Shown: piece after piece, positions 1 through 64,000 of the stretch | Numbering within the stretch: position 1 is the stretch's first letter | Layout: each line of letters starts with the position of its first letter | Program-made: the position numbers and the translations under genes | Notes under the pieces: model-generated | Database searches by the model: none | What the model was told of the DNA's origin: nothing | Seen by the model: the letters and a program-made list of their open reading frames with translations, nothing else | Assembly (NCBI GenBank): GCA_002405915.1 | Contig: DHMS01000033.1 | Span: 114,895 to 178,894 of the forward strand | Direction of reading: 5' to 3' | Length of the DNA stretch: 64,000 bases | Source: Christensenella sp. UBA4636 | Lineage (GTDB): Bacteria > Bacillota > Clostridia > Christensenellales > Borkfalkiaceae

Positions 1-1380
1 GAATTTATGAACGCCCGCAAGCTTTGCCGCTGCGATAATTTCTTCGTCGGTAGCGTTCGGGTTACCGTAAGAAATATTTTCTCTCACGGTACCGCTGAAA
101 AGGAAGGTTTCTTGTTGTACGACGCCTATAAATTTTCGCAAATCGTCCGTTTTCAACGTTGAAATATCTATGCCGCCTATCGTAATTTTGCCCGAATCCG
201 GCAGATAAAAGCGCGGCAAAAGGTTGCATATCGTGGTTTTACCCGCGCCCGAAGCCCCGACGAGAGCGACCGAAGTTCCCTCTTTAACCGTAAACGAAAG
301 GTTTTCGACGACGTGCGCCGTGTTACCTTGTCCTTTATAGGTAAAACACACGTTTTCATAGACGATATCGCCGCCTAAGTTTGTGATTTTGACGGGATTT
401 TCGGGTTCGTACTCGGACGGAAGTTCCATAACGTCGAGGAAGCGTTCGAAGCCGACGATGCCGTCCTCAATCTGCTCGGTAAGCGTTATGAAAGTTCGTA
501 TAGGCGACACGAGCATAGCGACGTAAAGCACGAGCGCGGTTAAGTCGCCCGCGCTTATAACGCCTTTAAAGCACATATAACCGCCCATTACGACGCATAA
601 AAGATAAAGAATATCTATGCAAAACTGCATCACGGAGTTGAACGACCCCATAACTTTAAGTACGCCGATACGCGACTTGCAGTACCTTTCGTTGGATTTT
701 TCAAACTTTTTCGATTCCGTTTCGGCGGCGCAGTAAGCCTTCGACACCCTTATGCCCGACACGGACGACTCTACTTCCGAGTTGATTTCGGCGGTAGTTT
801 CTCGGCGTTTTTTGAAAGCGGCAATCATTCTCAACCGCATTCGAGCGACGACGAAAAGCATTATCGGCAAAACAAGCCCGATAACGAGCGCAAGGTACGG
901 GTTTATGCCGACAATCATGACAACCGCGCCGATAAACGACAAAACCGATACGAAAGCGTCCTCGGGACCGTGGTGCGCAAGTTCGGAAACTTCGAACAAG
1001 TCGTTCGTTATCCTTGAAATTATACTGCCCGACGGCGTTTCGTCAAAATAGGAAACGGGGAGCCGCTCTAACTTTTCGAACAGTTCTTTGCGCATTTGCT
1101 TTTGCATTTTTACGCCGAAAACATGCCCGTAATAATCGACCATATATCTGAACACGGCTTTCAAAACGAACACGGCAAGCATTATCGCACCGGCAATAAG
1201 CGCGCGCGAAAAAGTGTCGTCAAAGACGTATTCGTTAAAGATTTTTCTGGCAATCGCGGGGTAAATAAGCCCGCAAGCGACAAGCCCCAACGCACAAAGA
1301 ATATCTACGATAAACGGCTTTATATGCGGCTTATAGTACGAAGCGAAAGCCTTTATGCTGTTTCGTTTTTTATCTTTCAT
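1..1380 (-). CDS. ABC exporter, fused permease + ATP-binding protein (ABCB/MsbA-like); C-terminus runs off the left window edge
   Basis: Not in the ORF track because the frame has no stop inside the window. My reverse-strand translation starts at ATG 1380: MKDKKRNSIKAFASYYKPHIKPFIVDILCALGLVACGLIYPAIARKI (hydrophobic TMD). Near 330-1 it reads VENLSFTVKEGTSVALVGASGAGKTTICNLLPRFYLPDSGKITIGGIDISTLKTDDLRKFIGVVQQETFLFSGTVRENISYGNP (Walker A GASGAGKTT, Q-loop). Confidence 0.85.
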   Translation of the reverse strand, partial: MKDKKRNSIKAFASYYKPHIKPFIVDILCALGLVACGLIYPAIARKIFNEYVFDDTFSRALIAGAIMLAVFVLKAVFRYMVDYYGHVFGVKMQKQMRKELFEKLERLPVSYFDETPSGSIISRITNDLFEVSELAHHGPEDAFVSVLSFIGAVVMIVGINPYLALVIGLVLPIMLFVVARMRLRMIAAFKKRRETTAEINSEVESSVSGIRVSKAYCAAETESKKFEKSNERYCKSRIGVLKVMGSFNSVMQFCIDILYLLCVVMGGYMCFKGVISAGDLTALVLYVAMLVSPIRTFITLTEQIEDGIVGFERFLDVMELPSEYEPENPVKITNLGGDIVYENVCFTYKGQGNTAHVVENLSFTVKEGTSVALVGASGAGKTTICNLLPRFYLPDSGKITIGGIDISTLKTDDLRKFIGVVQQETFLFSGTVRENISYGNPNATDEEIIAAAKLAGVHKF

Positions 1381-1533
1381 TCGTTCACCTTTACTAAAAT
1401 CTACTATTATCCAAACGGTATTTTACCATAGAAAAACAGAAAAAGCAAGAAAAAATCAATCCTCGGACAATCGGCGCGTATTCAAAAAAATTCGTACGCG
1501 CGTTTTAAGTTTAAAAAAGTCAACCTCGTACGA

Positions 1534-1562
1534 TTGACAAAATCGAGCGCGATATATATAAT
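1534..1562 (+). promoter_or_regulatory. Consensus sigma-A-type promoter upstream of typA
   Basis: TTGACA (1534-1539), 17-nt spacer, TATAAT (1557-1562), about 70 nt upstream of the typA ATG. Confidence 0.6.
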
Positions 1563-1633
1563 ATAATAGTTTTAGATAAATTAACACGATATAGACAAAC
1601 GTAATTTTGAATTTTAACTTTCGGAGTAAAAAT

Positions 1634-3460
1634 ATGGACATCAGAGAAGACGTAAGAAACATTGCGATTATTGCACACGTCGACCACGGCAAGACGACGC
1701 TCGTTGACGCGCTTTTAAAGCAGAGCCACACATTTAGAGCCAACGAAGCGGTTGCCGAACGCGTTATGGACAGCAACGACATAGAACGCGAAAGAGGAAT
1801 AACCATTCTCGCAAAAAACACGTCCGTGCATTATAAGGGCGTGAAAATCAACATTATAGACACCCCGGGTCACGCCGACTTCGGCGGAGAAGTCGAACGC
1901 ATACTTTCTATGGTAGACGGCGTTCTTCTCCTCGTTGACGCGGTCGAAGGCTGCATGCCGCAGACGAGATTCGTACTCAAAAAAGCGTTGAACCTCAACA
2001 AAAAGCCTATCGTCGTAATAAACAAGATAGACAAGGGCGGCGACGTTAAGCAAACGCTCGACGGCATTTGCGACCTGTTTTTAGACCTCGGCGCAAACGA
2101 CGACCAGCTTGACTTCAAGACCGTTTACGCTTCGGCAAAACAAGGCTGGGCGGTAACCGATTTGAACGACGAAAGAAAGGACATAACGCCTATCTTCGAC
2201 ACTATTATTTCGGAAATCCCCGCGCCGAGCGGCGAGATAAACGCGCCTCTTCAACTTATGATTTGCAATATCGACTACGACGAATACGTCGGAAGGATAG
2301 GCGTAGGCAAGATTATTCGCGGCAAAATTTCGGCTAACCAGCCCATTTCCATCTGCCGCACGGACGGCACCGTGGCGCAAGGCAAAATTTCAAGGCTTTA
2401 TCAATTTGAAGGCTTAAAACGCGTAGAAGTAACCGAAGGCAAAATGGGCGATATCGTGGCGATTAACGGCGCGGAAAAGCTCAATATCGGCGAAACCGTA
2501 TGCGATTTGAATAGTCCGGAAGCCCTCCCCTTCGTCGCTATCGACGAACCCACCATGTCGATGATGTTCATGGTAAACAACTCGCCGTTCGCGGGGAAAG
2601 AAGGTAAGTTCGTCACCTCTCGTCACTTGCGCGCAAGGCTTTTTAAGGAAGTGGAAACAAACGTTTCGATGCGCGTACATGAAACGGAATCGGCGGATAC
2701 CTTCGAAGTGTTCGGCAGAGGAGAACTTCACCTCTCCATTCTCATCGAAAACATGCGCCGCGAGGGTTACGAATTCCAGGTTTCCCGCCCGAAAGTTATC
2801 TTTAAAGAGATAAACGGCAGATGCCACGAACCTATGGAGGACCTCGTTATCGAAGTGCCGGAAGAGTACGTCGGCGCGGTTATGAATAAAATGGGTCAAC
2901 GCAAAGGCGAGCTTGTGAACATGAGCTTGAACCAAAGCGGAGAAACCAAACTCGAATTCAAAATCCCCTCCCGTTGCTTGTTCGGGTACAGAAGCGAACT
3001 TTTGACCGACACCAAAGGCTTCGGCATAATGAGCCACGTTTTCACGGGCTACGAAGAGTATAAAGGCGATATTCCCGAAAGATTGAGAGGAAGCTTAGTC
3101 GCATTCGAAGCGGGCGTTACGACCCAGTACGGGCTGTTTAACGCGCAAGAACGTTGCACACTCTTTTTAGGACCGGGCGTTCCCGTTTACGAGGGAATGA
3201 TTATCGGCGAAAACTCGCGCGAGGACGACCTCGTTGTAAACGTTTGCAAAACCAAGCACTTGACGAACAACCGCGCAAGCGGCAGCGACGAAGCGTTGAA
3301 GCTCGTTCCGCCCACCACGCTTAGTTTGGAACAGTGCATGGAATTCATCGCAGACGACGAACTCGTTGAACTTACGCCTAAGTCAATAAGGCTCAGAAAG
3401 AAAATCTTGTCCAAAGAACTCCGTATGAAGGAATGGGCTAAGGCGAGGAACAGAGGCTAA
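1634..3460 (+). CDS. typA: Translational GTPase TypA/BipA
   Basis: ORF 1607..3460. The likely start is ATG 1634, preceded by GGAG. The protein begins [28 protein letters not shown] (G1) and has [14 protein letters not shown] (G3) and NKIDK (G4). Its length and EF-G-like domain order are typical of TypA. Confidence 0.95.
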
Positions 3461-3464
3461 AAGT

Positions 3465-3567
3465 AAATCCGCAAGCGGATTTGTGGTGTTTGCCGTTGGC
3501 AAGTGGTGCTTCGCCTTGCGGCGAATGATGTTGCGACTTCGTCGCAGTGATGGTTGCCTATCGGCAA
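3465..3567. repeat. Array of five short GC-rich stem-loops separated by GTGGTG-like spacers
   Basis: The five hairpins are AAATCCG-CAAG-CGGATTT (3465-3482), TTGCC-GTT-GGCAA (3490-3502), TTCGCC-TTGC-GGCGAA (3510-3525), TGCGAC-TTC-GTCGCA (3531-3546) and TTGCC-TATC-GGCAA (3554-3567). The spacers are GTGGTGT, GTGGTGC, TGATG and GTGATGG. Confidence 0.5.
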
Positions 3568-3603
3568 GTTAAGGATAAAATTATTTATAAAATATAAAAA
3601 GTT

Positions 3604-3640
3604 AACCTCCCGGTGAGTTTTCCTCGGGAGGTCTGTTTTG
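3604..3640. terminator. Bidirectional intrinsic terminator between convergent typA and the 271-aa gene
   Basis: Stem AACCTCCCG / CGGGAGGT with a 12-nt loop. It is followed by CTGTTTTGCCTTTTT on the plus strand and by a T-rich run (TAACTTTTTATATTTT) on the minus strand. Confidence 0.7.
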
Positions 3641-3655
3641 CCTTTTTATGCTATT

Positions 3656-4471
3656 TTACGCTAAGGATAGGTAGCTTCTTAAGAAGGAATAGCCGCTGTT
3701 TAGACTTGCGGCGGCGGAGCGGTAAAATTTGGCAAGGTTGCTTATTTGCTCGCTTATCTCCGACGTAACCTCACGGGAAGCGCGGGAAACGTCGTCGTCG
3801 AGCATGTCGCAAAAGTTTTCGGCGGCAAGAGAAACGTCCGCGCTCGAATTGCTCGTTCTTTGCGCGTAATCCGAAATTCTTGACGCGCCTTGAAGCAAAA
3901 CGCCGATATCCGTTACGCTTAGTCGTGCGCCGAAATAATAGCTTTCGCCGAGAGAAAGTGCTTTCATCGCCTCGTTTACGTAATTATATGCGCGTGAAAC
4001 CTTTCCCGAAAACTCGTTTATAGCTTGGTTTGCGGAATTTAACGTTTTTACAACCGAATTGTATGCGCTCGTTATTGCGGAAAGCGCGGAATTGTAAGTA
4101 GAAATATTGTTCATCGTTTGGCTCAAAAGTCTGTTTAGGGACTTTCTTTCGTTATCGATGCTATTTAACACTGAACGGTCTATACGCGGCGCAGTGGTGC
4201 CTTGCGATTGTGCGGCTTGGTCGGCTTTCGCTTGGCGTTTTTCGATATCAGCCTCGTTTGCTTTATAGAGAATATCAAGAACGATTAAGTCGTTATCGAT
4301 ATTGATTTTTGACTCTTCAAGGTTGTGAATAGCCGTTTGCAAGCGGTCGGAAACGTTGCCGAAAACCTCTCCTAAAACGCTTATATTATAGTCGATATCG
4401 TCCGAAAGGCGGTGCAAACCGTCTTGAAAATCACGGATTTCATCAAGGGAAACGTTAACCGTATTGCTCAT
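3656..4471 (-). CDS. Helical hypothetical protein, last gene of the WXG100/FtsK-ATPase operon (possible secreted substrate, LXG-like N-terminus at best)
   Basis: 271-aa ORF whose start is 3 nt after the upstream gene's stop. It begins MSNTVNVSLDEIRDFQDGLHRLSDDIDYNISVLGEVFGN. It looks all-helical, with no TM segment and no recognisable enzymatic motif. Confidence 0.35.
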   Translation of the reverse strand: MSNTVNVSLDEIRDFQDGLHRLSDDIDYNISVLGEVFGNVSDRLQTAIHNLEESKINIDNDLIVLDILYKANEADIEKRQAKADQAAQSQGTTAPRIDRSVLNSIDNERKSLNRLLSQTMNNISTYNSALSAITSAYNSVVKTLNSANQAINEFSGKVSRAYNYVNEAMKALSLGESYYFGARLSVTDIGVLLQGASRISDYAQRTSNSSADVSLAAENFCDMLDDDVSRASREVTSEISEQISNLAKFYRSAAASLNSGYSFLRSYLSLA

Positions 4472-4473
4472 AA

Positions 4474-4740
4474 TTACACTTTATATTTCCTTTCGAATTC
4501 AAATTCACGCGATTCGTAAACCTCTTCTTCGCCGCTTATCGCGTCAAGTTTTTTTACGTTTGCAAAAAAGCCGTCTTGCGCGTAGCCGAGACCATGCGTT
4601 ACGTCCTTTACCGCTTGTAAGAAATTTTCGCCGACCCTATCGTTCCAAGAGTACGTGACGGTTTTGTCAAGCTCGTTCAAATAAACGGTGCCGCCGGGAA
4701 AAGATTGGGAAGCGGGTAGTTCAAAAACCTTCATTATCAC
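4474..4740 (-). CDS. Small hypothetical protein (88 aa) in the WXG100 operon
   Basis: The ORF overlaps the upstream WXG100 gene by 4 nt (4737-4740), which suggests translational coupling. I recognise no motif, and it does not look YukD/EsaB-like by eye. Confidence 0.5.
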   Translation of the reverse strand: MIMKVFELPASQSFPGGTVYLNELDKTVTYSWNDRVGENFLQAVKDVTHGLGYAQDGFFANVKKLDAISGEEEVYESREFEFERKYKV

Positions 4741-5039
4741 TCACCCGATTCTCTGAGCGTTGCGAGCGCGTCCGCAAACTGCGCGGAAATGTCGTCAAGC
4801 TCGCGTTTTAAGTTGTCGCCGCGCTTTAAGGCTTCGCCCATTTTTTCCGTTTCGAGAGCCATTTTCTTTTTAAAGCTATCGTAAGCTGCGCCCGACCAAG
4901 AAGAGCCGAGAGCCGATACGATTTCGTTTATTCCGTTAGTTTTGTCGCCCATATCGCGAACGTAATCGCCGAGCTTTGTGGAAAAGCCCTTAACTATTTG
5001 GTCTAATTCTTCTATCTGTGCGCGAATTTCCGAACTCAT
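4737..5039 (-). CDS. WXG100-family protein (EsxA-like)
   Basis: 100 aa, predicted helix-turn-helix hairpin with a central W-x-G: ALGSSWSGAAYDSFKKKM. Its ATG shares one nucleotide with the upstream stop (TAATG). Confidence 0.8.
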   Translation of the reverse strand: MSSEIRAQIEELDQIVKGFSTKLGDYVRDMGDKTNGINEIVSALGSSWSGAAYDSFKKKMALETEKMGEALKRGDNLKRELDDISAQFADALATLRESGE

Positions 5040-5329
5040 TATATTTTCCCTCCCATTTTTCTGGCACGAGCTTCAATCGCTTCCATTTTGTCAATTCCTT
5101 CGCCCGCTTTTTGACCGGCTTCTTCCACTATCTTTTTAGAACGCTTGATAATTTCAAGAATTTCTTCGATTATCGCGAGAGCCTCGCGGGACGTATCGTC
5201 TTGAATGGATTGAGCGAACGAAGCCGCTTCCGTTTTAAAGGTTTGGGTTTTCCGCTCCATCTCTTCAAGAGTCTTTAAGGCTTCGTTTACGCTTTCGCGC
5301 GACTGCCCCGTTTGCATTTTATACGCCAT
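5039..5329 (-). CDS. Small helical protein, possible WXG100 partner lacking the WXG motif
   Basis: 96 aa with two long predicted helices (MAYKMQTGQSRESVNEALKTLEEMERKTQTFKTEAASFAQSIQ...). It sits directly upstream of, and is coupled to, the WXG100 gene. Confidence 0.45.
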   Translation of the reverse strand: MAYKMQTGQSRESVNEALKTLEEMERKTQTFKTEAASFAQSIQDDTSREALAIIEEILEIIKRSKKIVEEAGQKAGEGIDKMEAIEARARKMGGKI

Positions 5330-5351
5330 CTTTTTACCTCTTTATATTGTT

Positions 5352-7022
5352 TTATTTTTTGTTGCCGTAAACGCTTTGCGTTACGCCGTTTGCTTCTTTA
5401 AATTTTTTGAGGATTGACGAAGCGAAAACTTTTGCTTCGTTCCCGTCCGCATGCGGAACCGTGAATAACGTTGCCGGTTTGCCGTTGCCTTTTACCGCGG
5501 CTACGCCTAAGGGAGATTGGTCTACCGATTGCAAAACCGATTTATCTTCGACGTTTTTTTCGCCGCCGCAAAATCCGTAATTTAGGCAACCTTTTAAGCA
5601 TATGCTTACGACTTCTCTGCCGCAAGAACGTAACATTCTTGCAAATTCGCCATTATAATCCGCGTCGCTGCTTAACGCGAAAGAAATGCCTAACGGTTTT
5701 GATACCCTCAAAAATTCGCAAAATCTTTCAATCGTCGGATTGTAAAGCCAAAGGATATCTTTTAATAGCGCAAAATTTTTCAACAAATCGTCCAAAACGA
5801 AGAAAGTTACGGGTAAAGGTTCATTTGCGGTCGCATTGTATTTTGCGATATCGGAAACGCCGCTTACCGCAAAAAGCCTTTTTCGCCTTTCGATTTCGTC
5901 TTCTATATGCGACAAAAATTCGATTAGTCCGTTGCCCCTTTCCGCATACATTATTCCCGTGACTTGCGGAACGTAAAGCGAAGATTTGCTTTCGTCAAAG
6001 CACAAAAAGTCGTCGCAATTGTCCGCGGTATCGCCGATAAAAAAGTTGACCTTTTTAGGAGAATAAACGGCGGAAGCAGACAAAACAAGCGATTTTAAGA
6101 AGTTAGTTTTGCCCGTGCCTGCACTCCCTCGAACGATAATGAGCGGAGCGTTTTCCGCACTAACCGTGACGGAATAGGTTTTTCCGTTAGCCTTAACGCC
6201 GAGCGGAAAGCAAAGCTTATCGCCGCCTTTTCGGCTATCTTCCTTTTCGAAAGTTTCAAGCGTTTTCAATAAAGAAAGCTCTTTTGCGGCTACGCTTACA
6301 CTGCTTTTCGGTTCTGTGCAAACGGGGCGCGGGTCCTTGGCGGGTAGAATAGTCGGTTTGTGTACTTCTTTCGTTTCGGGTGCTTTTTTAGTTTGCTTTT
6401 CGCCCTTTTTCTGTTCTTCTTCCTCGTAGGAAGCGAGCATTGCGTCAAGGTCGTCGTCTGTGAATTCTTCAAATTCGTCGACGGGTTTTACGTCCTCGGG
6501 CGGATTGGAAACGGTCGGTTTAGCGGGAGATGACAAAAAGTCTTGCAAACTCTTTTTTGTTTCTTCATCAAGGTCGTCGGGAATTTCCAAAGAGTCAGAT
6601 TCGAGCATGGCGAAAAACGCGTCGCGGGTTTTTGCGCTCTGTTCGCGTTCGGCTTTTTCGCTTTCTCTACGCTTTTTCCGCTCTTCCTCTTTTTTCCACG
6701 CTTCTATTTTTTTGCCGTCTTCGAGCATTTTTTTGTCGAATTCTTCAAAGGCGCGTTCGAGGTCGAGTTCCTCTTTGGCTTTCGGGTCGGTTTTTGCATG
6801 TTCTTCAAGGTCCGCGCGTTTTCTCTTTTCCGCTTCGTCCTTTTCGTCAAGCTCTTTTAAAAACTTACGCCATTCGGCTTCGTCTCGCTTAGACTTCTTT
6901 TTCGGCGGATTTTTTGCAAGTCCATCCGCTGTCTCAGCGGCTTTTTTTGAAGAACCGCCCATTACGCTGTCAAACGAAATATCTGAAATACCCGAAAAAA
7001 TATCGTCTTTTTTACCGCTCAT
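5352..7022 (-). CDS. FtsK/SpoIIIE-like single-P-loop ATPase with ~230-aa K/E-rich disordered N-terminus
   Basis: 556-aa ORF. It has a Walker A (IIVRGSAGTGKTNFLKSLV) and a Walker-B-like motif (PVTFFVLDDLL). The N-terminal third is low-complexity K/E/D-rich, and no TM segment is visible. Its start is 3 nt after the stop of the 1146-aa ATPase. Confidence 0.65.
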   Translation of the reverse strand: MSGKKDDIFSGISDISFDSVMGGSSKKAAETADGLAKNPPKKKSKRDEAEWRKFLKELDEKDEAEKRKRADLEEHAKTDPKAKEELDLERAFEEFDKKMLEDGKKIEAWKKEEERKKRRESEKAEREQSAKTRDAFFAMLESDSLEIPDDLDEETKKSLQDFLSSPAKPTVSNPPEDVKPVDEFEEFTDDDLDAMLASYEEEEQKKGEKQTKKAPETKEVHKPTILPAKDPRPVCTEPKSSVSVAAKELSLLKTLETFEKEDSRKGGDKLCFPLGVKANGKTYSVTVSAENAPLIIVRGSAGTGKTNFLKSLVLSASAVYSPKKVNFFIGDTADNCDDFLCFDESKSSLYVPQVTGIMYAERGNGLIEFLSHIEDEIERRKRLFAVSGVSDIAKYNATANEPLPVTFFVLDDLLKNFALLKDILWLYNPTIERFCEFLRVSKPLGISFALSSDADYNGEFARMLRSCGREVVSICLKGCLNYGFCGGEKNVEDKSVLQSVDQSPLGVAAVKGNGKPATLFTVPHADGNEAKVFASSILKKFKEANGVTQSVYGNKK

Positions 7023-7024
7023 GT

Positions 7025-10000
7025 TTAGCCTCTCTTAGCCTTTAAAGCTTTCCACCATTCGGCGTTGTTTTCTATCGAATAATCGAAGAGCCTCGTGCGA
7101 GTACTGCTCAGATTGTCGTAAACGCAAGTTTCGTCCACTCGCGCGCCCTCTATCGACTTATTTTCCGTTATAGCTTTCAAAACGTCGTAGGAATCGTAAA
7201 TATAACGCTGGGATGAGCGAGCGTTTTCACCTCCGCCGCATACCGCCTTTAACTGCGAAAGTTTTTCATGGGCTAATATAACGAAAACACAATAACCGCT
7301 GCCGTTTTCGTACAAATCGGAAACGATTGCTTTAAGGTCGGAAACATAATATGTTTTGTTGTCTTCGACGGGCTTTTCTGCCTTAGGCTGTATTGTCGAA
7401 CCGCCCGCACGAACGCGTGAAAGCATCGCAAGCGCGCCGCCTTTAAGCGAAACTCCGCTATCCGCAAGCTCCTTTTCGGTTGCCGACGTATCGACGGGTT
7501 TTGCGGGCGTATCCGCCGATTTGTTTGCGGCGGAAGTTGTTTTTTTGCCGCCTATCGCGCCGCTTGAAAGAAGCCATTCAACGTCGTGAATAACGAGGTA
7601 TACGGGCTTAAATTGCGCCTTATTGTCTAAGCTCTTTTCTTCGCGACGTTTTTCCAAAAGTTCTTTAAGCCTTGTAAGTTCGCGCGCGATTTTAAGGTGT
7701 TCTTTATCGTCGCATACGTTGACGAATTTAGAAACGAAGTCTTTCTCGCGCCCGAAGCCGTCGATAAATTCCTTACCGTCGGCGGGACCCGCGGCGTAAA
7801 TAAATTCGCCGTCGTTAAACTTTTCTATATACGAAAGCGTAAACGAACGTTCAAGTTCGAAAAGCTTGCTTTCTCGCGCAAGCGCGCAATAGCCCGAGGC
7901 GTTTCTGTCCTCGGCAAAGCTCAGCGATACGCCTATCGTATTCGAAGCCGACGCGCCTATCGGCAAATAGTATTTGCCCTCTTTATAAGCTACCGCTTTA
8001 TAGTCGGAAATCGGGAATAAATCGTCGTTGCCGGCTTCCGCCTGAACTATCTTGCAAGCAGGGTTATTTTTATACTTTTCGCGTATTCTTTCGGCAACGT
8101 CTTTCATGTCCCGCGAAGTGGTTTCGCCTGCGTAAGCAACTTTAACAAGGTTAGTTATATCACCGTTGTTACTTCCTATCGATATGAGAGCCGTGCCTAT
8201 TTTTTTAAGCTTTTCCGAATATTCTCCGGCTTTTATGGAATTGAGCTTGAAATAAGAGTTGAATACCGACGGATTGTTTACTTTTAAAGACAGTTTTGAG
8301 CCTATCTGTTCCGTTGCTCCGCACCCGATTAACGGGTCGGCGGTCTGTCCGCAGAAAAGTATTTCTATGCCGTAGCTTCTCGCTCTTTTCAGAACGGAAT
8401 CAAGCTTATTGCCGAGCTTGCTTATAGTCGCAAAGTTCGCCCCGGAACCGAACATGTTGTTGTACTCGTCGATTATAAAGAGCGCAATCGGGAGCTTTTT
8501 ATACTTGCCGGACAAAACCGCTTGGCTTTTGTTGAACGCTCGGATATCCGAACAGCCCGATTTACTCTCCGACATTATTTTTGCGCGTTCGTCTATCATA
8601 AAATCCATTTTATTGAGCAAGTCCATCGCGCTCTCTTCTCTGCAACGAAGAGAAAGATAAACGACATGCGGCAAATACATAGGGTTACCCTTTTTGTAGT
8701 TTGCAAAAGCGGGAGACGTTTCGCCGCTCTTGAAGTCGACGAGGTACATTTGCAACTCGTCGGGCGCGTAATTGTATGCCGCGGACATTATAAACGTGTG
8801 CAAAAACGCCGATTTACCCGACCCCGTCATACCGACCAAAAGCCCGAAAACATTAGTGGAGCAAGTCTTTAAAACGTAATCGTAACGAACGCCCGAAGAA
8901 ATACCGAGAGGAATTCGCAATGCGTCGTTATAATCTTCGACGGGCTTCAACGCAAAATCCTTGTCCGACATTTCAAGCAGCTTTTTTAGCGAAAGTGAAT
9001 CCGAAGCTTTGTTTTCCTTGGAAAGATAGTCGAGGTAATCGTTTATTTTGAAATTTTCAGCCATTATATCTACGGAAACAGGCTCGCCGTTATATAAAAC
9101 GCCGTCCTCCGTAACATCGATAACATCGCAAGAGATTTTTTTGCCCTTATCGTCTTCGAGCTTAAAATCGCTGTTCTTGTCGATACAGATCAGCGAAAGC
9201 ACGCCCTTGGCGGGTCCCGTTTCCAAGACATTTAAAAAAGTCTTTTTCTGTTCGGAGGTAAAGCGTTCGCCGAAACAGTCGGGCGCATAGTTATATGCAG
9301 CTAAAACGAAATCATGCTTGGCGTCGGGAGTGTTGTCATTATATTCGTAAATGTTCGCATAGTCGTTACCCTTATATGTTTTGGAACGACCGCGGATAAG
9401 GGTTATCAAGGCTTCGTTAAAAGAAATCGTTCCGGACGAGCTTGAAGCGATGTCCTTATCGAAAATATAATTTTCGCCAAGCTTTGCTTTAACTCTGTCG
9501 GCAACCGCGCCGATAACCGCCTCCACAGCCGTTTCCGCGCCTCCTAAGCGCAGGTTTTTGAGACCTAACGAGGAGAGAAGAGAAAGGTAAATTTTGCGAA
9601 TCAGGTCGAAAGCGTCGCCGCCATCCGCTTCGAAATAATCCCTGTCGGCACGTATAACGATAACCCCGTTTCTTGTTTTGGGTTTGAAGAATACGGGAAC
9701 GCCGGATAGTGCTTTTTCGGGAACGCCGAGCGTTTTGACGGCAAAATCTAACGCTTCTTTATTTATATCCGATTTTTTAAAGCCGATAAGGAAGCGGTAG
9801 TCCGTTTCTTCGTCCGATAAGGGCTTGCCGATAAGCATAGTGCTTGCCTTTTCGTTGTCGGTGAGAATTTGAGTTTTTAAAGCTTCTAATTCCTTATAGC
9901 AGGAGAGGTTTTCAAGCTTTGTGTTCTTTTTGAAGTTAATTTCTAAGTCGGCTTTCTTTTTGTCGACTTCCGCCAAAGCTTCTTCGCGCTTTCTTTCTTC

Positions 10001-10465
10001 ATAGCCCGTTTCGGATAAAAGACGGCGCGCAGACATAACGACGTAGCGTAAGTCGGTCAAGCACTGACAAAAGCGTTTTTGCGGCGCGATATCGTCCTCT
10101 ACCGTTTTGCTTTCGTCAACCGCCATGATAGCGGCTCTCCCCTCCTCGACGAGCCTGTCGACGTATTCGAACACGCCGCCCTTAGGTACGGGGCGGGGAG
10201 AAAGACGTTTTATGTACTCTCCGACGGTAAACGTAACGCCCTTGGTGCGGCGTTGAACGCTATCCCAGTCGGCGAAAATTTCTTCGAGGGCGGAAAGCGA
10301 AACGCGGTAAGTGTCGACGTATTCTTTCACATAGTCGGTCGCTTTAATCTCCTTTTCCTCATCGGCAAGCTTTTTCATCGCCGCGTCGAATTTGTCTTGT
10401 TTTTTCTTGATTTCGGAAGCGTAAACTAAATGCAAACGCTCCGTTTCTCTTATTATATCGGACAT
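7025..10465 (-). CDS. EssC/EccC-like multi-domain FtsK/SpoIIIE-family ATPase, apparently soluble
   Basis: 1146-aa ORF. There is one canonical P-loop (NVFGLLVGMTGSGKSAFLHTFIMSAAYNYAPDELQMYLVDFKSGE) with a Walker B (LPIALFIIDEYNNMF). It is flanked by degenerate domains: the AAYNYAPDCFGERF duplicate upstream, and KPVYLVIHDVEWLL downstream. I see no hydrophobic TM stretch and no FHA-like N-terminus. Confidence 0.75.
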   Translation of the reverse strand: MSDIIRETERLHLVYASEIKKKQDKFDAAMKKLADEEKEIKATDYVKEYVDTYRVSLSALEEIFADWDSVQRRTKGVTFTVGEYIKRLSPRPVPKGGVFEYVDRLVEEGRAAIMAVDESKTVEDDIAPQKRFCQCLTDLRYVVMSARRLLSETGYEERKREEALAEVDKKKADLEINFKKNTKLENLSCYKELEALKTQILTDNEKASTMLIGKPLSDEETDYRFLIGFKKSDINKEALDFAVKTLGVPEKALSGVPVFFKPKTRNGVIVIRADRDYFEADGGDAFDLIRKIYLSLLSSLGLKNLRLGGAETAVEAVIGAVADRVKAKLGENYIFDKDIASSSSGTISFNEALITLIRGRSKTYKGNDYANIYEYNDNTPDAKHDFVLAAYNYAPDCFGERFTSEQKKTFLNVLETGPAKGVLSLICIDKNSDFKLEDDKGKKISCDVIDVTEDGVLYNGEPVSVDIMAENFKINDYLDYLSKENKASDSLSLKKLLEMSDKDFALKPVEDYNDALRIPLGISSGVRYDYVLKTCSTNVFGLLVGMTGSGKSAFLHTFIMSAAYNYAPDELQMYLVDFKSGETSPAFANYKKGNPMYLPHVVYLSLRCREESAMDLLNKMDFMIDERAKIMSESKSGCSDIRAFNKSQAVLSGKYKKLPIALFIIDEYNNMFGSGANFATISKLGNKLDSVLKRARSYGIEILFCGQTADPLIGCGATEQIGSKLSLKVNNPSVFNSYFKLNSIKAGEYSEKLKKIGTALISIGSNNGDITNLVKVAYAGETTSRDMKDVAERIREKYKNNPACKIVQAEAGNDDLFPISDYKAVAYKEGKYYLPIGASASNTIGVSLSFAEDRNASGYCALARESKLFELERSFTLSYIEKFNDGEFIYAAGPADGKEFIDGFGREKDFVSKFVNVCDDKEHLKIARELTRLKELLEKRREEKSLDNKAQFKPVYLVIHDVEWLLSSGAIGGKKTTSAANKSADTPAKPVDTSATEKELADSGVSLKGGALAMLSRVRAGGSTIQPKAEKPVEDNKTYYVSDLKAIVSDLYENGSGYCVFVILAHEKLSQLKAVCGGGENARSSQRYIYDSYDVLKAITENKSIEGARVDETCVYDNLSSTRTRLFDYSIENNAEWWKALKAKRG

Positions 10466-10480
10466 AAGTTCACCGTAAAA

Positions 10481-12898
10481 TTATTTTAGTATCGAAATAA
10501 GTTGTTTTGCCGCTCTTAAAATTTCAGTAGCTTCCGTATACGCTTTTACATGAACAATCGATTGATAGATACCGACCGCGAAAGCGACGACCAAGAAGAT
10601 TGCGCCTATAACAGCCACGGGAGCGGTTATACCGTCGTCGATATCGTTAATAACGAAACAGGCGGCTATCAACATAAGTACCGCGTTGATAAGCGCGGCG
10701 GCGTTCAAGAACACCATGTACCCCGGGAAGTTTACACTCCCGACAATTCCCATAACGCCGAAGCCTAAAACAATTATGATATGCAAAAAAACAAGTATAA
10801 CGCTATCGCTTCCTTCGACGTTGTAGTTTTCGAATTTGTGTATGCAAACGAGAACGAAATGCGGAACGAATGCGACAAGGCACGGGAAGCCTATAACCAT
10901 TCCGCGAGTCCAACCCGCTTCAAAAAAGCCTAAACCGACGGCAATCGCCGTTACGACGACCGAAACGCCGAGCATAAGCGAAGAACTGCAAACAGTTTCC
11001 TCCTCGGAGAAAATCGCGCCGAAAAGATATGCTGAGAACGCAGCCGCGCCGAAAGCGACGGCAAGATACGCGTATTCGCCGCCTAAAGCCGAAAAAATAA
11101 TCGAAGCGATGATTAAAAACGGGTTGACGGCATGCAAAACCGCCAAAACGGCAACGTTTTTGCCGCCGTTGCCTACTTTACATTCGAACAAAAACCACAT
11201 TACGCCGTAAGCGACAACGCAAGCCGCGCTCACGAGCGGCAAACGGAGATTAGGCACGAATACCGAAACGCCTATCGCGATAACAAGCAACAGTACGGCG
11301 GCAAGTATCGGCAAGGTTACGGGCAAACGCTTTTTGCGATTGTAAGCTTTTATACGTTTTATTTCCGCTTGTCTTTGTTTTCTCGCCTCGCGGGCTTCCT
11401 TTTCTTCGCGCTCTTTCTTCATTTTTTCTATAGCTTTGTCGTTAATATCGCAAGCTTCTTTATAAGCCGCTTCCAACGCGCTTATTTTATTTTCGGAAAT
11501 AAGCTTCTTTTCGGCGGAAGTAAGGCTATGATAAACGCGCATTACGTCCGTAGTTTTACCGTTTTTGTCTGCTTTAAACGCCGGCAAAACCTCGTCGATT
11601 TTCGCTTCTTTTTCGGCGGCGGATTGTTTTACCGCCTCTTGATTTTTGATATAACGCTCCGCTTCGGTTTTTAAGCTTTTAACCTTATCCTTATCTAAGT
11701 ACGGCAAAACGCGCGCGGGAACGGAAGCGAAAAAGCTTTCCGCTTCATAATATTTTGCGTGTCTGTTTTGACAAGAAGTTATAAACGCGTCTAACTTTTT
11801 ATTGTAATCGATAATTTCCTTTTGAAGTTTTTCTTCGGCTGCCTTTTTCTCTGCGGCTTGGCGGCGAAGTTCTTTTTGTCTGTCCTCTTCCGCCTTAATG
11901 CCGTCCTTAGCGATTTTCAAAAGCTTATTGAGCTTTTGCGACTCTTTAAGATACGGGCGGACGGAATCGGTTATCGTCTTTTCGAACTTCAAAACGGCGT
12001 TATAATCGGCGTTGCCGCGTTCGAAGTCGTCCGAAAAAGCAAGGATTTTTTCGTCGATCGTGTAAGCTAAGGAAACCTTTTTGGCAATAACGGCAAGCTC
12101 GTCGAGAACGGCGAGATTTTTGCACCTCGAACGAATTTTAAGTTCAAGATTTTTTACGAGATTTTGGGCGTTTTTAACGTCCTCGCACCAATAAACGCCT
12201 TTGGGAGCTTTGCTCAAATCGAAGATAAGCTTGTCGATATCCGCGGCGGAATCGGCAATACGCTTTTCTTCCTTTTCTTTCGCGGCACGCTCCGCTTCCG
12301 CCTTTTTTATGGCGGCTAAGCGTTCTTCTTCCGCTTTTTTAGCGGCGGCTTGGCGTTTGGCTTCTTCCTCGGCGGCTTTCTTTGCGGCGGCTTTGTCCGC
12401 GATATCTTTTTCGATGATTTTTACGGCTTCCGCCTTTATTACGTTAATTTTCGTAGCGTTTTTAATAGATTTTATAATATCGGCGTTTTGTTTTTCTTCC
12501 TTTTCTACAACCTTTAAAGCGCGCTCCGCCCACGCAACCGAACGGGGTTCTTTATCTAACGCCGCTATGCGTTCGTCAAGCTCGTCAATGCGCTTTTTTA
12601 ACGCCGCTTCGTCGTCTTGCTTCTTTTTTTCGATTATGTAATTTGCCTTTTCTTTGATTTCTTTAAGGCGCGAAGCGTTGAGAGATAGGTCGAAAATATC
12701 GGAATTGAGCCGCGTTTCCTCTTCTACGAAAGGAAGAGCCGCTTTTGCCCATTCGATATCTTGTTTTCTCTTTAAAAATTCCGCGACGCGCGCGTCAAGC
12801 TGTTCGGCTCGTTCTCTTTTCGTCGCCTCGTCGCCGACCTTTTTGTACTTTGCGGGATCGCCGGAATTAAGCCCGCCGAATAAGTTGTTGCCTGCCAT
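10481..12898 (-). CDS. Large membrane protein: N-terminal repeated helical modules plus a C-terminal ~10-TM domain; first gene of the WXG100 operon
   Basis: The ORF track gives 10481..13006. I prefer ATG 12898 (MAGNNLFGG...), which has GAGGAG 12 nt upstream, because ATG 13006 has no SD. The C-terminal ~280 aa are a run of hydrophobic helices (LPILAAVLLLVIAIGVSVFV ... AVIGAIFLVVAFAVGIY). Confidence 0.6.
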   Translation of the reverse strand: MAGNNLFGGLNSGDPAKYKKVGDEATKRERAEQLDARVAEFLKRKQDIEWAKAALPFVEEETRLNSDIFDLSLNASRLKEIKEKANYIIEKKKQDDEAALKKRIDELDERIAALDKEPRSVAWAERALKVVEKEEKQNADIIKSIKNATKINVIKAEAVKIIEKDIADKAAAKKAAEEEAKRQAAAKKAEEERLAAIKKAEAERAAKEKEEKRIADSAADIDKLIFDLSKAPKGVYWCEDVKNAQNLVKNLELKIRSRCKNLAVLDELAVIAKKVSLAYTIDEKILAFSDDFERGNADYNAVLKFEKTITDSVRPYLKESQKLNKLLKIAKDGIKAEEDRQKELRRQAAEKKAAEEKLQKEIIDYNKKLDAFITSCQNRHAKYYEAESFFASVPARVLPYLDKDKVKSLKTEAERYIKNQEAVKQSAAEKEAKIDEVLPAFKADKNGKTTDVMRVYHSLTSAEKKLISENKISALEAAYKEACDINDKAIEKMKKEREEKEAREARKQRQAEIKRIKAYNRKKRLPVTLPILAAVLLLVIAIGVSVFVPNLRLPLVSAACVVAYGVMWFLFECKVGNGGKNVAVLAVLHAVNPFLIIASIIFSALGGEYAYLAVAFGAAAFSAYLFGAIFSEEETVCSSSLMLGVSVVVTAIAVGLGFFEAGWTRGMVIGFPCLVAFVPHFVLVCIHKFENYNVEGSDSVILVFLHIIIVLGFGVMGIVGSVNFPGYMVFLNAAALINAVLMLIAACFVINDIDDGITAPVAVIGAIFLVVAFAVGIYQSIVHVKAYTEATEILRAAKQLISILK

Positions 12899-13021
12899 GT
12901 TTTTGCTTTGCTCCTCGAATATAATATTCTTGATTTGTCGTTTGTAGTTACGCGCGCCGAAAACGGAGAAAGTTTTTCCTACGTTATATTCGCACGCAAA
13001 ACGCATTGTTTTTATTATATA

Positions 13022-13050
13022 ATTTTACAAAACGAGTTGCGTTTTGTCAA
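13022..13050 (-). promoter_or_regulatory. Sigma-A-type promoter for the WXG100/ATPase operon
   Basis: The minus strand reads TTGACA (13050-13045), 17-nt spacer, TAAAAT (13027-13022). Confidence 0.5.
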
Positions 13051-13052
13051 GT

Positions 13053-13106
13053 CCAAAACAGCACGAAAGACAGCCTTTCTTAAAAAATCTTAAAAAGCTG
13101 TCTTTC
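13053..13106 (-). terminator. Putative terminator after ftsZ
   Basis: 10-bp stem GAAAGACAGC (13065-13074) / GCTGTCTTTC (13097-13106) with a 22-nt loop. On the minus strand it is followed by GTGCTGTTTTGG. Confidence 0.4.
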
Positions 13107-13165
13107 GATGATTGATTCCGTTTCATACCGCCGATTATGCGAACGCTAAGAAACGAAATCTTTAT

Positions 13166-14704
13166 TTACTTTTTGAAAAGCTTTCTCACGAATGCGGGAA
13201 GTCCGCCTTTTTTCTGCTCTTCTCTGGGCTGCTCCTCTTGCGGCTGCGCGCCGTAAGGATAGCCGTCGTCATAAGAATGGTCGTCGTAACCTCTTCTCGC
13301 TCTGTCGTCAGGTTGTCTATAATCGTCCCTGCCGTATTCGCCGTAAGCGTTGCGCGCCGCGCCGGTAGTTACAACGCGTTCGTCGCCGTAAGGTCTGCGC
13401 GGTTGTTCTCTATCGTACTGCGGTCTTTCGGCGTAATCCTCGTCGCGCTTACCGTAAGGTCTTGCGGCGTACGGGTCCCTCGCGTAGCCGTCGCGCTTTT
13501 GGTCGTACGCGGACTGCTCGGGAGAAGCGTAGCGGGAACGCGGAGCTTCCTCCTCTTCGCCGTAACCTCTTGCATAAGGGGTCTGGGTCTGCTGCGGACG
13601 AGCGGTATCTCTTTCATAAGGAGAACGAACGTAAGACGGCTTAGCTTCTTCTTGCGGTTCTTCAACCTTTTTTTCGGGTTCGGGACGAGCCGAGAAAAGG
13701 TTCTTGTACGCTCTCGAAGCGTCGGATGAAGAATCGTCGGAACTTCTGTCGAAGCCGGTCGCTATCATCGTGATGATGACTTCTTCCTGCAAAGCTTCGT
13801 TTATGTTCATGCCGAAAATAATGTTTGCGGACGGGTCGACGATGCCTTTAATGCTGTGCGCCGCTTCGTCAACTTGTTTGAGCGTTAAGTCTTTGCCGCC
13901 CGTGACGTTCAAAATAACGCCCTTTGCGCCCTCGATGGTTGTTTCAAGGAGCGGCGAAGAAATGGCTTCTCTTACCGCTTCGAGTATTCTGTTTTCGCCC
14001 TTGGCTCTACCCACGCCCATGTGCGCAAGACCCTGGTTTTTGATTATCGCGGAAACGTCGGCAAAGTCAAGGTTGATAAGCGACGGGGTGGCGATAAGGT
14101 CGGCAATGCCGCAAATGCCCTGGCGGAGCGTGTCGTCCGCGTATTTTAACGCTTCAATCATTGGCGTGTCGGGTTTTAACGCTTCGAGAAGTTTGTCGTT
14201 CGGGATAATAATCATCGTATCGACGTACTTTTCAAGGTTGGCGATACCCTTTTTGGCGTTGATTTCGCGCTTGCCGCCTTCGAACATGAACGGCTTGGTG
14301 ACGACAGCAACCGTTACGCAACCTTTTTCTTTTGCGACTTTGGCAATGACGGGGGAAGCGCCCGTGCCGGTGCCGCCGCCCATACCCGCGGCGATAAACA
14401 AAAGGTCTACGCCGTCGACTATCTGTTCGATAAGTTCTCTGCTTTCTTCGGCGGCTTTTTCGCCGATTTCCGGGTTTGCGCCCGCGCCTAAGCCCTTGGT
14501 TTCTTCCGCGCCTATCTGGTAGCGGTTTTCGGGCGGGCATTTTGAAAGCATGAGCGCCTGCTTGTCCGTGTTGATAGCTACGAATTCGGCGGTGTGTACG
14601 CCTTGGTCTATCATTCTGTTGACGGCGTTGTTGCCCGCGCCGCCTACGCCGATTACCATAATTTTGGCAACCGACGACGCTTGATCGTATTCTTCGTTAA
14701 ACAT
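13166..14704 (-). CDS. ftsZ: Cell-division GTPase FtsZ (512-aa product from the internal SD/ATG) with a long R/Y/D/P-rich C-terminal linker
   Basis: The minus strand reads AGGAGGAAATATATG at 14704. The product begins [31 protein letters not shown], carries the GGGTGTG tubulin signature ([14 protein letters not shown]) and ends with an FtsA-binding-type peptide, [13 protein letters not shown]. Confidence 0.92.
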
Positions 14705-16948
14705 ATATTTCCTCCTGACGGATTGCTTTTTTTGTTGCTCTTTATAGAGTCTTTCTTCTTCGGTTTCCGATTCTTCGGGAATTTCTTCTCGGGTTTCTTC
14801 TTTTTCCTCGTACGGCGTTGTAGCTTGTTGCGTTTGCGCCTGCGTTTGCTCGAATTTTATCGTTTGCGGCTCTTCCTCTTGAATTGTCTGCGGCACCGCT
14901 TTGATTGCTTGTTCTGCCGTCTGCTCCGCAGTTTGATCTTCGAAAGGCTCTTGCGGCTGCACGGGTTGCGGCTCTTCCGTCGCCGTTTGTTGCGGCGGTT
15001 CGGGTTGCGGTTCTTCTATTTGAATTTCGGGTTCCGCTTGCGCTTCGACTTCTTCAATTGTTTGTTCCGCTTGCGGTTCGTCAAAGACCGTTAAAAACTC
15101 GTCCTCGTCCGACTGCTTTTCGGTTGTTTCCGAAATAACGTCGTCGAAAATGCTTTTCGCTTCCTCTTCGTCGTCAACTTGTTCCGTCTGCTCGGTTACC
15201 TCATCTATCGGCGCAACCTCTTCGGGTTCGGCTTCTATAATAGGCTCCGTAACGGGTTCCGCTTGTTCGACGGATTCAACTTTTTCATCGACGGGTTCGG
15301 GAATTATTTTTTCTACCGTCGCGGTTTCGGGTTCAACTTCGGTCGTTTCTTTAATTTCGGTCGCCGTTACCTCTTCCGTTTGAGTTTCAACTTCTGTAGG
15401 GCTTTCTTCAACGGTTTCCGCTTGCGGTTCATCCTCTTCCGCCTTTGCGGGAGTCGTGAAAAAGTCGCTTATTTCGCCCGAATTTTCCGTTTCTGCCGCG
15501 CCGAACAAAGCTTCTTCGAAAGAAATTTGTCCTTTAACGGGCGCAAATTCGTCCTCTTCGTCGGCTGTTTCTTCGGCTTGTTCGCTTTCCGCGGTTTCTT
15601 GCGCCGTTTCTTCAATCTCCGTTGCTTCTTCGGCTTGTTCTACCTTTTCGACTTCATCTTCGATTTTTTCTATTTCTAAGGTAGATTGTTCCACCTCTTC
15701 GATAGTTTCTTCTTCGACGGGCTTTTCTTCCGCTGTTTCGGGTTCGTTTACCTCGGGTTCTTCGGCAACTTCCGTTTCGTCCTCAGAGACTTCTTCGTCG
15801 GAAGCTAAGTCGGAGGCTAAGTCGGGCGGGAGCGCGCATGTTGCGTCGGCTATTCGCTCGACTTCTTCAATCGTTTTGATTTCTTCGTCCTCGGCTTCCT
15901 TTATAGGCTCGTCCGCCTTTTCTATGGCTGCGGCGGGACTTTCCGAAACGGTTAAGTTGCCCGACGAATATTCTTCTTCGTTAGTCGCTTCGATTTGTAT
16001 TCCTTGCGGCTCGGCTTCTTCAAGCTCTTTGGGTTCTTCTGAAAGTTCTTCCGTTTCGACCTCTTCTGTTTCCTCTTCGGTTTCGGTTTGTTCTTCTACC
16101 TCTTCGCCGTCGATTTTTTCAGCCGTTTCTTCGTCGATATTTTCTTCGGCTTCGTCGGCTGCTTCGTCGATTTCGGGTTCGCCGTCTTTTTCGGTTTCTT
16201 CTATCTCGTCGGAAATTTCAAGTTTTTCCTCTTCGACGGGCAAATCTTCTGCGGGTTCTTCTTCCGCTTCTTCTTGCTCGTCCGAAACTTCCGCTTCTGC
16301 GGGTTCTTCAACTTCTTCGGGTTCGGTTTCTTCCGCCGTTTTCTCGATAGTCGCGGTTTCTTCCGCCGTTTCGGCTTTCAAATCTTCTTCTAAGTCCGGT
16401 TCGAAGTTAACGCTTTCTTTCCATTTTTCAAAGGTTTTTTCTTCCTCTTCCGTTTCCTCTTCCGTTTCGTCGTCATCTATTGGCACGTAAGAGCTTAAAA
16501 AATCCTCGTCCGGTTCGAAGTCCACCTTGGAGCGGTCGAAAACGAAAGGCTTTTTTTCTTCGGCTTCGCCGATTTCGGGTTCGCCGTCTTTTTCGGTTTC
16601 TTCTATCTCGTCGGAAATTTCAAGTCTTTCCTCTTCTTCGGGCAAGTCCTCTTCGATTTCTTCCGCCGTTTCTTCGTCGGTTACATCTTCGGAAGTTTTT
16701 TCCGTTTCTTTCGCGGCTTCATCGTCCAAAGTTTCTTCAACCTCTTCGGGAGCGGTTGTAAGTTCTTTTTCGGTTTCTACCTCTGCGGGCGTTTCTACTT
16801 TTACTTCTTCCGTTTCGGCTTCCTCGGAGAATTTGCCCGTTTGCTCGTTTATTTCGAAAAACGTTACGGGAATAGGCTTAGGAGTAACGGAAAATCCTCC
16901 GCCCCGCGTTTTTATTTTATTTTTTTTCTTCTTTTTTTCTTTGTACAT
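14705..16948 (-). CDS. In-frame, stop-free upstream extension of ftsZ: 748 codons of hyper-acidic low-complexity sequence (would give a 1260-aa FtsZ isoform)
   Basis: The ORF track shows one uninterrupted frame, 13166..16981. The most plausible start is ATG 16948 ([18 protein letters not shown]), with GGGAGG 5 nt upstream and 59 nt after the ftsA stop. Composition is dominated by E, T, P, A, D and Q. Confidence 0.5.
16169..16636 (-). repeat. Two ~66-nt near-identical in-frame direct repeats inside the acidic extension
   Basis: Copies at 16169-16235 and 16571-16636, 402 nt apart (134 codons). Both encode [18 protein letters not shown]. Confidence 0.85.
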
Positions 16949-17007
16949 TTTTACCTCCCTATTTTTTATTTGCTCGCTCAAAACTTAAAGCGGTATATGC
17001 GTTTTTA

Positions 17008-18129
17008 TTATTCGCTCAAATTAAGCGCGTAGTTTAAAAGAGCTAATTTAGAGCTGTCGTCGGGCTTTGCCATATAGGCTATCGGCGGGCAGATTACGTT
17101 GACGGGCATTTCTATATATTCGCTGAGCCGCTCTTTGCCGCCGCGTATATAAGATATTCCGCCGCCCGTTAAGGTCACCGCCATGTTGTGCGGCAATTTT
17201 ACGCGGCTTTCCGCCATAGCCTTGTCCACTTGTTCGGCAATGTCGCCGATGACGTTACGAGCAATGTCGTTACAATCCTTTTGCGGAAAAGATAAAATTT
17301 CTTCGCCCCAGGTTATTTCGTACGCGCCCTCGGCGACTTCGGGCACCGACAAATTGAGCCGCCGCTTTATTCTTTCGGCAAGTTCGAAGCTTACGTTCAG
17401 CCTTTCGTAAAGGTAAGCCGTAATGTGTCCGCCGCCTATCGGGAAGGACTTATGATACAAAAGCCCGCCGCCGTAGCAGATTGAGAACGTAGATGTAGTG
17501 TAGCCGACGTCGAGCAGAAGAACGTACGAAAACCGCTCCGACGGGGAGAAAAGAAACAAACTTTCCGCAATCGCAACAGGCACGAACGTTATCTTTTTTA
17601 CGCCGAACGACGAAAACGCGCTTCTTATCGTATCAAGAAAACCTTTTTCGGCAAGAAAGAAGGTAACGTAACCGTTGACGGAAGATGTGGTTTCCTTTAA
17701 CAAACTTTCGACCCGTCTTTCGCCGTCGAGATAGTACATAACGCCGCGGCGGTCTATGACCTCGTAGCCGTTTCTCGCCACCGTGCCGCCCGCTTCCGTT
17801 AAAAATTCGTCCACGTCTTTGGCGCGCAATCTTTTGCGGCGGTTGTAGTAAGTGCGTTGTTGTCTGTTTTCCGTTATCGTGAAATCGCCGGGAACGCCGA
17901 CGAAAATTTCGTCTATTCTGGCTTTCGCCGTTTCCGCGACCGACTTATAAGCCGAGCGCAACGCAAAAACGAGGCTTTGGGGATTATCGAGCGCGCCGTC
18001 GTAAAAACCTTCGTGAGAAACTTCGGAAATCGCTCGTATTATGAAATTTTTATTAACGCCGTTTTCGCCTATCAAGCCCGTGACTTTGGACGAGCCTATA
18101 TCGAAAACCGCGACCGCGTCTTTAAGCAT
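17008..18129 (-). CDS. ftsA: Cell-division protein FtsA
   Basis: ORF 17008..18168. I prefer ATG 18129 (MLKDAVAVFDIGSSKVTGLIGE), which has AAGGAGAG 6 nt upstream and overlaps the ftsQ stop. It has an actin-like ATPase fold pattern and sits between ftsQ and ftsZ. Confidence 0.9.
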   Translation of the reverse strand: MLKDAVAVFDIGSSKVTGLIGENGVNKNFIIRAISEVSHEGFYDGALDNPQSLVFALRSAYKSVAETAKARIDEIFVGVPGDFTITENRQQRTYYNRRKRLRAKDVDEFLTEAGGTVARNGYEVIDRRGVMYYLDGERRVESLLKETTSSVNGYVTFFLAEKGFLDTIRSAFSSFGVKKITFVPVAIAESLFLFSPSERFSYVLLLDVGYTTSTFSICYGGGLLYHKSFPIGGGHITAYLYERLNVSFELAERIKRRLNLSVPEVAEGAYEITWGEEILSFPQKDCNDIARNVIGDIAEQVDKAMAESRVKLPHNMAVTLTGGGISYIRGGKERLSEYIEMPVNVICPPIAYMAKPDDSSKLALLNYALNLSE

Positions 18130-18907
18130 TTTGACTCTCCTTTTCATGCGTGGTGTAAGTTGCAGCAACTTCGCCTTTGACTTCGTTGCAAATTATTATG
18201 CCTTCAGTCTTTTCCCCGTCGGAAAGGGTGTTGTATTTAGCTATGCCCGCTTGGATTTTGGCTTTGCCCTTGTCGAGCGCTTTGCGGACTTCTATAATAA
18301 CTCCGTCGCGGAGCGTAACGTAAACCGTAATATTGCCCTTTTCTTCCTTTCTTTCGAATACGGTGACGGACGAAAGCGCGTCGCGCGGGCTTGCGAAAGA
18401 GGAAATAATATTCGCCGTTACTTCGAGTATTCCGCCATCCGTTACGTTTAGCGTTTGCTTTTCCTTGACTTCCACCTTGTCTATCGTGTCGAAGGAAAGG
18501 ATAATGTTGTCAAGCCCGTCGGGGTTTTTAAGGCTTGTCCTCTTTGCGACGACGGAATATTCCTCGTCGAGGATATAATACGTGCCGTCGCCCGCGGGGA
18601 TAGCAAACCGCTCCTGCCTACCGGTGAGTTCAACCTTAATGGCGTTCGGGTAAACCTTTTTTACGGACTTTACTTTGAGGGAAGTTTCTTCCGTGATTTT
18701 TCTTTCGATTTCCTTAACGCTGACGAACAAGAGGTTGCGCCCTTTGTAAGACGAAAGGACCTCTTCGGCTTTGGCTACTTCGTCGTCCGTATAGACGGAA
18801 TAGTAAGCGTTCACGTCGCGTACGGTAAAAACAACGTGAAAAATCATCGCCGCGAACGCGAGCGTTGTCAAAACCGATAAAATTATAACGAGCCTTGCGT
18901 GCTTCAT
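18122..18907 (-). CDS. ftsQ: Cell-division protein FtsQ/DivIB
   Basis: 261 aa with an N-terminal TM (ARLVIILSVLTTLAFAAMIF), followed by a POTRA-like segment (LLFVSVKEIERKITEETSLKVKSVKKVYPNAIKVEL). It is in the expected dcw position. Confidence 0.8.
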   Translation of the reverse strand: MKHARLVIILSVLTTLAFAAMIFHVVFTVRDVNAYYSVYTDDEVAKAEEVLSSYKGRNLLFVSVKEIERKITEETSLKVKSVKKVYPNAIKVELTGRQERFAIPAGDGTYYILDEEYSVVAKRTSLKNPDGLDNIILSFDTIDKVEVKEKQTLNVTDGGILEVTANIISSFASPRDALSSVTVFERKEEKGNITVYVTLRDGVIIEVRKALDKGKAKIQAGIAKYNTLSDGEKTEGIIICNEVKGEVAATYTTHEKESQNA

Positions 18908-18908
18908 G

Positions 18909-20159
18909 TTATTTTTCCTTAACCCTCGCCCCTAACGAAGCGAGTTTTTTGTCTATTTCGAAATATCCTCTTTCAACGTGGTTCATGCCGGCGATTACGG
19001 AACGCCCTTCCGCGGATAGCGCCGCTATTATGAGCGCCGCGCCGCCGCGTAAATCTTCGGCTTGCATTTCTGCGCCGAAAATATTTTTGCCGTTCACGGT
19101 CACCACTCTGCCGTCCGCCTTTATATCTGCGCCCGTCTTTAAAAGTTCTTTTACGTAGTCGAAACGGGAATCGAACACGGCTTCGGTTAAAACCGTTTTA
19201 CCTTGAGCGGAACATGCCGCCGCGACGAGCTGCGGATGCAAATCGGTCGGGAAGCCCGGGTAGGGCGCCGTTATTATTTTGCCGTAGCCCGCGCGCGTTG
19301 AAAAAGTCTGTATATATATATTATCATCTTTTTGGGTGATTTGGCAAGTGTTATAACGAATTTTCTCGACAAGCGGCAAAATATTTCCTAAATTTGCGCC
19401 TTTTAAAAGGGCTTCGCCGCCAGTGGAAAGCACCGCAAGCAAAAAAGTTCCCGTTTCTATCCTATCCTCGATGGGCGTAAAGGAAAAACCGCCGTACAAA
19501 TTTTTAACGCCGTCAACCCTTATAACGTCCGTTCCCGCGCCGCTAATGTTCGCTCCCGCGCGGCGCAAAAAGCTTTGCAGATCTACTATTTCCGGTTCCT
19601 TTGCGGCGTTTCTTATAAGCGTTACGCCGTCGGCAAGGGTAGCCGCCATCATTAAGTTTTCGGTCGCGCCTACGCTCGGGTATCTAAGCACCACATTGCC
19701 GCCCGTAAGAGAGGGCGCGAAAAAGTTCAACGCCTCTTCCGTTTCGAAAGCGTTAACGCCGATTTTCTTTAAGGCTTCGATATGTATGTCCACGGGGCGC
19801 GCGCCTATTTTGCACCCGCCGGGGCGCGGAACGCAAGCGACTTTGAAACGAGAAACGAGCGCGCCGACCGTAAAGAACGACGCGCGTATTTTTTGCGTGA
19901 GAGTTTTTGATAGGCGAGTAGAAAAAACGTCGGTCGAATCTATGTACGCGCCGTCCTGTTTGAACACGACTTTCGCGCCGAGCGAACGCAAGATATCGCC
20001 CATCACGAAAACGTCGCCGATAGCGGGGCAGTCGTTAATAAAAACTTCGCCGCGTATCATAAGGCTTGCAGCCATTAGCGCGAGAACGGAATTTTTCGCC
20101 CTCGATATCTTCACCTCTCCGCTTAGCTTCTTGCCGCCGTCGATTATGAGTTCACGCAT
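18909..20159 (-). CDS. murA: UDP-N-acetylglucosamine 1-carboxyvinyltransferase MurA
   Basis: ORF 18909..20168 begins with GTG. The ATG at 20159 (MRELIIDGGKKLSGEVKISRAKNS) has AAGGTG upstream. The active-site Cys context RPGGCKIGARPVDIH is present. Confidence 0.9.
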   Translation of the reverse strand: MRELIIDGGKKLSGEVKISRAKNSVLALMAASLMIRGEVFINDCPAIGDVFVMGDILRSLGAKVVFKQDGAYIDSTDVFSTRLSKTLTQKIRASFFTVGALVSRFKVACVPRPGGCKIGARPVDIHIEALKKIGVNAFETEEALNFFAPSLTGGNVVLRYPSVGATENLMMAATLADGVTLIRNAAKEPEIVDLQSFLRRAGANISGAGTDVIRVDGVKNLYGGFSFTPIEDRIETGTFLLAVLSTGGEALLKGANLGNILPLVEKIRYNTCQITQKDDNIYIQTFSTRAGYGKIITAPYPGFPTDLHPQLVAAACSAQGKTVLTEAVFDSRFDYVKELLKTGADIKADGRVVTVNGKNIFGAEMQAEDLRGGAALIIAALSAEGRSVIAGMNHVERGYFEIDKKLASLGARVKEK

Positions 20160-20180
20160 TAAAAACACCTTTATTACAGT

Positions 20181-21326
20181 TTATGCGCTAATGCGGGGCG
20201 GAAGTGTGTTTCCGCGTTTTATCATTACTTCCGCCTTTCCTCTTGCGGAAATGTTGTAAAGCACACCGAACGCCGCCATGTTGACTACGAGCGACGTGTT
20301 GCCGGAGGAAACGAGCGGAAAAGGTATGCCCGTCGGCGGCACGCTTCCGCTCACTACGAGCGCGTTCACGACGACTTGAAGAAAAAACGACGAGCTTATA
20401 CCTACGGCTAAAAGATAGCCGAATAAGTCCGACGCGTTTTTCGCGGCTTTTATACCGCGCCAAGCAAGGACGAAACTTGCAAAAAGTAGGGCTATAACGC
20501 CGATAAAGCCCAATTCTTCGCCTATAACGGACAGGATAAAATCGCTCTCCGAGAATGGCAAAAAACGGTATTTTTGCCGTGAATTGAAAAGTCCCGAACC
20601 GAAAAATCCGCCGTTTCCGAGTCCGTAAAGAGATTGTATAAGCTGGTAACCTTCGCCCTTAGGGGTAGCCCACGGGTCCAAAAACGCGACGAGCCGTTTG
20701 AGCCTGTACGGCTCCATGATTATGAGAACGGGAACGAGCGCGAGGGCGGGAACGAGGATAATTAAAAAGGTTTTTATCTTTACTCCCGCGGCGAACAAGA
20801 CGACTAAAAGCGTTGCCGCAACGCACACCGTTACCGACATATTCGGCTCTAACATTATTAAAACCGCGCACGCGCCGCCCGCGAGAAGCGGCACCGAAAC
20901 GCCTTTAAAACTCCTTGCGCTTTCGGGCTTTTTCGCAAAATACGCCGCTAAAAACATTACGAGAAAAAGCCGCGCGAACTCCGACGGTTGAATGGTAAAA
21001 AGCCGCAGATTTATCCAGCGCGACGCGCCGTAAACCTTTACTCCAAGCCCCGGAACAAAGACGAGCGCAAGCAGCAAAAGTCCGCATAAATAAAGCCATT
21101 TTGCGGCTTTAAAGTACTTTTTATAATCAAAGTGCATCGTCAAAAACATTGCTATAAGCCCGCCGAAGAACCCGACGAGCTGTTTTAAGGCAAAGTAAAA
21201 GCCGTTGCCGTAATCTTCCTCGCCGACGTAGCGGGAAGCCGAGTACACGGCTACCACACCGAAGAGAGCGATAGCGGCAACGACTATCGGAATAATTATA
21301 TCCCCTTTTACGCGTTTAATTTTCAT
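20181..21326 (-). CDS. ftsW: SEDS-family peptidoglycan polymerase FtsW/SpoVE/RodA
   Basis: 381-aa polytopic membrane protein in the dcw position after murD. It contains the typical SEDS-type segment FLPFSESDFILSVIGEELGFIG. Confidence 0.85.
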   Translation of the reverse strand: MKIKRVKGDIIIPIVVAAIALFGVVAVYSASRYVGEEDYGNGFYFALKQLVGFFGGLIAMFLTMHFDYKKYFKAAKWLYLCGLLLLALVFVPGLGVKVYGASRWINLRLFTIQPSEFARLFLVMFLAAYFAKKPESARSFKGVSVPLLAGGACAVLIMLEPNMSVTVCVAATLLVVLFAAGVKIKTFLIILVPALALVPVLIIMEPYRLKRLVAFLDPWATPKGEGYQLIQSLYGLGNGGFFGSGLFNSRQKYRFLPFSESDFILSVIGEELGFIGVIALLFASFVLAWRGIKAAKNASDLFGYLLAVGISSSFFLQVVVNALVVSGSVPPTGIPFPLVSSGNTSLVVNMAAFGVLYNISARGKAEVMIKRGNTLPPRISA

Positions 21327-22665
21327 AAAGCGACTTTACAATCCTCTCGAACTCCGTACCCCTTTCGGCGTAATCGTAAAAACAATCGAACGAAGCGCAA
21401 GCGGGGCTTAAAAGCACGTCGTTTTTCTCTTTAGCCTCTATCTTCGCAATCTTTATCGCGCTTTCAAAGGACGGGGTCACCGAAATGTTTTTATATCCCG
21501 CCGCTTCGCTTGCCGAAAGCATTTTGAATCTGCTTGCGCCGGTTAAAACGGCATGCACCGCAAAACTTCCGTTTAAAGCCGAAAAAAGCGGCGTAAAGTC
21601 TTGATTTTTATCGTACCCGCCGAGTATTAAAACGGTAGGCTTTTTAAGCGCGGATATTGCTTTAAGGGTCGAATCGACGTTAGTCGCTTTTGAGTCGTTA
21701 TAATAATTTACCTTGCCCGCCGTGTAGATTAACTCTATGCGGTGTCTAACGCCTTTGAAAGTCGAAAAAGCTTTGACGATATCTTCGTTTTTCACGTTTA
21801 AAATCTTTAAAACGGCAATAGCCGCCAAAGCGTTCTTTTCGTTATGTAAGCCGCTTAAAGTAAAGGACTTTAAGTCGAAAACCTTTTCGCCGTAAAAATA
21901 AAGCTCGTCGCCCTTTTTGTACGCGCCGTCGACTTCCTTTTCGGTAGAAAACCAGACGGGCTTAAAACGCGCGTTTTCGGCAAAATTCCTCGTTACTTCG
22001 TCGTCGTAGTTTAACACGGCGTATTCGCTTTCACGCAGGTTGGCAAGCAATTTTTTCTTTAAAAACTTGTAATTTTCAAAGGTGTAATGGCGGTCGAGAT
22101 GATCGGGCGTAACGTTCAAAACGGCGGCGATATGCGGCGTGAATGACGAAAGCGTTTCAAGCTGAAAGGAAGAAACTTCCGTCACCGCGACAGGGTAGGA
22201 AAGCGCGTTTATTTCGTCCGACTTAGAGGTGAGCGGCACGCCTATGTTGCCAACGAGGAAACTCTTTTCGTTCGCCGTTTGAAGCGCGGCGTTAATTAGC
22301 GAACAAGTCGTAGTTTTTCCGTTGGTACCCGTGACGGCGACGAACGTGGCGCGCGAAAAGAGATAGCCGAGTTCGAGTTCGCCCGTTATCCGTTTGCCCA
22401 TGCGTTTTGCTTTGACGACGAGCGGATTATCGATAGGCACGCCCGGCGAAAGAACGACGACGTCGCTGTTTCTTATGAAATTTTCGGGTGAATCGAGAGC
22501 GGAAACGCAACCCTTTTCCGATAGGTAGCGCATTGTTTTTTCTATTCTCGGCGCGCCGTCGTCATATGCGAAAACGGTTGCGCCCAAGCCAAGCAGTTTT
22601 TCTGCGACCGCTCTGCCGCTTAAAGAAAGCCCGAACACTAAGAATTTTTGCCTTTTAAAATCCAT
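21316..22665 (-). CDS. murD: UDP-N-acetylmuramoylalanine--D-glutamate ligase MurD
   Basis: 449 aa. It has an N-terminal Rossmann segment (FLVFGLSLSGRAVAEKLLGLGATVFAYDD) and the Mur ligase P-loop VTGTNGKTTT. Confidence 0.9.
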   Translation of the reverse strand: MDFKRQKFLVFGLSLSGRAVAEKLLGLGATVFAYDDGAPRIEKTMRYLSEKGCVSALDSPENFIRNSDVVVLSPGVPIDNPLVVKAKRMGKRITGELELGYLFSRATFVAVTGTNGKTTTCSLINAALQTANEKSFLVGNIGVPLTSKSDEINALSYPVAVTEVSSFQLETLSSFTPHIAAVLNVTPDHLDRHYTFENYKFLKKKLLANLRESEYAVLNYDDEVTRNFAENARFKPVWFSTEKEVDGAYKKGDELYFYGEKVFDLKSFTLSGLHNEKNALAAIAVLKILNVKNEDIVKAFSTFKGVRHRIELIYTAGKVNYYNDSKATNVDSTLKAISALKKPTVLILGGYDKNQDFTPLFSALNGSFAVHAVLTGASRFKMLSASEAAGYKNISVTPSFESAIKIAKIEAKEKNDVLLSPACASFDCFYDYAERGTEFERIVKSLYEN

Positions 22666-22701
22666 AAAAAATTTTCTCCTTATATTATTATTGAAAGAGT
22701 T

Positions 22702-23649
22702 TTAGCGTAAAAAACAGACGAGAGAAGCGCAGACGGAAAGCAAAAAATAAAGTATGGCGACGCGCGGTTCCGACCACGAAGAGTGTTGCAAATGGTGGTG
22801 AAAGGGAGCCATTTTGAACGCTCTCCTTTTTGTTCGCTTATAGTGCAAAACTTGAATTATCACGCTTACGCCCGAGATAACGAAACACACGCCCGAAAGC
22901 GCGGAATAGAGCGCGCAACCCGAAAAGCAAGCGATACTCGACACCGCCGCGCCGATTGCAAGCGAGCCGCAGTCGCCCATAAAAACTTTTGCGGGATAAA
23001 CGTTGAAGAACAAAAACCCGACGAGCGAAAACGCGAAAATTACGGCATATATGCTCAATCCGTTTTCGCCACCCTTCAAAAACGCAAGCGCGCCCACGCA
23101 AAGGAGAACGGGAAAGGAAGCGGACGAAGCAAGCCCGTCAAGTCCGTCGGTTAAGTTAACGCAATTTGTGAGAGATAAAAACACGAACGCGACGAACGGA
23201 AAGTACCATATTCCGATATTAAAAGACAAATCGGTAAAAGGCAAAAAGACGTAAGTTTTTTCCGTTCTCACCGCAAACGCCGCCGCGACTAACGCGCCTA
23301 AAAGCTCAAAAATTATCTTTTGCCACGGCGTTAAGCCCTCGTTGCGCGAAAACTTTATCTTGATAAAATCGTCGGCAAAACCGACGGCGGCGTAAAAAAG
23401 AGTTAAGCCGCACGCGACGAGCGTAGTCATGTTGAAGCCCGTGAAAAAAGCGGCAAGGATAACGGACGGGATAACGAAAATTATTCCGCCCATCGTCGGC
23501 GTACCCGATTTTTTGTTGTGTTCGGGAACGTATTTGTTTATCGGTTGCCCCGCCTTTAATTTCTTTAATAGCGGCAGAAATATAAAGCCGAAAACAAGGC
23601 TTAACGACAGAGAAACGAGCGAAGATACGACTAATTTTTGAAGCGGCAT
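22702..23649 (-). CDS. mraY: Phospho-N-acetylmuramoyl-pentapeptide transferase MraY
   Basis: 315-aa polytopic membrane protein with GTPTMGG, NLTDGLDGLA and FMGDCGSLAIG motifs. Confidence 0.95.
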   Translation of the reverse strand: MPLQKLVVSSLVSLSLSLVFGFIFLPLLKKLKAGQPINKYVPEHNKKSGTPTMGGIIFVIPSVILAAFFTGFNMTTLVACGLTLFYAAVGFADDFIKIKFSRNEGLTPWQKIIFELLGALVAAAFAVRTEKTYVFLPFTDLSFNIGIWYFPFVAFVFLSLTNCVNLTDGLDGLASSASFPVLLCVGALAFLKGGENGLSIYAVIFAFSLVGFLFFNVYPAKVFMGDCGSLAIGAAVSSIACFSGCALYSALSGVCFVISGVSVIIQVLHYKRTKRRAFKMAPFHHHLQHSSWSEPRVAILYFLLSVCASLVCFLR

Positions 23650-23650
23650 A

Positions 23651-25084
23651 TCAACCTCCGCACTCTTTTGCTATTTCCGTTATAAGCCGTTTATCCGAAA
23701 AGTAATGTTTTATACCCATAATTTCCTGGTACTCCTCCGCCCCTTTGCCGGCAACGAGCAGACAATCGCCGTCGCAAAGCATGTTAAGGGCGTATTTTAT
23801 AGCCGTTTCGCGGTTTTCGATGCAGACGTAATCGCGCGTGGATTCCCTAAGCCCCGTTTCCGCGCGGCGGATAATAAGCATAGGGTCCTCGTAACGCGGA
23901 TTGTCGGAAGTTAAAATAACGAAGTCGGCGATATCGCCCGCGACCCTGCCCATTGCGGGGCGTTTTTCCTCGTCGCGGTTTCCGCCGCAACCGAACAGAC
24001 AGTAAAGGTTGCCTTTACATATTTTGCGCAAGAAAAGCAAGCTTTTTTCAAGCCCGTCGGGCGTGTGCGCGTAGTCGACGAAAACTTTACCGCGCGGGTA
24101 GAAAACTTCTTCCATTCGCCCGGGAACACGCTTAGACGAAGAAAGCCCTCTGCCTATCTGTTCCGCGCTAAGCCCCAATGCCGCGGCGGCGCAAGCGGCG
24201 GCAAGACCGTTATACACGTTAAAAAGCCCTAAAAGCGGCGTTTTCACCTCGTAAAGCTTGTCGAAAACGTTCATTATATAGCAAAGCCCGTCCGCAGTTT
24301 CCTTTACGTTCACGGCGAAAACGTCCGACGGGGTTTTTATGCCGTAGGTTATACTCGGCTCCTTCCTCGCAATTTTACGCCCCGTTTCGTCGTCTGCGTT
24401 GACGACTAAAAACTCCGCCCTCGTCTTATTCATTATGCTCGTTTTAACGCTTTCGTAAACGGAAAACGTTTTAAAATAATCGAGATGGTCGGGCGTGCAG
24501 TTCGTAAAGACAAGCACGGAAAAGAAGATAGGGTCGACCTTTTTTTGCGCGATTGCGTGCGCCGAAACTTCCATGACGACGTACTCCGCGCCCCGTTTAC
24601 AAAGCTCGTCGAGATAATAATAAAGTAAATGCGGGTCGGGCGTGGTGTGGCTTGTCGCGCCGCTAAACGACGGGTAGCTTACGCCGAGCGTGCCTATAAC
24701 CGCCGCCCGAAAACCGTTCGAATTAAGGATATCGCTAAGCACGCGGCAGACGGTCGTTTTGCCGTTGGTGCCTACCGCGCCTATGATTTTTAGCTTTTTC
24801 TGAGGGTTATCGTAAAACGTCGCGCTAAAAAACGCGTAAGCTTTTCGCGCGTTATCCACGATTATGCAGTTTACGCCCGCCCTTTCCTTTTCTGTTACGA
24901 CCGCTACCGCGCCGTTTTTGACGGCTTCGTCGATAAAATTTTCGCCGTCCGAGCTTTCGCCAGAGAGCGCGAAAAACAAGCCGTTGCGCACCTTTTTGCC
25001 CGAGAAAATAAAAAGTTCTTCTATCTCTAAATCGCGATATTCGCTTTTTACGGGATAATCCCCGACTATCTGCTTTATTCTCAT
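23651..25084 (-). CDS. murE: UDP-MurNAc-L-Ala-D-Glu:meso-diaminopimelate ligase MurE
   Basis: 477 aa with the P-loop GTNGKTT and the DNPR motif (TSDNPRYEDP), which indicates DAP-type specificity. Confidence 0.9.
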   Translation of the reverse strand: MRIKQIVGDYPVKSEYRDLEIEELFIFSGKKVRNGLFFALSGESSDGENFIDEAVKNGAVAVVTEKERAGVNCIIVDNARKAYAFFSATFYDNPQKKLKIIGAVGTNGKTTVCRVLSDILNSNGFRAAVIGTLGVSYPSFSGATSHTTPDPHLLYYYLDELCKRGAEYVVMEVSAHAIAQKKVDPIFFSVLVFTNCTPDHLDYFKTFSVYESVKTSIMNKTRAEFLVVNADDETGRKIARKEPSITYGIKTPSDVFAVNVKETADGLCYIMNVFDKLYEVKTPLLGLFNVYNGLAAACAAAALGLSAEQIGRGLSSSKRVPGRMEEVFYPRGKVFVDYAHTPDGLEKSLLFLRKICKGNLYCLFGCGGNRDEEKRPAMGRVAGDIADFVILTSDNPRYEDPMLIIRRAETGLRESTRDYVCIENRETAIKYALNMLCDGDCLLVAGKGAEEYQEIMGIKHYFSDKRLITEIAKECGG

Positions 25085-25095
25085 TTTTCCTGCCT

Positions 25096-26871
25096 TTAAG
25101 CCGATTTTTGTTCGCTCGGCTTGATTCTTTTTACTTTGATTATGCCTTCGAAAACTTCCTTGACGATAGGCGCGGCGACGGTGGAGCCGTACATTCCGCC
25201 GACCGGTTCGTCGACTACGGCAAGGGCTAAGTAGCGAGGACTGTCCGACGGGAAAAAGCCGACGAAGCTCATAACGTACTTGCCTTGCGCTATCCGCCCG
25301 TTTTCGTACTTTTGCGCCGTACCCGTTTTGCCGCCGACCTTGTAACCCTCTATATACGCTTGCTTGCCGCTCCCCTCGCTAACTACCCGCTCTAAGTACG
25401 AGCTTAGTATCGAAGAAGCTTGTTTGCTTGCGACCGTGCGTTTGAGTTTAGGCTCAGTTTCGACGACCGTTTTGCCGTCCAGCGTGATTTTTTCGACGAA
25501 GCTCGGCGCATAATACTTTCCGCCGTTGACCGCAGCAGAAGCCGCCGCGGCAAGTTGCAAAGGCGTTACCGCTATCGTTTGCCCGAAAGAAATTCTCGCT
25601 AAATCCCCGTCGGTTACCGCCGATACGGGAACGACCATGCCCGCCGCTTCGCCGGGGAAGTCCACGCCCGTCGTTTTACCGAAGTTAAGCCCCGTTATAT
25701 ACTCGTACATTTTGGATTTACCGAGCGCGAGCGCGATATCGACGAAGCACGGGTTGCACGAATTGTTCAAGGCTTCCGAAAGCCTTTCGTTTGAGTGCCG
25801 CCCGTTTGCATGGCTTGCCCAACACTTTATTTTTTTGCCGCCGACGACGCGATAACGCGAAGAATCGAAAACGTAATCGAGCGGAAGAGCGTTTTTGTTG
25901 CCCGAAAGCGTTTCTTCGATGTCCGCAAGCGAAGTGACGATTTTAAACGTCGACCCCGGTTCGTAGGAGTCTGCTACTACGGTGTTACGTGAAAGCGCGT
26001 TTAAAGCCGCCAAATCGTCGCGCGGCGGCGAATTAAGGTCGAATGCGGGGTAAGTCGCAAGCGCGCGTATTCGCCCCGTAGACGGCTCTAAAACGACCAC
26101 CGACGAGCTTTTAGGCGTGTACTTTTCGTACGCCGCGGCGACAGCCTTTTCGGTTATGAGTTGAATATCCAAATCTATCGAAAGCGTTACGTCAAGCCCG
26201 TCCGTCGCCTCTATATAGGACGGTTTTCTGCCTTCTATATCCTTGCCGACAAGGTCGGATTCATATAGAATTTCGCCGTTTGTGCCGCGCAAAAACTCGT
26301 CGTAATACTTTTCTATGCCCGTTTGCCCTAATCCGTCGGCGTTAGTGTAGCCGATAACGCGGGATAAAACCTCGTTGTACGGGTAAACGCGCTTTGACTC
26401 GGGCGAAAAATACACGCCGTCAAGCGAATAATCTTCGAGCGAAAACGCAACCTCTTTTTCGACGTTCCCCTTTATTTTTACTTCCGAGGACTTTGCGTTT
26501 TTTATTTTTGCTTCGACTTCGGCTTTGTTAAGAGAAAGCGCGGAAGAAAGAGCCGAGCTAACCGCTTCGATATCGGCGACGGAGCGCGGGCGCACGTACA
26601 CGCCGTAAACGGTTGCGCTCGTTGCTAAAACTCTGCCCGCGCTATCGAAAATTTCGCCGCGCCTTGCTTTTATCGGCAGTTCCCTCGTCCACTGGTCTAT
26701 CGCCTTTGCTTTAAGTTTGTCGCCGTCGACCGCGGTTACCAGAAAAAAGCGGACGGCGATGATTAAAAACAAAAAGATTGCCGCCAAAACAATTGCGGTC
26801 AATCTCTTTCGTAAAGTCGTTACGGATAGTTTTATTTCCTTGCTTTCCAACGCTTTTCCTTTTCGCGGCAT
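25096..26871 (-). CDS. Class B penicillin-binding protein (FtsI/PBP2B/SpoVD-type transpeptidase)
   Basis: 591 aa with an N-terminal TM anchor and the transpeptidase motifs STFK (GSTFKIVTS), SCN (NNSCNP) and KTGT (GGKTGTAQ). Confidence 0.9.
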   Translation of the reverse strand: MPRKGKALESKEIKLSVTTLRKRLTAIVLAAIFLFLIIAVRFFLVTAVDGDKLKAKAIDQWTRELPIKARRGEIFDSAGRVLATSATVYGVYVRPRSVADIEAVSSALSSALSLNKAEVEAKIKNAKSSEVKIKGNVEKEVAFSLEDYSLDGVYFSPESKRVYPYNEVLSRVIGYTNADGLGQTGIEKYYDEFLRGTNGEILYESDLVGKDIEGRKPSYIEATDGLDVTLSIDLDIQLITEKAVAAAYEKYTPKSSSVVVLEPSTGRIRALATYPAFDLNSPPRDDLAALNALSRNTVVADSYEPGSTFKIVTSLADIEETLSGNKNALPLDYVFDSSRYRVVGGKKIKCWASHANGRHSNERLSEALNNSCNPCFVDIALALGKSKMYEYITGLNFGKTTGVDFPGEAAGMVVPVSAVTDGDLARISFGQTIAVTPLQLAAAASAAVNGGKYYAPSFVEKITLDGKTVVETEPKLKRTVASKQASSILSSYLERVVSEGSGKQAYIEGYKVGGKTGTAQKYENGRIAQGKYVMSFVGFFPSDSPRYLALAVVDEPVGGMYGSTVAAPIVKEVFEGIIKVKRIKPSEQKSA

Positions 26872-27155
26872 ATAAAAACCTCGACATTTTTAATAGATAA
26901 TCTTTTACTCTATTATATCTATTCCTTCGGTCGCGGATTATGATTAGTTTAGCGAATTTTGTCTTTTTTTATCGCTTTACGATAATGCATTGGCTTGTTT
27001 GAGTATGCGTTTTTTTGCTTAAAAACTTTTTTGTTTTTTCTCGTTATTTTGCTTGACTTTTTATTTGCAGGTCTCATCCACCGTCGCCGCGACGACGGCC
27101 CCCCTTCTCCGCAAAGCTCGGCAAAGCCGAGCGGGCGAAGGTCGGCGTGGGAATG

Positions 27156-27221
27156 CTTTCAACTTTCAATTTTCAACTTTCAACTTTCAACTTTCAATTT
27201 TCAACTTTCAACTTTCAACTT
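27156..27221. repeat. Tandem heptamer satellite (CTTTCAA/TTTTCAA), about 9.4 units
   Basis: Read directly from the sequence: CTTTCAA CTTTCAA TTTTCAA CTTTCAA CTTTCAA CTTTCAA TTTTCAA CTTTCAA CTTTCAA CTT. A GC-rich hairpin pair precedes it at 27079-27140. The same motif recurs at 60785-60805. Confidence 0.9.
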
Positions 27222-27283
27222 CCTGTCATGAGGGCGGAGAGTGAAGAGAATTGACACAACAGGCAAAAACATCGCGCAGGCGC

Positions 27284-27317
27284 ATAAAAAAAGTAGACCT
27301 TGTAAAAAAGTCTACTT
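27284..27317 (-). terminator. Intrinsic terminator-like hairpin inside the dcw cluster (between the ftsL-like gene and the PBP gene)
   Basis: The minus strand reads AAGTAGAC-TTTTTTACAAG-GTCTACTT followed by TTTTTTATG. Confidence 0.5.
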
Positions 27318-27344
27318 CAAAACTATCCTAAAAAGGTTAAATTA

Positions 27345-27461
27345 GCCCGTAGAGTGCGTCGTATTGACACAGCCGGTCGACGAATGTTGACGGGTGCGTA
27401 CTATACGTACGTAACCGAAACCGAGGCGGCACGCAGTGTCAAGACGGCGTGCTATCCGGGT
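27345..27461 (+). ncRNA. Candidate structured RNA element (long imperfect closing stem with internal hairpins); identity unknown
   Basis: Positions 27345-27370 pair with 27436-27461 over 26 positions: 19 Watson-Crick pairs, 4 G-U pairs and 3 mismatches. The G-U pairs exist only if the plus strand is transcribed. Inner hairpins are GTCGAC-GAAT-GTTGAC and GCGTAC..GTACGT. TTAATTTTTG follows on the plus strand. Confidence 0.3.
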
Positions 27462-28081
27462 TAATTTTTGACCATGCCCATTTCGAGAGCTTTTTTCTCA
27501 ATCTCTTCGTCGTCGGAAACGACGGAAAGCTCTTCACGGAGCTGTTCCGTTTCTTGCTTTAAGGATTCGAGACGGGATTGCTGGGAAGAAATGGCGTTGT
27601 TCATGTTCTTCAAAAGGCGCGTGTTCAATATGATGAGCGCGAAGATTGCGGCAACGACTATCGCGTAAACGGCGATGAGAACTTTGCCTTTGGTGTTGAT
27701 ACGATATCTTTTGTCGCTTTCTACTTCGTAATCGCTTCTGAAATCCTCGTAAGGGTTGGTGTGGAGCTGTTCCTCTTCGACGAATTGCATAGTGGTGCGA
27801 CCCGGGGTGCTTTCCTCTTCGAAAGCTTTTCTTTCGGGTTCGGCGTAAGCGGAAGGAGCTTCGCGCTTTACGTCATAAGAATAGGGCGCGCGGCGAGTTT
27901 GTTCTTCTTCGGCGGGCGCGGCATAAGAAACCTGAGAAGGAGCTTCTTCCCTCTCGTAAAGCATTTTTTCAAAGTCGTCGGCAGGGTAGGACGATGTCCT
28001 CGAGCCGCGAAGAGTACCGTCGTCATAGGCGTAGGCAGACGAGCCTTGCGTACGGTATTTTTTTTCGTCGTTATAGTTCAT
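27461..28081 (-). CDS. FtsL-like septum-formation protein (single TM + coiled coil) with a ~130-aa Tyr/Glu/Ala/Pro-rich N-terminal extension
   Basis: 206 aa located between rsmH and the PBP gene. It has a TM (VLIAVYAIVVAAIFALIILN) followed by a coiled coil (NNAISSQQSRLESLKQETEQLREELS). Confidence 0.6.
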   Translation of the reverse strand: MNYNDEKKYRTQGSSAYAYDDGTLRGSRTSSYPADDFEKMLYEREEAPSQVSYAAPAEEEQTRRAPYSYDVKREAPSAYAEPERKAFEEESTPGRTTMQFVEEEQLHTNPYEDFRSDYEVESDKRYRINTKGKVLIAVYAIVVAAIFALIILNTRLLKNMNNAISSQQSRLESLKQETEQLREELSVVSDDEEIEKKALEMGMVKN

Positions 28082-28144
28082 TTTTGGTCCCTCTCGATTT
28101 TACTTTCTCGTATTTTCCTTGCCGTATTTTTCTCGGCATAGTAA

Positions 28145-29077
28145 TTAAAGTTTTTCAATAACCCTTAGTTTCGCGCTTTTGGAGCGGGGGTTGTCCGCCC
28201 TCTCCTTTTCTGTGGCTACGAGAGGCTTTCTCGTAACTTCCTTGACGATTTCCTTTCTGCCGCAAACGCAAATCGGCAAACTTTTGTCGCAAGTACAGCC
28301 GGTTGAAAGGTCTTTGAAAACGTTCTTTACTATTCTGTCCTCTAAGGAGTGGAAGGTAATAACGGCTAATCTTCCGCCCTTAGCGAGCCTTAACGCCATT
28401 TCTCTCAAAACCGCGTCGAGTCCTTCAAGCTCTCCGTTTACTTCGATACGAATTGCCTGAAAGGTTCTTTTTGCCGGATGACCGTCCCGTTGAAATTTTT
28501 TCGGTATACTTTGTTCGATAATTTTTACAAGCTCGCCGCAAGTTTTTACGGGTGAAATTTCACGCGATTTTACTATGTTTTCGGCGATTTTTTTCGAAAA
28601 TCTCTCTTCTCCGTATTTATCTATTACTTCCGCGAGAGCTTTCTCGGAATAGGTATTGACGACGTCGTAAGCCGAAAAGGATTGTTCCTCGTTCATGCGC
28701 ATGTCGAGCTTTTCGTCGACCGCCATGTAGGAAAAACCCCTTTCGCGCATATCGAGCTGCATGCTCGATACGCCGAGGTCTACGAGTATTCCGTCGAACT
28801 TATCTATATTAAGCTCGTCCGCTACAATCGAAAAATTTTTAAAATTATCATGAACCGCGGTAAACCGCTTTCCGTATGAAAAAAACTTTGTCAAAGCGTT
28901 GTTTACGGCAAGCGTATCGAGGTCGGTTGATATAAGTTTTGAATCCTCCGCGCGCTTCAATATTTCGCCGCTGTGTCCGCCCGCTCCCAAAGTTGCGTCG
29001 AAGTAAACGCCGCCCTTTTTGAGATTCAAGTTTTCCATGCACTCTTCAAGCATGACGGGAACGTGCTTAATTTCCAT
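28145..29077 (-). CDS. rsmH: 16S rRNA (cytosine1402-N4)-methyltransferase RsmH/MraW
   Basis: 310 aa beginning HVPVMLEECMENL, with DATLGAGGHS and the FHSLEDRIVK motif. It directly follows mraZ. Confidence 0.95.
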   Translation of the reverse strand: MEIKHVPVMLEECMENLNLKKGGVYFDATLGAGGHSGEILKRAEDSKLISTDLDTLAVNNALTKFFSYGKRFTAVHDNFKNFSIVADELNIDKFDGILVDLGVSSMQLDMRERGFSYMAVDEKLDMRMNEEQSFSAYDVVNTYSEKALAEVIDKYGEERFSKKIAENIVKSREISPVKTCGELVKIIEQSIPKKFQRDGHPAKRTFQAIRIEVNGELEGLDAVLREMALRLAKGGRLAVITFHSLEDRIVKNVFKDLSTGCTCDKSLPICVCGRKEIVKEVTRKPLVATEKERADNPRSKSAKLRVIEKL

Positions 29078-29510
29078 TTTTCCTCTCTTTATAAAGCTCG
29101 TTGAGCTTTGCGAGGACTTCTTTGTTCGTATACTTCTTTCTTACTTCCTCGCGACGTTCTTTGCTCATTATGTCGATATGGTCGCCCATACCGATGGTAA
29201 CTACTTCGCTACCTATCGCGACTTGGCGGCGGATAGGTTCCGGTATCATGACTCTTCCTTGCCCGTCCTCTTCGGCGGGGTAGAAGTTGCCGAGATAGTT
29301 CGCGGCGATATCGCAAAGTTCTTCGTCGAAAGGAGACACGTCCTTAAGCACGGCAAATTTCTCGTCCATCGTCTTTGACGAATAAACGCTGATGACTCCC
29401 TCTCTCAATACGCTAAAAACGTATTCTTCGCCCTTGGGAAGCTTAAACTTCGTCGGTATTCTTATTCTTTTTTTAGCGTCAACCGCATGGGTGTACTCGC
29501 CGTAAAACAT
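29067..29510 (-). CDS. mraZ: Transcriptional regulator MraZ
   Basis: 147 aa beginning MFYGEYTHAVDAKKRIRIPTKFK, with a second SpoVT-AbrB-like repeat (DGQGRVMIPEPIRR). It is the first gene of the dcw operon. Confidence 0.95.
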   Translation of the reverse strand: MFYGEYTHAVDAKKRIRIPTKFKLPKGEEYVFSVLREGVISVYSSKTMDEKFAVLKDVSPFDEELCDIAANYLGNFYPAEEDGQGRVMIPEPIRRQVAIGSEVVTIGMGDHIDIMSKERREEVRKKYTNKEVLAKLNELYKERKNGN

Positions 29511-29545
29511 ACCTCAAAGGCACTCCTCGTTTTTATCGTACATAT

Positions 29546-29578
29546 ATCATATCACAACATTGCGCCACAATCAACCAC
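29546..29578 (-). promoter_or_regulatory. dcw promoter with overlapping MraZ-box-like 10-nt phased repeats
   Basis: The minus strand reads TTGATT (29574-29569), 17-nt spacer, TATGAT (29551-29546), preceded by TGTG. The boxes GTGG / GTGG / GTTG start exactly 10 nt apart (29578, 29568, 29558), and a degenerate GTAG lies one turn further upstream. Confidence 0.45.
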
Positions 29579-29602
29579 TTTTGACTACTTTTTCGAAAAT
29601 TT

Positions 29603-30364
29603 TTAAAAATATTTTTTGAAAATCTTAGAACATTTGTGCGATTTTATGCCCTCTAAATTAGAAAAAGTCAGAAAATTACGCGATTTATCGTTGCCGAGGA
29701 AGTTTTTTGCCGTAATTTGTAGAGCCGGGCTTTCGGTGGTCGGCTGTCCCACGGTTTTTTGTAAAAAGAGAGAAAGTTCGGCGATAAGAGGGTCTATGCC
29801 GTCAAAGATTTTAGCGGGATAATAAAAATTTTTTAAAAACTCCGAAAGAAAAATAAAATGCGTGCAGCCCGCGAAAACACGGTCGAAATTTTTTTCGGGC
29901 AAAGATTTTTTAAAAAAGGAAAAATTTTTAGGAAAAGGCTCTTTTTCGAGAGAAGTCACCCACCCCTCGGGCGCGACGACGGTGACATGCTTATTTTCGC
30001 CTAAAAGCTTTTTAGTTGCCGCCGCCGTTGCCGAAGTGCATAAAAGCAAAGTTTCGCCTTTTACCTCTCCGATATTCGGGCGCACGCCGAAAAAGGGCTT
30101 TTTAAAACGCGCTTGCAATAAGCTTAAGGAGTTAGTCGTGAGCGTGTTGCATGCGAGAACGACCGCCGAAAAATTTTCGATAAGAGGCTTTATAGCGGTT
30201 TCGGCAAGCGAAAATAATTGCTCCGGCTTCTTTGTTCCGTAAGGCGCGTTCTTAAAGTCGGACAAATAGTAAAAATCTATGTATTTAAAGGTGTTTTTCA
30301 AGCGAAAAAGCACGTTAAGTCCGCCTATGCCGGAATCGAAAACAAGGATTTTAAAAGATTCCAT
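29603..30364 (-). CDS. murI: Glutamate racemase MurI
   Basis: ORF 29603..30433. The likely start is ATG 30364 (MESFKILVFDSGIGGLNV). The catalytic Cys contexts VLACNTLT and FAGCTHF are present. Confidence 0.85.
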   Translation of the reverse strand: MESFKILVFDSGIGGLNVLFRLKNTFKYIDFYYLSDFKNAPYGTKKPEQLFSLAETAIKPLIENFSAVVLACNTLTTNSLSLLQARFKKPFFGVRPNIGEVKGETLLLCTSATAAATKKLLGENKHVTVVAPEGWVTSLEKEPFPKNFSFFKKSLPEKNFDRVFAGCTHFIFLSEFLKNFYYPAKIFDGIDPLIAELSLFLQKTVGQPTTESPALQITAKNFLGNDKSRNFLTFSNLEGIKSHKCSKIFKKYF

Positions 30365-30450
30365 AGAATATAATATGCGGCAAAAAGCGGGTCGGAAGCA
30401 AAAATATAAAACTTTATTATTATAAAAATGCAAAATCCGACTAAAAACCC

Positions 30451-30479
30451 TTGCAAAACGGCAAAGTATATGATAAAAT
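30451..30479 (+). promoter_or_regulatory. Sigma-A-type promoter of rpsT
   Basis: TTGCAA (30451-30456), 17-nt spacer, TAAAAT (30474-30479), with TG at -15/-14. Confidence 0.55.
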
Positions 30480-30537
30480 TAGCGGGTAAATACGAAAAAA
30501 CGCCCGCAAAAAGGCGTTACCATAAAGGAGACAACAA

Positions 30538-30801
30538 ATGCCTAACATTAAGTCCGCTAAAAAACGCGTTATCGTAAACGACAAGAAGAACGCCGGAAAC
30601 AGAAGCGCAAACGCAGAAGTCAAGACCGCTATGAAGAAGGTCAACGCCGCTATCGAAGCAGGCGATAAGGCTGCCGCTACGGAAGCTTACAAAGCCGCCG
30701 CTAAACTTATCGACAGCGCGGTTTCCGCAGGCAGAATGCACATCAACACCGCGGCTAACAAAAAGTCCGGTTTTGCTAAGCGCATCAACGCTCTTGCGTA
30801 A
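30538..30801 (+). CDS. rpsT: 30S ribosomal protein bS20
   Basis: 87 aa beginning MPNIKSAKKRVIVNDKKNAGNRS, a typical S20 N-terminus. The SD AAAGGAG lies upstream. Confidence 0.95.
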   Translation: MPNIKSAKKRVIVNDKKNAGNRSANAEVKTAMKKVNAAIEAGDKAAATEAYKAAAKLIDSAVSAGRMHINTAANKKSGFAKRINALA

Positions 30802-30830
30802 GACAAATTAAAAACTTTCATTAAAGACTT

Positions 30831-30858
30831 AGGGCGAGCTTTACGTTCGCCCTTTTTG
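30831..30858 (+). terminator. Intrinsic terminator of rpsT
   Basis: GGGCGA (30832-30837), loop, TCGCCC (30847-30852), followed by TTTTT. Confidence 0.7.
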
Positions 30859-30947
30859 TCGTATGCGAATTTTTCGTGTTTATAGCGCAGAAAAAGTACG
30901 GCGACGATATAAATTCGCCTTTACAAATTTTTTTCCGCCGCCTCCCC

Positions 30948-30982
30948 GCCGCCCGTTTGCGTTTTTAGCGGCGGCTTTTTTG
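30948..30982 (+). terminator. Second terminator-like GC hairpin + T-run in the rpsT/31060 intergenic region
   Basis: GCCGCC (30948-30953), 16-nt loop, GGCGGC (30970-30975), followed by TTTTTTG. It is unclear which transcript it would end. Confidence 0.35.
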
Positions 30983-31059
30983 TTTGCAAAGTATAAAAGC
31001 AAATTAAGTCGGGCATAAACATTCCGTAGCCGAAAAGAAACGGCACATGGAGGAATTTT

Positions 31060-32307
31060 ATGAACCCGTTTAAAGTTTTACCTAAAACCGACGAAATAGC
31101 TTACGAAAAGCAGACCGCGCTATCCCTTGCGCCGTACGACAAGTTAGCTGCTTTGCCCTACACGAAAACGCGAATTATTTTGCTTTCGGGCGCAGAATTC
31201 GAAGCCAACTGGTTTTTGCACCAATTCAACAGACATTGCCTAAACAACGACGTAAGGCGTATTTTAGCCGCCGTGCGCCGCGACGAGCAGCAACAGCAAA
31301 AAGCACTTTCTTCCCTAAAACCGCTTGACGAAAACATTCTCGAAACGACAATCGCCTACGAGCAACTTGCCGTCGACTTAACGGCGGAAATGGCGGAAAA
31401 AGAAAAAAATTTATTCGTCAAGGCTCAACTCAACTTTGCGCTTTTGGAAGATTTTGACCACCTTTACCGATATTCCGACCTATTAGACATGGAAAACGGC
31501 TTCAACGGTTACGACTACACGGGCGGATACACGGAGATAACGCCGGGCAGACCGACCGTTGCCGAACCGCGACATCCCGACGACGACGTTCGCCGTTATA
31601 TCAATTTTTGGCAAGACGACCTCTTGACAATTCTGCACACGGGCATAATCACCGCCGCCGAACAACAGACGATGAACTACTATATGAACGTCGGCAACAC
31701 CTACCCCACCGACGAGGGGCGCAAACTGTATTCCGAAATCGCGATGATAGAAGAACAACACGTCACCGGTTACGGCGCGCTTTGCGACCCGTCGCTTTGC
31801 TGGTTTGAAAGCTGGGTAGTACACGAATACACCGAATGCTACCTTTATTATTCCGCCTACGAGGACGAAACGGACGCGCGACTTAAAAAGCTTTGGCTCA
31901 AAAATTACGAAAAGGAACTCGTTCACTTAAAAATCGCAGTCGAAACAATGCAAAAGTACAACGGCAGAGCGTGGGAGCAACTCTTTAAAGGCGGAGCCGA
32001 CTTCCCAAGTCTAATTAAACTTCGCCCGCACAAAGAGTATATCCGCAACGTTTTAAAGTCGATTAGGCTCACCGGTTACAAGGAAGATTTGGTTAAAATC
32101 ACCGAACTGCCCGACGATTACGGATTTTTCAAATATCAGGACGAAGTGGTAACGCCCGACGGCGCGGCGACGCATAACGTTATCGAACGCTATATAAAGG
32201 AAAAAGGCAAAGACTACCGAACCGAGGACGCGCCGCACCCCGACAAGCTTCTCCGCGACAGAAAGAAGGACAACACTACGCTCGGCAGAGTAAAAACGCC
32301 CGAGTAA
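31060..32307 (+). CDS. Hypothetical protein, possibly ferritin-like/diiron-carboxylate superfamily
   Basis: 415-aa ORF with the SD GGAGGA upstream. It has ExxH-like pairs (LEDFDHLY, IEEQHVTGY) plus RRDEQQQQ and AAEQQT helices. The assignment is by eye only. Confidence 0.35.
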   Translation: MNPFKVLPKTDEIAYEKQTALSLAPYDKLAALPYTKTRIILLSGAEFEANWFLHQFNRHCLNNDVRRILAAVRRDEQQQQKALSSLKPLDENILETTIAYEQLAVDLTAEMAEKEKNLFVKAQLNFALLEDFDHLYRYSDLLDMENGFNGYDYTGGYTEITPGRPTVAEPRHPDDDVRRYINFWQDDLLTILHTGIITAAEQQTMNYYMNVGNTYPTDEGRKLYSEIAMIEEQHVTGYGALCDPSLCWFESWVVHEYTECYLYYSAYEDETDARLKKLWLKNYEKELVHLKIAVETMQKYNGRAWEQLFKGGADFPSLIKLRPHKEYIRNVLKSIRLTGYKEDLVKITELPDDYGFFKYQDEVVTPDGAATHNVIERYIKEKGKDYRTEDAPHPDKLLRDRKKDNTTLGRVKTPE

Positions 32308-32336
32308 AACGCAACGCTCGGCAGAGTAAAAACGCC
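32278..32336 (+). repeat. 36-nt tandem duplication spanning the stop codon of the 415-aa gene
   Basis: ACGCTCGGCAGAGTAAAAACGCC occurs at 32278-32300 and again at 32314-32336. The second copy re-encodes TLGRVKTPE plus a stop, in frame, directly after the real stop. Confidence 0.85.
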
Positions 32337-32410
32337 AGAATAACCCCGAGCAAAGAGAAAAACTTCCGATTTTCACGTCGGAAGTTTTTCTGTATACGGA
32401 TATATAAAGC

Positions 32411-32992
32411 CTATTTTACATGGCGGATTTTGCGTTCTTCGGAGAATTTTTCCACCCACCGCTTAGTGTAGGCGTAAAGCTCGTCAAGCGTGACGGCGGA
32501 GTAGCCGCGACAATATTTTATATATTCGCAAGTAAGCCCCTCGACGAAAATGTTAATTTCCACGTCCACGAACTGCCTGTCAACGATATCTCGACTTTCG
32601 TTGCAAAGTTCCAAAAGCTTGCCGGAAGCTACGCTCGTAAGCTTTTTAGCAGCGAACAAAAAATCGTTTGAGCGGCACAACAAACGGTAGTTTTCGTCGT
32701 TTTTCCTTATATAATCGAAGAATACGTCGACGAACTGCTCGGCGTTTTCGGCGGACAAAAGGCGCGCGTTATCGAAGAACGCGTCTATAAGCTCGTTTTC
32801 GAAGTCCTCGGCGACAGCATAAATATCGTCGTAATGAGAATAGAACGCGCCGCGGCTCAAATCGGCGCGCTTACATAGTTCGCTGACGTAAATTTTGTCA
32901 AGCTGCTTTTTTTCGGCAAGCATTTCCGCGAATACTTTTTTTATGAGCGTTCTCGTTTTTCTCGAAGAACTGTTTACGTTTGCGGCTTTCAT
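32411..32992 (-). CDS. TetR/AcrR-family transcriptional regulator
   Basis: ORF 32411..33142. The likely start is ATG 32992 (MKAANVNSSSRKTRTLIKKVFAEMLAEKKQLDKIYVSELCKRADLSRGAFYSHY), which has AGAGGTG upstream. The N-terminal HTH is typical of TetR. Confidence 0.8.
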   Translation of the reverse strand: MKAANVNSSSRKTRTLIKKVFAEMLAEKKQLDKIYVSELCKRADLSRGAFYSHYDDIYAVAEDFENELIDAFFDNARLLSAENAEQFVDVFFDYIRKNDENYRLLCRSNDFLFAAKKLTSVASGKLLELCNESRDIVDRQFVDVEINIFVEGLTCEYIKYCRGYSAVTLDELYAYTKRWVEKFSEERKIRHVK

Positions 32993-33070
32993 AGGCACCT
33001 CTTTTTGTCTTTTTACTCTGATTTTTGCTTTTTTTCGCGAATTTTCGAAATATTTATTTACAATATCGTG

Positions 33071-33164
33071 AACAGTGTAAACATTTGAACAGTGACGGCA
33101 AAAAAGTACTTCCGAAACGTTCGCAATAATAGTATAATGCAACAGTGTTCAAAAGTCAACAGTG
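33071..33164. promoter_or_regulatory. Candidate TetR operator sites: four AACAGTG repeats in two 17-nt-spaced pairs
   Basis: AACAGTG occurs at 33071, 33088, 33141 and 33158. The second pair lies immediately downstream of a TATAAT (33133-33138) that faces the plus-strand ABC remnant. Confidence 0.4.
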
Positions 33165-33196
33165 TTTACAAAAAAAATATAAAGGAGCAAAAAAAC

Positions 33197-33349
33197 ATGC
33201 ACGTTATCGAAGTTGAAAACTTAACCAAAGATTACGGCGCGGGGAACGTGAACGGGCTTTCAGGTTGGAAAAAGCAAAGCGAAAGTTCACGCATTATAGG
33301 CTACCTTGCGGGCGAAATTAAGTTCGTCAAAAAGCATTTGCCGCTGTAA
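33197..33349 (+). pseudogene. Truncated remnant of an ABC-transporter ATP-binding gene
   Basis: Good SD (AAGGAG), then MHVIEVENLTKDYGAGN, a typical ABC ATPase N-terminus. There is no Walker A, and a stop comes after 50 codons. Confidence 0.4.
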
Positions 33350-33380
33350 CGTAAATATACCAAAAAGGCGGACTGAAAAA

Positions 33381-33866
33381 ATGAAAGACTTTTCGAAAAT
33401 TTTAAAGCAGGCGGAAAACCTCGACGCAACCACGCGAAAAACCGAAATAATTTATAGCTCGGCAAAAGTCTTATCCGTGCTTTTAAGCGAAGAAAGCGGC
33501 GCCGAAGCCGTCAACGCGCTCGTAAGCTTTATCATCGGCGCAACGGCGGACGGGGGCAAAATAAACGAGCGGGAGTATCTTGCGATATATCCCGCCCTCG
33601 TTACCGCTTTCGGTCCCGGATACGACTTTTATTCCGTAAAACGCTCCTTTGACGGGCTAATTGCGACGAAGCGCATAATAAGGCAAAGCGTTTCCACCCT
33701 TTCCGCCGCCCTCCGCATAACCTCGGAAATAACCCTCGACGACGTGATATCGCTTTACGCCTTAATCCTAATGCCAACTTTCGGCAAGCTCTCCCTAAAG
33801 CACAAAGCCCACCTCGCCCGCCTAACGTTGAAACCGACGGGAAAAACTGGAAAGACGGGTAAGTGA
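33381..33866 (+). CDS. Hypothetical protein (161 aa), helical; TerB-like at best
   Basis: ORF 33306..33866. The internal ATG at 33381 (MKDFSKILKQAENLD) follows an A/G-rich stretch. The C-terminal tail is PTGKTGKTGK. Confidence 0.4.
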   Translation: MKDFSKILKQAENLDATTRKTEIIYSSAKVLSVLLSEESGAEAVNALVSFIIGATADGGKINEREYLAIYPALVTAFGPGYDFYSVKRSFDGLIATKRIIRQSVSTLSAALRITSEITLDDVISLYALILMPTFGKLSLKHKAHLARLTLKPTGKTGKTGK

Positions 33867-33922
33867 GTGGTGCTATAGGAGTGCAAGCAAAAAAAGAAGA
33901 AGTATTATGCAGTAACAAAAAA

Positions 33923-33963
33923 GAACAAGCGACCACCCAAAAGATAGCCGCTTGTTTTTTGTT
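33923..33963 (+). terminator. Intrinsic terminator after the 161-aa gene
   Basis: GAACAAGCG (33923-33931) ... CGCTTGTT (33949-33956), followed by TTTTTGTTG. Confidence 0.6.
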
Positions 33964-33965
33964 GT

Positions 33966-34008
33966 TTAACCTATTTTAACCTATTTTGTCTTTTAAAAAA
34001 TAGGTTAA
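33966..34008. repeat. Tandem AACCTATTTT x2 plus an inverted copy (AAAATAGGTTAA)
   Basis: Read directly from the sequence: TTAACCTATTTT AACCTATTTT GTCTTTTAA AAAATAGGTTAA. It lies at the left edge of the lower-GC AbiE island. Confidence 0.8.
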
Positions 34009-34066
34009 ACATATCATTTACTTTTTGTTATCCATTTCTATCAGTCAAACTTTATTAAATTTTTTG

Positions 34067-34134
34067 CACAGAAAAAAGGACTACCGAATACCAAAAAACA
34101 GCTTGGGATAGTCCTTGTTTTTTATAATTTATAT
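34067..34134. repeat. Left copy of the ~65-bp imperfect direct repeat flanking the AbiE cassette (also a minus-strand terminator)
   Basis: The left copy reads CACAGAAAAAAGGACTACCGAATACCAAAAAACAGCTTGGGATAGTCCTTGTTTTTTATAATTTATA. The right copy (35938-36002) reads CACAAAAAAGAACTATCGAAAGCCGAAAAACAGCTTAGGATAGCCCTTTATTGCTATAATTTATA. Confidence 0.75.
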
Positions 34135-34176
34135 TTTTTGCGAACGCTTGAAAAAACTTTCGTCACGGATTTTACG

Positions 34177-35121
34177 CTATTCTACACACATAATCTCACG
34201 TAATTTTGAGATAGCGGCGAAAACGGTTTTCTTGCTTAATTTGTCTTGCTCGTTGAACACATAAATCCTTTGCATTTCATCGAACACGCTTTCAAAATCT
34301 TTGTTACCGTCAAGTCCTTTGAAGTAATCAAAGTTTGCTATTTGCATATCTGCGGCAACGCCGCCTTTGCGGTTCAACTCTTCTTTACGTTTATACCCTA
34401 TTACTTCAAGAACGCGTTTTTCGTCATTCAGGAACGCTTTGATCTGCTCGTTATCGAGAAGCACGGTTAAATCGTAAACGTGCTTTGCAACGTCGCTGTA
34501 ATCTTTCCGTTCAAAGTAAAACTGCGCAGCAAACACCTTGTCGATAAAAATGCGTTCAAGTGAAATCGTTTCGATTTCAAAGGGTTCTACGCTATACACT
34601 TCACGCATTATCTTTTGTTGTTCTTCGCTCGCAAGTTCATAAATGTGCGGCGCAATCGTTATTTTGTCGGTCGGCTCGCTTACTGTAAAGCTCGTGGCTT
34701 CTATTTTCACTCTGCCGAAGCGTTGTAACGCGTCCTCTTTATCGAGTGCGTACATCGACTCGTAAAGATATTCGCAAGTAATGCTTCCGCGATGATTTTC
34801 AAGCGTTTCCCATTTTTCAAGGCAACTGAACTTTAGTGTGGCATTTTCAAGTCGTTTTTTCGCCTGACTTGCCGTAGGACAATCTTCGATATACACCGTG
34901 AGGTCTATATCTTCCGAAAATCGGCGAATGGATTTCAACGCCTTGTAAAGCGCAGTACCGCCTTTGAAATAAGCATACGCCTGATGTTCCTTTTCCGACA
35001 ACTCTTTCAGTAAAAGCGTAACGTAATAATCTTTTTCCAAAACGTCGCGGCGAACGGAACATTTTTTCGATATTTCGTCTACTACAAGTTGAAACGCCGC
35101 TCTATCTAAATGTAAATTCAT
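34177..35121 (-). CDS. AbiEii/AbiGii-family nucleotidyltransferase toxin (type IV TA / abortive infection)
   Basis: 314 aa with the hallmark YFKGGTALYKAL ... RFSEDIDLTV. Confidence 0.8.
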   Translation of the reverse strand: MNLHLDRAAFQLVVDEISKKCSVRRDVLEKDYYVTLLLKELSEKEHQAYAYFKGGTALYKALKSIRRFSEDIDLTVYIEDCPTASQAKKRLENATLKFSCLEKWETLENHRGSITCEYLYESMYALDKEDALQRFGRVKIEATSFTVSEPTDKITIAPHIYELASEEQQKIMREVYSVEPFEIETISLERIFIDKVFAAQFYFERKDYSDVAKHVYDLTVLLDNEQIKAFLNDEKRVLEVIGYKRKEELNRKGGVAADMQIANFDYFKGLDGNKDFESVFDEMQRIYVFNEQDKLSKKTVFAAISKLREIMCVE

Positions 35122-35122
35122 T

Positions 35123-35761
35123 TCAGTTCACCCCTCTCGCAAGTTCCGAAAGTCCTACATACACCTTATTGTTCTTGTAATACTTCGCATAGCCTATAAG
35201 CCGTTCAAAACTCAAACCGAAAATGCCGATTTGCTTTCTTAAAATCTCTTGGTAGTTATCAGCTTCGATTTTTACTTTCATCTTATTGTCGAGCATATCG
35301 AGTAACTGCAAGTACCTAAAATTATCCCGATTGACCTGAATGACGGGTTTAATAAGATATATGCCGTCTTTCTTATCTTCCGTCGTGTATCTCGTTCGCG
35401 TGGTTACTATATAAGTCATATTCGGCATTTGCGTCGTAAGCCCTATCTTGTTCATATAGGACGGTCCGGACTCGTATCCGATTACTTCGTCGCCGTTTAC
35501 AAGATACTTTCTTTTGATAAGCTCGGTTGTGTCAATTCCGGCAACGCCGAACGGCGTATGCACCGTCTTATAGTAAATACCTTTTTGATAACGCACAAAG
35601 TCGGGATTACGCTTTTCATAACGTTGCAAAGTCATATTAAACGTTGCTTTATCCGTGTCGGGCAACTTCGATTTGACATATTCGTAAATCTCGTTCGTAT
35701 ACACCGGAACTCTCAATTCTGCTTTTTTTAGAAACTCGTCAATACACTGTGTAACAGTCAT
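35123..35761 (-). CDS. AbiEi-like antitoxin / transcriptional regulator partner
   Basis: 212 aa whose stop lies 1 nt before the toxin ATG. The N-terminus is winged-helix-like (VPVYTNEIYEYVKSKLPDTDKATFNMTLQRYEKRNPDFVRYQKGIYY). The call rests mainly on the gene pairing. Confidence 0.6.
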   Translation of the reverse strand: MTVTQCIDEFLKKAELRVPVYTNEIYEYVKSKLPDTDKATFNMTLQRYEKRNPDFVRYQKGIYYKTVHTPFGVAGIDTTELIKRKYLVNGDEVIGYESGPSYMNKIGLTTQMPNMTYIVTTRTRYTTEDKKDGIYLIKPVIQVNRDNFRYLQLLDMLDNKMKVKIEADNYQEILRKQIGIFGLSFERLIGYAKYYKNNKVYVGLSELARGVN

Positions 35762-35937
35762 TATCTCGCACCTCCGTACGATATTTTATATGTGCAACCT
35801 TCCCTTTGTTTACACGATAATAATATCACATATTAAGTTTGTTGTCAAGCCGGTTTCTCACTCTAACGGTGAATTCTTTTGTAAAAACTTGTCTTTTTAT
35901 GAAACATCATTATTATAGCTTACTTTGCCGCGCTCAA

Positions 35938-36002
35938 CACAAAAAAGAACTATCGAAAGCCGAAAAACAGCTTAGGATAGCCCTTTATTGCTATAATTTA
36001 TA
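35938..36002. repeat. Right copy of the ~65-bp direct repeat (terminator of the aminopeptidase gene)
   Basis: See the left copy at 34067-34134. I estimate roughly three quarters of positions are identical by eye. Confidence 0.75.
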
Positions 36003-36011
36003 ATTCAACAA

Positions 36012-37376
36012 TTACTTTATGAACGCCTTAAACGCAAGATAGTTCATATAAAGGTCGGCTTTCGAGATGACTTCGTAAGGCGAGTGCATAGAGATGACCG
36101 GAACGCCGATGTCTATCGTATCGATGTTCATGTTCGCAACGAATTTGGCTATCGTGCCGCCGCCGCCCGCGTCGACTTTGCCGAGTTCGCCCGTCTGGTA
36201 AACAACGCCGTTGTCCTCGAAAAGTTTACGCAAAAACGCAACGTATTCGGCGGAAGCGTCGTTAGAACCGCTCTTGCCGCGCGCGCCCGTGTACTTTGTG
36301 ATACCCGCGCCGCATGAAAGGAAGGTTGCGTTGAGTTTTTCGCTGACTTCCGGGAAGTTGGGGTCGAAGCTCGCGTTTACGTCCGCGGAAAGGCACTTGG
36401 AAGCAACTCTCACCGCCGCAGAAGTTACGCCGAAAGAGTCGGCAATAACGTCGATTATGTCGCGGAGCAAGCAGCACTGCATACCCGTGGAGCCTTCGGA
36501 ACCGATTTCTTCCTTATCGACTAAAAGAGTAATGGAAGTCTGCTTGTCGCTTTCCGTGTCGAACGCCGCCGTGAACGCCGCATAGGAGCAAACCCTGTCG
36601 TCGTGACCGTAACCGCCGACGAGCGCGCGGTCGAAGCCTATATCCTTGGGCTTGAAGCTCGGAGTGAGAGAAAGTTCCGCGCTCAAAAAATCCTCTTCTT
36701 CGATGCCGTATTTTTCTTCCAAAATCTTTAAAAGATTCTTCTTAACCGTCTTGTCGTCGTCCTTTTCGCCGTAAGGAATGTTGCCGAGCCAAATATTGAG
36801 GTTTTCGCCCTCTATCGCTTCTCCGAGCGTTTTCGCGTTCTGCTTAGCGGCAAGGTGCGGCAAAAGGTCGCTGACGTAAAACACGGGGTCGTCGTCCGCT
36901 TCGCCTATTTTTACGGTAATTACTTCGCCGTTCTTTTTAGCGACTACGCCGTGAAGAGCGAGCGGAATGGTAGCCCACTGATACTTGCGGATTCCGCCGT
37001 AATAATGGGTCTTGGCAAAAGCAACGCCGTTATCTTCGTACAAAGGCACTTGCTTCAAGTCAAGGCGCGGGTTGTCGATATGCGCGCCGACTATTCTTAT
37101 GCCGTCCTTTTTAATATCGCCGGTGCCGATTTTGATAATGAAAACGGCTTTGCCTCTGTTGTTATAATAGAGTTTGTCGCCCTTTTTTACTTTTTCGGAA
37201 AAATCGAATTGCTTGTAGCCATTCTTTTTTGCTTCTTCGACTATGTAAGCGCAAGCTTCGCGCTCGGTCTTGCATTCGCCGATAAACGCTTTGTAGCCCT
37301 CCGCGTAATCGAAAATGGCTTTCATCGTCTTTTCGTCCGCAGTTTCGTAAACGTTGGTTCTTTTATATTCTTTCAT
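36012..37376 (-). CDS. M18-family aminopeptidase
   Basis: 454 aa with VGAHIDNPRLDLKQ, GGYGHDDRVCSY and ISMHSPYE motifs. Confidence 0.8.
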   Translation of the reverse strand: MKEYKRTNVYETADEKTMKAIFDYAEGYKAFIGECKTEREACAYIVEEAKKNGYKQFDFSEKVKKGDKLYYNNRGKAVFIIKIGTGDIKKDGIRIVGAHIDNPRLDLKQVPLYEDNGVAFAKTHYYGGIRKYQWATIPLALHGVVAKKNGEVITVKIGEADDDPVFYVSDLLPHLAAKQNAKTLGEAIEGENLNIWLGNIPYGEKDDDKTVKKNLLKILEEKYGIEEEDFLSAELSLTPSFKPKDIGFDRALVGGYGHDDRVCSYAAFTAAFDTESDKQTSITLLVDKEEIGSEGSTGMQCCLLRDIIDVIADSFGVTSAAVRVASKCLSADVNASFDPNFPEVSEKLNATFLSCGAGITKYTGARGKSGSNDASAEYVAFLRKLFEDNGVVYQTGELGKVDAGGGGTIAKFVANMNIDTIDIGVPVISMHSPYEVISKADLYMNYLAFKAFIK

Positions 37377-37441
37377 GTCAGCCTCCTAAATTTCTTTTGA
37401 ATTATGATTTTTGCGAATTTTGTTTTCGCCTTTTCGCGTTG

Positions 37442-38311
37442 TTAAAAGTCGTAACGGTCCATATTGAATCCGCGTGCTTTTTCGTCCTGCAACCTTTTGT
37501 ATCTTCGTTTGTCGCCGTAATTATCGAATACAATCGAATCGACCGCGTGCGCCGGCAAAATTTTTCTCAAAAACGCGAAGAATTTATACTTTCCGCCAAC
37601 GACTTTAACGAGCGGCGGGTTTTCGTCCGTTATGACTTTATAAATCGCCTCTGCGCACTTTTCCGCCGAATAGCCGTTCTGCTCGTCTTTCGCAACCTTT
37701 TTAGCGTACTCTTTAACATAATCGCCGTAAATAAATTTTTTACCTTCGATTATTTTCCTCGCCGCGGTAAAGCCCGTGTTGGCGTCGCCGAAAACCATTG
37801 CGGTGACAAAGGTATCGAACGGTTTAAGTTCCATCGCAAGAGCCTTGCTGAACGCGAGAACGTACGCTTTCGTAGCCGAATAGTGAGCTTGGAACGGTAG
37901 CGGCGTGTAAGCTGCAAAGCTCGAAACGTTTATTATTCTGCCCTTTTTCGACCTGACGTACGGCACGAACATTCTAAGCGTTTTTTCGAACGCGGTAATG
38001 TTCAAGTCAAGCTGTTTTCTTACGTCCTCGTCCGACATACACTCCGCCGCGCCGCAAATGCCCATACCGGCGTTGTTTATGAGCAAATCAACTCTGCCGA
38101 CGTTCGCAAGCCACATTCTCGCGGTGACTTCGTAATCAAACAAATTCGTCATATCGCATTCGACAAACTGTATATTCTCAATCTCTTCTTTGGGCTTAGT
38201 TCTTGCAAAGCAATACGTTCTATAACCGTTCGCGGCAAGAATTTTAGCCGTAGCAAGTCCTATTCCTCTCGAACCGCCCGTGACTACGGCAACCTTTTTA
38301 TCTTTATCCAT
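37442..38311 (-). CDS. Short-chain dehydrogenase/reductase (SDR) family oxidoreductase
   Basis: 289 aa with VAVVTGGSRGIGLA (TGxxxGxG), NNAG and YSATKAY (YxxxK) motifs. Confidence 0.85.
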   Translation of the reverse strand: MDKDKKVAVVTGGSRGIGLATAKILAANGYRTYCFARTKPKEEIENIQFVECDMTNLFDYEVTARMWLANVGRVDLLINNAGMGICGAAECMSDEDVRKQLDLNITAFEKTLRMFVPYVRSKKGRIINVSSFAAYTPLPFQAHYSATKAYVLAFSKALAMELKPFDTFVTAMVFGDANTGFTAARKIIEGKKFIYGDYVKEYAKKVAKDEQNGYSAEKCAEAIYKVITDENPPLVKVVGGKYKFFAFLRKILPAHAVDSIVFDNYGDKRRYKRLQDEKARGFNMDRYDF

Positions 38312-38529
38312 AAGTCAGTCTCTCTTTAAAGTGTGTTTTTTTCTTCGTTTTTCCTTAAATTTATAGGATTACAACCTATTATATATGTCATTTTCCCTCT
38401 TGTCAAGTTTTTTCTTCGCGCCTAACAAAAATTAAATATGAATTATTATTCACATATCGCGTTTTCCCTCTAACTTTTCATCATATGCGCACGTATTTAT
38501 TTGTGATTTTATATAAGAATTATAAGGAA

Positions 38530-38564
38530 AAGAGAAAAGCCGACGGGTTTTCAGTCCCGTCGGC
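38530..38564 (-). terminator. Intrinsic terminator ending the phage-like operon
   Basis: The minus strand reads GCCGACGGG-ACTGAAAA-CCCGTCGGC followed by TTTTCTCTTTTCC. Confidence 0.7.
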
Positions 38565-38573
38565 GGGGAAAAA

Positions 38574-39434
38574 TTAGTCGGCTCTGTTTTTGAGAACCGT
38601 GAAAACGTAATTGTAATAATCGCCGAGATAGTCCTCGAAAGCGGGGTCGGACAAAAAGTCGCGCATAGCTTCGGCTTTGTCGTCAAACGACATGTAGTAG
38701 TCGATAACCGCGCCCACCTTTTTGATGTCGTAGCTCTTTTTTATCTTTGCGAGTTCCTCGTCGGTCGGGGCTTTCGCGGCGGAAGAATTGTATTTTACTT
38801 CCTTTTCTTCAAGCGAATTGTTGTACTTTTTAACGGCTTCCGCTTTGTCGTCGCTCTCCTTTTTGAGCCTTTCGAATTCCGTTTCGCGCGCGGTCGCTTC
38901 CTCGTCTTGGCTCGCTTTGAGCGTTTCTTCAAGCTCTAAGGTAAGTTCCTCTATTTGCTTGCGAATATCATCGGCTTTCGATTTGGAATTTTGGTCGATA
39001 ATCGACTTATCGGCTAACTTTTCCTTTTCAAGCTCGGCTATTCTGTTAGTCGCGATACTTGAGCGTTGAATACCTCTTTTAACCGCGTCCGCACTCACTC
39101 TGTCGGCGGCGGAAGCGTAGCCCGCGTCGATTGCGGCGTTGTCTTTTTCACGCTGCTTTTCAAGCTCCGCAATGGTTTCCGACAAAGAAAGTTTTTTCTT
39201 TTCCGCCGTATCCGTCGCGTTCTTTCTCGCCGTGCCGTACTTTTTTTCAATCGAAGCTTTCGCCTTTTCGTAAAGCTCGTCGTCGCTCGGACGGTCGTAT
39301 GTTAGCCTTTCGAGTTGAAGCGGCTTTTCCACCTTGCCTTTCGTTTCCGACTGATAAGCGTTTTCAAGTTCATTGAGCTTGTCGAATATCTCTTTTCTCT
39401 TCTTTTCCGATTCCTCGGTTGAATATTTTGCCAT
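38574..39434 (-). CDS. Coiled-coil hypothetical protein, last gene of the phage-like module
   Basis: The ORF track extends to 39671, but that R/K-rich N-terminus overlaps the upstream gene. ATG 39434 (MAKYSTEESEKKRKEIFDKL) has the perfect SD AAGGAGA upstream. Confidence 0.6.
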   Translation of the reverse strand: MAKYSTEESEKKRKEIFDKLNELENAYQSETKGKVEKPLQLERLTYDRPSDDELYEKAKASIEKKYGTARKNATDTAEKKKLSLSETIAELEKQREKDNAAIDAGYASAADRVSADAVKRGIQRSSIATNRIAELEKEKLADKSIIDQNSKSKADDIRKQIEELTLELEETLKASQDEEATARETEFERLKKESDDKAEAVKKYNNSLEEKEVKYNSSAAKAPTDEELAKIKKSYDIKKVGAVIDYYMSFDDKAEAMRDFLSDPAFEDYLGDYYNYVFTVLKNRAD

Positions 39435-39445
39435 AAAAATTCTCC

Positions 39446-40513
39446 TTAATTTGATTTTTTGTAAGTTAAATTCTGCCCTCTTCTTATAACATACCCTGCG
39501 CCGAGCGGCAGATACTCGTCGCCGTACGCCTTTGCTTCTCTTGCTCCCGTATCTTCGTTTATTTTGTAAATAACTCCGTCCGCCGAGCAGTAACTTTCGT
39601 TTTCTCCCGCGTGCAGATTTTCGCCTTTCCCGAGCCTTATTTTTTTGCCCGAAGCGTTTTTCGTGTACCACACGCCGTCGTATTCCTTGTAGTAAAGTCT
39701 GTTAAAGCCCGCCGTCGCCGAAATTTCGCTTGCGCTAATCTCTGCCGAAGTAGTATCGGCGGAAACGCTCAAATCGTCGTTAACGACATACTTTTTGGCT
39801 TTGCCCTTATAAAGAACATATAAATCGGGGGCGAAAACGATGAAGTCCGCGTTGACGGAAGTTGTCTTTCCGCTCGTCACGGTAGAAGTCGAAATTGTGA
39901 ATTTTCGTACGTCCACGCCGCCGTCCTTTAAAAGAGCGATTAAAATCTCGTCCGAAGAAGCAACCTTTATTGCCCCGCCCTTTACATCTTGAAACTCGAC
40001 TTTTTTAGAAAGTTCGTCGCCCGCGCAAAGGTAAAGCGAAGCGATTTTCTTTGTTCCGTCAAACGAAAACACGTAATCGTTACCGGACAAAGTATCGCCC
40101 GAAACAAAGCTTTTAAAGTCATTGCGTTTTACTATTCCGCTAACGGTAGCAAAAACTTCCGACACATTCGCAGGAGAATGAAACACAGCCTTAATTCGTC
40201 CTTCTTTTTTAGTCGCAACTCCGCCTAAGCTCAACCGATTTACGCCGATAATCGACTTATAGGTCAACATGTCAAGGTCGTCGTAAAAAATTTCTACGTC
40301 CGAAACCGCGGACGAAACAACGCTTTTATAGTTTATTTCAAAGCTTACTCTGTTGCCGATTTCCGTTAAAAAATCAAACGAATAAACGCCCGTAGCCGTC
40401 GACGACGAATCGCTTTCGGCGTACTTTATCGAAGTCACGTTTTTTACTCTCGACCACTCCTCTCTATAAAGCCTTTCAAGCATGGCAACTCGTTTTTCAA
40501 GACTTTCGTTCAT
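39446..40513 (-). CDS. Hypothetical phage-like structural protein (355 aa, beta-rich)
   Basis: ORF 39446..40531. The likely start is ATG 40513 (MNESLEKRVAMLERLYREEW). It has an N-terminal helix followed by beta-strand-like sequence, with no motif I recognise. Confidence 0.5.
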   Translation of the reverse strand: MNESLEKRVAMLERLYREEWSRVKNVTSIKYAESDSSSTATGVYSFDFLTEIGNRVSFEINYKSVVSSAVSDVEIFYDDLDMLTYKSIIGVNRLSLGGVATKKEGRIKAVFHSPANVSEVFATVSGIVKRNDFKSFVSGDTLSGNDYVFSFDGTKKIASLYLCAGDELSKKVEFQDVKGGAIKVASSDEILIALLKDGGVDVRKFTISTSTVTSGKTTSVNADFIVFAPDLYVLYKGKAKKYVVNDDLSVSADTTSAEISASEISATAGFNRLYYKEYDGVWYTKNASGKKIRLGKGENLHAGENESYCSADGVIYKINEDTGAREAKAYGDEYLPLGAGYVIRRGQNLTYKKSN

Positions 40514-40517
40514 TCTC

Positions 40518-41960
40518 TCACGCTCCCGCAAAATAGTTTAGCTTAACGCTCATTTTGCTAAGGTACGCGCCCGCGCCGCTCGCCGAATAGGATATTTTAA
40601 AGTTTTCGCCTTTAAGCCCTACCGCGATATTCTTTAATCCGTCGCCGCTAAGTTTAAACTCTCGTTCGCCCTCTTCGCTTATTACTTTAAGCGTTCCGCT
40701 TCCGCCCGAATAAAAAGTTATCCGTTCAAGCGTTTTCCTCTCCGGAACGTCGAAATCGGAATATTTACTTTCCCAGCTCATATCAAGGGGTGTGGCGAGA
40801 AAGTACGGGTTATCCGAAAGTTCGCCGAGCCGTCTTGCGGAAAAAGCGAAAAGAAGCTTGTAATGCCCCGCGGCGTACACGGAAATAAAGTGCGAAAAAG
40901 TAAAGTCTTTTATCAAAAACCAACTGTTTTCGCTGTCGTCGTAGCAAAGAATAACGTTTGTAAGCACGCCGTCCACGCGTATTTTCATCGAACAAAAATA
41001 TTTTCCGTCGTAAAAACCCGCGTAAGCGGACGAGTTGTCCACACCTTTAAGGTACCTGTCAAGCCCGCGCATAATACGCCCGGATGACGAGCCGTCAAAA
41101 TAATAAAAACCGTTGTCTGTGAGATAAAACACGACTTTGCCGCAGTCCGCGACCGTTTCGCCGTAAATTTTGGCTCTGTCCGCCTCTATTCCTGCGGCGT
41201 AAAAGTCCTCTTGGTCACCGTAAGCCGTCAAGCGCGTTATCCCGTAGTTGCGGAAAATATAAACGTAATCCTTAAAACTTATGGCTTTCAAAAGCTTGCC
41301 TCGCCCGTCTAAAAAATCGATAAACCCCGCTTCTTTGAGCGAAACGTACCAGTTAGTCGGGTCGAAGCTTTCCGAAAACCAAAGCCGAGTGTCCTCTCTG
41401 CCGCTCGTAACGAAAAGCCTTTCGCCGTGAACGCAAACGGAAGTCATTTCGGGCGCGTCGTACAAAGTCGCGTTCGTTCCGTCGTAAACGGTTATGCCGC
41501 CGCTCGTCGCAAACAGAAACACGTCCTCGCCGTTCAGTCGATAATTAACCCCGAGCGGAGCCGCCGCCGTGCTAAACGTGAGCGCATTCACCTTCGTAAA
41601 ACCCGTTTCCGTGCCTACTTCGTATTCGTAAACGTACCCGTCGTCGGCTAAAACAAGCACTCTGTCGCGCCTAACGCCGTCGTCGAAATCGAACTTTTCA
41701 TAGTAGTAAATTTTCTTCCCGACAACGCCGGTAGGAAGCGCGGGCGAATAAGTTCCGTCCTCGATAGGGAAGCTTGCGTATTGCATGCCGTACCCCGTTT
41801 TGAGCGCGCCGTCCGATAGCCGCAAGTTATACGAGCTTGCCGCCGCGTTAAAAGGAGAAAGCCTGTCGTCCTTTCTTCCGTCTATTCCGTAAGAAAAATC
41901 GAAAAGCTTTATCGTTTTTTCACGCCGCGCCGCTATAGAATAACGCCTACTCATAACCAA
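40518..41960 (-). CDS. Hypothetical phage-like structural protein (480 aa, repeat/propeller-like)
   Basis: The ORF overlaps the upstream gene by 10 nt. It has repeated aromatic-rich beta-like segments (YVYEYEV, VFLFATSGGITVYDG, RLFVTSGREDTRLWFS, VVFYLTDNGFYYFDG). Confidence 0.5.
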   Translation of the reverse strand: MVMSRRYSIAARREKTIKLFDFSYGIDGRKDDRLSPFNAAASSYNLRLSDGALKTGYGMQYASFPIEDGTYSPALPTGVVGKKIYYYEKFDFDDGVRRDRVLVLADDGYVYEYEVGTETGFTKVNALTFSTAAAPLGVNYRLNGEDVFLFATSGGITVYDGTNATLYDAPEMTSVCVHGERLFVTSGREDTRLWFSESFDPTNWYVSLKEAGFIDFLDGRGKLLKAISFKDYVYIFRNYGITRLTAYGDQEDFYAAGIEADRAKIYGETVADCGKVVFYLTDNGFYYFDGSSSGRIMRGLDRYLKGVDNSSAYAGFYDGKYFCSMKIRVDGVLTNVILCYDDSENSWFLIKDFTFSHFISVYAAGHYKLLFAFSARRLGELSDNPYFLATPLDMSWESKYSDFDVPERKTLERITFYSGGSGTLKVISEEGEREFKLSGDGLKNIAVGLKGENFKISYSASGAGAYLSKMSVKLNYFAGA

Positions 41961-42502
41961 CTCCTCTTGCGTATCTTCGGCGTTTTCCTCGAAGTTAAAT
42001 ATGAGGAAACGCCCTCTTCGAACCTATCCCTCAAAGTCACCGCTTCGCCGAAAAGTCCCGCTATAAGCAGATATTCGGCAGCTATTCCGTAAGCGACGGC
42101 GCGTTCGCCGAGCAAATCGCAAACTTTTGCGTCGTCTGTTAAAGCCGTGATTTTCGGAAAAAGATATGAATACGTGACCGTTATTTTTTCGGCTTTTACT
42201 TCTATTCTGTCGGAGTAAGTTTTAAACGGTATTTCTGCGCCCTCGTACTCGACTTTTTTAATCTTAAGAGGAGAAGATGAAAAAGAAGTATAGTAATATT
42301 TTCCGTTCCCGCTCGTAAGATTTTCTTGTTTTTCGGGCGTAACGGTCCATTCGGCAAGCTCTTCCGTAATAAGGTTAAGCGCGGCGATAAGCTTTTTCAC
42401 GTCCGCGTCGTCCGCCGTAACTTCGTCCGCGGAGAGTTTTTTGTTTAAGTCCTCCTTGCCCGCCAAAAGGCTCGCCGTAAGTAAAAGTTCTTTTACTTTC
42501 AT
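41951..42502 (-). CDS. Putative head-tail connector/adaptor-like protein
   Basis: 183 aa immediately after the capsid gene. Its size and position are typical of gp6-like head completion proteins. I recognise no motif. Confidence 0.4.
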   Translation of the reverse strand: MKVKELLLTASLLAGKEDLNKKLSADEVTADDADVKKLIAALNLITEELAEWTVTPEKQENLTSGNGKYYYTSFSSSPLKIKKVEYEGAEIPFKTYSDRIEVKAEKITVTYSYLFPKITALTDDAKVCDLLGERAVAYGIAAEYLLIAGLFGEAVTLRDRFEEGVSSYLTSRKTPKIRKRSWL

Positions 42503-42598
42503 TTTGTCTTTACCTCCTTGTTTTTCGGCGTTTTAGCCTCGCTCCCCACCGCATAAAAACGACAAGAAGCGGGGCTATAAGCCGATTATCGACTATTT

Positions 42599-43771
42599 TT
42601 ACGCTTCGGTGATACCCGTGAGCATACCCTGTCCGCACGGCTTCGCGCAGATAAGGTCGGCGTATTTTACGAGGGTAGCGGTGTAAGTCGGCGTACCGGG
42701 AATCTGCTTTAAGATTTTGCCGTCGTCGCCTTCGAGCCACTGCCAGTCGCAGAGCTGATGGAGAGTAAAGTCGTCGGTGTTAAGTAAGTACATGGTGCCT
42801 TCGGGGCAGAATCTGTCGGAAACGATGGGGATACCGTTATAGGATATCGCCTTAAATCCGCCCGCAAGGTTCATAACGTCGGTGTTTCTCTTGTACGTCG
42901 CAAGGTGGTTCATAAACGCCCTCTTTACGCCCGAGGAGCAGACGATGAAGTTGACTCTGCTGCCCGCGTCCTCTTCGAGCGTATCGATAGCCGTCTGAAT
43001 AACCGTTTCGCTTATCGCGCCGACGGAAGATTTCATGTACGGAACGAGCCACTTGTTGAGCGTTCTCGACAAGCCGTAAATAGAGCCGCTCGATTTAAAA
43101 ATCGCGCCCAAGCCCGTGATTTCCTGACCGTAGGAACCCTGAACGGTGATAAGGCAATCTGCTTTTACGGTCGAAGTATTGAAGTCGTCGCCGTCGAATT
43201 CTACGGTCTTATTAGTCTTGTCTACGGCAAGAACTCTTCTTGCGGAAGAAGCCGCTAAAAGCGCGCCGGAAGAAGACCTGATATCGACCGTCATACCCTC
43301 AACGATGTTCTTCACGCTATCGCAAGTTATGGTCGTTCCGTCAACGGAAACGACTTTCGCAAGCACGCCCGTACCGTCGCCGTAAAGCATTCTGCCGAAG
43401 TTGTAAGTCGCCGACTTAATAAGCCCTTCCATTTCGGCGTTCAAAAGGTTGACGAACGCGCCCGCGTTGTTTTCGCTTGCTCTTATCGCCTTATCGGAAA
43501 TTTCGATAGTACCGTAAAGGTTCTTCAAAGAGAGAGTGAAAGTGTCGTAATTGTTTCCGCCGGCTGCGGGCAACGCGCCCGTTTCGGTACCGGCACCTAC
43601 GCCGCCGTTAACGCCGTGCTGAGCAAGTCTTTTAATTTCCTTGCCCCAAACGTCGGAAGTCGACTGTTTGATTTTAGCAAGCAACGGGTTGACCGCAGTG
43701 TTCATTTGTTCGGTGATTACACCGAGGTAAAGTGTTTTTAATGCGTTAGACGCACTGGATAAAGTTATCAT
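42599..43771 (-). CDS. Phage major capsid protein (HK97-fold type likely)
   Basis: 390 aa directly after the scaffold gene. An N-terminal helix (NALKTLYLGVITEQMNTAVNPLLAKI) is followed by a Gly-rich loop, in the canonical gene order. A GC hairpin follows the stop (42520-42570). Confidence 0.75.
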   Translation of the reverse strand: MITLSSASNALKTLYLGVITEQMNTAVNPLLAKIKQSTSDVWGKEIKRLAQHGVNGGVGAGTETGALPAAGGNNYDTFTLSLKNLYGTIEISDKAIRASENNAGAFVNLLNAEMEGLIKSATYNFGRMLYGDGTGVLAKVVSVDGTTITCDSVKNIVEGMTVDIRSSSGALLAASSARRVLAVDKTNKTVEFDGDDFNTSTVKADCLITVQGSYGQEITGLGAIFKSSGSIYGLSRTLNKWLVPYMKSSVGAISETVIQTAIDTLEEDAGSRVNFIVCSSGVKRAFMNHLATYKRNTDVMNLAGGFKAISYNGIPIVSDRFCPEGTMYLLNTDDFTLHQLCDWQWLEGDDGKILKQIPGTPTYTATLVKYADLICAKPCGQGMLTGITEA

Positions 43772-43801
43772 AATTTCTTTTACTCCTTAATTTTTATTTT
43801 T

Positions 43802-44476
43802 TTATTTTATTATGATATAGTCTTTGGCGAGCATCCCGGCTTCAGCCAAAGTTTTGGGTTTGACGGGCGGCATAACCGCAATACTTCCGCCGTTCCCTAA
43901 AAGTTTAGGGGTTTTCGGAGAGTTTTTTACGCCCGAAAGGTAAGCTTTTATAACTCTGTCCTTAATCGGTGTACTTTCGATTTGACCGTACAAAAACTCC
44001 TCGTCGTTAAGCTTTGCTCTCAGCTCTTCGGCTTCACGTAGCAAGCATTTAACGTAAGCTTTCTCCAAAAACTCCTTGTCGCCGAGGTTTTCGCCCGATT
44101 CGGCAAAATCGGCTATTTTCTCGGCATACTTTGCGGCTTCGGGAAATTTTTTGTAAAACTCCTCCGCGCCGCTTAAACCCCTTTCGCCTTTTTCCGCGTT
44201 TTCCCGCGCTTTTTTCTCCGCTTCAAGAGCGGCTTTTTCTTTCTCCGCGCTAAGCTTGAACTCGGTTAATTCGGCTACTTTCCCTTCCAGTTCCTTAATC
44301 CGTTGACTGCGTTTGGTGAATTCGGATTCGAGTGAACCGTAAGCTTTTTCAAGCGACTTAACGTCTTTGAACTTTTTCAATGAGGTCGAGGTCTGCTCGT
44401 CGCGCCCTTCTAAAATTTCTTCTGCCTCCGCAGTTTGCGCCGCGACCGCGGCTTGTTCATTTTTAAGCTCTTCCAT
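43802..44476 (-). CDS. Phage capsid scaffolding protein
   Basis: 224-aa acidic coiled coil (KFKDVKSLEKAYGSLESEFTKRSQRIKELEGKVAEL), lying between the portal and capsid genes. Confidence 0.7.
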   Translation of the reverse strand: MEELKNEQAAVAAQTAEAEEILEGRDEQTSTSLKKFKDVKSLEKAYGSLESEFTKRSQRIKELEGKVAELTEFKLSAEKEKAALEAEKKARENAEKGERGLSGAEEFYKKFPEAAKYAEKIADFAESGENLGDKEFLEKAYVKCLLREAEELRAKLNDEEFLYGQIESTPIKDRVIKAYLSGVKNSPKTPKLLGNGGSIAVMPPVKPKTLAEAGMLAKDYIIIK

Positions 44477-44494
44477 GATATCCTCCCGCTTATT

Positions 44495-46375
44495 TTAATT
44501 TGCTTTTTCGCTTAAATTTTGAATTTTTTCGGCGTTTTCCTCTCTCAAAAACGCCTTGTGCGCTCTTATATGAGCGAGCGCGTTCTCTTTAACTTTCTTT
44601 TCGTCGCCGAACAGCGCCGCTTCTCCCGATAAAAGGAAACGCGTATGTTCGGTGATATGCAGGTCGTGGTCGTCGAATTCTTCGGGTTCAACTTTCCCTT
44701 TTATGAATTCGAGATTTTCGCCCGAAGCCTTCGAAATGTGCAAATTCGTCAAATCTTGCACACTGTCGAAGTTGCCGTACCCTAAAATTTCCAGAATTTT
44801 GGCTTTCGTTCTCGGGTTCATCTGCCCGTCGCCGTCCGTCAAAAGCCCGGTCGAAAGTAGATCGTAAATACTGCTCTTCTTCTGCGCCGGGGTGGACGAA
44901 AGCTCGTTTTCTGTATCGAACACAACGTCGTCGCTCGTCAAATCCGACGCGTTGAAGTAGAACACTTCGCTCTTTCTGTTATCGCCCGCAATGCGCATAA
45001 GCCTCGTATCGGTCGCAAATTGTCTAAAAAGCCTTATAATCTGCTTTCCGACCTCACGCACCGCCCGCCTTACGTTCTCCGCCGTAACGGACAATCTCGT
45101 TTCGTCTTGCTCCACGAGAAGTTGAAGCGCAACGCCGCTCGTCGCCGTCGTCGGTAAGGAGGAATTGCGCGAAATTTCGCTTACGCCGCTTATCGTGATG
45201 AACTCGCTTGAAAGCCTTTCTTCCTCGTAAGTAAAGTCCACCGGCACGCTTTGCGCGTTGAGCATTCTCGGCGGCTCCGCGCCTTGGCGATAAACAATAA
45301 CTTTTCCAGGCGGCAAGCCCTCTTCGGCAAGCGCGTCGGTATCAACGGAGCCGTCCTCGACGGTCATGACTCCCACGCTCACTCTGTTCAAAAACTCATG
45401 CTTTCTGTTCTTGACGGCGTTGTAAGCCCTCTGCAACGGAATAATCCTTTCAACCACGCTCACGCCGAAAAACGTTCCCGCCTGAGAGTTACTGTCTTGC
45501 TTGACGAACGGAAAATCTCGTTCGCCGTCCCTGCCGTTTAAGTACGGCAAGTCGGAAATAGCAAGTATCTTGTCGCCCGCAACAGTCACTACGCGCCCGT
45601 TCGGGAACTCCATGCTCGGTCTTTCGTACCGCTCGATGACTATCGCCGAATCCCTTGCCGCGCCCGAACCTATGCCGCGCGCGTTCGCCGTCGCTCTGCC
45701 CGTAGTTTTCGTGAGCGAGAAAACGTCGACTTCTTCGCCCTCCACTTTCACGCCGTAAACGTCCTCGATTTCCTTAACGGGTACGGCGCGCGCATGAATG
45801 AGCGATTTTTGCTCGGCTATGTCTTGGCGGAACAAACTTTCGGGAAATATTTCGAAAGGAGAAACGGCTATTACTTCCACGTCGCCCTCCGTAACTTTCT
45901 CCCCGTTCACGCTCCCGAGCGTTTTGCCCGCGTTTGCGTTCCAGGTTATTTTATAGAACGCCGAACCGAGCGTTTCGCTCCACAACGTCGCTTTAGAAAT
46001 TATCCCGTCAAGACCTATGCGCGAACAAGTCGCGTTTAAGACTCCCGAAGATATCCTCGCGGTTTTAATGTCCGCTTCCTCGCTACCCGCCGCCCTTACG
46101 CTCATAACGGGTCTAACCCTCGAAAGTTTAGCTATTCTCGTTTCGACTATAGGCGCGATATGGTTGTAAACGTTCCGCCTTTGCCAGTAATAGTCCTCTT
46201 CCTCTTCTCTCACGTCGCCGTCGGAAGCGATTTCGCAGTACTGGTTGCCCATCAGATAATTCATGTTGAGCCGCCACTGTTGTTCGAGCGCGCGCCTTTC
46301 GCTTCTTCTTCGTTCGAAGTCCTCTTTAACCTCGGCGGCAAGCTCGTCGTAAAAAACTTCTTTACTTTCTTTCAT
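44495..46375 (-). CDS. Phage portal protein
   Basis: 626 aa, downstream of the terminase and upstream of the scaffold. The N-terminal region RRALEQQWRLNMNYLMGNQY is typical of portal families. Confidence 0.75.
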   Translation of the reverse strand: MKESKEVFYDELAAEVKEDFERRRSERRALEQQWRLNMNYLMGNQYCEIASDGDVREEEEDYYWQRRNVYNHIAPIVETRIAKLSRVRPVMSVRAAGSEEADIKTARISSGVLNATCSRIGLDGIISKATLWSETLGSAFYKITWNANAGKTLGSVNGEKVTEGDVEVIAVSPFEIFPESLFRQDIAEQKSLIHARAVPVKEIEDVYGVKVEGEEVDVFSLTKTTGRATANARGIGSGAARDSAIVIERYERPSMEFPNGRVVTVAGDKILAISDLPYLNGRDGERDFPFVKQDSNSQAGTFFGVSVVERIIPLQRAYNAVKNRKHEFLNRVSVGVMTVEDGSVDTDALAEEGLPPGKVIVYRQGAEPPRMLNAQSVPVDFTYEEERLSSEFITISGVSEISRNSSLPTTATSGVALQLLVEQDETRLSVTAENVRRAVREVGKQIIRLFRQFATDTRLMRIAGDNRKSEVFYFNASDLTSDDVVFDTENELSSTPAQKKSSIYDLLSTGLLTDGDGQMNPRTKAKILEILGYGNFDSVQDLTNLHISKASGENLEFIKGKVEPEEFDDHDLHITEHTRFLLSGEAALFGDEKKVKENALAHIRAHKAFLREENAEKIQNLSEKAN

Positions 46376-46541
46376 CGTTTTTCCCGCCCGTCGCCATAAC
46401 GGCTTTTTTCAGCTCCGAAAAACAACTTCTGCAAAGGTTAAAGCTTGCGCTTTTTCCGTCGAACGTCAGTCTAAACTCCGCAAGGTTTCCGCACCCCGGC
46501 ACGTCGCACACGATTTTGTCTTTCAATTTTTCGATTTTCAT
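46362..46541 (-). CDS. Unlisted small zinc-ribbon-like ORF (59 aa) overlapping the portal start
   Basis: It falls below the 60-aa cut-off of the ORF track. My translation is MKIEKLKDKIVCDVPGCGNLAEFRLTFDGKSASFNLCRSCFSELKKAVMATGGKNDERK. It contains two Cys pairs, has the SD AAGGAG upstream, and its stop overlaps the portal ATG by 14 nt. Confidence 0.5.
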   Translation of the reverse strand: MKIEKLKDKIVCDVPGCGNLAEFRLTFDGKSASFNLCRSCFSELKKAVMATGGKNDERK

Positions 46542-46556
46542 AAAATCTTTTACTCC

Positions 46557-46841
46557 TTAATTGTTGTTTTTTAGTTCTTCGATGAGCCTTAACTTTTCTT
46601 TTTCAAGCTCTTCGTCCGTCATCGAAGAATAGTCTTTTTTCTCTTCGCTAAACGCGTCGAGAACCATCTTCGCCGCTTGCGTATCGGGCGGAAAGTGCTT
46701 TTTGGTCACTTTCTTTTTGGTCAGAACAAGTCCGTTGTCCGTGTCTTGATACTCTTCCACGACTTCTTTCGCGTCGTAGCCGACCGCCTTCTTCGTAAGC
46801 GCGCTTCTGATTTTTTCCTTAACGCTCTCTTCACTTTTCAC
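46557..46841 (-). CDS. Small protein resembling the C-terminal part of phage small terminase subunits
   Basis: 94 aa. The segment KKAVGYDAKEVVEEYQDTDNGLVLTKKKVTKKHFPPDTQAAKMVLD resembles the TerS motif ...E.VE......K.V.K..PPD..A..FWL. I see no N-terminal HTH. Confidence 0.4.
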   Translation of the reverse strand: MKSEESVKEKIRSALTKKAVGYDAKEVVEEYQDTDNGLVLTKKKVTKKHFPPDTQAAKMVLDAFSEEKKDYSSMTDEELEKEKLRLIEELKNNN

Positions 46842-46844
46842 GTT

Positions 46845-48260
46845 TTACACTCCTCGTCGTTTTATTTTTCTCATAAGCCTCTCCTTGTCTTTTTGTACCG
46901 CCGTTAGTTTTTCCGTTATTTTCGGACCGGCGGGTCTCGTCATGATATAGTAACGTAGCGCGTCGAGCGCGTGGTCGTCACGCTTAATCGGCGCGTCCTC
47001 GTTGCCCCAGTAGTAACTTTTCAGTTCGCGTATAAGGTTTACGCAATTTTTAAAGATATAAAGCCTTTTCCCTTTGAAGTATTCCTTAACGCGCGCTATC
47101 CCCGTGAACAAATCCTTGTTAACCCGCGTGTCCACGGCAATTCCTTGTTCGAAGAATAGTTGCGCCACGCTTGCAGGTCCGTTCAACGTCTTTTGGTTCG
47201 CCGCACTATCAATTAGCGCGTAAATTCTGCCCGCTTTGTCCTTCTTCCAGTTAAGCTTTTCGCAAATATCCTTTATCTTTTCGGCGTGGTAAGAAATATT
47301 CCGCCCCGCTTCGAAGTGTTCCGCCGCAACGTACACGGCGTCGTCGTAATCGACGTAAAACCACAACGCCGCAAGCGGGTTATTTAGCCCCGGGTCAACG
47401 GAAATTCCGCTCTGCCATTCGTCGGGGAGCTTTCTCGGCTCAATAACGTGTACGTTCTCGTCGAACTCTCCGTATACAATTCCGCACGCGTTCTTGAACC
47501 GCCCGAACCTGCGCGATTCGAGTTCGTCCTTGTCCATGCACTCCGAAAGTCTTTTGACTTCCTTTTTATCGAGGAACGGGTTGTCCGCCCATTCCATGAA
47601 TTCATACCACACTTCTTTGGAATTGAATTTATTGAGATAAATCTCATCGTATATAAACGTCAATCCCTTTAAAGGCGTCATCGTGCCGAAAATTTCGCCG
47701 CACTTATCGAGAACGCGCATTTTGCATTCTTCGTACACGTCCTTAGGCGGCTCCTCGTCGAACCACACGAAGTCCAAGCTTGAACCTTGAAACTTTTCGC
47801 GCCCTTGGTCGCAACTTTTAAAGCCTATCCGCGAAATTCCGCCGAACACGTTTTTTACGAGTATCTGGTCGATTATCCCGTTTTCCGGGCTACCGCGCCG
47901 CCCTTCGCTCATAATAACGTCCTCAATCCAGTCGGGGTTTAGGTAGGAAAGTATCTTCTTTTGCGCAACGTCGCGCTGAACTTGCGCCGAAAGAGAAACC
48001 ACCCACCCGAACACGTTAGGCTTGTTTTTCTTGTACGGGTGACACCCCCGCGCAAGATAAATTGTTTCCACCGCGCCGCATTCCGTCTTTCCGCTTCTGT
48101 TCCCGCCGAACACCCAGCGATTCTTTTTCTTGCATTTATGGAACGCAATTTGTTTTTTATGAACTTTTTTGCCCGAATTATAACGGGACAACAAATCGTT
48201 ATCCCGTCGCCTTAGCTGCTCTCGCTCGATGGCGAGAACCTCTTCAATAAGATTTTTCAT
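46845..48260 (-). CDS. terL: Phage terminase large subunit
   Basis: 471 aa with a Walker A (FGGNRSGKTECG), a Walker B (LDFVWFDEEP) and nuclease motifs (ALIDSAANQ, KRDDHALDALRYY). Confidence 0.9.
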   Translation of the reverse strand: MKNLIEEVLAIEREQLRRRDNDLLSRYNSGKKVHKKQIAFHKCKKKNRWVFGGNRSGKTECGAVETIYLARGCHPYKKNKPNVFGWVVSLSAQVQRDVAQKKILSYLNPDWIEDVIMSEGRRGSPENGIIDQILVKNVFGGISRIGFKSCDQGREKFQGSSLDFVWFDEEPPKDVYEECKMRVLDKCGEIFGTMTPLKGLTFIYDEIYLNKFNSKEVWYEFMEWADNPFLDKKEVKRLSECMDKDELESRRFGRFKNACGIVYGEFDENVHVIEPRKLPDEWQSGISVDPGLNNPLAALWFYVDYDDAVYVAAEHFEAGRNISYHAEKIKDICEKLNWKKDKAGRIYALIDSAANQKTLNGPASVAQLFFEQGIAVDTRVNKDLFTGIARVKEYFKGKRLYIFKNCVNLIRELKSYYWGNEDAPIKRDDHALDALRYYIMTRPAGPKITEKLTAVQKDKERLMRKIKRRGV

Positions 48261-48339
48261 GATTTACGACAATCCTCTACAAAATTTTCTTTTCTTCCTT
48301 AAAAACGTTTATACTCCGCCGAGTTATAATCTTTCTACT

Positions 48340-49086
48340 ATGAAAAAGCTTATACTCCTGTTTTTAATAATATCGACTTTTGTTTCGGCGGTTTTTTCTC
48401 CGCCCGTTTTACGGTCAACGCCCGCGAGCGCGGCTTTGTACACCTACGCCCGCGTGGTCGTTTCCGACGCCGTTTTTTACGCCGACCGTTCGCTTTCTCT
48501 TCCGCGCTTTTTCTTGCCGGAAAGCTACTTCGTCCGCGTAATTTCCATCGACTCCGACGTTTGCCGCGTCGCTTATATGGACGGAGCGGCGCGCCCCGTC
48601 AAGGAGGGTTACGTAAAAACGGTCGCTTTGAGCTTCGTTGCCGAAACCCCGCCCGTTATTTATCCGGACATAACCCTTTCCGTCAAAAACGAAGAAGTTC
48701 TTTTTTCCGACTTAACGAGCTTCACGCCCCGCGCCGTGCTTTCGACTTCCTCTTCCGCCGTCTATTACGGCGAAACGACTTTCGGCGGCGAAACTTACGT
48801 TTACGTCTACGCCTCGGGTTACGTCGGCTACGTTCGTAAGTCGGGCTTTTCTCCCTTTTCCGTGCCGCTTTTAAGCGATTATAGGCGCGTTACCGAAGAA
48901 AGCTCCGCTTCCTCTTCTCAAAGCGGAAGCTCTTCTTCTCAAAACTCCGAAAAATCGGCTCTCGGCGCGGATACCGGCAAAATTGCGGTTATCGCCGCCG
49001 CGCTCATCGCCGTGGTGTCGCTCGTCTTTATCGTCACGCGCCCCTCTAAGAAGAACGCCAACGCTTTTTACAAAGACGACGACTAA
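48340..49086 (+). CDS. Signal-peptide protein with two SH3b-like domains, an S-rich linker and a C-terminal TM anchor
   Basis: ORF 48229..49086. The likely start is ATG 48340 (MKKLILLFLIISTFVSAVFS), only 10 nt after a TATAAT (48325-48330). The C-terminal TM is IAVIAAALIAVVSLVFIV. Confidence 0.55.
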   Translation: MKKLILLFLIISTFVSAVFSPPVLRSTPASAALYTYARVVVSDAVFYADRSLSLPRFFLPESYFVRVISIDSDVCRVAYMDGAARPVKEGYVKTVALSFVAETPPVIYPDITLSVKNEEVLFSDLTSFTPRAVLSTSSSAVYYGETTFGGETYVYVYASGYVGYVRKSGFSPFSVPLLSDYRRVTEESSASSSQSGSSSSQNSEKSALGADTGKIAVIAAALIAVVSLVFIVTRPSKKNANAFYKDDD

Positions 49087-49111
49087 GCTTTTACTTATAC
49101 CTTAAAAAACT

Positions 49112-49789
49112 TTAAGCAAGCCTTGTCGGGAAAACTCTTATAACGATAGGCTTTTTCGCCGCGGAAGCGCACGCCGCGCCGGCTTGAGAAAGCCCGCCTA
49201 CCGATAGTTTTTGCTCGTTCGCCCCGCTTTCTTTTGCCGCGGGTTTTACGGGAATGTTTACGCGCGCCTTTCTCGGTCTGCCCCTTCTTTTGAAAAGGAA
49301 GGGGTTGTTTTCCGTTTCGTCCGCGCGTCCTATGCTTTCTACTAACGTACTGAGCCGACTGCGCTTATTTTCCGAAAACCTCTTCGCCCACGAATACTTG
49401 CCGTACTCCCTGTCAAAGCTTGCTTCGTCAAGACCGACGTAAGAAAGATATTCTTCTAACAAGGCTTCCGCGAGCGTTAATCTGCGGTAATAACCGCTCT
49501 TCGAAAACCTTTTTTCCTCTCCGCCTTTCGGCAATACGTTCAAATATCGATACATCAATATTTCGCGATAATCTTTTCCCAGCCTTTCAAGCACGACCTT
49601 CACTCTCTTTTTTAGCCACAGTAAATCTTCTTTCTCTTTTGCTTTTAACGAAACCTCGTCGAATATTCCTTCGACGGATTTTTTAAAACAGAAACTTCTT
49701 ACGCAAATCGTGCGTATTTCCTCGTTAATCGCTTCAACCCTCGAGTCGCACGAACGGTAAAGCAGCAGAATTTTTTTTGAGTAACTCAT
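49112..49789 (-). CDS. Putative phage late-gene activator-like regulator (sigma-70 region-4 / RinA-ArpU-like) with a C-terminal AT-hook-like motif
   Basis: 225 aa. The segment YREILMYRYLNVLPKGGEEKRFSKSGYYRRLTLAEALLEEYL resembles sigma region 4 and phage late activators. The C-terminal FKRRGRPRKARV carries the RGRP core. The SD GGAGGAG lies upstream. Confidence 0.4.
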   Translation of the reverse strand: MSYSKKILLLYRSCDSRVEAINEEIRTICVRSFCFKKSVEGIFDEVSLKAKEKEDLLWLKKRVKVVLERLGKDYREILMYRYLNVLPKGGEEKRFSKSGYYRRLTLAEALLEEYLSYVGLDEASFDREYGKYSWAKRFSENKRSRLSTLVESIGRADETENNPFLFKRRGRPRKARVNIPVKPAAKESGANEQKLSVGGLSQAGAACASAAKKPIVIRVFPTRLA

Positions 49790-49836
49790 TGACTCCTCCG
49801 AAATTAAAAATTTGATTTCGTTCTCCTTGCACGCCT

Positions 49837-49865
49837 ATTATACCAAGCTTTTCACCGAATTTCAA
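49837..49865 (-). promoter_or_regulatory. Near-consensus sigma-A promoter (proximal) for the 225-aa regulator
   Basis: The minus strand reads TTGAAA (49865-49860), 17-nt spacer, TATAAT (49842-49837). Confidence 0.6.
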
Positions 49866-49983
49866 ACGTTAGTCCACTTTTTGAACAAAATAATTTTTAA
49901 GTAATTCAAAATTTCGCTTTTTATCGTCGATTTTACGGCAAAAATTTTTTTCGTTCACCCCCGAATTTTTCTCGGCACAAGTT

Positions 49984-49997
49984 CGAACATTTGTTCT
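49984..49997. promoter_or_regulatory. Cheo-box-like (Firmicutes LexA) site
   Basis: CGAACATTTGTTCT matches the CGAAC-N4-GTTC core. It lies 6 nt downstream of the -10 of the distal minus-strand promoter. Confidence 0.4.
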
Positions 49998-50003
49998 ATT
50001 ATT

Positions 50004-50032
50004 ATTCTATCACAACTTTTTAAAAAATGCAA
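50004..50032 (-). promoter_or_regulatory. Distal sigma-A promoter with extended -10
   Basis: The minus strand reads TTGCAT (50032-50027), 17-nt spacer, TAGAAT (50009-50004), preceded by TGTGA. Confidence 0.5.
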
Positions 50033-50233
50033 CCGGTTTGTCCCACTTTTTTCAAAAAATTTTTTCAAGCGCGAAAACGTTAGCGATAATGCGGAATTTT
50101 GCGAGCAAGGCAATGAAGAAAAAACAAAAAATTGCGTAAAATAAAAAAAATTCGGGTAAATCGCGCTAAAAAAATTGTCGTTTTATGGTGTATTATGATA
50201 TACTATTAGTTATCAAAAATATTATGGTGAAAC

Positions 50234-52741
50234 ATGAAACGGACTATTTCTTTTATCCTCTCCCTCGCAAGCTTATTTTTGATTGTCGGAGGGGCTTACG
50301 ACTTACAAATAAATAAAAAAACGACCGAGGCGCACGCCTTAGAACGGGTTTCGACTTCCGTTATCTCCCCCGCCTCGTACCCGGAATACCTCGAACTTTC
50401 CTCCCCCGTTGACGTTTTCGTCGACGGAGAACCTACCGACGGCGACTACGTTTTAGCCATAGCCGAACCGCACAAAATCTTCGTCTACAAAAACGGCGTT
50501 TACACAAGCTATCCGCTTACCGAGTACACCGTGTCTAAGCTTGCCGTGTTCGGCGATTACGTAATCTTCCTTTCAAGCTCGGGCATCTACTATTTTTCGA
50601 CCGAAACGCCCGCGGAAAGCTTTGAAGTTATAGATTCCGGCGTGAAATCGGCAAACAGTTTCGTTTTGACGGCAAGCCTCTTAATAGTCAACCCGTCGAG
50701 CGAAATACGCTCTTACGAAGTCGTAACTGCAGAAACTTCCCTTCAATTTATTCCTAAAAACTCTTCGAGCCTTAATTACACGCCCTCGTGCTTGGCTTAC
50801 GACAACGGCAGCACCTATTACTTTTTCGAAAAGACTTTAAGGCGTTTTTCAATGGACACGCCCGTTGAAATCGCGCGAAATTTGAAAGAGCCGCGTTACG
50901 CGGTCGCAGGCAACGGTTACGTTTATTTTTCTTCGGCGGACGGCATTTACGCCGTAGACCTCGCCACGGGAAAAGCCCCCGCAGACCCCATTGTGCCGAC
51001 AAGCTCCGTAAACGCCCTTTCAAGCCTCGTTTCGCCCCAAGGTCTATTCCTTTACGGCAAGTCGCTTTACATATGCGACAGTTCGATTGACGCCGTAATG
51101 GTAATAAATATCGATACAAACGAGTTTACGAATTTCGCGATAACCGCGCGCGGAGATTTGCCCAACAGAGTGACCTCTCAACCCAAAGCAATCGCCGCAA
51201 ACGACTTGTCGCTTTTTATCCTCGACGATTCGCAAGTTAAAATTTACGATTTGAACGCAAAAACTTTCACCGCCGAAAAATTAGAAGGCGTAGGCGGAAG
51301 CGACAAAATCGCCGCGACCGCTTCCTCTCTTTTGGTAGCCTCGGGCGACGATTTAAACCTTTTCAAGCTAAATCAATCGGGAACATACGAACGCGCGGAA
51401 ATTTTAAGCGACACGGCAAACTACCGCAACGTTACGGCGATTTGCGCGTACGACAAGAATTTTTATTTTATAAACAACGAGCTTTTAGACAGCGTTTCCC
51501 ATGCGGTTATTTACGAAGTCGACGTTACCACCCGCACGATAAAACGCCTTGCAGACATCAAAGGCACGGGCGAGCTTATAACTTCCGACGTGTTCGGTCG
51601 CCTTTACGCCACCGTTTATTCCAACGGCGAATATAAAGTTTTCGGCAGCGAAGAAAACGTTTTCACCGAAAACGGCTTGCTCCTTTCGACTACAGTAAAA
51701 CCGTTAGCCTCTTTCGTCGATATCGAGGGCACCGTGTTTTTACTCTCGGAAGCAAATAAAATAACGGCGGTAACGACCGACAAAACTTCCACGAAGACGG
51801 AATACGAACTCTCCCTTTCTCAAAACTTGCCAGCCTTAACCGCGCTCGACGCTTGCCTCGTTCCCGCTTCCGACAAAACCTTTTTCCTTTATAAAGGCTT
51901 CGTCCTCACGGCTTCGACCTCTCTTAACGTTGCCACCCCCGAAAAGCTTTCCGTTCCCGAAGATTATTCGGTCGAACTCAACAAAAAGCCCGAAAAGGTA
52001 TCGATAGCCGAAAACGCCCGCTATTTCGGCGTAGACCTTGCAAAGACCGCCGAAAAGAACGTTTTCGAATACGTCGGCTACGGCGCGGAAGAAACCGAAA
52101 AGGAATATCTCTTGCTTGCCGAAACCGACCGTTACGCATTAGTTACGAGCAACGAAAAATCCGCCGTCGTCCGCAAAGACGATATCATCAAAATTTCCGA
52201 CGGCATAACCGAAAAGAAAGGTAAATATTACCTCGTAACGGACGTAAACGCCTACTCTTACCCCGTCGCCCGCGACCCCTTCGCCAAGTTTTGTTTAAGC
52301 TACAACGAGCAAATCGAAGCGTTAGGCACAATCGCCTTGAACGGCAAAAGCTTCACTCTCGTAAAGCGCGGCGAGGACGAGGGCTACGTTCCCTCCTCGA
52401 TGCTCAAATCGGCAATCGCGGCGGACTCCACCCCACACGAATATTACACGGCGGCGGTAGGCAGAAGCGGCGCAAAAGTTTATTCCGACGAAGCCTTAAC
52501 CGAAGAAGTAGGCTTTTTTAACCCATCAACGGATATTTTCGTTTTAAAAGACGACGGCAAAATCGCCGCCGTTCTATACGAAGGCAAGGTTTGCTATCTC
52601 GACTCCACGCTCCTAAAACCGCACGGCTATTACGCTATAAGGTATCTTTTAGTCGTCGTAATCTTAGTTTTCGCCCTCTTCTCCACGGGCTACTATCTCA
52701 TCAAAACCCGCGTGTTCAAAAAGAAGAACGAAGAAGCCTAA
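50234..52741 (+). CDS. Large exported beta-propeller-like protein with two C-terminal SH3b-like domains and a C-terminal TM anchor
   Basis: 835 aa with an N-terminal signal/anchor (ISFILSLASLFLIVGGAY) and repeated beta-strand blocks. Near the C-terminus it has EDEGYVPSSMLKS and GKVCYLDSTLLK, then a TM (YLLVVVILVFALFSTGYYLI). Confidence 0.55.
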   Translation: MKRTISFILSLASLFLIVGGAYDLQINKKTTEAHALERVSTSVISPASYPEYLELSSPVDVFVDGEPTDGDYVLAIAEPHKIFVYKNGVYTSYPLTEYTVSKLAVFGDYVIFLSSSGIYYFSTETPAESFEVIDSGVKSANSFVLTASLLIVNPSSEIRSYEVVTAETSLQFIPKNSSSLNYTPSCLAYDNGSTYYFFEKTLRRFSMDTPVEIARNLKEPRYAVAGNGYVYFSSADGIYAVDLATGKAPADPIVPTSSVNALSSLVSPQGLFLYGKSLYICDSSIDAVMVINIDTNEFTNFAITARGDLPNRVTSQPKAIAANDLSLFILDDSQVKIYDLNAKTFTAEKLEGVGGSDKIAATASSLLVASGDDLNLFKLNQSGTYERAEILSDTANYRNVTAICAYDKNFYFINNELLDSVSHAVIYEVDVTTRTIKRLADIKGTGELITSDVFGRLYATVYSNGEYKVFGSEENVFTENGLLLSTTVKPLASFVDIEGTVFLLSEANKITAVTTDKTSTKTEYELSLSQNLPALTALDACLVPASDKTFFLYKGFVLTASTSLNVATPEKLSVPEDYSVELNKKPEKVSIAENARYFGVDLAKTAEKNVFEYVGYGAEETEKEYLLLAETDRYALVTSNEKSAVVRKDDIIKISDGITEKKGKYYLVTDVNAYSYPVARDPFAKFCLSYNEQIEALGTIALNGKSFTLVKRGEDEGYVPSSMLKSAIAADSTPHEYYTAAVGRSGAKVYSDEALTEEVGFFNPSTDIFVLKDDGKIAAVLYEGKVCYLDSTLLKPHGYYAIRYLLVVVILVFALFSTGYYLIKTRVFKKKNEEA

Positions 52742-52750
52742 ACGTAAAAA

Positions 52751-52774
52751 CTTGCAGGGGGTACCCCCTGCAAG
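52751..52774. terminator. Perfect 24-nt palindrome after the 835-aa gene
   Basis: CTTGCAGGGGGTACCCCCTGCAAG. No clean T-run follows, so the terminator call is tentative. Confidence 0.4.
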
Positions 52775-52852
52775 CCTAAATTTAAAAAATTATATTTCTG
52801 TAAATTCTTTTTTTCAGAAACTACACCCCAACATTTAACAAAGAACCAAAAG

Positions 52853-52909
52853 GGTTCTATAATAAAAGTTGAGGTGTTTTTTTTGCGCCCCAACTTTTAT
52901 TATAGAACC
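52853..52909. terminator. 22-bp inverted repeat (long hairpin) between convergent genes
   Basis: GGTTCTATAATAAAAGTTGAGG (52853-52874) pairs with CCCCAACTTTTATTATAGAACC (52888-52909) with one mismatch. The loop is TGTTTTTTTTGCG, and TGTTTTTCTC follows on the plus strand. Confidence 0.5.
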
Positions 52910-52979
52910 TGTTTTTCTCAAAAAAATCGCCTTTCCCGTAAGAAAGACGATTTTTCAATGCTATTTAGTTACTTTTTAT

Positions 52980-54653
52980 TTACTTCCCGCAGAAAAAGCC
53001 TAAGGCGTTCGAATACGGGTTGCCGAAAAAGTCCTTGACTTGGTTGACTTCTCGCGCCATGCCGAACGCGGGAGAAGAAGATTTTAACTTAAAGTTGTCG
53101 GCAAAGCTTCTGCCCGTGCGCGCCGCCACGTCGGAATCGGAATACGCGGAGACAAACTGCGGGTCGACGTACAAGCCGTCCGTGTTAGCCGTCTTAAACG
53201 CCTCTAAATTCGATATTTTGCCGTTAGCCGAGGAATAAACCAAGTTGTTGCTTACAAGCGCGTTTTTAGTGTCTGCAATCTCGAATTTTGCGTTTGCGGA
53301 CATATTGTAAATAATGTTGTTGTAAAATTCGAAGTTGCGCTCTCCGTTGCTCTTCAAGATAATCGGAGAAGTTTCCGCAGAAATTACGAACGTATTGTTG
53401 TAAAGCGAAACGTTCTTCGCCTCATAGTTAATGTAAACTATGCCCTTGTTGCCGTAATCGTGAACGGAAAGATTGTATCTTACCGTAACTTTATCGGCAA
53501 CGCCCCGGTCGTTCAAAGTCGTGCAGTTCAAAAACAAGCCGAAAGCGTTGTCATGGCTGTAATTGTACTGCCAAACGGTATCGCGGCTCTGCAAGTCCGC
53601 GTCAAGCATGCAGCCGTCTTGAAGCGTAACCCCGTCGGCTTTCGCCTTCGCGCGATTGAAATAGCCTTCGTTGTATTCGATAACCGTACCCGAAACATAA
53701 GAAGTGCAGATAGTGTTGCCCGAAACGCACTTTATAGCCGTTTCGTACATAACGTTGCCCTTTATCTTGCCGCCGGCAAGGTTGCGCGCGAATATGGCGT
53801 TTTTGCCGATATAGCAAATCTCGTTGTTTTCGATATTTACGTTAAGGTAGGAAAATTTTTCAAAATCGTCGGAATAAGGCGAAACTTTCGTGGTGCCGCT
53901 TGCCGTTTGCGGTCTGTACCAAGTGGCGATACCTACGTTTTCGACGTTTTTTATCTTGTTTCCTACGATATTAAGCCCGTCGTATCTGCCGTAGCCGTCG
54001 AGCGACCAAACGTGTATGCCGCCCGTAACTTTTGACGGCATGCTCATACCGCTGTTCGCCGCGTCGGTTATGCCGTGTATGTCGTGAATGTATAAGTTTC
54101 TTATCGTAATGTCGCGATAAGTGACTACTTCCTTTTTGCCTTCGGGGTTTGTTGCGTTGATAAGCACGCCCCTACGGTCGCCTTCTTCGGTCTCTTCGTC
54201 GTAAATTTCTAAATTTTCAACCGTAAGATATTCGCAATTTTCGATATAAATAACGCCGCTTCCCGATAAATTCGCACCGTTTATCTTGGGCTTTGGCAAG
54301 CTTTCGTCGCCGTAAGCGGTAATTAAAACTTCAGCAACTTCGGTACCTTTTACGTTTTTGAGTTGAAGTCCGCCGTTAAAAATCGAACCGCGCTTCAAGC
54401 CTATTTTATCTCCCGGCTTAATGTCGATCAGCTCGATACCGGTCAAGTCGCTGAAAGGCTTTTCTTTGCTTCCGTCGGCGTCGTCCAACGTCGACGTAGA
54501 GTCAAAGTAGTAAGTCATTTTTTGCTCGGTTTCTCCGCCGTTATCACCCGAGGACGAATCGCCGTTCGGACCGTCTCCGACGCACCCGACAAGTGCAAAC
54601 GCAATAACAAAGGCGCAAACCGCAGCAAGTATTTTTGATAACAAATTTTTCAT
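52980..54653 (-). CDS. Lipoprotein with right-handed parallel beta-helix repeats (polysaccharide lyase/hydrolase-like)
   Basis: 557 aa with a lipobox (FALVGCVGDG). It has repeated N/G/I-rich ~22-aa turns (ITIRNLYIHDIHG, NIVGNKIKNVENVGI, NIENNEICYIGKNAI). Confidence 0.6.
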   Translation of the reverse strand: MKNLLSKILAAVCAFVIAFALVGCVGDGPNGDSSSGDNGGETEQKMTYYFDSTSTLDDADGSKEKPFSDLTGIELIDIKPGDKIGLKRGSIFNGGLQLKNVKGTEVAEVLITAYGDESLPKPKINGANLSGSGVIYIENCEYLTVENLEIYDEETEEGDRRGVLINATNPEGKKEVVTYRDITIRNLYIHDIHGITDAANSGMSMPSKVTGGIHVWSLDGYGRYDGLNIVGNKIKNVENVGIATWYRPQTASGTTKVSPYSDDFEKFSYLNVNIENNEICYIGKNAIFARNLAGGKIKGNVMYETAIKCVSGNTICTSYVSGTVIEYNEGYFNRAKAKADGVTLQDGCMLDADLQSRDTVWQYNYSHDNAFGLFLNCTTLNDRGVADKVTVRYNLSVHDYGNKGIVYINYEAKNVSLYNNTFVISAETSPIILKSNGERNFEFYNNIIYNMSANAKFEIADTKNALVSNNLVYSSANGKISNLEAFKTANTDGLYVDPQFVSAYSDSDVAARTGRSFADNFKLKSSSPAFGMAREVNQVKDFFGNPYSNALGFFCGK

Positions 54654-54781
54654 TTTTACCTCTATTCGTGTATTATTTTTTTAAAGCGATTAACAGCTTT
54701 TCCGAAATAACGCGCCCGCCCGATATTTTTTTGTCGGTTACGGACGCGTAAAAAGGAAGATATAGTAGAGTAAGCTAATTG

Positions 54782-57700
54782 TTAAGCGTTTTCAGTCGTC
54801 TTTTTGGCAAACGGGAGCTTATCCCAAACGCTCGTTAAGATAAACGCGACGGCGGTTAACCCGAAGATAATGCCGAACACTACCTGAACGACGCCTACGG
54901 CGTTCATCCAAGCGGGTGTAATCGTTATATAACGAGTGCTTGCCGTTACGCCGTTCATTGCGTAAGAATTGACGACAACGTAAAGTATTTTATGCGCTTC
55001 TTCTCTCATGGCATTAGCAAGCTTGCCGTAACCCGTTTTGTATTGATTGAGCGGAGAGTCTGCCGCACTCTTAACCGCCAAGTCGCCGTCGGGGAGAGCC
55101 GAGCCGCCCAAAATTCCGCCGGCTAAGTCCATATAGTTAGACTGCCAATAGTCGGAAACGGCAAAACCTTTCATACCGAATTCGTTGCGAAGAACGGTAT
55201 TGATAAAGCCGTGCTGGCTCGTCCAGTCAACGCCGATACGATTAAAGCCCGTCATAACGTTTTCCGCGCCGCCTTCGATAATACCTATTTCGAAAGGCTT
55301 CAAGTAAATTTCTCTTATCGTCTGCTCGTTCGCCCAGGTGTTCACGCCCTCACGGTTGTGTTCCTGTTCGTTCAAAACGGCATGTTTTAGGTAAACGTAA
55401 ATGCCTTTTTCTCTTATGCCGCGAATTTCCGCCGCGGTTGTTTTACCGGACAAAAATCCGTCCTCGGAATAATATTCGAAAGCTCTGCCGTTGTACGCGC
55501 CACGGTGAATGTTCGCGCCCGGTCCGTACAATCCGGAGTAACCAGCCCAGAGGCAGTCCTCGCCGATAGCGTTGCCGAGTTCTTCGATAAGTTCCTCGTT
55601 CATCGTCGCAGCCATGAGTGCGGCGCAAGGATAAGCAACCGGCGAAGTGTCTTTGTCGGGGTCGTCGTAAAGGAACGCATATCTGAGTTCCGCAACGCCT
55701 GCGTTGGAAGAATATCTGTATGCGTCCTCGCCCGCGCTCGTCGCGCCTACGGGTCCGAGCGCGCCGTTGCCGTCGATGGTTTCGGTTTTTATTTCCAAGC
55801 CCCAGGTTTTTCTAAGTCCGTTGGAAAGAAGCATAACGGTATCTTCCCAAGTAAGCTGGTCGAGAATTTCTTCCCATCTTTCGTCGTCGTATTCTACTTT
55901 TTCAAGCTTGCCGTCTTTTATCGAAAGGAGCGAGCCGAGAGTCTTGTCGTATGTGCCGTCGCCGTAAGTCGGGTAAGCAACGTCGTCTTTTTGTAGCTTG
56001 GTCGAGCCTTTTGCCGCGTCGGACGCCATTTTAGCGGTAGCCGTAACCTTAACTTCGTTGTTTAATCTTTCGTGAGTTTTTGTCAAGCCCAATTTGACCG
56101 TGCCTTCCCAGTTGCTTCTCGTCATGTAAGTAACGGAGTTACTGCCCTTGCCTTCGTAACGGTTAAGGTCCGCGTCGTCGAAAGCGTTGGTTATTTTATT
56201 GCCGGTAGCCGCGGACGTAGCGTAGGTTTTGTCGTCGAAAGTCTTAGCAAATTTCTTCGTCATCGACGTTTCGCCGTCGTCCGTCATGCCGTCGGACTTC
56301 TTTTTACCCTTAGCGGCTAAAACGTTGTTTACTGCTTCGTGCGCGTTCTTGGCGGCGGTGAAGTAATAATCGCCCGCATCAAGGATATAAGTTTTTGCTT
56401 TATTCGAGTCGTAAGAAGCAAGTTCGCTGCCCTTTATTTCGATAGTAACGGGTTGGCTTGCGCCCGGCGCGAGTTCTTCGGTTTTTGCAAACCCCGCAAA
56501 ATCGATTGCCGATTTTTCAATGCCGTTTTGCTTGTCGTAATCGGTATAAGGCTTCTGCAAGTAAATCTGCACCGCCTCTTTACCCTTGCTGTTGCCTACG
56601 TTTTTAACGGTGACTTTCGCCGTGTAAACGTCGGTTTTTTCGTTGTATTCGACGTCGAAATCGTAATATTCGAATTCCGTATAGCTAAGTCCGAAGCCGA
56701 ACGGGTATTTGACTACTTCGTTATAATTGAACGTTCCCGCGTTCGCCGTCTTCAAAACGGAATCTTCGTAACGCGTTTCGGTGTAGCGATAGCCGTTGTA
56801 AATGCCTTCCTGGTAAACGAGGTATTTTGTCGACTTAATGCCGCCCGGTACCGTTTCGCCCGCGTTCGCGAATTCGCCGAAGTTAGCGTATACGGGGTTA
56901 AAGTAATGTTCTACCCAATAAGTGTCGGTGAGCTTGCCGCTCGGGCTTACTCCGGTTAAAATCTTGCCGATACCTCTCGTACCGGTCGCGCCGCCTTCGC
57001 CTACCCACAAAACGGCGTCTATGCCGTATTCGGCGTTGTCTACGTAGTCGCACTGAACTTGGTTAACGGAGTTCAAAAGGATAACTATTTTTTTGATTTT
57101 TCCCGAATCTTTAAGGGATTTCATTCCTTTAAGCACGGAAATTTCGTTGGGAGAAAGTTCAAGATAATCGCCGTTCGTCGTGTCGGAAGAAGAGCCGCCG
57201 TTCATGTAAAGGTCGGTTGCCTCCGTGCCGTAACGCGAAAGAACGAATATGCCCGCTTCCGCCGCTTCGTCTCTGCCCGAGCCGATAGCGTTCCAAGGAA
57301 CGTCCTTAATAGCATAAGTAGCCTTATCCGAGCTTGTGTTGCTGTTATGGTCGGCTTTGTATTGAACGTTATCCGCGTTTGCCGTGTAGAAGTTCCAGAG
57401 TGCTTCGTTTACGACAAGTCCCGCTTCGGTAAGCCCGTCTTTCAAGCTCAGATTTTCCGCGCGTTTAGCAAGCGAAGAACCGCCGCCCTGATAAATATAG
57501 TTAACGGAGTTGATGCTGTAAAGATTGACTTTCGCGCCGGAAGACAAAGGCAACGCCTTTGCGCCGTTTACTTCGTCGTTTTTAAGCAAAACAGCACCTT
57601 CTTCAGTGACTTTTGCTACGACTTCGTTTGCGTTTTCTTTAAGTTCCGCTATGCTTTCGTAATCGGACTTATAGTAAAGAGTATCCTCGTCCTCATCGTC

Positions 57701-57859
57701 TGCGGTTATTTTTTCCTGCGTTTTTACGTTAAAAATAGCGTTTATCTGCCCCGCCGCGTCGGGAGAGAGCATAATGTTGCCGCCGACGAGAATAATACCG
57801 AACAGTACGGCGAACATGTTAAAGAGTATCTTTGATAATAATTTATAAACCTTTTTCAT
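54782..57859 (-). CDS. Glycoside hydrolase family 3 enzyme with permuted domain order, anchored by N- and C-terminal TM segments
   Basis: 1025 aa. The sandwich-domain end FGFGLSYTEFEY and the Fn3-like segment VKVTVKNVGNSKGKEAVQIYL occur in the first half. The catalytic-nucleophile context GFAVSDYW occurs near the C-terminus. TM helices are present at both ends. Confidence 0.75.
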   Translation of the reverse strand: MKKVYKLLSKILFNMFAVLFGIILVGGNIMLSPDAAGQINAIFNVKTQEKITADDEDEDTLYYKSDYESIAELKENANEVVAKVTEEGAVLLKNDEVNGAKALPLSSGAKVNLYSINSVNYIYQGGGSSLAKRAENLSLKDGLTEAGLVVNEALWNFYTANADNVQYKADHNSNTSSDKATYAIKDVPWNAIGSGRDEAAEAGIFVLSRYGTEATDLYMNGGSSSDTTNGDYLELSPNEISVLKGMKSLKDSGKIKKIVILLNSVNQVQCDYVDNAEYGIDAVLWVGEGGATGTRGIGKILTGVSPSGKLTDTYWVEHYFNPVYANFGEFANAGETVPGGIKSTKYLVYQEGIYNGYRYTETRYEDSVLKTANAGTFNYNEVVKYPFGFGLSYTEFEYYDFDVEYNEKTDVYTAKVTVKNVGNSKGKEAVQIYLQKPYTDYDKQNGIEKSAIDFAGFAKTEELAPGASQPVTIEIKGSELASYDSNKAKTYILDAGDYYFTAAKNAHEAVNNVLAAKGKKKSDGMTDDGETSMTKKFAKTFDDKTYATSAATGNKITNAFDDADLNRYEGKGSNSVTYMTRSNWEGTVKLGLTKTHERLNNEVKVTATAKMASDAAKGSTKLQKDDVAYPTYGDGTYDKTLGSLLSIKDGKLEKVEYDDERWEEILDQLTWEDTVMLLSNGLRKTWGLEIKTETIDGNGALGPVGATSAGEDAYRYSSNAGVAELRYAFLYDDPDKDTSPVAYPCAALMAATMNEELIEELGNAIGEDCLWAGYSGLYGPGANIHRGAYNGRAFEYYSEDGFLSGKTTAAEIRGIREKGIYVYLKHAVLNEQEHNREGVNTWANEQTIREIYLKPFEIGIIEGGAENVMTGFNRIGVDWTSQHGFINTVLRNEFGMKGFAVSDYWQSNYMDLAGGILGGSALPDGDLAVKSAADSPLNQYKTGYGKLANAMREEAHKILYVVVNSYAMNGVTASTRYITITPAWMNAVGVVQVVFGIIFGLTAVAFILTSVWDKLPFAKKTTENA

Positions 57860-58320
57860 GCGTTTGCCTCCTCCGTTTCTATTTCTTCTTTCTCGCCTTG
57901 TTTAAGCCATAACGCAACGTTACCGAGTATCGCGGAGACTAAAAGCGCGATTGCGATAAAGAGATACGAGCCGTCGATAAGCTTAAAAGCTTCCGCCGAA
58001 ACGCCGTTGTAGAACACGCCCGAAAGGTACATGTAAGACGTACCCGCAAACGTTAAAAAGGCAATAAGGCTCATTCCCCAACTCACTATCGGCGCAATGC
58101 CGGAGGTCGGCTTAAACGCCGCTAAAAGTATCGTAAGCACAAGCGAAATTATCGGCAGAATAACGACCGCAGCCGTGTAATATCCCGTCAAAAATTCCTT
58201 CTTGAACGCCCCCGCATAGACAAGCCCCGCGATAAACGCAAGCACTGCCGAAACGGCGGTGAAGTAAAACCCGATGTTTTTATAACAATCGGTATTAAGA
58301 TATTTTTTTATCTTTTCCAT
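57856..58320 (-). CDS. Small integral membrane protein (about 4 TM), function unknown
   Basis: 154 aa with four hydrophobic helices. Its stop overlaps the GH3 gene start by 4 nt. Confidence 0.55.
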   Translation of the reverse strand: MEKIKKYLNTDCYKNIGFYFTAVSAVLAFIAGLVYAGAFKKEFLTGYYTAAVVILPIISLVLTILLAAFKPTSGIAPIVSWGMSLIAFLTFAGTSYMYLSGVFYNGVSAEAFKLIDGSYLFIAIALLVSAILGNVALWLKQGEKEEIETEEANA

Positions 58321-58401
58321 TTTTTATATTTTCCTTTTAGTTTTTAAAGGCGCACGGTAGGTCGTAAGACCATGAGCCGAACGCCTTTTTCTTGTTTTTT
58401 C

Positions 58402-60540
58402 TTACGCAATCGGAGTGATAACGAGGTTGCTAATTGTTATCGTTTCTTCGGCAACATCGTTCGAATGAATACAAATCTGCCAGTAATTATTTTTACTTGT
58501 AGTAAGGTCTACGATGGTTTTTACTGTGTAGCCAGCAATCGCCTTTTCTGCTTCGATATCAACTCTGCCCAAGCTGCCGCTATCTTCAATAGATATTCCG
58601 CCTTTTGTTGTCTTTACGGTATAAGTCGCAACAAACTTTTTGTTGAACGGCAAGAAACGGTACATATATTTACTCTTACTCGGTATAACAATTGATGTAA
58701 CAGCAGTCAGAACACCATCATTGAACGAGCATATGTCGTTAGGTCTGTTTTCTTTATCGTTACTATGTCCTTGGGCCCATATACCGGCAAGGCTTCCATC
58801 CGCAAAAGCAGAGGCTTTTTTTGTTTCGGTTACATAGCTTGAAGCACTATCTACAACGTAAACGGTGCAATCTCTCTTCGCACCCGTTACGGAAGCGGTA
58901 ACCGTCGCCCAGCCTGCTTTAAGACCGGTGATTTTGCCGTTTTCAACGGTTACGATTGTGTTGTCGGAAGTAGACCAAGTAATCGCGCTGCCGTCCGAAG
59001 CGGTTGCGGTGAGAGTCTTGGTGTTCTTAGTCGTGCCGTCTTCGTCCGCCTGCAAATAGAGGTAAACGAAAGTGCTGCTCAAATAAACGGCTTTATCTAC
59101 AACCACAACCGTGCAAGAAGCCTCTTTCCCTTTGCATTTTACCGTTATGGTAGCGGTACCGGGCGCAACCGCGGTAACTACGCCGTTTTCAACGGTAGCT
59201 ACTTTATTATCGGAAGTTTCCCAAGTGAACTCCGCGCCGCTGCCCGTATAAGTCGGGGTAAGGGTTGCAGTGTTTTTGCCTTCCGCCGTTAAAATTTCGA
59301 TTTCGTTTTTGTCGAGCGTAAGCTTAGCTTCCGGCGTGGATTCGACGAATACCGGAACGATAATGAAAGCGGTAGGCGATCTGAATTTGAACTGATAGGG
59401 GTCTTGCGCACTCGGTTTTTTGGAAGTGTATTCGAAGTTATAGGTGCCGTAACCCGCTTTAATAGTGGTATCGACGCCGTTAATGGAGATAACGCCTTCC
59501 GAAGCGGCATATATGCCGAGCGTGACTTTGTAATAAAGACCGCCCTCAGTGTCGGGTTGATATCTCATGTATACGAAGTTCGTGCCGCTGGTGCCTACGC
59601 CCGTAATATCGATTGCAAGCGCGCCGTTCTTAAAAGTCGGAGCTTCGCTTACGGTAGCGGTAGCCGATTCGAGCAAGTGGTTCCATACTCCGGGAGCGCC
59701 GCAAGCGTCCGCCTTTTTACCGGATGCAAGTTCATAGGAATTTTCTACTTCGCTTACGATAACGAGGTATTGTTCGCTATCTTCGCCGGCGGTTGCGGTA
59801 ACGAGAGTGGAACCGACTTCAACGCCCGTAACTTTTCCGCCTTCTACGGTCGCGATTTTGCTGTTAGCCGTAGCCCACTTAGGAGCCGCGAAAGAAGAAG
59901 TTATAATTTCGCTTGCGCCTTTCTTAACAAATACGCGCGCAACTACTATTACTCTTACGTCTTTGGAAACGTCGCCTACCGAAACTTTAACGCTCGTAGT
60001 ACCCGTCTTTAAGCCGGTGACAACACCGTCCTTAACGGTAGCAACGCTTTCGTTTTCGCTTTTCCAAACCAAGTCGCCGCTAAGACCTTCCGCCTTAGCT
60101 TCGATTTTTGCGGTATCGGAAATATCGGTCATGATAAGAACGCTTGTCTTGTCAACGATAATCTGTTTGCTTTCAACGGTTACTTCACAAGTTTTTGTTT
60201 CAATAACTTTGTTTAAGCCTTTCTTTTTAACGCTTACGGTAATGGTAGCTTTACCGCCCGCCTTTGCGGTGACAAGTCCGCCCTGAACGCTCGCTACGTC
60301 GGAATCGGAAGACTCCCACCAAATGGTATAGCCCTCTTTTACGGAAGCTTCGAGCTGTTTGGTTTCGCCGAGGTTAAGAGTTATAGCCGTTTCCGAAAGT
60401 GTAAATCCCGTATCGACGCTTGCAGAGTTGCCGCCGCCCGAAGACGAACCGTCGCCTTTCTTTGCGCAACCGGGGATTATCGCCGCGCACATTACCACAA
60501 CGAGCAATGCAGCAACGAAAGAGAAGAGTTTGTTTTTCAT
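58402..60540 (-). CDS. Surface lipoprotein with multiple Big_2 (bacterial Ig-like) domains and putative carbohydrate-binding modules
   Basis: 712 aa with a lipobox (AAIIPGCAKK). It has at least six repeats of the pattern W.S.....A.V..G.VT....G.A.ITV (for example WESSDSDVASVQGGLVTAKAGGKATITV). Confidence 0.7.
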   Translation of the reverse strand: MKNKLFSFVAALLVVVMCAAIIPGCAKKGDGSSSGGGNSASVDTGFTLSETAITLNLGETKQLEASVKEGYTIWWESSDSDVASVQGGLVTAKAGGKATITVSVKKKGLNKVIETKTCEVTVESKQIIVDKTSVLIMTDISDTAKIEAKAEGLSGDLVWKSENESVATVKDGVVTGLKTGTTSVKVSVGDVSKDVRVIVVARVFVKKGASEIITSSFAAPKWATANSKIATVEGGKVTGVEVGSTLVTATAGEDSEQYLVIVSEVENSYELASGKKADACGAPGVWNHLLESATATVSEAPTFKNGALAIDITGVGTSGTNFVYMRYQPDTEGGLYYKVTLGIYAASEGVISINGVDTTIKAGYGTYNFEYTSKKPSAQDPYQFKFRSPTAFIIVPVFVESTPEAKLTLDKNEIEILTAEGKNTATLTPTYTGSGAEFTWETSDNKVATVENGVVTAVAPGTATITVKCKGKEASCTVVVVDKAVYLSSTFVYLYLQADEDGTTKNTKTLTATASDGSAITWSTSDNTIVTVENGKITGLKAGWATVTASVTGAKRDCTVYVVDSASSYVTETKKASAFADGSLAGIWAQGHSNDKENRPNDICSFNDGVLTAVTSIVIPSKSKYMYRFLPFNKKFVATYTVKTTKGGISIEDSGSLGRVDIEAEKAIAGYTVKTIVDLTTSKNNYWQICIHSNDVAEETITISNLVITPIA

Positions 60541-60601
60541 AAGTTTAATATATCCTCCTTAGGGATTTATTTTGTCTTTCTCCGTCGCTTTTAATGCATG
60601 T

Positions 60602-60647
60602 GCTGCGCAAACATGTTTGCGCAGCTACTTTTTTGCATGCAAAAAAG
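60602..60647. promoter_or_regulatory. Two adjacent perfect palindromes upstream of the Big_2 lipoprotein gene (candidate operator/hairpin)
   Basis: GCTGCGCAAACATGTTTGCGCAGC (60602-60625, 24 nt) and CTTTTTTGCATGCAAAAAAG (60628-60647, 20 nt). Three ATTGCAA repeats follow at about 60700-60740. Confidence 0.4.
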
Positions 60648-60784
60648 ACAAAGGTAGTGGCTATTCGCCTTTTAAGACAAGCATAGTATACAACAAAAAA
60701 AAGACAATTGCAATTGCAAAAACAACTTTTTAACATTGCAAATTTTCTAATAATTTCAATTTTTTATAAAAAAATAATTTTCAC

Positions 60785-60805
60785 CTTTCAATTTTCAACT
60801 TTCAA
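60785..60805. repeat. Second locus of the CTTTCAA heptamer satellite (3 units)
   Basis: CTTTCAA TTTTCAA CTTTCAA, with the same units and orientation as at 27156-27221. Confidence 0.8.
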
Positions 60806-60855
60806 CTAAAAAAGCCGCAAGGCGTTTTGATACGCACCCGCGGCATTCATTATTA

Positions 60856-61542
60856 TTATATAGCTGTGCTTACATCTTTCAAGAACTTATCGCTGTCAAA
60901 ACAAAGTTCCGCGTCCATATCGAAGTTGTCGGCGTTTTCAAACGCCGCTAAACGAGAAACGGAAACTTCGTAAGCAGTCATTTCCTTAACTTCCGTATCG
61001 CTTATCCGCTTTTGATAAATTCTGCTCTGTATCCGCCCCGCCAGCGCGATTTTTTCGCCTACCGGGATATTGCGCACGAACCGCGCGTTTCTGCCCCAAG
61101 CTATGCACGGGATATAGTCGCTTTTATTGTACGCTCTGTTGACCGCGACGAGCATATCCGCGATTTCACGAGAGAAAGGGGTCGTGCGGTAAGTCGGTTG
61201 TTTGCAAATGTAGCCGCTAAGCACAATGCAGTTAGGATTAACCGAGAATGCCGGCGAAACCTTTTCGCGCGCGAACACCGAAAGCATAAGTTTGCTTTTG
61301 CCGTTGACGAGTTTGTTGTAACTTCTGTACTGACCGAGTACGGAAAGCGTTTTGCCTTTGTCGAGGTCGCCGTCCGCAATCATTCGTTCGGAAACGGTGA
61401 TGGGCAGAATATCCGCTTGCCCGGACAGTCTTTTTACGGCTACGTCCACTTCGTAAAACCCTTCTCCGTACACTTCGTGCGAAAATCTTTTGTCGGAAAT
61501 TATCTCTCCGCGCAGATACACTTTGTTGTTGCTCTTTTCCAT
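60856..61542 (-). CDS. Single-stranded-DNA-binding-like protein with two OB-fold-like halves
   Basis: 228 aa. The segment NKVYLRGEIISDKRFSHEVYGEGFYEVDVAVKRLSGQADILPITVSE repeats in a second half, NCIVLSGYICKQPTYRTTPFSREIADMLVAVNR...IPCIAWGRNARF. The family call is by eye. Confidence 0.5.
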   Translation of the reverse strand: MEKSNNKVYLRGEIISDKRFSHEVYGEGFYEVDVAVKRLSGQADILPITVSERMIADGDLDKGKTLSVLGQYRSYNKLVNGKSKLMLSVFAREKVSPAFSVNPNCIVLSGYICKQPTYRTTPFSREIADMLVAVNRAYNKSDYIPCIAWGRNARFVRNIPVGEKIALAGRIQSRIYQKRISDTEVKEMTAYEVSVSRLAAFENADNFDMDAELCFDSDKFLKDVSTAI

Positions 61543-61603
61543 TCTTTCTTTTCCTCCGTTTTTCAGGCGAAACTCAATCTTTTCTCGCCCGTAAAATAAA
61601 AAT

Positions 61604-62359
61604 CTATTCGCTTAAAATTTGTTTTCCGCTCTGGTCTATCGCGTAATTTTGTTTGTACGCGAGTTCGCCTATCGGCACAAATTCGTAGCCCTTTTGTTGT
61701 AATGCCGCAAATATGAGCGGCAAGCTCTCGGCTGTATGTAAGCCGTTGTTGTGGCAAAGTATAATCGAGCCGCTTTTCGTCTTTGCAATAACTCTGTTCG
61801 CAATTTCCTCGGCGGAGAGGTCTTTCCAGTCGAGGCTGTCAACGTCCCACTGAATGGTCGTAAGCCCCGATTTTTCCGCGCATTCGATAAGCAAATCGTC
61901 GTATTCGCCGAACGGCGGGCGGAACAGTTCAACCTTTTTGCCCGTGATATCCTCTATCGCCTTTTTAGAAGTTCCCAATTCCTTTAAAATATCCGCTTCG
62001 TTCATCTTCGCCATATGCGAGTGAGTCGCGCTGTGCGTTCCTAATTCGTGACCTTTTTCGCTTATCTTTTTAACGTAATCGGGGTATTTTTTCACCCAGA
62101 ATTCCACGGCGAAAAACGTGCATTTTACATTGAATTTTTCCATAGCCGCAAGAATGTCGTCCGTGTGTTCAGTTCCCCATGCGCAGTCAAACGAAACAGC
62201 GATTTTTTTATCGTCGCGCCCGACCGAATAAATCGGCAACTTTCTTACGGTCTTTCCGTAATACACGGGGTACGCAACGCTTGCGTTAACCGCAAAACTA
62301 AGTAAAACCACCGCCGTTAAAAGCGCAATCGCGCAAAAAACAATGCTTTTTCTCTTCAA
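61604..62359 (-). CDS. Polysaccharide deacetylase (NodB homology domain; PdaA/PdaB-like)
   Basis: 251 aa with an N-terminal signal/anchor and the segments FDCAWGTEHTDDIL, CTFFAVEFW, GHELGTHSATHSHM and ILCHN. Confidence 0.85.
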   Translation of the reverse strand: MKRKSIVFCAIALLTAVVLLSFAVNASVAYPVYYGKTVRKLPIYSVGRDDKKIAVSFDCAWGTEHTDDILAAMEKFNVKCTFFAVEFWVKKYPDYVKKISEKGHELGTHSATHSHMAKMNEADILKELGTSKKAIEDITGKKVELFRPPFGEYDDLLIECAEKSGLTTIQWDVDSLDWKDLSAEEIANRVIAKTKSGSIILCHNNGLHTAESLPLIFAALQQKGYEFVPIGELAYKQNYAIDQSGKQILSE

Positions 62360-62578
62360 TTTACTCTCCCATAATACAACTTTATTTAAGTCGCTTTTTA
62401 TTTTGCTTTGTCGACCTATGTCGTTTTTAGTCGATTATAAAGTCGTTTTTGTTTTATATCTATTACGAGAAAGAATTTTTTATGACTTTTAATTTTTTTC
62501 TAAACGCAAAAGACTCCCGATTTTTTACTTCGAAAGTCTTTATTATCAAATATTATTTTTTATAAAATATTTTTTTGC

Positions 62579-63514
62579 TTACATATTGAGCGCAGCCGCG
62601 CCGACGATACCCGCCGATTTTAAGCTTGCGAATATTATGCCCACGCTCGGACCGGAACTTCTCGCAAACAAACCGCCTTTGACTTGCTCGCGGAGCGGCA
62701 AGATAAGGCTGTCGCCCTGGTTAGCGACTCCGCCGCCGATAATGATAACTTCCGGGCGGAAAATGTTCGCGATATTGATTAAGCCTACCGCAAGATTGTC
62801 TATGTATTCGTCTACCACCTGTTTTGCGTATTCGTCGACGTCGGCATAATCGAAAGCCGTTTTGCCGTCCACGTTTTCAAGTCCGCCGACCTTCCACATT
62901 TCGGAATCCTTGTGCGCTTGCATGGCTCTGCGCGTTTCCCTTATGATTGCGGTAGCCGAACCGTAAGTTTCCCAGCACCCTTTATTGCCGCAAGTGCATT
63001 GTTCGCCGTGCGGATGAATAATCATGTGACCTATCTCTCCGCCCGCCGATTTGTTGCCTTCGTACAGCTTGCCGTCTATAATGATGCCGCCGCCTATACC
63101 CGTGCCGAGAGTTACGAAAACGCTCGTTTTGTAGCTTTTGCCCGAACCGAACTTAGCTTCGCCCAAAGCCGCAGCGTTCGCGTCGTTCGTGATTTTTATG
63201 GGATAATCGAAATGTTTGTGCAGTTCGTCCACGATATGAACGTCGCTCCAATAAAGGTTGCCCGCAACGACCACAACGCCGCTTTCCGCGTCGATAAGCC
63301 CCGGTATACCTATGCCTATGCCTTGAATTTCGCCGTTGGCGTTATGCGCTTCGAGGTCTCTTATAAGCTTAACTATGTTGGAAATAACTTTTTTTACACC
63401 CTCTTTCGCGTCGGTCGGAACGGAGCTTTTATACAAAATTTTGCCGTCCGCCGTAACGATACCGCCTTTAACGCTCGTACCGCCGAAATCTATTCCGATA
63501 TATACTTTTTCCAT
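62579..63514 (-). CDS. glcK: ROK-family glucokinase
   Basis: 311 aa with IGIDFGGTSVKGGIV, a GxGxGGG segment (LGTGIGGGII) and the zinc motif CTCGNKGCWETYGS. Confidence 0.85.
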   Translation of the reverse strand: MEKVYIGIDFGGTSVKGGIVTADGKILYKSSVPTDAKEGVKKVISNIVKLIRDLEAHNANGEIQGIGIGIPGLIDAESGVVVVAGNLYWSDVHIVDELHKHFDYPIKITNDANAAALGEAKFGSGKSYKTSVFVTLGTGIGGGIIIDGKLYEGNKSAGGEIGHMIIHPHGEQCTCGNKGCWETYGSATAIIRETRRAMQAHKDSEMWKVGGLENVDGKTAFDYADVDEYAKQVVDEYIDNLAVGLINIANIFRPEVIIIGGGVANQGDSLILPLREQVKGGLFARSSGPSVGIIFASLKSAGIVGAAALNM

Positions 63515-63801
63515 GTTCTTTACCCGCCGAAAAATTCTTTTATCGCGTTTTTAGGGTTACGTCGTCGCTTTTTACGCGTTTTTGCGCTTCCTCACGCGAT
63601 ACTTTTTCTATATTCTATCATTTTTATTTGCTTTTGTAAAGAAAAACTTGTTAAACATTGCAATTTTAACTATCCGATATTGCTTTTTTTACTTTTTGTC
63701 GCATTCTATTCACATTTTAAAAAGAGTTTTTCCTTTTCGGCAGGCAAAAACGTACTATAAAGACAATTTACGACATATTTTAAAATCGGAAACAATTGAG
63801 C

Positions 63802-64000
63802 ATGCTTTATTACGACGTAAACGAAAGAATACTTGCCGAGGGCGAGTTCATCGTCGAAAACTCTTCAACCGTCCGCGCGACCGCGGCAAAATTCGGCGTT
63901 TCCAAGTCGACCGTTCACAAAGATTTAAGCTACAAACTAAAATACCTCGACGAAGCCCTTTTTAACCTCGTCGAGGAAGTTTTACAAAAAAATCTGTCCG
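63802..64000 (+). CDS. spoIIID: Sporulation stage III transcriptional regulator SpoIIID (runs off the right window edge)
   Basis: Not in the ORF track because it has no stop in the window. My translation from ATG 63802 is MLYYDVNERILAEGEFIVENSSTVRATAAKFGVSKSTVHKDLSYKLKYLDEALFNLVEEVLQKN. The core TVR.TAKKFGVSKSTVHKD is the SpoIIID HTH signature. Confidence 0.8.
   Translation, partial: MLYYDVNERILAEGEFIVENSSTVRATAAKFGVSKSTVHKDLSYKLKYLDEALFNLVEEVLQKNLS

What the first reader, a model, noticed from the sequence alone, without database searches (positions are those of the whole stretch)
3656..13050. WXG100 + FtsK/SpoIIIE-ATPase operon lacking every canonical T7SSb membrane/accessory component I can recognise, placed directly after ftsZ
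Seen in the sequence: seven co-oriented, mostly translationally coupled genes sit behind a TTGACA-17-TAAAAT promoter. In order they are:
- a repeat-plus-polytopic membrane protein;
- a 1146-aa FtsK-like ATPase;
- a 556-aa FtsK-like ATPase;
- a 96-aa helical protein;
- a 100-aa WXG100 protein (SSWSGAAYDSF);
- an 88-aa protein;
- a 271-aa helical protein.

Established knowledge: Firmicutes T7SSb loci pair WXG100 proteins with a membrane-anchored EssC (FHA domains + 2 TM + 3 ATPase domains), and also with EsaA, EssA, EssB and the ubiquitin-like EsaB/YukD.

By eye none of those partners is present, and the ATPases have no TM segments.

Inference: this is either a divergent T7SS architecture with a new membrane platform, or a different WXG-linked machine.
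Basis: partly seen in the sequence, partly recalled or inferred. Interest (0 to 1): 0.75.

Follow-up and report, generated by a model that had tools for sequence, protein, structure and literature searches.

The report
Type VII-like secretion operon, soluble motor
An uncultured gut Clostridia bacterium carries an intact, conserved operon that pairs a WXG100 protein with a type VII secretion-type ATPase lacking any membrane anchor, next to an unfamiliar multi-pass membrane protein; this looks like an undescribed variant of the type VII protein-export machine.

Summary
Seven co-oriented, tightly packed genes on the minus strand (12898..3656) lie between a TTGACA-17-TAAAAT promoter and a hairpin terminator, directly after ftsA-ftsZ.

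- g5 is a true WXG100 protein.
- g2 and g3 are EccC/EssC-type P-loop ATPases with no transmembrane segment.
- No EssB, EsaA, EssA, YukD or FHA signal was found.
- All seven genes are under purifying selection.
- The core (ATPase plus four small helical proteins) recurs in more than 60 protein clusters (50% identity), all from metagenomes or MAGs and unnamed where names were looked up, in hosts of 27-66% GC.
- The ftsZ position is specific to this lineage, and g3 is accessory.
- g1 really starts at M37 (805 aa). It has cytoplasmic helical repeats plus about 9 TM helices, with no sequence or fold match.
- g4 is homologous to the C-terminal module of g7.
- In one relative, the g2 ATPase domains and g4-g7 were swapped together while the flanks stayed at background divergence. 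This resembles essC variant modules and links the motor to these proteins as substrates.

Best reading (about 0.6): a new T7SS-like subtype whose soluble motor is anchored in trans. It differs from T7SSa-j, all of which have a membrane-bound ATPase. Secretion itself is untested.

The parts
13022..13050 (-). Sigma-70-type promoter, TTGACA-17-TAAAAT
   Evidence: Matches 11 of 12 positions, the best match in the scan of 3300..13400. It lies in the 160-nt gap between the ftsZ terminator hairpin and g1.
13065..13106 (-). ftsZ terminator-like hairpin: 10-bp stem GAAAGACAGC/GCTGTCTTTC with an AT-rich loop, followed by GTGCTGTTTT
   Evidence: Read directly from the sequence. It separates the operon from ftsZ transcription.
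10481..12898 (-). g1: 805-aa membrane partner (the ORF is open back to 13006, giving 841 aa). About 520 aa of cytoplasmic helical repeats precede about 9 TM helices.
   Evidence: TM segments were found by hydropathy. AF2 gives helices 528-785, with N-terminal pLDDT about 80-88 and TM-region pLDDT about 50-60. Internal repeats are supported by hhalign. Homologues start at MAGNNLF. No Pfam, NCBIfam, PADLOC, PHROG or Foldseek match was found.
7025..10465 (-). g2: 1146-aa soluble EccC/EssC-type ATPase. Domains: N-terminal helical domain (1-250), degenerate P-loop domain (251-505), catalytic domain (506-790; Walker A GMTGSGKS, Walker B IIDEY), degenerate C-terminal domain (791-1146).
   Evidence: Pfam and NCBIfam: EccCa 72 bits, EssC 54 bits, FtsK 9 bits. 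PDB profile: EccC 4nh0 at 1.4e-41 and YukB at 2e-31, against FtsK at 3e-15. Invariant catalytic residues in 35 relatives. Domain self-comparison. No TM segment.
5352..7022 (-). g3: 556-aa accessory soluble ATPase. A K/E-rich, probably disordered N-terminal half is followed by one P-loop domain (Walker A GSAGTGKT; Walker B VLDD, with no catalytic Glu).
   Evidence: Domain hits. Absent from L004, L010, L011, L092, L093, L094 and L096, and split in L008.
5039..5329 (-). g4: 96-aa helical protein with a conserved DDxSxxA motif and a conserved C-terminal tail (..GKI).
   Evidence: Family alignment A3. Homologous to the g7 C-terminal module: hhalign 94.5% probability, E = 8e-8. No database match.
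4737..5039 (-). g5: 100-aa WXG100 protein (SSWSGAAYDSF).
   Evidence: PF06013 scores 30.5 bits against a cut-off of 27.3. The family profile hits EsxB and EsxA structures. W48 is invariant.
4474..4740 (-). g6: 86/88-aa protein with a conserved W-x-D-x-V-G..F motif and a Y-x-S-R motif.
   Evidence: Alignments A5 and A7. The AF2 model is helical with pLDDT 64. No Pfam or PDB match.
3656..4471 (-). g7: 271-aa all-helical protein. Its C-terminal 60-80 aa form a g4-like module (DDVS motif), and the extreme C-terminus ..GYSxLxxYLSLA is conserved.
   Evidence: Alignment A6. hhalign against g4. Only non-specific coiled-coil hits were found.
3596..3631 (-). Intrinsic terminator-like hairpin CCTCCCG..CGGGAGG followed by a T-run; end of the operon, convergent with bipA.
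   Evidence: Read directly from the sequence.

Best explanation
This is a functional, self-contained type VII-like protein export module of a subtype not described so far.

Proposed mechanism:
- The motor, g2, is an EccC/EssC-type P-loop ATPase. It has lost, or never had, the FHA and transmembrane parts.
- g2 carries a 250-aa N-terminal helical domain, one degenerate P-loop domain, one catalytic P-loop domain and a degenerate C-terminal domain.
- g2 is held at the membrane in trans by g1, the membrane protein encoded immediately upstream. g1 has a cytoplasmic helical-repeat domain plus about 9 TM helices, and it also provides or scaffolds the channel.
- The four small signal-peptide-less helical proteins are the cargo or co-secreted adaptors. 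They probably form two hairpin-type pairs in the manner of EsxA/EsxB or PE/PPE: g5 (WXG) with g4 (DDxS motif plus C-terminal tail), and g6 (W-x-D-x-V-G) with g7 (long helical protein whose C-terminal module is a g4 paralogue).
- The non-catalytic domains of g2 recognise these proteins.
- g3 is a lineage-specific extra nucleotide-binding subunit, analogous to EccCb.

Shown here: gene content, domain homologies, lack of TM segments, conservation, purifying selection, and co-replacement of ATPase domains with g4-g7.

Inferred: hexamer formation, docking to g1, pairing of the small proteins, and export itself.
For: - WXG100 membership of g5.
- g2 and g3 are closest to T7SS ATPases and not to DNA translocases. 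NCBIfam gives EccCa 72 bits against FtsK 9 bits. The PDB profile gives EccC at 1.4e-41 and YukB at 2e-31 against FtsK at 3e-15. The best plasmid hits are annotated eccCa or essC.
- The Walker A G/K, Walker B D-E and other residues are invariant in 35 relatives down to 19% identity.
- A degenerate P-loop domain precedes the active one, as in the EccC DUF/D0 domain.
- The cassette ATPase + ~95 aa + ~100 aa (WXG100) + ~90 aa + ~270-350 aa is conserved in at least 12 distinct loci with different neighbours and 27-66% GC.
- More than 60 clusters (50% identity) contain full-length, TM-less relatives.
- dN/dS is 0.06-0.37 for all seven genes.
- A g1-type partner lies directly upstream in W, L001, L004, L008, L010, L011, L012 and L092, and other membrane proteins lie adjacent in L013, L015, L018 and L094.
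- Window versus L006: the bipA-side flank (g7 3' end onward), g3 and g2 residues 1-250 are about 87-94% identical. In contrast, g2 residues 251-1122 (24-64%) and g4-g7 (45, 41, 26, 27%) were replaced together. This mirrors the S. aureus essC variants, whose variable C-terminal region determines substrate specificity (abstracts of PMC5994694 and PMC4788903, seen).
- g4 and the g7 C-terminal module are homologous.
Against: - No experiment and no cultured host exist, so secretion is untested.
- No toxin or effector domain is recognisable.
- g4, g6 and g7 have no detectable link to known T7SS substrate families. hhalign of g4 against g5 gives only 32% probability, and g6 against g5 gives 3%.
- The membrane partner is not conserved across the wider family, and on one 9-kb contig (L096) no membrane protein is visible.
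- The TM part of the g1 model is low confidence.
- The ubiquitin-like protein found in nearly all T7SS subtypes is missing.
- The rest of the genome could not be searched for canonical ess genes.
Confidence: 0.6

Rival explanations
1. The cassette is an accessory substrate-and-ATPase module. It plugs into a canonical T7SS, or another translocon, encoded elsewhere in the genome, so g1 is not the channel.
For: g2 has no TM segment. The membrane partner varies across the family and is not visible in L096. EccCb-type soluble ATPase subunits exist in T7SSa (established knowledge).
Against: No canonical T7SS component appears in the 64-kb window or in any of about 15 related loci with up to 10-kb flanks. 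A membrane protein is adjacent in 12 of 14 loci where flanks are visible. g2 has its own D0-like and D1 domains, so it is a complete motor and not a C-terminal fragment.
Confidence: 0.13
2. It is a non-secretory cytoplasmic or membrane-associated machine in which an FtsK-like ATPase remodels WXG-like helical proteins. Possible roles are in cell division or sporulation (suggested by ftsZ adjacency) or in phage defence (suggested by variable-island contexts).
For: In this lineage it lies directly after ftsZ. In L004, L011 and L092 the neighbours include HicAB, SIR2, Schlafen/AlbA, RhuM and Fic genes. L094 lies next to spoIIP. The motor is soluble.
Against: The ftsZ position is not conserved beyond close relatives. 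PADLOC gives only generic P-loop hits. The ATPase is specifically EccC/EssC-like, and WXG100 proteins are known only as T7SS substrates or adaptors.
Confidence: 0.14
3. It is a DNA-translocating or conjugation-type apparatus with an FtsK/TraB/TcpA-like pump.
For: The FtsK_SpoIIIE Pfam domain is present in g2 and g3. A polytopic membrane protein lies next to it.
Against: There are no FtsK alpha or gamma domain hits, and the FtsK NCBIfam model scores 8.7 bits against 72 bits for EccCa. No relaxase, VirB4, replication or integration genes occur in any locus. No full-length relatives occur on plasmids or viral contigs. A WXG100 gene is present.
Confidence: 0.05
4. It is a decaying remnant of a T7SSb locus that has lost its membrane components.
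For: Canonical components and the EssC N-terminus are absent.
Against: All ORFs are intact and translationally coupled. dN/dS is 0.06-0.37. Catalytic residues are invariant. The same architecture recurs in more than 60 divergent clusters.
Confidence: 0.03

Closest known systems
T7SSb (Ess/Yuk system of Bacillota: EsxA, EssC/YukB, EssB/YukC, EsaA/YueB, EssA, EsaB/YukD)
   Same: A WXG100 gene lies next to an EccC/EssC-type P-loop ATPase, with small helical signal-less proteins encoded downstream. The host is in Bacillota. The ATPase region co-varies with the downstream small proteins, as in the essC1-4 variants.
   Different: The ATPase has no FHA domains and no TM helices. It has one canonical P-loop instead of several. 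No EssB, EsaA, EssA or YukD was found. The membrane protein is unrelated, with cytoplasmic helical repeats plus about 9 TM helices.
T7SSa (ESX) EccCa/EccCb split ATPase and polytopic EccD
   Same: The best sequence match of the g2 catalytic domain is EccC (T. curvata 4nh0, EccC5). The motor is split into two polypeptides (g2 + g3), as in EccCa/EccCb. A polytopic membrane protein with a large cytoplasmic N-terminal domain is present, reminiscent of the role of EccD. The small proteins may be paired, as in EsxA/EsxB.
   Different: EccCa is itself membrane-anchored. No EccB, EccE or MycP was found. g1 shows no sequence similarity and no significant fold similarity to EccD (Foldseek E = 3.5-6.4). 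No YxxxD/E motif was seen in g4 or g7.
T7SSc-T7SSj (Garrett, Higginson and Palmer 2024, PMC11217815)
   Same: These are bioinformatically defined subtypes in Bacillota and Clostridia, built around TsxA (WXG100) plus TsxC with variable accessory sets. T7SSd also lacks the ubiquitin-like TsxB.
   Different: All ten described subtypes have a membrane-bound TsxC with four NTPase domains. None has a g1-like partner or the g4/g6/g7 families. No kinase, phosphatase or FHA partners occur here.
SftA / FtsK / SpoIIIE DNA translocases
   Same: They share the FtsK_SpoIIIE P-loop fold. SftA is also a soluble member, recruited through its N-terminal domain (own knowledge). In this lineage the operon lies next to division genes.
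   Different: The profile matches to FtsK are far weaker than those to EccC. There are no alpha or gamma domains. The gene partners are WXG100-type proteins.

Membership tests
T7SSb (Ess/Yuk) | WXG100 protein (EsxA) encoded in the locus | tested here: met
   g5 hits PF06013 at 30.5 bits against a cut-off of 27.3. It is below the cut-off for TIGR03930 (27.4 against 44.85). The family profile hits EsxB at 3e-5 and EsxA at 3e-3 in the PDB.
T7SSb (Ess/Yuk) | [quoted passage not shown] | tested here: not met
   The ATPase domain is of EccC/EssC type. However, there is no FHA hit at E<=1, no TM segment in g2 or g3, and no TM segment in nearly all of about 100 relatives of similar length. The score against TIGR03928 is 54 bits against a cut-off of 778.
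T7SSb (Ess/Yuk) | EssB/YukC pseudokinase membrane protein | tested here: not met
   No Pfam or NCBIfam hit in any of the seven proteins at E<=1. None appears in the precomputed Pfam annotation of related loci.
T7SSb (Ess/Yuk) | EsaA/YueB and EssA membrane proteins | tested here: not met
   No hit. g1 has no large extracellular domain between TM helices.
T7SSb and most T7SS subtypes | Ubiquitin-like EsaB/YukD (TsxB), free or fused | tested here: not met
   No YukD Pfam hit. The only candidate by size, g6, is modelled as all-helical, although pLDDT is only 64, so the fold test is weak. Fused beta-grasp domains within g1 or g2 were not excluded structurally for g2.
T7SS in the broad sense (TsxA + TsxC; PMC11217815) | Membrane-bound EccC/EssC orthologue with four NTPase domains | tested here: not met
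   g2 is soluble. It has one canonical domain, one clearly degenerate P-loop domain (hhalign 96%) and one possible degenerate domain (hhalign 21%). g3 adds one more P-loop domain. Homology to the EccC/EssC catalytic domain itself is met.
FtsK/SpoIIIE DNA translocases | Alpha, beta and gamma (KOPS-binding winged-helix) domains, with an N-terminal membrane or septum anchor | tested here: not met
   Only the central P-loop domain matches. No FtsK_alpha or FtsK_gamma hit appears at E<=1. The FtsK equivalog model scores 8.7 bits.
T7SS substrates (LXG, PE/PPE, Lap/DUF3130/DUF3958) | Recognisable LXG, PE, PPE or Lap domain in the longer helical proteins | tested here: not met
   g4, g6 and g7 and their families give no such hit. 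One g7 relative gives a weak WXG100 hit (E = 0.002), and L096 shows a faint precomputed WXG100 hit.
Any protein secretion system | ATPase-dependent export of the candidate substrates | not testable with these tools
   This needs a secretome comparison or a heterologous reconstitution experiment.

The most novel reading that the evidence does not exclude
This may be a separate class of WXG100-linked export machine. In it, a soluble EccC-like motor is recruited in trans to interchangeable membrane adaptors (g1-type repeat-plus-polytopic proteins, LRR_5-bearing proteins, or small 2-4-TM proteins). The polytopic partner, not the ATPase's own helices, would then form the conduit. That architecture has no counterpart among T7SSa-j. 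It is widespread in uncultured gut Clostridia and exports two dedicated helical heterodimers.
Probability: 0.3. Interest if true: 0.85.

Novelty: new variant of a known kind. Interest (0 to 1): 0.66.

Why it matters
Every T7SS model so far places the EccC/EssC transmembrane helices at or around the translocation pore. A conserved, selected system with a TM-less motor would therefore bear directly on which part of a T7SS actually forms the channel and how the motor is coupled to it.

The system has an unrelated polytopic partner and no ubiquitin-like component. It would add an eleventh architecture to the ten catalogued ones. It is found in abundant but uncultured gut Clostridia, where NCBI's annotation of the near-identical proteins calls them 'hypothetical protein'. 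Those organisms may therefore have a competition or host-interaction apparatus that current genome surveys miss.

The natural module swap (window versus L006) also offers a ready-made specificity experiment.

Tried and rejected
- Foldseek of the g1 and g6 models against the PDB found nothing below E = 1. EccD chains appear at E = 3.5-6.4, which is not significant. Both models have low confidence in the relevant parts.
- PADLOC and PHROGs searches of all seven proteins gave only generic FtsK P-loop hits and coiled-coil noise.
- A viral-contig scan found no relatives.
- A plasmid tblastn search found only partial D1 matches to eccCa or essC.
- Profile searches of the g4, g6 and g7 families against the PDB and Pfam returned only designed helical or coiled-coil proteins.
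- hhalign of g4 against g5 (32%), g6 against g5 (3%), g5 against g7 (8%) and g6 against g7 (1%) was not convincing.
- Four literature searches found no description of a TM-less EssC-like system; the closest paper is PMC11217815.
- The idea that the position after ftsZ is functionally meaningful was rejected, because relatives at 62% identity and below sit in unrelated contexts.
- The 841-aa start was rejected in favour of M37.
- The word-index homology search gave only 11 relatives and wrongly suggested a tiny family. The exhaustive profile search corrected this.

Full report
**What is there**

The feature is an operon on the minus strand.
- Upstream, a 10-bp hairpin follows the ftsZ stop codon. 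A TTGACA-17-TAAAAT promoter sits at 13050..13022 (11 of 12 matches).
- Seven genes follow, with gaps of 15, 2, 22, -1, -4 and 2 nt.
- A GC-rich hairpin plus T-run closes the operon at 3631..3596, convergent with bipA.
- Upstream lie ftsA and ftsZ at the end of a dcw cluster.
- The first ORF is open from 13006 (841 aa). A GAGGAG ribosome-binding site precedes M37 at 12898. All homologues, and an identical 805-aa database entry, start at MAGNNLF. I therefore take g1 as 805 aa.

**The individual proteins**

- g5 (100 aa) passes the Pfam WXG100 cut-off (30.5 bits against 27.3). A profile of ten family members finds B. anthracis EsxB (3e-5) and S. aureus EsxA (3e-3) among solved structures. W48 is invariant, but the G is not: some members have WxD.
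- g2 (1146 aa) and g3 (556 aa) carry FtsK_SpoIIIE domains and have no hydrophobic segment.
- Their affinities are with T7SS motors.
  - NCBIfam gives EccCa 72 bits, EssC 54, EccCb 46 and FtsK 8.7.
  - A 35-sequence profile finds T. curvata EccC (1.4e-41), EccC5 and B. subtilis YukB (2e-31), well ahead of FtsK (3e-15).
  - The best plasmid matches are annotated eccCa or essC.
- Across relatives down to 19% identity, the Walker A G545/G550/K551, D577, K579, Walker B D666-E667 and R940 are invariant.
- Sub-domain hhalign shows that residues 251-505 form a degenerate copy of the catalytic domain (96% probability), like the EccC DUF/D0 domain. Residues 791-1146 are at best a very degenerate P-loop domain (21%). 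By eye, ARESKLFE stands in the Walker A position.
- g3 has an intact Walker A but VLDD at Walker B. Its N-terminal half is K/E-rich and of low complexity.
- g1 has about 520 aa of helical repeats: hhalign between 70-aa units gives 97.5, 93 and 88%.
  - A strongly basic stretch follows the repeats, then about 9 TM helices.
  - With no signal peptide and the basic stretch before TM1, the repeat domain should be cytoplasmic (inference).
  - g1 has no hit in Pfam, NCBIfam, PADLOC or PHROGs, and no Foldseek match below E = 1.
  - The TM part of the model is low confidence.
- g4 (96 aa), g6 (86/88 aa) and g7 (271 aa) have no family match.
  - g4 is nevertheless homologous to the C-terminal module of g7 (hhalign 94.5%, E = 8e-8), sharing a DDxSxxA motif.
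  - g7 ends in a conserved ..GYSxLxxYLSLA, with Y267 invariant.
  - g4 ends in a conserved ..GKI.
  - g6 has a conserved W-x-D-x-V-G..F motif, reminiscent of the WXG turn. Its model is helical, not a beta-grasp (pLDDT 64).

**Is it real and functional?**

- The window compared with an 85%-nt relative (L001) gives dN/dS of 0.06-0.37 for all seven genes.
- The word-index search found only 11 relatives. The exhaustive profile search found 170 representatives at E<=1e-30.
  - More than 60 of these align end to end with g2 and are 1120-1210 aa long.
  - Nearly all lack TM segments and have a single Walker A near position 550.
- All come from metagenomes or MAGs. In the clusters where names were looked up, the only NCBI names are 'hypothetical protein [Clostridiales bacterium]'.
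- One relative belongs to the human-gut MAG 'Clostridia bacterium HGM11422'.

**Conserved neighbourhood**

- In at least 12 distinct loci the ATPase is followed by genes of about 95, about 100 (often a weak WXG100 hit), about 85-110 and about 270-360 aa. The hosts range from 27 to 66% GC.
- The location between ftsZ and bipA is seen only in close relatives (L001-3, L008, L012; L006 at least on the bipA side). A 62% relative and all more distant ones sit elsewhere, often in variable regions with toxin-antitoxin or defence-like genes.
- g3 is present only in the close clade and is split in L008.
- A g1-type protein, recognisable by its N-terminal repeat module, lies immediately upstream in W, L001 (two tandem paralogues), L004, L008, L010, L011, L012 and L092. 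In some of these it is fused to LRR_5.
- Other membrane proteins occupy that place in L013, L015 and L018, or lie downstream in L094.
- L095 and L096, both short contigs, show no membrane protein.
- No locus and no other part of the window shows EssB, EsaA, EssA, YukD or FHA (and the precomputed Pfam columns).

**A natural experiment**

L006 differs from the window by about 13% at the nucleotide level across the g7 3' end, bipA and beyond, and across g3. Two segments, however, have been replaced by strongly divergent versions:
- g2 codons ~268-1122, at 24-64% amino-acid identity per 50-residue window, lowest in the C-terminal domain;
- g4-g7, at 45, 41, 26 and 27% identity.

By contrast, g2 residues 1-250 are 90-98% identical and g3 is 80-100% identical. 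This is the pattern known for S. aureus essC variants, where the variable C-terminal ATPase region goes with different downstream substrates and determines specificity (abstracts of PMC5994694 and PMC4788903, seen). It argues that the g2 ATPase region and g4-g7 form one functional unit.

**Mechanism proposed**

- g2 hexamerises like EccC/EssC (inferred).
- It is docked by its N-terminal domain to the cytoplasmic repeat domain of g1, which supplies the membrane part (inferred from adjacency and co-conservation).
- The pairs g5+g4 and g6+g7 form helical-hairpin complexes. Their conserved C-terminal tails are read by the degenerate domains of g2 (inferred from homology and from the module swap).
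- ATP hydrolysis in D1 drives export.
- g3 acts as an extra nucleotide-binding subunit, in the way EccCb does.
- The biological role is open, because no toxin domain is visible. Interbacterial or host interaction is plausible by analogy and given the recurrent LRR_5 partners.

**Comparison with known systems**

Garrett et al. 2024 (PMC11217815) define T7SSa-j. All have a membrane-bound ATPase with four NTPase domains, and all but T7SSd have a ubiquitin-like protein.

This cassette fails those features and the T7SSb-specific ones. It shares only the WXG100 protein and the EccC-type catalytic domain. I therefore classify it as working like a T7SS and as a new variant of that kind, not as a member of any described subtype. 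Four literature searches found no prior description, although the library is incomplete.

**Limits**

- There is no experimental evidence.
- The structure models are only medium to low confidence.
- Whole genomes of carriers could not be searched.
- The pairing and docking steps are inferences.

Noticed in passing
window 13166..16981 (-): The ftsZ ORF is 1271 aa. The Tubulin/FtsZ GTPase domain begins only at residue 773, and FtsZ_C spans 984-1078. A Glu-rich, repeat-containing N-terminal extension of about 760 aa starts about 60 nt after the ftsA stop codon. It is kept as one ORF in relatives (1186 aa in L001, 1162 aa in L008). An N-terminal extension of this size on FtsZ is unusual.
   Followed up: partly
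window 9663..7099 and 5330..3685, compared with L006:1265-3823 and 5603-7326: Mosaic structure: within about 87% nucleotide background identity, the g2 ATPase domains and g4-g7 are replaced by divergent alleles, while the g2 N-terminal domain and g3 are conserved. Why g3, which lies between the two swapped segments, stays conserved is unexplained.
   Followed up: yes
L001:4782-9985, L008:4802-9996: Close relatives carry two tandem paralogues of the membrane protein (804 and 924-927 aa, about 54% identical to each other's counterparts), where the window and L012 have one.
   Followed up: partly
L011:1753-5571, L092:3337-5544, L015:301-1527, L018:6092-7210, L096:7049-8332: LRR_5 (BspA-like leucine-rich repeat) domains recur fused to, or next to, the membrane partner of the cassette. 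In two cases there is no signal peptide, so their cellular side is unclear. LRR_5 was called by Pfam for L011, L092 and L096 only; for L015 and L018 it was judged by eye.
   Followed up: no
window 40518..48260 (-): A block of phage head and packaging genes is present: large terminase 46845-48260, portal 44495-46375, major head protein 42599-43771 and a virion structural protein 40518-41960. This is a prophage or a remnant of one.
   Followed up: partly
window 34177..35761 (-): An AbiEii-family nucleotidyltransferase toxin (34177-35121) has an upstream 212-aa partner gene (35123-35761). This is probably a type IV toxin-antitoxin or abortive-infection pair.
   Followed up: no
L007:8693-14065: An unrelated GC-rich metagenome contig shows a minimal conventional arrangement: WXG100 + 242 aa + 79 aa + a 1354-aa FtsK-like ATPase that does have two TM helices. 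It is a useful contrast to the TM-less family.
   Followed up: no
proteins P0055, P0067, P0073-P0077, P0084-P0087: Giant relatives of 2300-3075 aa carry 5-8 Walker A motifs, some with two N-terminal TM helices. They turned up among more distant hits of the g2 profile and appear to be multi-P-loop EssC-like proteins of unknown context.
   Followed up: no

Follow-up and report, generated by a model that had tools for sequence, protein, structure and literature searches.

FtsZ is heavily studied, and its architecture (a short N-terminal peptide, a core, a linker and a C-terminal peptide) is regarded as near universal. Only a few residues (about 10–15) normally precede the core, and the variable disordered region of the protein is the C-terminal linker. 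We know of no studied FtsZ with an acidic N-terminal tail of 550–750 residues. Pairs of isoforms made by internal initiation are known from ClpB (95/80 kDa), IF2 (alpha/beta) and CheA (long/short), and projection domains are known from eukaryotic filaments, namely the neurofilament NF-M/NF-H side-arms, MAP2/tau and the acidic C-terminal tails of tubulin. Buske & Levin 2013 and Gardner et al. 2013 reportedly dealt with the C-terminal linker of FtsZ in terms of a disordered spacer, and the Caulobacter FtsZ linker of Sundararajan et al. 2015 is said to be 172 aa long. N-terminal peptides of FtsZ described in the literature range from a few to ca. 200 aa; that of Anabaena (about 50–60 aa) is needed for normal polymerisation and has been proposed to set lateral spacing (PMC6175996). 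FtsZ start codons have been mis-annotated (PMC6175996), a problem that was met here too.

In the window, the whole 64,000-nt stretch of DNA that was analysed, ftsZ closes a dcw cluster with the order mraW-ftsL-PBP-...-murD-ftsW-murA-ftsQ-ftsA-ftsZ. The synteny murD-ftsW-murA-ftsQ-ftsA-ftsZ is common to the clade of the window (clade A) and its sister clades (B and C), in which the succession of ftsA, 59-nt spacer, SD and ATG is likewise kept. The original prediction held that the ftsZ frame stays open for 748 codons upstream of the ATG at 14704, which the ORF coordinates bore out: the stop-free frame occupies 13166..16981 (−), amounting to 1271 codons when counted from a TTG at 16981 that lacks an SD (+0.1 kcal/mol), and to 1260 aa from the ATG at 16948. 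It had also placed an SD of its own before the ATG at 16948, 59 nt past the ftsA stop codon (found at 17008–17010), and a textbook SD before the ATG at 14704; both were located as described. The duplex of the long-form SD with the 16S tail was calculated at −12.2 kcal/mol, with a mean unpaired probability of 0.75. The main elements of the locus are the following:

13166..16948 (−), long ftsZ ORF: 1260 aa, 141 kDa, pI 4.07; matches TIGR00065 and has at least 38 long homologues.
16954..16959 (−), SD of the long form, GGGAGG: 5 nt before the ATG at 16948; conserved in L001.
13736..14704 (−), FtsZ globular core (aa 749–1071): opens with Met 749, the ancestral start.
13214..13735 (−), C-terminal linker: ∼175 aa, rich in R/E/Y/D/A/P.
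13169..13213 (−), conserved C-terminal peptide: putative docking peptide for FtsA/SepF-type partners.
17008..18129 (−), ftsA-like gene: the ATG used in relatives gives 373 aa; 59 nt separate its stop from the start of the long ftsZ.

Downstream of Met 749 the protein is conventional. The core contains the motif GVGGAG, the G-box GGGTGTG at aa 857 and the T7 loop NLDFAD at aa 959; it matches the Pfam families Tubulin (PF00091, aa 762–923, 6.6e-49) and FtsZ_C (PF12327, aa 973–1067, 5.5e-32), and the protein scores 410.3 bits against the TIGR00065 ftsZ equivalog (cut-off 295.2). The linker is predicted by AF2 with a pLDDT below 50, and the C-terminus carries LP[AS]FV[RKQ][RK]LF, common to long and short relatives; in the AF2 model of P0027 a helix at residues 1082–1087 matches this peptide. 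Judged by its sequence, the window gene thus encodes a genuine FtsZ bearing the sequence hallmarks of the family apart from the short N-terminal peptide; the 748-aa N-terminal part is a departure from the FtsZ norm and no ground for exclusion from the family. The neighbouring ftsA-like gene matched Pfam FtsA (1.1e-12), and TIGR01174 at 92.5 bits, under the cut-off of 175.85. Since its product aligns only to residues 27–387 of S. aureus FtsA, it is devoid of a C-terminal tail.

The reading preferred here, to which a probability of about 0.7 was assigned, combines a genuine giant FtsZ of 141 kDa, a 56-kDa isoform that is plausible in clade A, and a brush and docking function that the extension would perform. 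The case for the smaller isoform centres on one element:

14711..14716 (−), internal SD AGGAGG (codons Arg-Arg): 6 nt before the ATG at 14704; invariant in 8 clade-A DNAs.

In the genuinely short relatives (L019–L021) the sequence GGAGGAAATTTA-ATG-TTT lies directly 3′ of ftsA, so the internal AGGAGGAAATAT-ATG-TTT of the window can be interpreted as the ancestral ftsZ RBS, retained within the long ORF, where it and its Met are read as the codons Arg-Arg-Lys-Tyr-Met. The internal SD forms a duplex of −10.5 kcal/mol (median of the annotated starts, −8.2), an energy in the top 1.5% of the 137 in-frame internal ATGs, and its accessibility (unpaired probability 0.65) is in the top 1.6%. It uses AGG twice, a codon that accounts for only 13% of Arg codons. 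At synonymous sites near the internal SD, ∼2 changes were expected and 0 seen in the 8 shallow clade-A DNAs, a difference not significant alone; other SD-like motifs occur within genes elsewhere in the window. In clades B and C the Met is kept and the SD is lost (−2.6 and −3.3 kcal/mol, at background level). A short isoform is therefore not required for an extended FtsZ, and in these two clades the long protein is the sole product with a recognisable RBS. In clade A, where SD and Met look fully competent, and there only, it is plausible that the internal SD also gives a 512-aa, 56-kDa FtsZ.

Clades B and C evidently manage on the long form, and the same might hold for the gene in the window, the long protein alone being made and the internal AGGAGG-ATG being a relic that codes for part of a conserved helix. 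The peptide at the junction is indeed conserved as protein and predicted to be helical, and clade A lacks the depth for synonymous sites to reveal selection on the RNA. However, given the codon usage here, AGG-AGG would be expected in just ∼2% of Arg-Arg pairs. Moreover, the strength, spacing, A-rich context and accessibility of the internal SD match or surpass those of bona fide starts, only ∼1.5% of internal ATGs reaching this level, and an RBS of such quality within an mRNA is normally used. Production of the long protein alone was considered unlikely.

Long FtsZs were found in at least 38 independent assemblies from clades A, B and C, with in-frame extensions of about 540–750 aa. Clade A provided 30 clusters with extensions of 586–682 aa, to which two or three more divergent lineages are added; L018 was revealed as a further long-FtsZ lineage once the N-gaps in its scaffold were recognised. 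The carriers of giant FtsZs are human-gut Clostridia known from metagenomes only. The supposedly short database relatives that were checked (L017 and L018) turned out to be artefacts of 100-N scaffold gaps, and the database fragment P0162 is frameshifted from around residue 198 of the extension onwards. Since scaffold N-gaps caused by the repetitive extension make gene callers report an FtsZ of normal length, as in L017 and L018, the family must be under-counted in databases. Three relatives were verified as genuinely short, their ftsA and ftsZ being separated by 63–118 nt that contain no gene.

These comparisons bear on the origin of the extension, for which the original prediction had named a fused novel division protein as one of two options. 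On this proposal, a formerly separate acidic division gene located between ftsA and ftsZ would have been joined to the latter by loss of a stop codon; an SD/ATG at the usual ftsZ start position and an ancestral ftsZ RBS kept at the junction agree with it. However, a phmmer search of 1.84 billion representatives with the 748-aa extension as query found no stand-alone homologue, the only matches being clade-A long FtsZs and fragments of them, plus a single low-complexity protein that is unrelated. Within the extension there was no match to a Pfam or NCBIfam family, and no relative with a separate acidic ORF was found, two apparent cases being N-gap artefacts. Because a stand-alone homologue is missing and the ftsA-ftsZ gap of the short relatives is empty, the extension looks like a lineage-specific outgrowth of ftsZ, lengthening and shortening by in-frame duplication and deletion, and not like a captured gene; the fusion proposal was rated improbable.

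The extension had been described as hyper-acidic, opening with a basic patch and punctuated by aromatic/hydrophobic islands. Its 748 codons include 237 for E, with 38% D+E and 7% K+R overall and a net charge of −228, and every island listed was found. Two near-identical in-frame repeats of ∼66 nt had been announced 402 nt apart; the pair was found in frame and at that spacing, extending over 113 nt with 89% identity, and its final ∼64 nt differ at a single position. From the N-terminus, the features of the extension are:

16829..16948 (−), polybasic tip and first conserved island: +9 in the first 25 aa.
16563..16675 (−), repeat copy 1: 113 nt, in frame, 89% identical to copy 2 and 402 nt (134 codons) from it.
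16394..16567 (−), two islands, aa 128–185: conserved in clade A.
16161..16273 (−), repeat copy 2: 113 nt, in frame.
15833..15976 (−), island starting EEYSSGNLT, aa 325–372: conserved in clade A.
15446..15559 (−), two islands, aa 464–501: conserved in clade A.
15068..15160 (−), KSIFDDV and a second island, aa 597–627: conserved in clade A.
14705..14809 (−), junction segment, aa 714–748: conserved, predicted helical (AF2), contains the internal RBS.

The tip and first island are at least 90% conserved across 31 clade-A sequences, and a polybasic tip of +8/+9 is also found in clades B and C. Amino-acid identity is 77% in the islands vs 41–50% in the spacers, and the net charge of the extension lies between −130 and −230 in all clades. 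AF2 gave a pLDDT below 50 for the extension apart from two or three helices. The sole confidently predicted helix inside it is the island at aa 325–372 (pLDDT about 85 in the P0027 model); the FEKWKE part of the islands at aa 128–185 was modelled as a helix with low-to-moderate confidence (pLDDT about 60), and docking of the extension onto the FtsZ core was not seen in the AF2 model. The extension is thus predicted to be intrinsically disordered, with one or two helices and some ten short motifs that are conserved. What is conserved in it is an architecture (polybasic tip, polyanionic disordered chain, short motifs), that is, physical character over sequence. Long disordered N-terminal regions are open to proteases and the junction segment is conserved, as might be expected if the 1260-aa product were a precursor whose extension is cleaved off or marks turnover, leaving a mature FtsZ of normal size. 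No protease motif or partner was identified, and a discarded pro-region would hardly account for the conservation across clades of some ten motifs, the polybasic tip and the net charge, which makes such processing a poor candidate.

GAA-rich DNA is stop-poor, and the antisense ORFs of 344 and 153 aa mentioned in the original prediction are both present. Together with the strong SD at 14704, this might suggest that only the canonical 512-aa FtsZ is made and that the upstream 2.2 kb is an untranslated leader, open by composition. The caution that the open frame could be a compositional effect was, however, countered on several fronts. Over the extension the ftsZ frame has 0 stops, against 30–34 in the other sense frames and 6–22 in the antisense frames. 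When the sequence was shuffled 1000 times with its dinucleotides preserved, at least 5 stops remained even in whichever of the six frames had the fewest, and the longest open stretch reached 464 codons, compared with the 748 observed. The antisense ORFs are broken by 5–12 stops in relatives and are therefore shadow ORFs. In contrast, the frame link between the acidic ORF and ftsZ is kept in clade A and in the divergent lineages, at lengths of about 540–750 aa. Gap runs, counted in DNA alignments built without codon guidance, were multiples of 3 in 57 of 61 cases (27/29, 21/23 and 9/9), and the four exceptional runs added up pairwise to multiples of 3. Clade A is shallow (the core is 99% identical). 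dN/dS was about 0.02 for the core, 0.11–0.15 for the C-terminal linker, about 0.2–0.3 for the extension overall and 0.17–0.23 for the islands. An untranslated leader is also at odds with the strong SD/ATG immediately 3′ of ftsA and with the loss of the internal SD in the sister clades; contradicted by the comparative data in this way, it is very improbable. An assembly or sequencing artefact that removed a stop or shifted the frame at 14650–14760, although the repetitive extension does break assemblies (the 100-N gaps of L017 and L018, the frameshifted P0162), can be dismissed, since 8 assemblies made independently from different samples agree exactly at the junction and the fusion is present in three or four divergent lineages.

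The frame link, the multiple-of-3 indels and the identical junction indicate that the 1260-aa fusion predicted to start at 16948 is real as a coding sequence. The comparative data support the view that FtsZ has an acidic N-terminal tail that is real and evolutionarily maintained in this uncultured group of human-gut Clostridia.

On the preferred reading of a giant FtsZ with a possible short isoform, translation from the SD/ATG at 16948 would yield a 1260-aa FtsZ in which the 748-aa extension is followed by the core, the linker and the C-terminal docking peptide, and the 512-aa form, probably co-produced from 14704, would co-polymerise with it. In an FtsZ protofilament the C-terminus is directed at the membrane and the N-terminus is expected to exit from the opposite face, so the extension would coat the cytoplasmic side of the Z ring with a strongly charged brush some tens of nanometres deep. 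Such a brush could reduce lateral bundling, keep nucleic acid out and display docking motifs; the polybasic tip might provide a second attachment, electrostatic in nature, to membrane, DNA or the acidic chains, and the ratio of long to short isoform would set the density of the brush. These roles as brush, scaffold and anchor are proposed on grounds of composition and topology. A further-reaching and less likely version sees a regulator built into FtsZ itself: a motif-bearing polyanionic brush of ∼30–40 nm with a polybasic anchor, covering the cytoplasmic face of each Z-ring subunit, would replace trans factors (Zap, EzrA, Noc or SepF-type proteins) and take over filament spacing, nucleoid exclusion and partner recruitment, while in clade A the fossil ftsZ RBS would act as a second start on one mRNA, the isoform ratio tuning the density.

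A conserved family of FtsZs of 105–141 kDa whose "wrong" end bears a net charge between about −130 and −230 lies outside the FtsZ norm. It represents a natural experiment on what a disordered polyelectrolyte on the subunit does to protofilament assembly, bundling, treadmilling and nucleoid interaction. With its retained ancestral RBS, the locus is a clean example of an old start upstream of which a new long isoform has evolved.

The giant FtsZ shares with the canonical FtsZ of B. subtilis and E. coli the core, the FtsZ_C domain, the G-box, the T7 loop, the disordered linker, the C-terminal peptide and the position after ftsA. It differs in having 748 residues with a charge of −228 before the core, instead of about 10–15, and ∼2.5 times the normal mass. 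The N-terminal peptides of cyanobacterial and plastid FtsZ are likewise clade-specific, poorly conserved and N-terminal to the core, whereas the extension is 3–15 times longer, hyper-acidic, and equipped with a polybasic tip and a retained internal RBS. The phmmer search, with matches in its own clade only, revealed no sequence kinship between the extension and peptides of the cyanobacterial type. Like the FtsZ C-terminal linker, the extension is fast-evolving and disordered, keeps length and composition over sequence and undergoes in-frame indels. It is much longer, however, far more charged and endowed with conserved motifs, and it lies at the other end of the core, so that it should project away from the membrane tether. 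With the ClpB, IF2 and CheA pairs the locus shares a second in-frame SD and start, and full-length and N-truncated forms able to co-assemble (a prediction in the present case). In contrast to those pairs, here it is the internal site that is ancestral and the long form that is new, the internal site is missing in the sister clades, and the pair is a prediction from sequence. The eukaryotic projection domains provide an analogy of mechanism only, without homology: in them too, charged disordered chains on a filament make up a spacing brush with docking sites, whereas here the brush would belong to the subunit of the tubulin homologue itself, at its N-terminus.

On the minus strand of the window, a frame of 1271 codons runs without a stop from upstream of the predicted start into ftsZ, and counted from its first ATG with a Shine-Dalgarno (SD) sequence it encodes 1260 amino acids (aa). 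The features concerned are:

13166–16981, minus strand: open frame containing the long ftsZ
16981, minus strand: TTG, a start candidate farther upstream, with no SD
16948, minus strand: upstream ATG, preceded by GGGAGG + 5 nt; the ftsA stop lies 59 nt upstream
16161–16273 and 16563–16675, minus strand: in-frame pair of 113-nt repeats, 402 nt apart, 89% identical
14704, minus strand: internal ATG (Met749), preceded by AGGAGG + 6 nt
15456–16490, plus strand: antisense ORF of 344 aa
16527–16988, plus strand: antisense ORF of 153 aa

The C-terminal 512 aa correspond to a complete FtsZ, with the Pfam domains Tubulin (aa 762–923) and FtsZ_C (aa 973–1067), the G-box GGGTGTG, the T7 loop NLDFAD and the C-terminal peptide; against the NCBIfam ftsZ equivalog TIGR00065 the ORF scored 410 bits (cut-off 295). 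The 748 aa that precede this core (the extension) are 32% Glu and 38% Asp plus Glu and poor in Lys and Arg, with a net charge of −228. The original prediction, that the frame stays open through 748 codons upstream of ftsZ and that each ATG has its own SD, the upstream one 59 nt after the ftsA stop, was borne out by the sequence, as was the presence of two near-identical repeats, which extend over 113 nt rather than the ∼66 nt first noticed. An open frame due merely to GAA-rich composition was ruled out, since the five remaining frames hold 6–34 stops within the extension as against none in this one, and 1000 dinucleotide-preserving shuffles left at least 5 stops in every frame, the longest open run being 464 codons versus the 748 observed. 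The two antisense ORFs are Ser-rich and the same frames contain 5–12 stops in relatives; they are therefore shadows of the GAA-rich coding strand.

A whole-protein word-indexed search rendered at least 38 FtsZ proteins of 942–1186 aa, the added sequence being N-terminal in every one. Clade A, to which the window belongs, comprises 30 clusters (90% identity) from different samples, with a common N-terminal start and extensions of 586–682 aa. Proteins of the sister clade B begin MYKPRFTGKKKKSSKVKHK (extensions of 543–606 aa) and those of sister clade C begin MAKQNYQIKSKNNKKSIFSRRRSG (∼645–690 aa). The gene order murD-ftsW-murA-ftsQ-like-ftsA-long ftsZ is identical in the three clades. When contigs were scanned with the window protein, metagenomes rendered one relevant locus, L012, which is truncated, and genomes two species representatives. 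The clade A extension consists of hypervariable acidic spacers, rich in indels, and strongly conserved short peptides (islands), which are placed as follows:

residues 1–40: island 
residues 128–185: island 
residues 325–372: island 
residues 464–501: island 
residues 597–627: island 
residues 714–748: island

When the DNA was aligned without the use of codons as a guide, 27 of 29, 21 of 23 and 9 of 9 gap runs were divisible by three, and the exceptions add up pairwise to multiples of three. Comparison of the ftsA-ftsZ regions of relatives, the check proposed with the original prediction, thus showed indels in multiples of three and a frame link to ftsZ that is kept in clades A, B and C. Nei-Gojobori dN/dS values were ∼0.2–0.3 for the extension (those of the spacers being unreliable owing to saturation and alignment uncertainty), 0.17–0.23 for the islands, ∼0.02 for the core and 0.11–0.15 for the C-terminal linker. 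This pattern belongs to a disordered region that is translated and carries short linear motifs, not to an untranslated leader. The reality of the long fused FtsZ is thus strongly supported, and we put the translation of the extension as part of FtsZ at a probability of roughly 0.9.

A homologue search with the core only returned FtsZs of 505 and 418 aa (99% and 78% identity), which seemed to be short close relatives. Their contigs, L017 and L018, bear scaffold gaps of 100 N within the extension:

L017, 2262–2361: 100-N gap
L018, 3334–3433: 100-N gap
L018, 4523–4622: 100-N gap

At both loci an ORF starting MYK begins directly after ftsA, is interrupted by the gap and continues beyond it, the frame there being arbitrary, as far as FtsZ. 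Since the ORF is present on both gap sides, these short FtsZs were rejected as counter-examples and regarded as annotation artefacts; L018 is in fact an additional long-FtsZ lineage. With N gaps in the repetitive extension, gene callers give a normal-length FtsZ from the internal Met and leave 1.5–2.3 kb ‘empty’ after ftsA, so that long FtsZs are under-represented in protein databases. A stop or frameshift separating the acidic ORF from ftsZ in relatives, which had been named as evidence against the fusion, was therefore only apparent in these two cases. A frameshift does occur in P0162, a 253-aa fragment that is identical to the clade A extension for ∼198 residues and then continues to a stop in a different frame of the GAA-rich sequence (PKNPKTKKSPTRNPRTKR). 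An assembly error may have produced it, or else the frameshift exists in nature; in the second case only the internal start could rescue FtsZ. Genuinely short genes are present at L019, L020 and L021, where 63–118 nt lie between ftsA and a canonical ftsZ. A neighbour-joining tree of the core, which is not robust, grouped the long clades with one genuinely short lineage (P0064), implying that the extension was either gained once and then lost, or gained more than once.

The short relatives also bear on whether the window's ftsZ renders one product or two. Their ftsZ starts directly after ftsA with GGAGGAAATTTA-ATG-TTT (L019), GGAGGATAATTAA-ATG-TTC (L020) or AAGGAGATAATT-ATG-TTT (L021), and the internal site of the window reads AGGAGGAAATAT-ATG-TTT. 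This match indicates that the internal SD/ATG is the ancestral ftsZ ribosome-binding site (RBS), now read as the codons Arg-Arg-Lys-Tyr-Met. The internal RBS is identical across 8 clade A DNAs, and AGG is used twice at its SD although it makes up 13% of Arg codons here. Pairing of the internal SD with the 16S tail was calculated at −10.5 kcal/mol (top 1.5% of internal ATGs), the medians being −8.2 for annotated starts and −2.9 for in-frame internal ATGs; the unpaired probability at the site was 0.65 (top 1.6%), real starts having 0.52 and internal ATGs 0.42. Clades B and C keep the equivalent Met but have lost the SD (−2.6 and −3.3 kcal/mol), which leaves the long protein as their sole product with a recognisable RBS; it must then function as an FtsZ if no other ftsZ gene exists elsewhere. 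Synonymous conservation at the internal SD was discarded as RNA-level proof, since with ∼8 synonymous sites, ∼2 changes expected and 0 seen the comparison is underpowered, and in a clade as shallow as A (core 99% identical) such conservation alone proves nothing. A promoter scan rendered a weak 9/12 promoter-like site inside the extension (15084–15057, minus strand), which is not informative, and a terminator scan between ftsA and ftsZ found none. We consider it plausible, at even to slightly better than even odds, that two isoforms are made in the window's clade, a 56-kDa FtsZ probably being co-produced with the long form of about 141 kDa.

A phmmer comparison of the 748 aa with 1.84 billion representatives returned nothing but clade A proteins and a single unrelated repeat protein rich in Thr and Glu. 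Neither Pfam nor NCBIfam matched the extension, and Rfam had no match anywhere in the window. In the AF2 model of a 1090-aa relative (P0027), the pLDDT of the extension is <50 except at the EPIKEA...ERIADA helix (∼85) and a junction helix; a weaker helix, FEKWKE, was also seen. Cross-clade BLAST of the extensions detected no significant similarity between clade A and clades B or C past the MYK/polybasic start, and the likeness of two clade A peptides to VYLDEDGQT and to YERSQFNYEEDTDY was not significant. The extensions of clades B, C and L018, otherwise unalignable with that of clade A, have the motif [STA]VYL[DN]E[DEN]G.T in common:

P0032 (relative's protein), aa 335–344: SVYLDEDGQT
P0037 (clade C protein), aa 210–219: TVYLNEEGET
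L018, ∼3500–3570: AVYLDENGDT

They also contain long E/K/R/Q-rich helical repeats (e.g. EEQRRQAEL, ∼12 times), absent from clade A, which resemble a coiled-coil or single-alpha-helix-like module. In all clades the first 25 residues carry a charge of +8/+9 and the chain behind them a net −130 to −230; judging from these sequences, what is conserved between clades is physical character. The repeat pair with 402-nt spacing is specific to the window and shows that the extension grows through in-frame duplication. The long form has two runs within its first 10 codons, A7 (16932–16938) and A8 (16920–16927) on the minus strand, which encode the poly-Lys tip; an A8 run is present at L001 as well. In other systems, consecutive AAA Lys codons or A-runs promote ribosome sliding or transcriptional slippage; these runs could attenuate long-form expression.

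The window contains the complete dcw cluster, from mraW to ftsZ, and the following neighbouring features were recorded:

28145–29077: mraW
17008–18129, minus strand: ftsA (373 aa)
13214–13735, minus strand: C-terminal linker of FtsZ (∼175 aa)
10481–13006, minus strand: 841-aa protein, directly downstream of ftsZ
7025–10465, minus strand: FtsK/SpoIIIE-family gene (1146 aa)
5352–7022, minus strand: adjacent FtsK/SpoIIIE-family gene (556 aa), the two lying downstream of the ftsZ/841-aa pair

The FtsA is atypical (92.5 bits against a TIGR01174 cut-off of 175.85), aligns to residues 27–387 only of Staphylococcus aureus FtsA and ends ...LLNYALNLSE; neither the C-terminal linker nor the amphipathic membrane-targeting helix appears to be present. 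Atypical FtsAs were also present at L001, L002, L003 and L019–L021. The tail is missing from the FtsA of short-FtsZ relatives as well, which makes its absence a feature of the wider group with no link to the extension. The window's FtsZ linker contains R (14%), E (12%), Y (11%), D (11%), A (10%) and P (10%), and that of clade C (P0037) is Q/N/Y/G-rich (QGYQGYQNQGYQNQGY) and reminiscent of prion-like or FUS-like regions; the linkers of the group are of a ‘sticker’-type low-complexity composition. The N-terminal half of the 841-aa protein is A/E/K-rich and coiled-coil-like, its C-terminal third contains at least 5 hydrophobic segments, and neither Pfam nor NCBIfam matched the protein. A 709–804-aa counterpart follows ftsZ in all clade A loci but does not do so in clades B and C; the protein is possibly a lineage-specific division partner.

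The C-terminal peptide of FtsZ is directed toward membrane tethers. When a membrane tag is placed at the N-terminus of FtsZ instead, the rings are reportedly inverted (Osawa and Erickson, 2011), which places the N-terminus facing the cytoplasm. A chain of 748 residues whose net negative charge is 30% should behave as a strongly expanded polyelectrolyte, for which rough polymer scaling gives a reach of tens of nanometres, and such chains, grafted every ∼4.4 nm on a protofilament, would form a dense anionic brush. The brush would oppose lateral bundling, repel nucleic acid and present the conserved motifs to partners, and the polybasic tip might attach to anionic membrane, to DNA or to acidic chains nearby; a short isoform would, by co-polymerising, dilute the brush. 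A role of the tip as a substitute for the missing FtsA membrane helix is weakened by the absence of the C-terminal tail from the FtsA of short-FtsZ relatives as well. The function we infer (brush, motif display and tip binding) has as its sole experimental precedent a much smaller FtsZ N-terminal peptide (PMC6175996).

At the sequence level, the window protein has everything by which an FtsZ is recognised except a short N-terminus, and is an FtsZ with a new architecture. The length of FtsZ N-terminal peptides has been given as ‘a few to ca. 200 amino acids’ (PMC6175996). The full-text literature searched did not describe any FtsZ with a giant acidic N-terminal region. Neurofilament side-arms and the projection domains of MAPs offer an analogy for the brush only, with no homology. 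The isoform logic would be like that of ClpB, IF2 and CheA, with the evolutionary polarity here reversed.

Follow-up and report, generated by a model that had tools for sequence, protein, structure and literature searches.

A Conserved Podovirus-Derived Gene Module of Christensenellales Chromosomes as a Candidate Gene Transfer Agent

A cluster of phage capsid and packaging genes lies on a chromosomal contig of Christensenella sp. UBA4636, and it raises the question of whether such a cluster is the debris of a phage, a mobile satellite, or a particle-forming system that the host lineage has kept. A sequence-only reading had proposed a domesticated particle-forming element, either like a gene transfer agent (GTA) or a capsid-forming satellite, or else the head half of a podovirus-like remnant. 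The locus was analyzed here within a 64,000-nucleotide stretch of contig DHMS01000033.1, referred to below as the window.

Organization and composition of the operon

The module is a compact minus-strand operon of ten genes, called as open reading frames (ORFs) at 38574-48260 (-) and backed by a separate gene prediction on a metagenome contig of identical sequence. The order is TerL, a 94-aa TerS-like protein, a Zn-ribbon protein, portal, scaffold, major capsid protein (MCP), an adaptor-like protein, proteins of 478, 355, and 286 aa (the last a DUF7934 protein), and a terminator; every item of the gene list drawn up from the sequence was found in its place. The operon had been described as spanning 38574-49789, which holds for a single-strand operon at 38574-48260 but not beyond, since the rest of that range contains two undescribed ORFs, one of 225 aa on the minus strand and one of 248 aa on the plus strand. 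Neighboring genes do abut or overlap, with gaps of -14 to +30 nt, the sole exception being a 96-nt spacer past the MCP gene. The hairpin expected there was found at ~42525..42585 (-); it is imperfect (dG -32.5 kcal/mol, z -2.17), has no U-run, and is likely an mRNA stabilizer or partial attenuator. The operon ends, as had also been read, in a strong intrinsic terminator (38539..38564, -) with a 9-bp stem, 8 pairs of which are GC, followed by TTTTCTCTTT. The base composition had been judged by eye to be host-like, and the measurements agree: GC is 0.486 in the module and 0.482 in the host, GC3 is 0.573 and 0.556, respectively, and the correlation of relative synonymous codon usage is 0.89, versus 0.95 for a host-half control. 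Composition and codon usage are ameliorated to those of the host.

Packaging and head genes

The large terminase TerL (46845..48260, -) carries the ATPase and nuclease of a packaging motor (Terminase_6N, 1e-9; Terminase_6C, 1.5e-11; phrog_2, 3e-29). Its motifs had been called intact, and they proved invariant: Walker A (GGNRxGKT), Walker B (VWFDEE), TMTP, and the nuclease aspartates D289, D351, D429, and D433 are each 100% conserved in the same 54 distinct homologues, which indicates that DNA packaging itself is under selection. In three sublineages no TerL adjoins the module, and some copies may thus be incomplete.

The 94-aa ORF that follows (46557..46841, -) matched phrog_309, "terminase small subunit" (3.2e-6), and phrog_23444 (0.003). 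Because the phrog_309 alignment is confined to profile positions 191-252 of 319, the ORF resembles a C-terminal TerS fragment, and these weak profile matches are the basis for calling it TerS-like. The family is kept in 49 loci at a mean identity of 45%, and no DNA-binding domain was detected in the protein. The 59-aa Zn-ribbon protein (46362..46541, -; CxxC...CxxC, read from the sequence) overlaps the portal start by 14 nt and has homologues of 35-56% identity at ~30 genome loci and ~12 viral-collection loci by tblastn.

The portal (44495..46375, -) is of the P22/SU10 type (P22_portal, 1.1e-24; SU10_portal, 8e-11; phrog_156, 6e-45). The 224-aa ORF between portal and MCP (43802..44476, -) had no match in family searches; its position and its helical, charged composition suggest a putative scaffolding protein, and its family occurs in 71 loci. 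The MCP (42599..43771, -) is of the podovirus type with an HK97 fold (phrog_14242, 1.3e-63; NF033394 capsid_maj_Podo, 3.5e-82). It has more than 6800 homologues, of which the top 120 each show 70% identity or more and a length of 387-392 aa.

Tail genes

The sequence-only reading found no recognizable tail, a claim that does not survive structure prediction. The AlphaFold2 (AF2) model of the 478-aa protein (40518..41954, -; pLDDT 93.2, pTM 0.91) is a beta-propeller whose Foldseek matches in the PDB include the tail of Pa223 (9nwi_Y; E 2.6e-20, TM 0.72) and VP1 (8zkk_O; TM 0.75), as well as P22 gp10 (9jg6_a and 8eap_D), T7, SU10, and the crAss muzzle. On this model, we assign the protein to the ordinary podovirus nozzle/hub proteins of the P22 gp10/T7 gp12 class. 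Between it and the MCP lies a 183-aa ORF (41951..42502, -) with faint profile matches (HCP, 0.0033; phrog_442, 0.006); 2 of its 38 homologues matched SU10_adaptor and 2 of 38 matched HCP, so that a head-to-tail adaptor is a weakly supported assignment. With a podovirus nozzle preceded by an adaptor-like protein, the module encodes a head, a packaging motor, and the core of a short tail.

The 355-aa protein (39446..40513, -) combines an N-terminal helix, a jelly-roll, and a propeller-like region. It has only 8 homologues, none below 69% identity, and in other genomes the same slot is filled by a ~300-aa protein that hhalign relates to it (98.9%, E 1.2e-17) at 15% identity; this slot family bears a faint likeness to GH2 sugar-binding and TolB-propeller domains. 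We consider the 355-aa protein a candidate fast-evolving, receptor-binding distal tail protein. The alternative guess made from the sequence, that these two large proteins belong to the tail, was thus right in substance. The last gene (38574..39434, -) encodes a charged coiled-coil protein of 286 aa with a DUF7934 domain (PF25588, 2.3e-25). It closes the operon in 54 loci, and a DUF7934-like gene stands among large tail or ejection genes on a phage-like contig (L132), making this protein a probable virion component. The AF2 model of the 355-aa protein was poor (pLDDT 52), and the 94-aa and DUF7934 proteins, as well as the 183-aa protein in a PDB sequence search, had no PDB match, nor did DUF7934 match any PHROG. 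No tail needle, plug, or ejection protein was identified.

Neighboring genes

Upstream of TerL lies the 225-aa ORF (49112..49789, -), which has an AT-hook-like tail and whose family occupies this position in 42 loci. Weak matches among 35 family members (Sigma70_r4_2 at 5e-6, Phage_antitermQ, DUF1492, and DUF722) and a best PDB match to sigma region 4 (E 0.18) point to a candidate late-gene activator resembling sigma-70 region 4 or RinA/Ltr proteins. The gene has a sigma-70-like promoter (49837..49865, -; TTGAAA-17-TATAAT, extended TG, 11/12 matches). Between the regulator and TerL, on the opposite strand, is the 248-aa ORF (48340..49086, +), in which a signal peptide and a C-terminal transmembrane segment can be read, suggesting a bitopic membrane protein; its position is kept in 44 loci, and it had no match in Pfam or PHROG searches.

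Two further genes are of uncertain membership. An 835-aa protein (50234..52741, +), secreted or anchored, carries two beta-propellers (PknD/PQQ-type matches down to 1e-10) and an SH3b domain (SH3_3), and its homologue adjoins the regulator gene in at least 30 loci. A phage-type SSB-like gene (60856..61542, -; SSB, 1.7e-16; phrog_26861, 4e-32, full length) sits 11 kb upstream in the window, past an 8-kb insert. It lies beside the 835-aa homologue or one gene off in six loci (L044, L055, L062, L069, L116, and L122) and farther upstream on the same side in two (L079 and L083), and we read it as an ancestral neighbor of the module, displaced in the window by the insert.

Distribution, synteny, and selection

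Among species-representative genomes, at least 581 have an MCP relative, and the module recurs intact in hundreds of species. The 80 best of these loci come from 80 different assemblies, so that no genome among them is counted twice; they are labeled mainly Christensenellaceae, Borkfalkia, or unclassified Clostridia, their MCPs are 63-96% identical, and the gene order is the same across them. Synteny and purifying selection had been proposed as tests, and both were found, along with a partly conserved upstream neighborhood (SSB-like gene, 835-aa gene, regulator, and membrane protein) and a larger-scale setting partly conserved near mraZ/mraW. In pairs compared at dS of ~0.3 to >1, dN/dS was 0.03-0.10 for MCP, TerL, and portal (0.03-0.06 for TerL) and mostly 0.1-0.4 for the remaining genes, with higher values for the scaffold and the small ORF in a few pairs. 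The module diverges in parallel with flanking housekeeping genes, PhoH being 75-81% identical where the MCP is 73-80% identical, and the pairwise divergences of module genes correlate with one another (r 0.56-0.93). Judged from these sequence comparisons, the module is conserved and probably vertically inherited, and the earlier claim of selection rather than decay is borne out.

These data bear on two related alternatives: that the locus is what remains of a podovirus prophage, now cryptic or defective, or that it supplies the structural genes of a functional prophage whose other parts are located elsewhere, in either case retained by chance or recently acquired. All of its recognizable genes are phage structural or packaging genes, IMG/VR labels many module fragments viral, and a phage-type SSB-like gene is nearby. 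However, the module is intact in each of the dozens of species in which a contig spans it, and dN/dS is 0.03-0.4 with dS saturating; its divergence parallels that of its host flanks, and it is fully ameliorated, is bounded on both sides by housekeeping genes, and has no integrase or att site that could be found. Since every gene is under purifying selection, the suggestion of a remnant head half is unsupported. We regard a prophage remnant as improbable and largely refuted.

Missing phage functions and relation to phages

The sequence-only reading had noted the lack of mobility, replication, and lysis functions, and this stands: no integrase, replication, lysis, or tape-measure-sized gene was found within ~10 kb of the module, no tRNA in the window, and no att-like direct repeat flanking the module. 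For most of the 80 loci, the flanks were compared by clustering; in the Pfam-annotated set (the window, L003-L005, and L161-L163), no integrase, replication, or lysis gene was found. A mobile island was considered and rejected: integrase, replication gene, and att site are all missing, and in none of the loci examined did the module behave like one.

A capsid-forming satellite of the cf-PICI kind, for which a helper phage supplies tails, lysis, and induction, would likewise have its own capsid and packaging genes and no lysis or replication genes. Yet cf-PICIs have an integrase, a regulatory/replication module, and att sites, all missing here, and they have no tail genes, whereas an adaptor and a nozzle are present in this operon; syntenic location and codivergence with the host across many species also speak against a satellite. 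This reading is very improbable and largely refuted.

Among isolated phages (50,697 records), none exceeded 31% identity for TerL, portal, or MCP. The nearest are Jasminevirus (Arthrobacter phages Jasmine, Casserole, and Adat), Microbacterium phage Shocker, and Cellulosimicrobium phage DS1, which share the order TerL, portal, scaffold, MCP, with homologous TerL, portal, and MCP at 23-30% identity. These are autonomous 45-kb phages with lysis, DNA metabolism, and large minor-tail genes, all missing from the ~10-kb module, which is fixed in host chromosomes. The nozzle fold is the same as in P22, T7, SU10, VP1, and Pa223. Many module-bearing fragments are classed as viral in IMG/VR. Phage-like relatives (L132 and L134) have extra tail or ejection genes of 464-807 aa that are absent from the module, and because the nearest such relatives reside on 35- to 45-kb contigs, the capsid could be big enough to accommodate the module.

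A candidate gene transfer agent

Genes for a DNA-packaging, short-tailed particle that are intact and conserved in the absence of replication and mobility genes are most likely those of a GTA. We consider it probable that the module is a domesticated, vertically inherited, podovirus-derived GTA-type element of Christensenellales. The proposal of a domesticated element with selected, nondecaying particle genes therefore holds, while its satellite option is unsupported because integrase, replication genes, and att sites are absent and none of the loci examined behaves as a mobile island.

We hypothesize that the 225-aa protein, expressed from its own sigma-70 promoter, turns on the operon from TerL to DUF7934. 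Portal, scaffold, and MCP would build a procapsid, with the post-MCP hairpin possibly sustaining high MCP transcript levels. TerL and the TerS-like protein would then pump host DNA into the heads until these are full (headful packaging), presumably with no preference for the DNA of the element. The adaptor, nozzle, 355-aa protein, and DUF7934 protein may seal the portal and assemble into a short tail with which the particle attaches to a cell surface carbohydrate. Release would need lysis genes located elsewhere, outside the window, as in RcGTA and FpGTA. Such an element would be incapable of replication, integration, or excision and would persist only through retention by the host lineage.

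A conserved phage-derived particle could also serve a purpose other than gene transfer, DNA packaging being a by-product; it could kill competitors as PBSX-like particles do, release DNA or other contents in programmed lysis, or act in defense or as a decoy against related podoviruses. Conservation and selection show usefulness and are silent on purpose, a question that the authors of the FpGTA study also leave open, and the very fast evolution of the distal tail protein, with so few close homologues, suggests an arms race in cell surface recognition that would suit killing or competition as well as transfer. On the other hand, the invariant TerL motifs imply that packaging itself is selected, the known killing particles have contractile or long tails, for which no genes are present here, and Christensenellaceae DNA occurs within capsids in vivo. 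A particle with a nontransfer role is thus unlikely, though it is the most credible of the alternatives.

GTA-like packaging has been reported for the Christensenellaceae MAGs HGM11616 and QANA01, with no genes assigned and with packaged fragments of 4.1/7.1 kb and 6.3 kb (PMC12946183); these are smaller than the module (at least 9.7 kb). Unexplained packaging of bacterial DNA has been seen in human gut samples, and the module is a candidate for its source.

Comparison with known particle-forming systems

A podovirus-like GTA, FpGTA, was demonstrated experimentally in Faecalibacterium prausnitzii (Borodovich et al., Nat Commun 2026, PMC12946183). Compared with its published description, the module is best read as the same kind of element with a different capsid family. 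Both are chromosomal ten-ORF operons of ~10 kb in gut Clostridia, conserved across a host clade, with TerL, portal, a scaffold-position gene, MCP, a P22-gp10-like nozzle, one more gene, and a charged coiled-coil protein (annotated "TolA" in FpGTA, DUF7934 here); both have a putative TerS with no DNA-binding domain and lack replication and integration genes. By family name, the FpGTA MCP is "N4-gp56 family" and that of the window is NF033394, a model matched by 60/60 diverse relatives of the window MCP, with 0/60 matching another podovirus capsid model. Protein clustering by the FpGTA authors found no homologues outside Faecalibacterium in data that included Christensenellaceae (PMC12946183). 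Unlike FpGTA, the module has TerS-like and Zn-ribbon genes between TerL and portal and a regulator and opposite-strand membrane gene ahead of TerL; the host order differs, and no second operon (fibers plus lysis) was seen in the window.

RcGTA-type elements of Alphaproteobacteria (also CcGTA and DsGTA) resemble the module in being vertically inherited, domesticated clusters of head, packaging, and tail genes under purifying selection, with a TerS that has no DNA-binding domain, lysis and accessory genes elsewhere, and no self-propagation. RcGTA is, however, siphovirus-like, and its ~15-17 genes, among them those for tape measure, tail tube, and baseplate, encode proteins unrelated to those of the module, which has a short podovirus tail and a P22/SU10-type portal; CtrA/GafA regulate the RcGTA type, versus a sigma-region-4-like candidate here. 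The cf-PICIs and related satellites share the possession of capsid and packaging genes short of a complete phage, but they are mobile, carry an integrase, att sites, and modules for replication and regulation, and lack tail genes, none of which is true of the module. PBSX and PBSX-like elements of Bacillus are likewise chromosomal phage-like elements of Bacillota, and PBSX packages host DNA in small heads. It is a myovirus-like killing particle of ~28 kb with lysis genes of its own; apart from TerL, which matched the PBSX terminase model TIGR01547 weakly (1.3e-9, below the model cutoff), the module bears no structural resemblance to it.

Head and packaging genes of the module

The phage-like module is real, and it is more complete than the sequence-only reading had supposed: it comprises head, packaging motor, short-tail core, candidate activator and conserved companion genes. 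Its ten tightly packed open reading frames (ORFs) lie on the minus strand at 38574 to 48260, and an independent gene caller gave the same ORF calls on the identical metagenome contig. The operon spans 9.7 kb, or ~14 kb together with the upstream genes for the regulator, the membrane protein and the 835-aa protein, and it is closed by an intrinsic terminator on the minus strand (38564 to 38539).

TerL was assigned in profile searches to Terminase_6N/6C and phrog_2 (3e-29), and its ATPase and nuclease motifs are invariant across 54 sequences. The 94-aa TerS-like protein matched phrog_309 (3.2e-6) at positions 191 to 252 of 319, that is, in the C-terminal third only, and no DNA-binding part was detectable by profile search. 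The portal is of the P22/SU10 type (1.1e-24; phrog_156, 6e-45) and the major capsid protein (MCP) of the podovirus type (phrog_14242, 1.3e-63; NF033394, 3.5e-82), while the 224-aa ORF in the interval between them, which has no family match, was assigned as the scaffold by position. A hairpin without a U-run (dG −32.5 kcal/mol, z −2.2) lies 3′ of the MCP gene, and the 183-aa ORF gave weak adaptor signals in profile searches. PDB profile searches using the adaptor and TerS-like families returned noise only, and Rfam found no known regulatory RNA between 38 and 53 kb of the window. Every item that had been listed by eye, ORFs, hairpin and terminator included, was confirmed. The presence of portal and TerL rules out an encapsulin.

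Short-tail core and distal proteins

The module had been described as lacking a tail, and this part of the description did not survive structural modeling. The 478-aa protein has ~100 detectable homologs, 67 of which were used for an AlphaFold2 model that is all-beta and confident (pLDDT 93, pTM 0.91). The best PDB matches to this model are all podovirus tail nozzle or hub proteins (Pa223, E 2.6e-20, TM 0.72; VP1, TM 0.75), with further matches to P22 gp10, T7 gp12, SU10 and the crAss001 muzzle. The module therefore encodes a tail, namely, the adaptor-plus-nozzle core of a short one. Sheath and tube genes are absent, which rules out a tailocin.

The 355-aa protein that follows the nozzle has only eight homologs in a set of 5.8 billion proteins, each with at least 69% identity to it. 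Its AlphaFold2 model was poor (pLDDT 52), and the generic propeller matches returned by Foldseek (TM ≤0.30) were uninformative. HMMER did not link this protein to the ~300-aa family that occupies the same slot in other genomes; profile-profile comparison did so at 15% identity (probability 98.9%, E 1.2e-17), showing it to be a very divergent member of that family. The ~300-aa family itself has a weak similarity to a sugar-binding jelly-roll with a propeller after it. We infer that the 355-aa protein is a fast-evolving, carbohydrate-binding distal tail protein and, because these two properties are what one would expect in a receptor-binding protein, a candidate for that role. The 286-aa protein, a charged coiled coil that is always encoded by the last gene of the operon, belongs to Pfam family DUF7934 (2.3e-25); profile searches yielded only noise in the PDB and no relative in PHROG.

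Candidate regulator, membrane protein and other companion genes

Two genes lay inside the interval that the sequence-only reading had assigned to the module, yet were absent from its description. The first encodes a 248-aa bitopic membrane protein without a family match (48340 to 49086, plus strand), and the second is a 225-aa ORF (49112 to 49789, minus strand) with a good sigma-70 promoter of its own; both recur at these positions in over 40 further genomes. In the 225-aa family, some proteins match Sigma70_r4_2 (5e-6), Phage_antitermQ, DUF1492 and DUF722, and a PDB profile search with the family returned noise only. We take DUF1492 and DUF722 to represent the RinA/Ltr superfamily of late-gene activators. 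In phages of Gram-positive bacteria, activators of the RinA/Ltr type are encoded ahead of the terminase genes. From these family matches and the position of RinA/Ltr genes in phages, we tentatively read the 225-aa protein as the activator of the module.

TerL and the membrane gene diverge from a spacer at 48261 to 48339. In this spacer and its equivalents in ~50 loci, a TATAAT-like box serving the membrane gene lies only ~10 to 14 nt from the ATG, and the membrane-gene transcript may therefore be nearly leaderless. In the same spacers, a TTGTC(G/A) motif recurs 2 to 8 nt before the TerL ATG.

An 835-aa protein with two beta-propellers and an SH3b domain is encoded on the plus strand at 50234 to 52741 and is likewise conserved beside the module. 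This protein and the 248-aa protein, both extracytoplasmic, are kept there in 30 to 44 other genomes, and possible roles for them include receptor, release or regulation. The 835-aa gene is widely common to the upstream side, including on contigs with 25 to 34% GC, and is often preceded by a phage-type SSB-like gene. The SSB-like protein of the window has 228 aa (60856 to 61542, minus strand) and matches phrog_26861 over its full length (4e-32). Among other loci carrying the module or relatives, the SSB-like gene adjoins the 835-aa homolog or lies one gene off in L044, L055, L062, L069, L116 and L122, and it is found on the same side but further upstream in L079 and L083; in the window, it is split off by an 8-kb insert encoding a GH3 protein, a Big_2 surface protein and a lipoprotein. 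The SSB-like gene is possibly an accessory of the element.

Distribution, synteny and selection

More than 6,800 MCP homologs were detectable, and the best 120 of these are all at least 70% identical, are 387 to 392 aa long and come from contigs of up to 675 kb. A scan using one genome per species found an MCP relative in at least 581 genomes; the best 80 of these loci belong to 80 different assemblies labeled Christensenellaceae, "Candidatus Borkfalkia" or Clostridia, with a few apparently misassigned names. Wherever a contig covers the module, gene order is constant: regulator, membrane gene (opposite strand), TerL, TerS-like, often the Zn-ribbon ORF, portal, scaffold, MCP, adaptor, nozzle, ~300-aa variable protein, often an ORF of ~74 aa, and DUF7934. 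The flanks consist of housekeeping genes that vary by subclade (yqfC/yqfD/phoH/ybeY/era; alanine racemase/FTHFS/mraZ/mraW; SDR/M18 peptidase).

Values of dN/dS were 0.03 to 0.10 for MCP, TerL and portal and mostly 0.1 to 0.4 for the remaining genes (dS 0.3 to >1), and in a few pairs the values for scaffold and small ORF were higher. The module proteins have diverged in parallel with one another and with the flanking housekeeping proteins. Conserved order, low dN/dS, invariant TerL motifs and co-divergence together mark an element that the host maintains and passes on vertically, and in which the DNA-packaging activity itself is under selection. A decaying or mobile prophage does not fit the purifying selection, the invariant TerL motifs or the co-divergence with housekeeping proteins. 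It is very likely that the module is a particle-forming element maintained by its host.

Three sublineages (locus pairs L050/L051, L063/L068 and L065/L070) keep the genes from TerS-like through DUF7934 without TerL, regulator or membrane gene upstream. An HMM search found no TerL within at least 6 kb upstream in the first two pairs and none in the 1.5 to 2.8 kb available for the third. In the two pairs tested, L050/L051 and L063/L068, portal and MCP have a dN/dS of ~0.05 despite the missing upstream TerL, which suggests a split locus.

Chromosomal setting and absence of mobility functions

The chromosomal setting of the module is plain, with the dcw cluster (mraW to ftsZ), BipA and other housekeeping genes. 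Its base composition had been judged to be that of the host, and GC, GC3, RSCU and codon usage agree with this. The window holds no tRNA and no att-like direct-repeat pair, the repeat search having yielded only shared ribosome-binding-site contexts, and profile searches over ~10 kb around the module found no gene for an integrase, for replication, for lysis or for a tape measure, so that the absences noted from the sequence stand. The flank check for integrases was extended to six further loci through their existing Pfam annotation, and by synteny: there were no integrase or replication Pfam matches in the flanks of the window and these six loci, and the gene-family maps of the remaining loci showed no conserved phage-type neighbors.

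A capsid-forming PICI or phage satellite is not compatible with a locus at which searches of the window found neither integrase nor att sites nor a replication/primase module, that includes nozzle and adaptor and that is syntenic and co-diverges with the host. Genes of a plasmid or ICE are absent, ruling out either. Two features by which a gene transfer agent (GTA) is recognized are found instead: a phage-derived structural and packaging cluster in the chromosome without replication, integration or excision functions, and upkeep by the host lineage, seen here in the at least 581 species, purifying selection, co-divergence and host-equal GC, GC3 and RSCU. The best explanation, which we consider probable, is a domesticated podovirus-derived particle of the GTA type, its GTA role being predicted from genes. 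A GTA is further defined by packaging host DNA essentially at random, by a head too small for the locus that encodes it and by delivery of the DNA to recipient cells, and for the module these behaviors would be predictions. The remaining doubt concerns what the predicted particles do.

Phage relatives and viral catalogs

TerL, portal and MCP gave no match above 31% identity among 50,697 isolated-phage records, the nearest phages being actinobacterial podoviruses (Jasminevirus and relatives). IMG/VR contains 75 contigs with a relative of the capsid gene, ~50 of them with the module itself. Many of the IMG/VR loci (L086 to L136) are short module-bearing fragments with a host GC of 0.25 to 0.50; these are probably chromosomal fragments scored as viral, and pipelines for virus detection apparently take the element for a virus.

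Two IMG/VR relatives are phage-like: L132 and L134, contigs of 35 to 45 kb with MCPs 43% and 37% identical to that of the module. In both, the nozzle gene is followed by additional genes for proteins of 464 to 807 aa, and a DUF7934-like gene occurs in one of them. By gene content, the module resembles a podovirus of this kind pared down to a minimal particle. A complete P22/SU10-like podovirus prophage is rejected, as these large tail genes are missing from the module and housekeeping genes flank it in the Pfam-annotated loci.

Other features of the window

Between the module and the dcw cluster, a low-GC patch (0.39 to 0.41; 33000 to 36000) with an AbiEii-type toxin gene (34177 to 35121) and an adjoining 212-aa ORF (35123 to 35761) looks like a small inserted defense island. 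Directly after ftsA, a single ORF of 1,271 codons (13166 to 16981, minus strand) contains ~750 extremely Glu-rich low-complexity residues, with no in-frame stop, before FtsZ domains at residues ~773 to 1078; it encodes an FtsZ with a giant acidic N-terminal extension, unless translation begins at an internal start. Two adjacent FtsK/SpoIIIE-family ATPase genes (556 and 1,146 aa) beside an 841-aa gene (5352 to 10465, minus strand) recall a locus for type VII secretion (EssC-like).

Comparison with known gene transfer agents

To our knowledge, GTAs have been studied closely in just a handful of lineages, for the most part Alphaproteobacteria. Among these, the RcGTA-like agents of Alphaproteobacteria are of the siphovirus type with a tape measure, whereas the module has a podovirus nozzle and no tape-measure-sized gene, and profile searches found no RcGTA-family matches among its proteins. 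Among the papers searched, none dealt with GTA genes in Christensenellales and none named DUF7934.

The GTA of Faecalibacterium (FpGTA), reported in 2026, was the first GTA of podovirus-like form and also the first found in a gut commensal (PMC12946183). Its operon I, of ~10 kb and ten ORFs, encodes a TerS without a DNA-binding domain, TerL, portal, MCP, a P22-gp10-like nozzle and a "TolA"-annotated protein that is the third most abundant in the particles; fibre and lysis genes lie in a separate operon, and random host DNA is packaged, 8.4 to 8.9 kb of it, in particles that measure 40 nm across (PMC12946183). The module, known here from its genes, would be the same kind of thing with a partly similar layout: it resembles FpGTA in its ~10-kb size, its ORF number and its 3′ end (nozzle, one gene, coiled-coil protein), and it differs in the position of TerS, which precedes TerL in FpGTA, and in its extra Zn-ribbon, regulator and membrane genes. 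Nothing like the second operon of FpGTA (fibre, receptor-binding protein, holin, endolysin) is present in the 64-kb window, and the window yielded no lysis gene.

Two indirect lines suggest that the module is not a close relative of FpGTA. The MCP of FpGTA was named as N4-gp56 family (PMC12946183), whereas the window MCP and 60 of 60 diverse relatives match NF033394 (capsid_maj_Podo) in NCBIfam, and none of them matches the N4-gp56 model at E ≤0.001. Protein clustering by the FpGTA authors also found no FpGTA homologs outside Faecalibacterium (PMC12946183). The same study observed GTA-like packaging in Christensenellaceae metagenome-assembled genomes (HGM11616, peaks at 4.1 and 7.1 kb; QANA01, 6.3 kb) and in several other gut Clostridia, without naming the responsible genes (PMC12946183).

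The module is a concrete candidate for the Christensenellaceae packaging genes that the FpGTA study could not name. Tentatively, and with somewhat less than even confidence, we join these strands as follows: the module may be an ancient Christensenellales-wide GTA, domesticated from a podovirus independently of FpGTA, co-inherited with a sigma-like activator, an SH3b-type membrane protein, a beta-propeller surface protein and a phage-type SSB, and may be the genetic basis of the 4- to 7-kb "GTA-like" Christensenellaceae packaging in human gut viromes. Its reach is possibly wider within Clostridia, because the module also occurs on contigs with 25 to 34% GC. Christensenellales are a heritable, health-associated gut group, and the module is present in hundreds of their species; if this reading is true, it would rank among the gene-transfer machines with the widest distribution in gut Bacillota. 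Confirmation of the link would explain a large share of the capsid-borne bacterial DNA in the gut, would make MCP, TerL, nozzle and DUF7934 a marker set for elements now mislabeled as viral contigs and would provide a second, independent podovirus domestication to set beside FpGTA.
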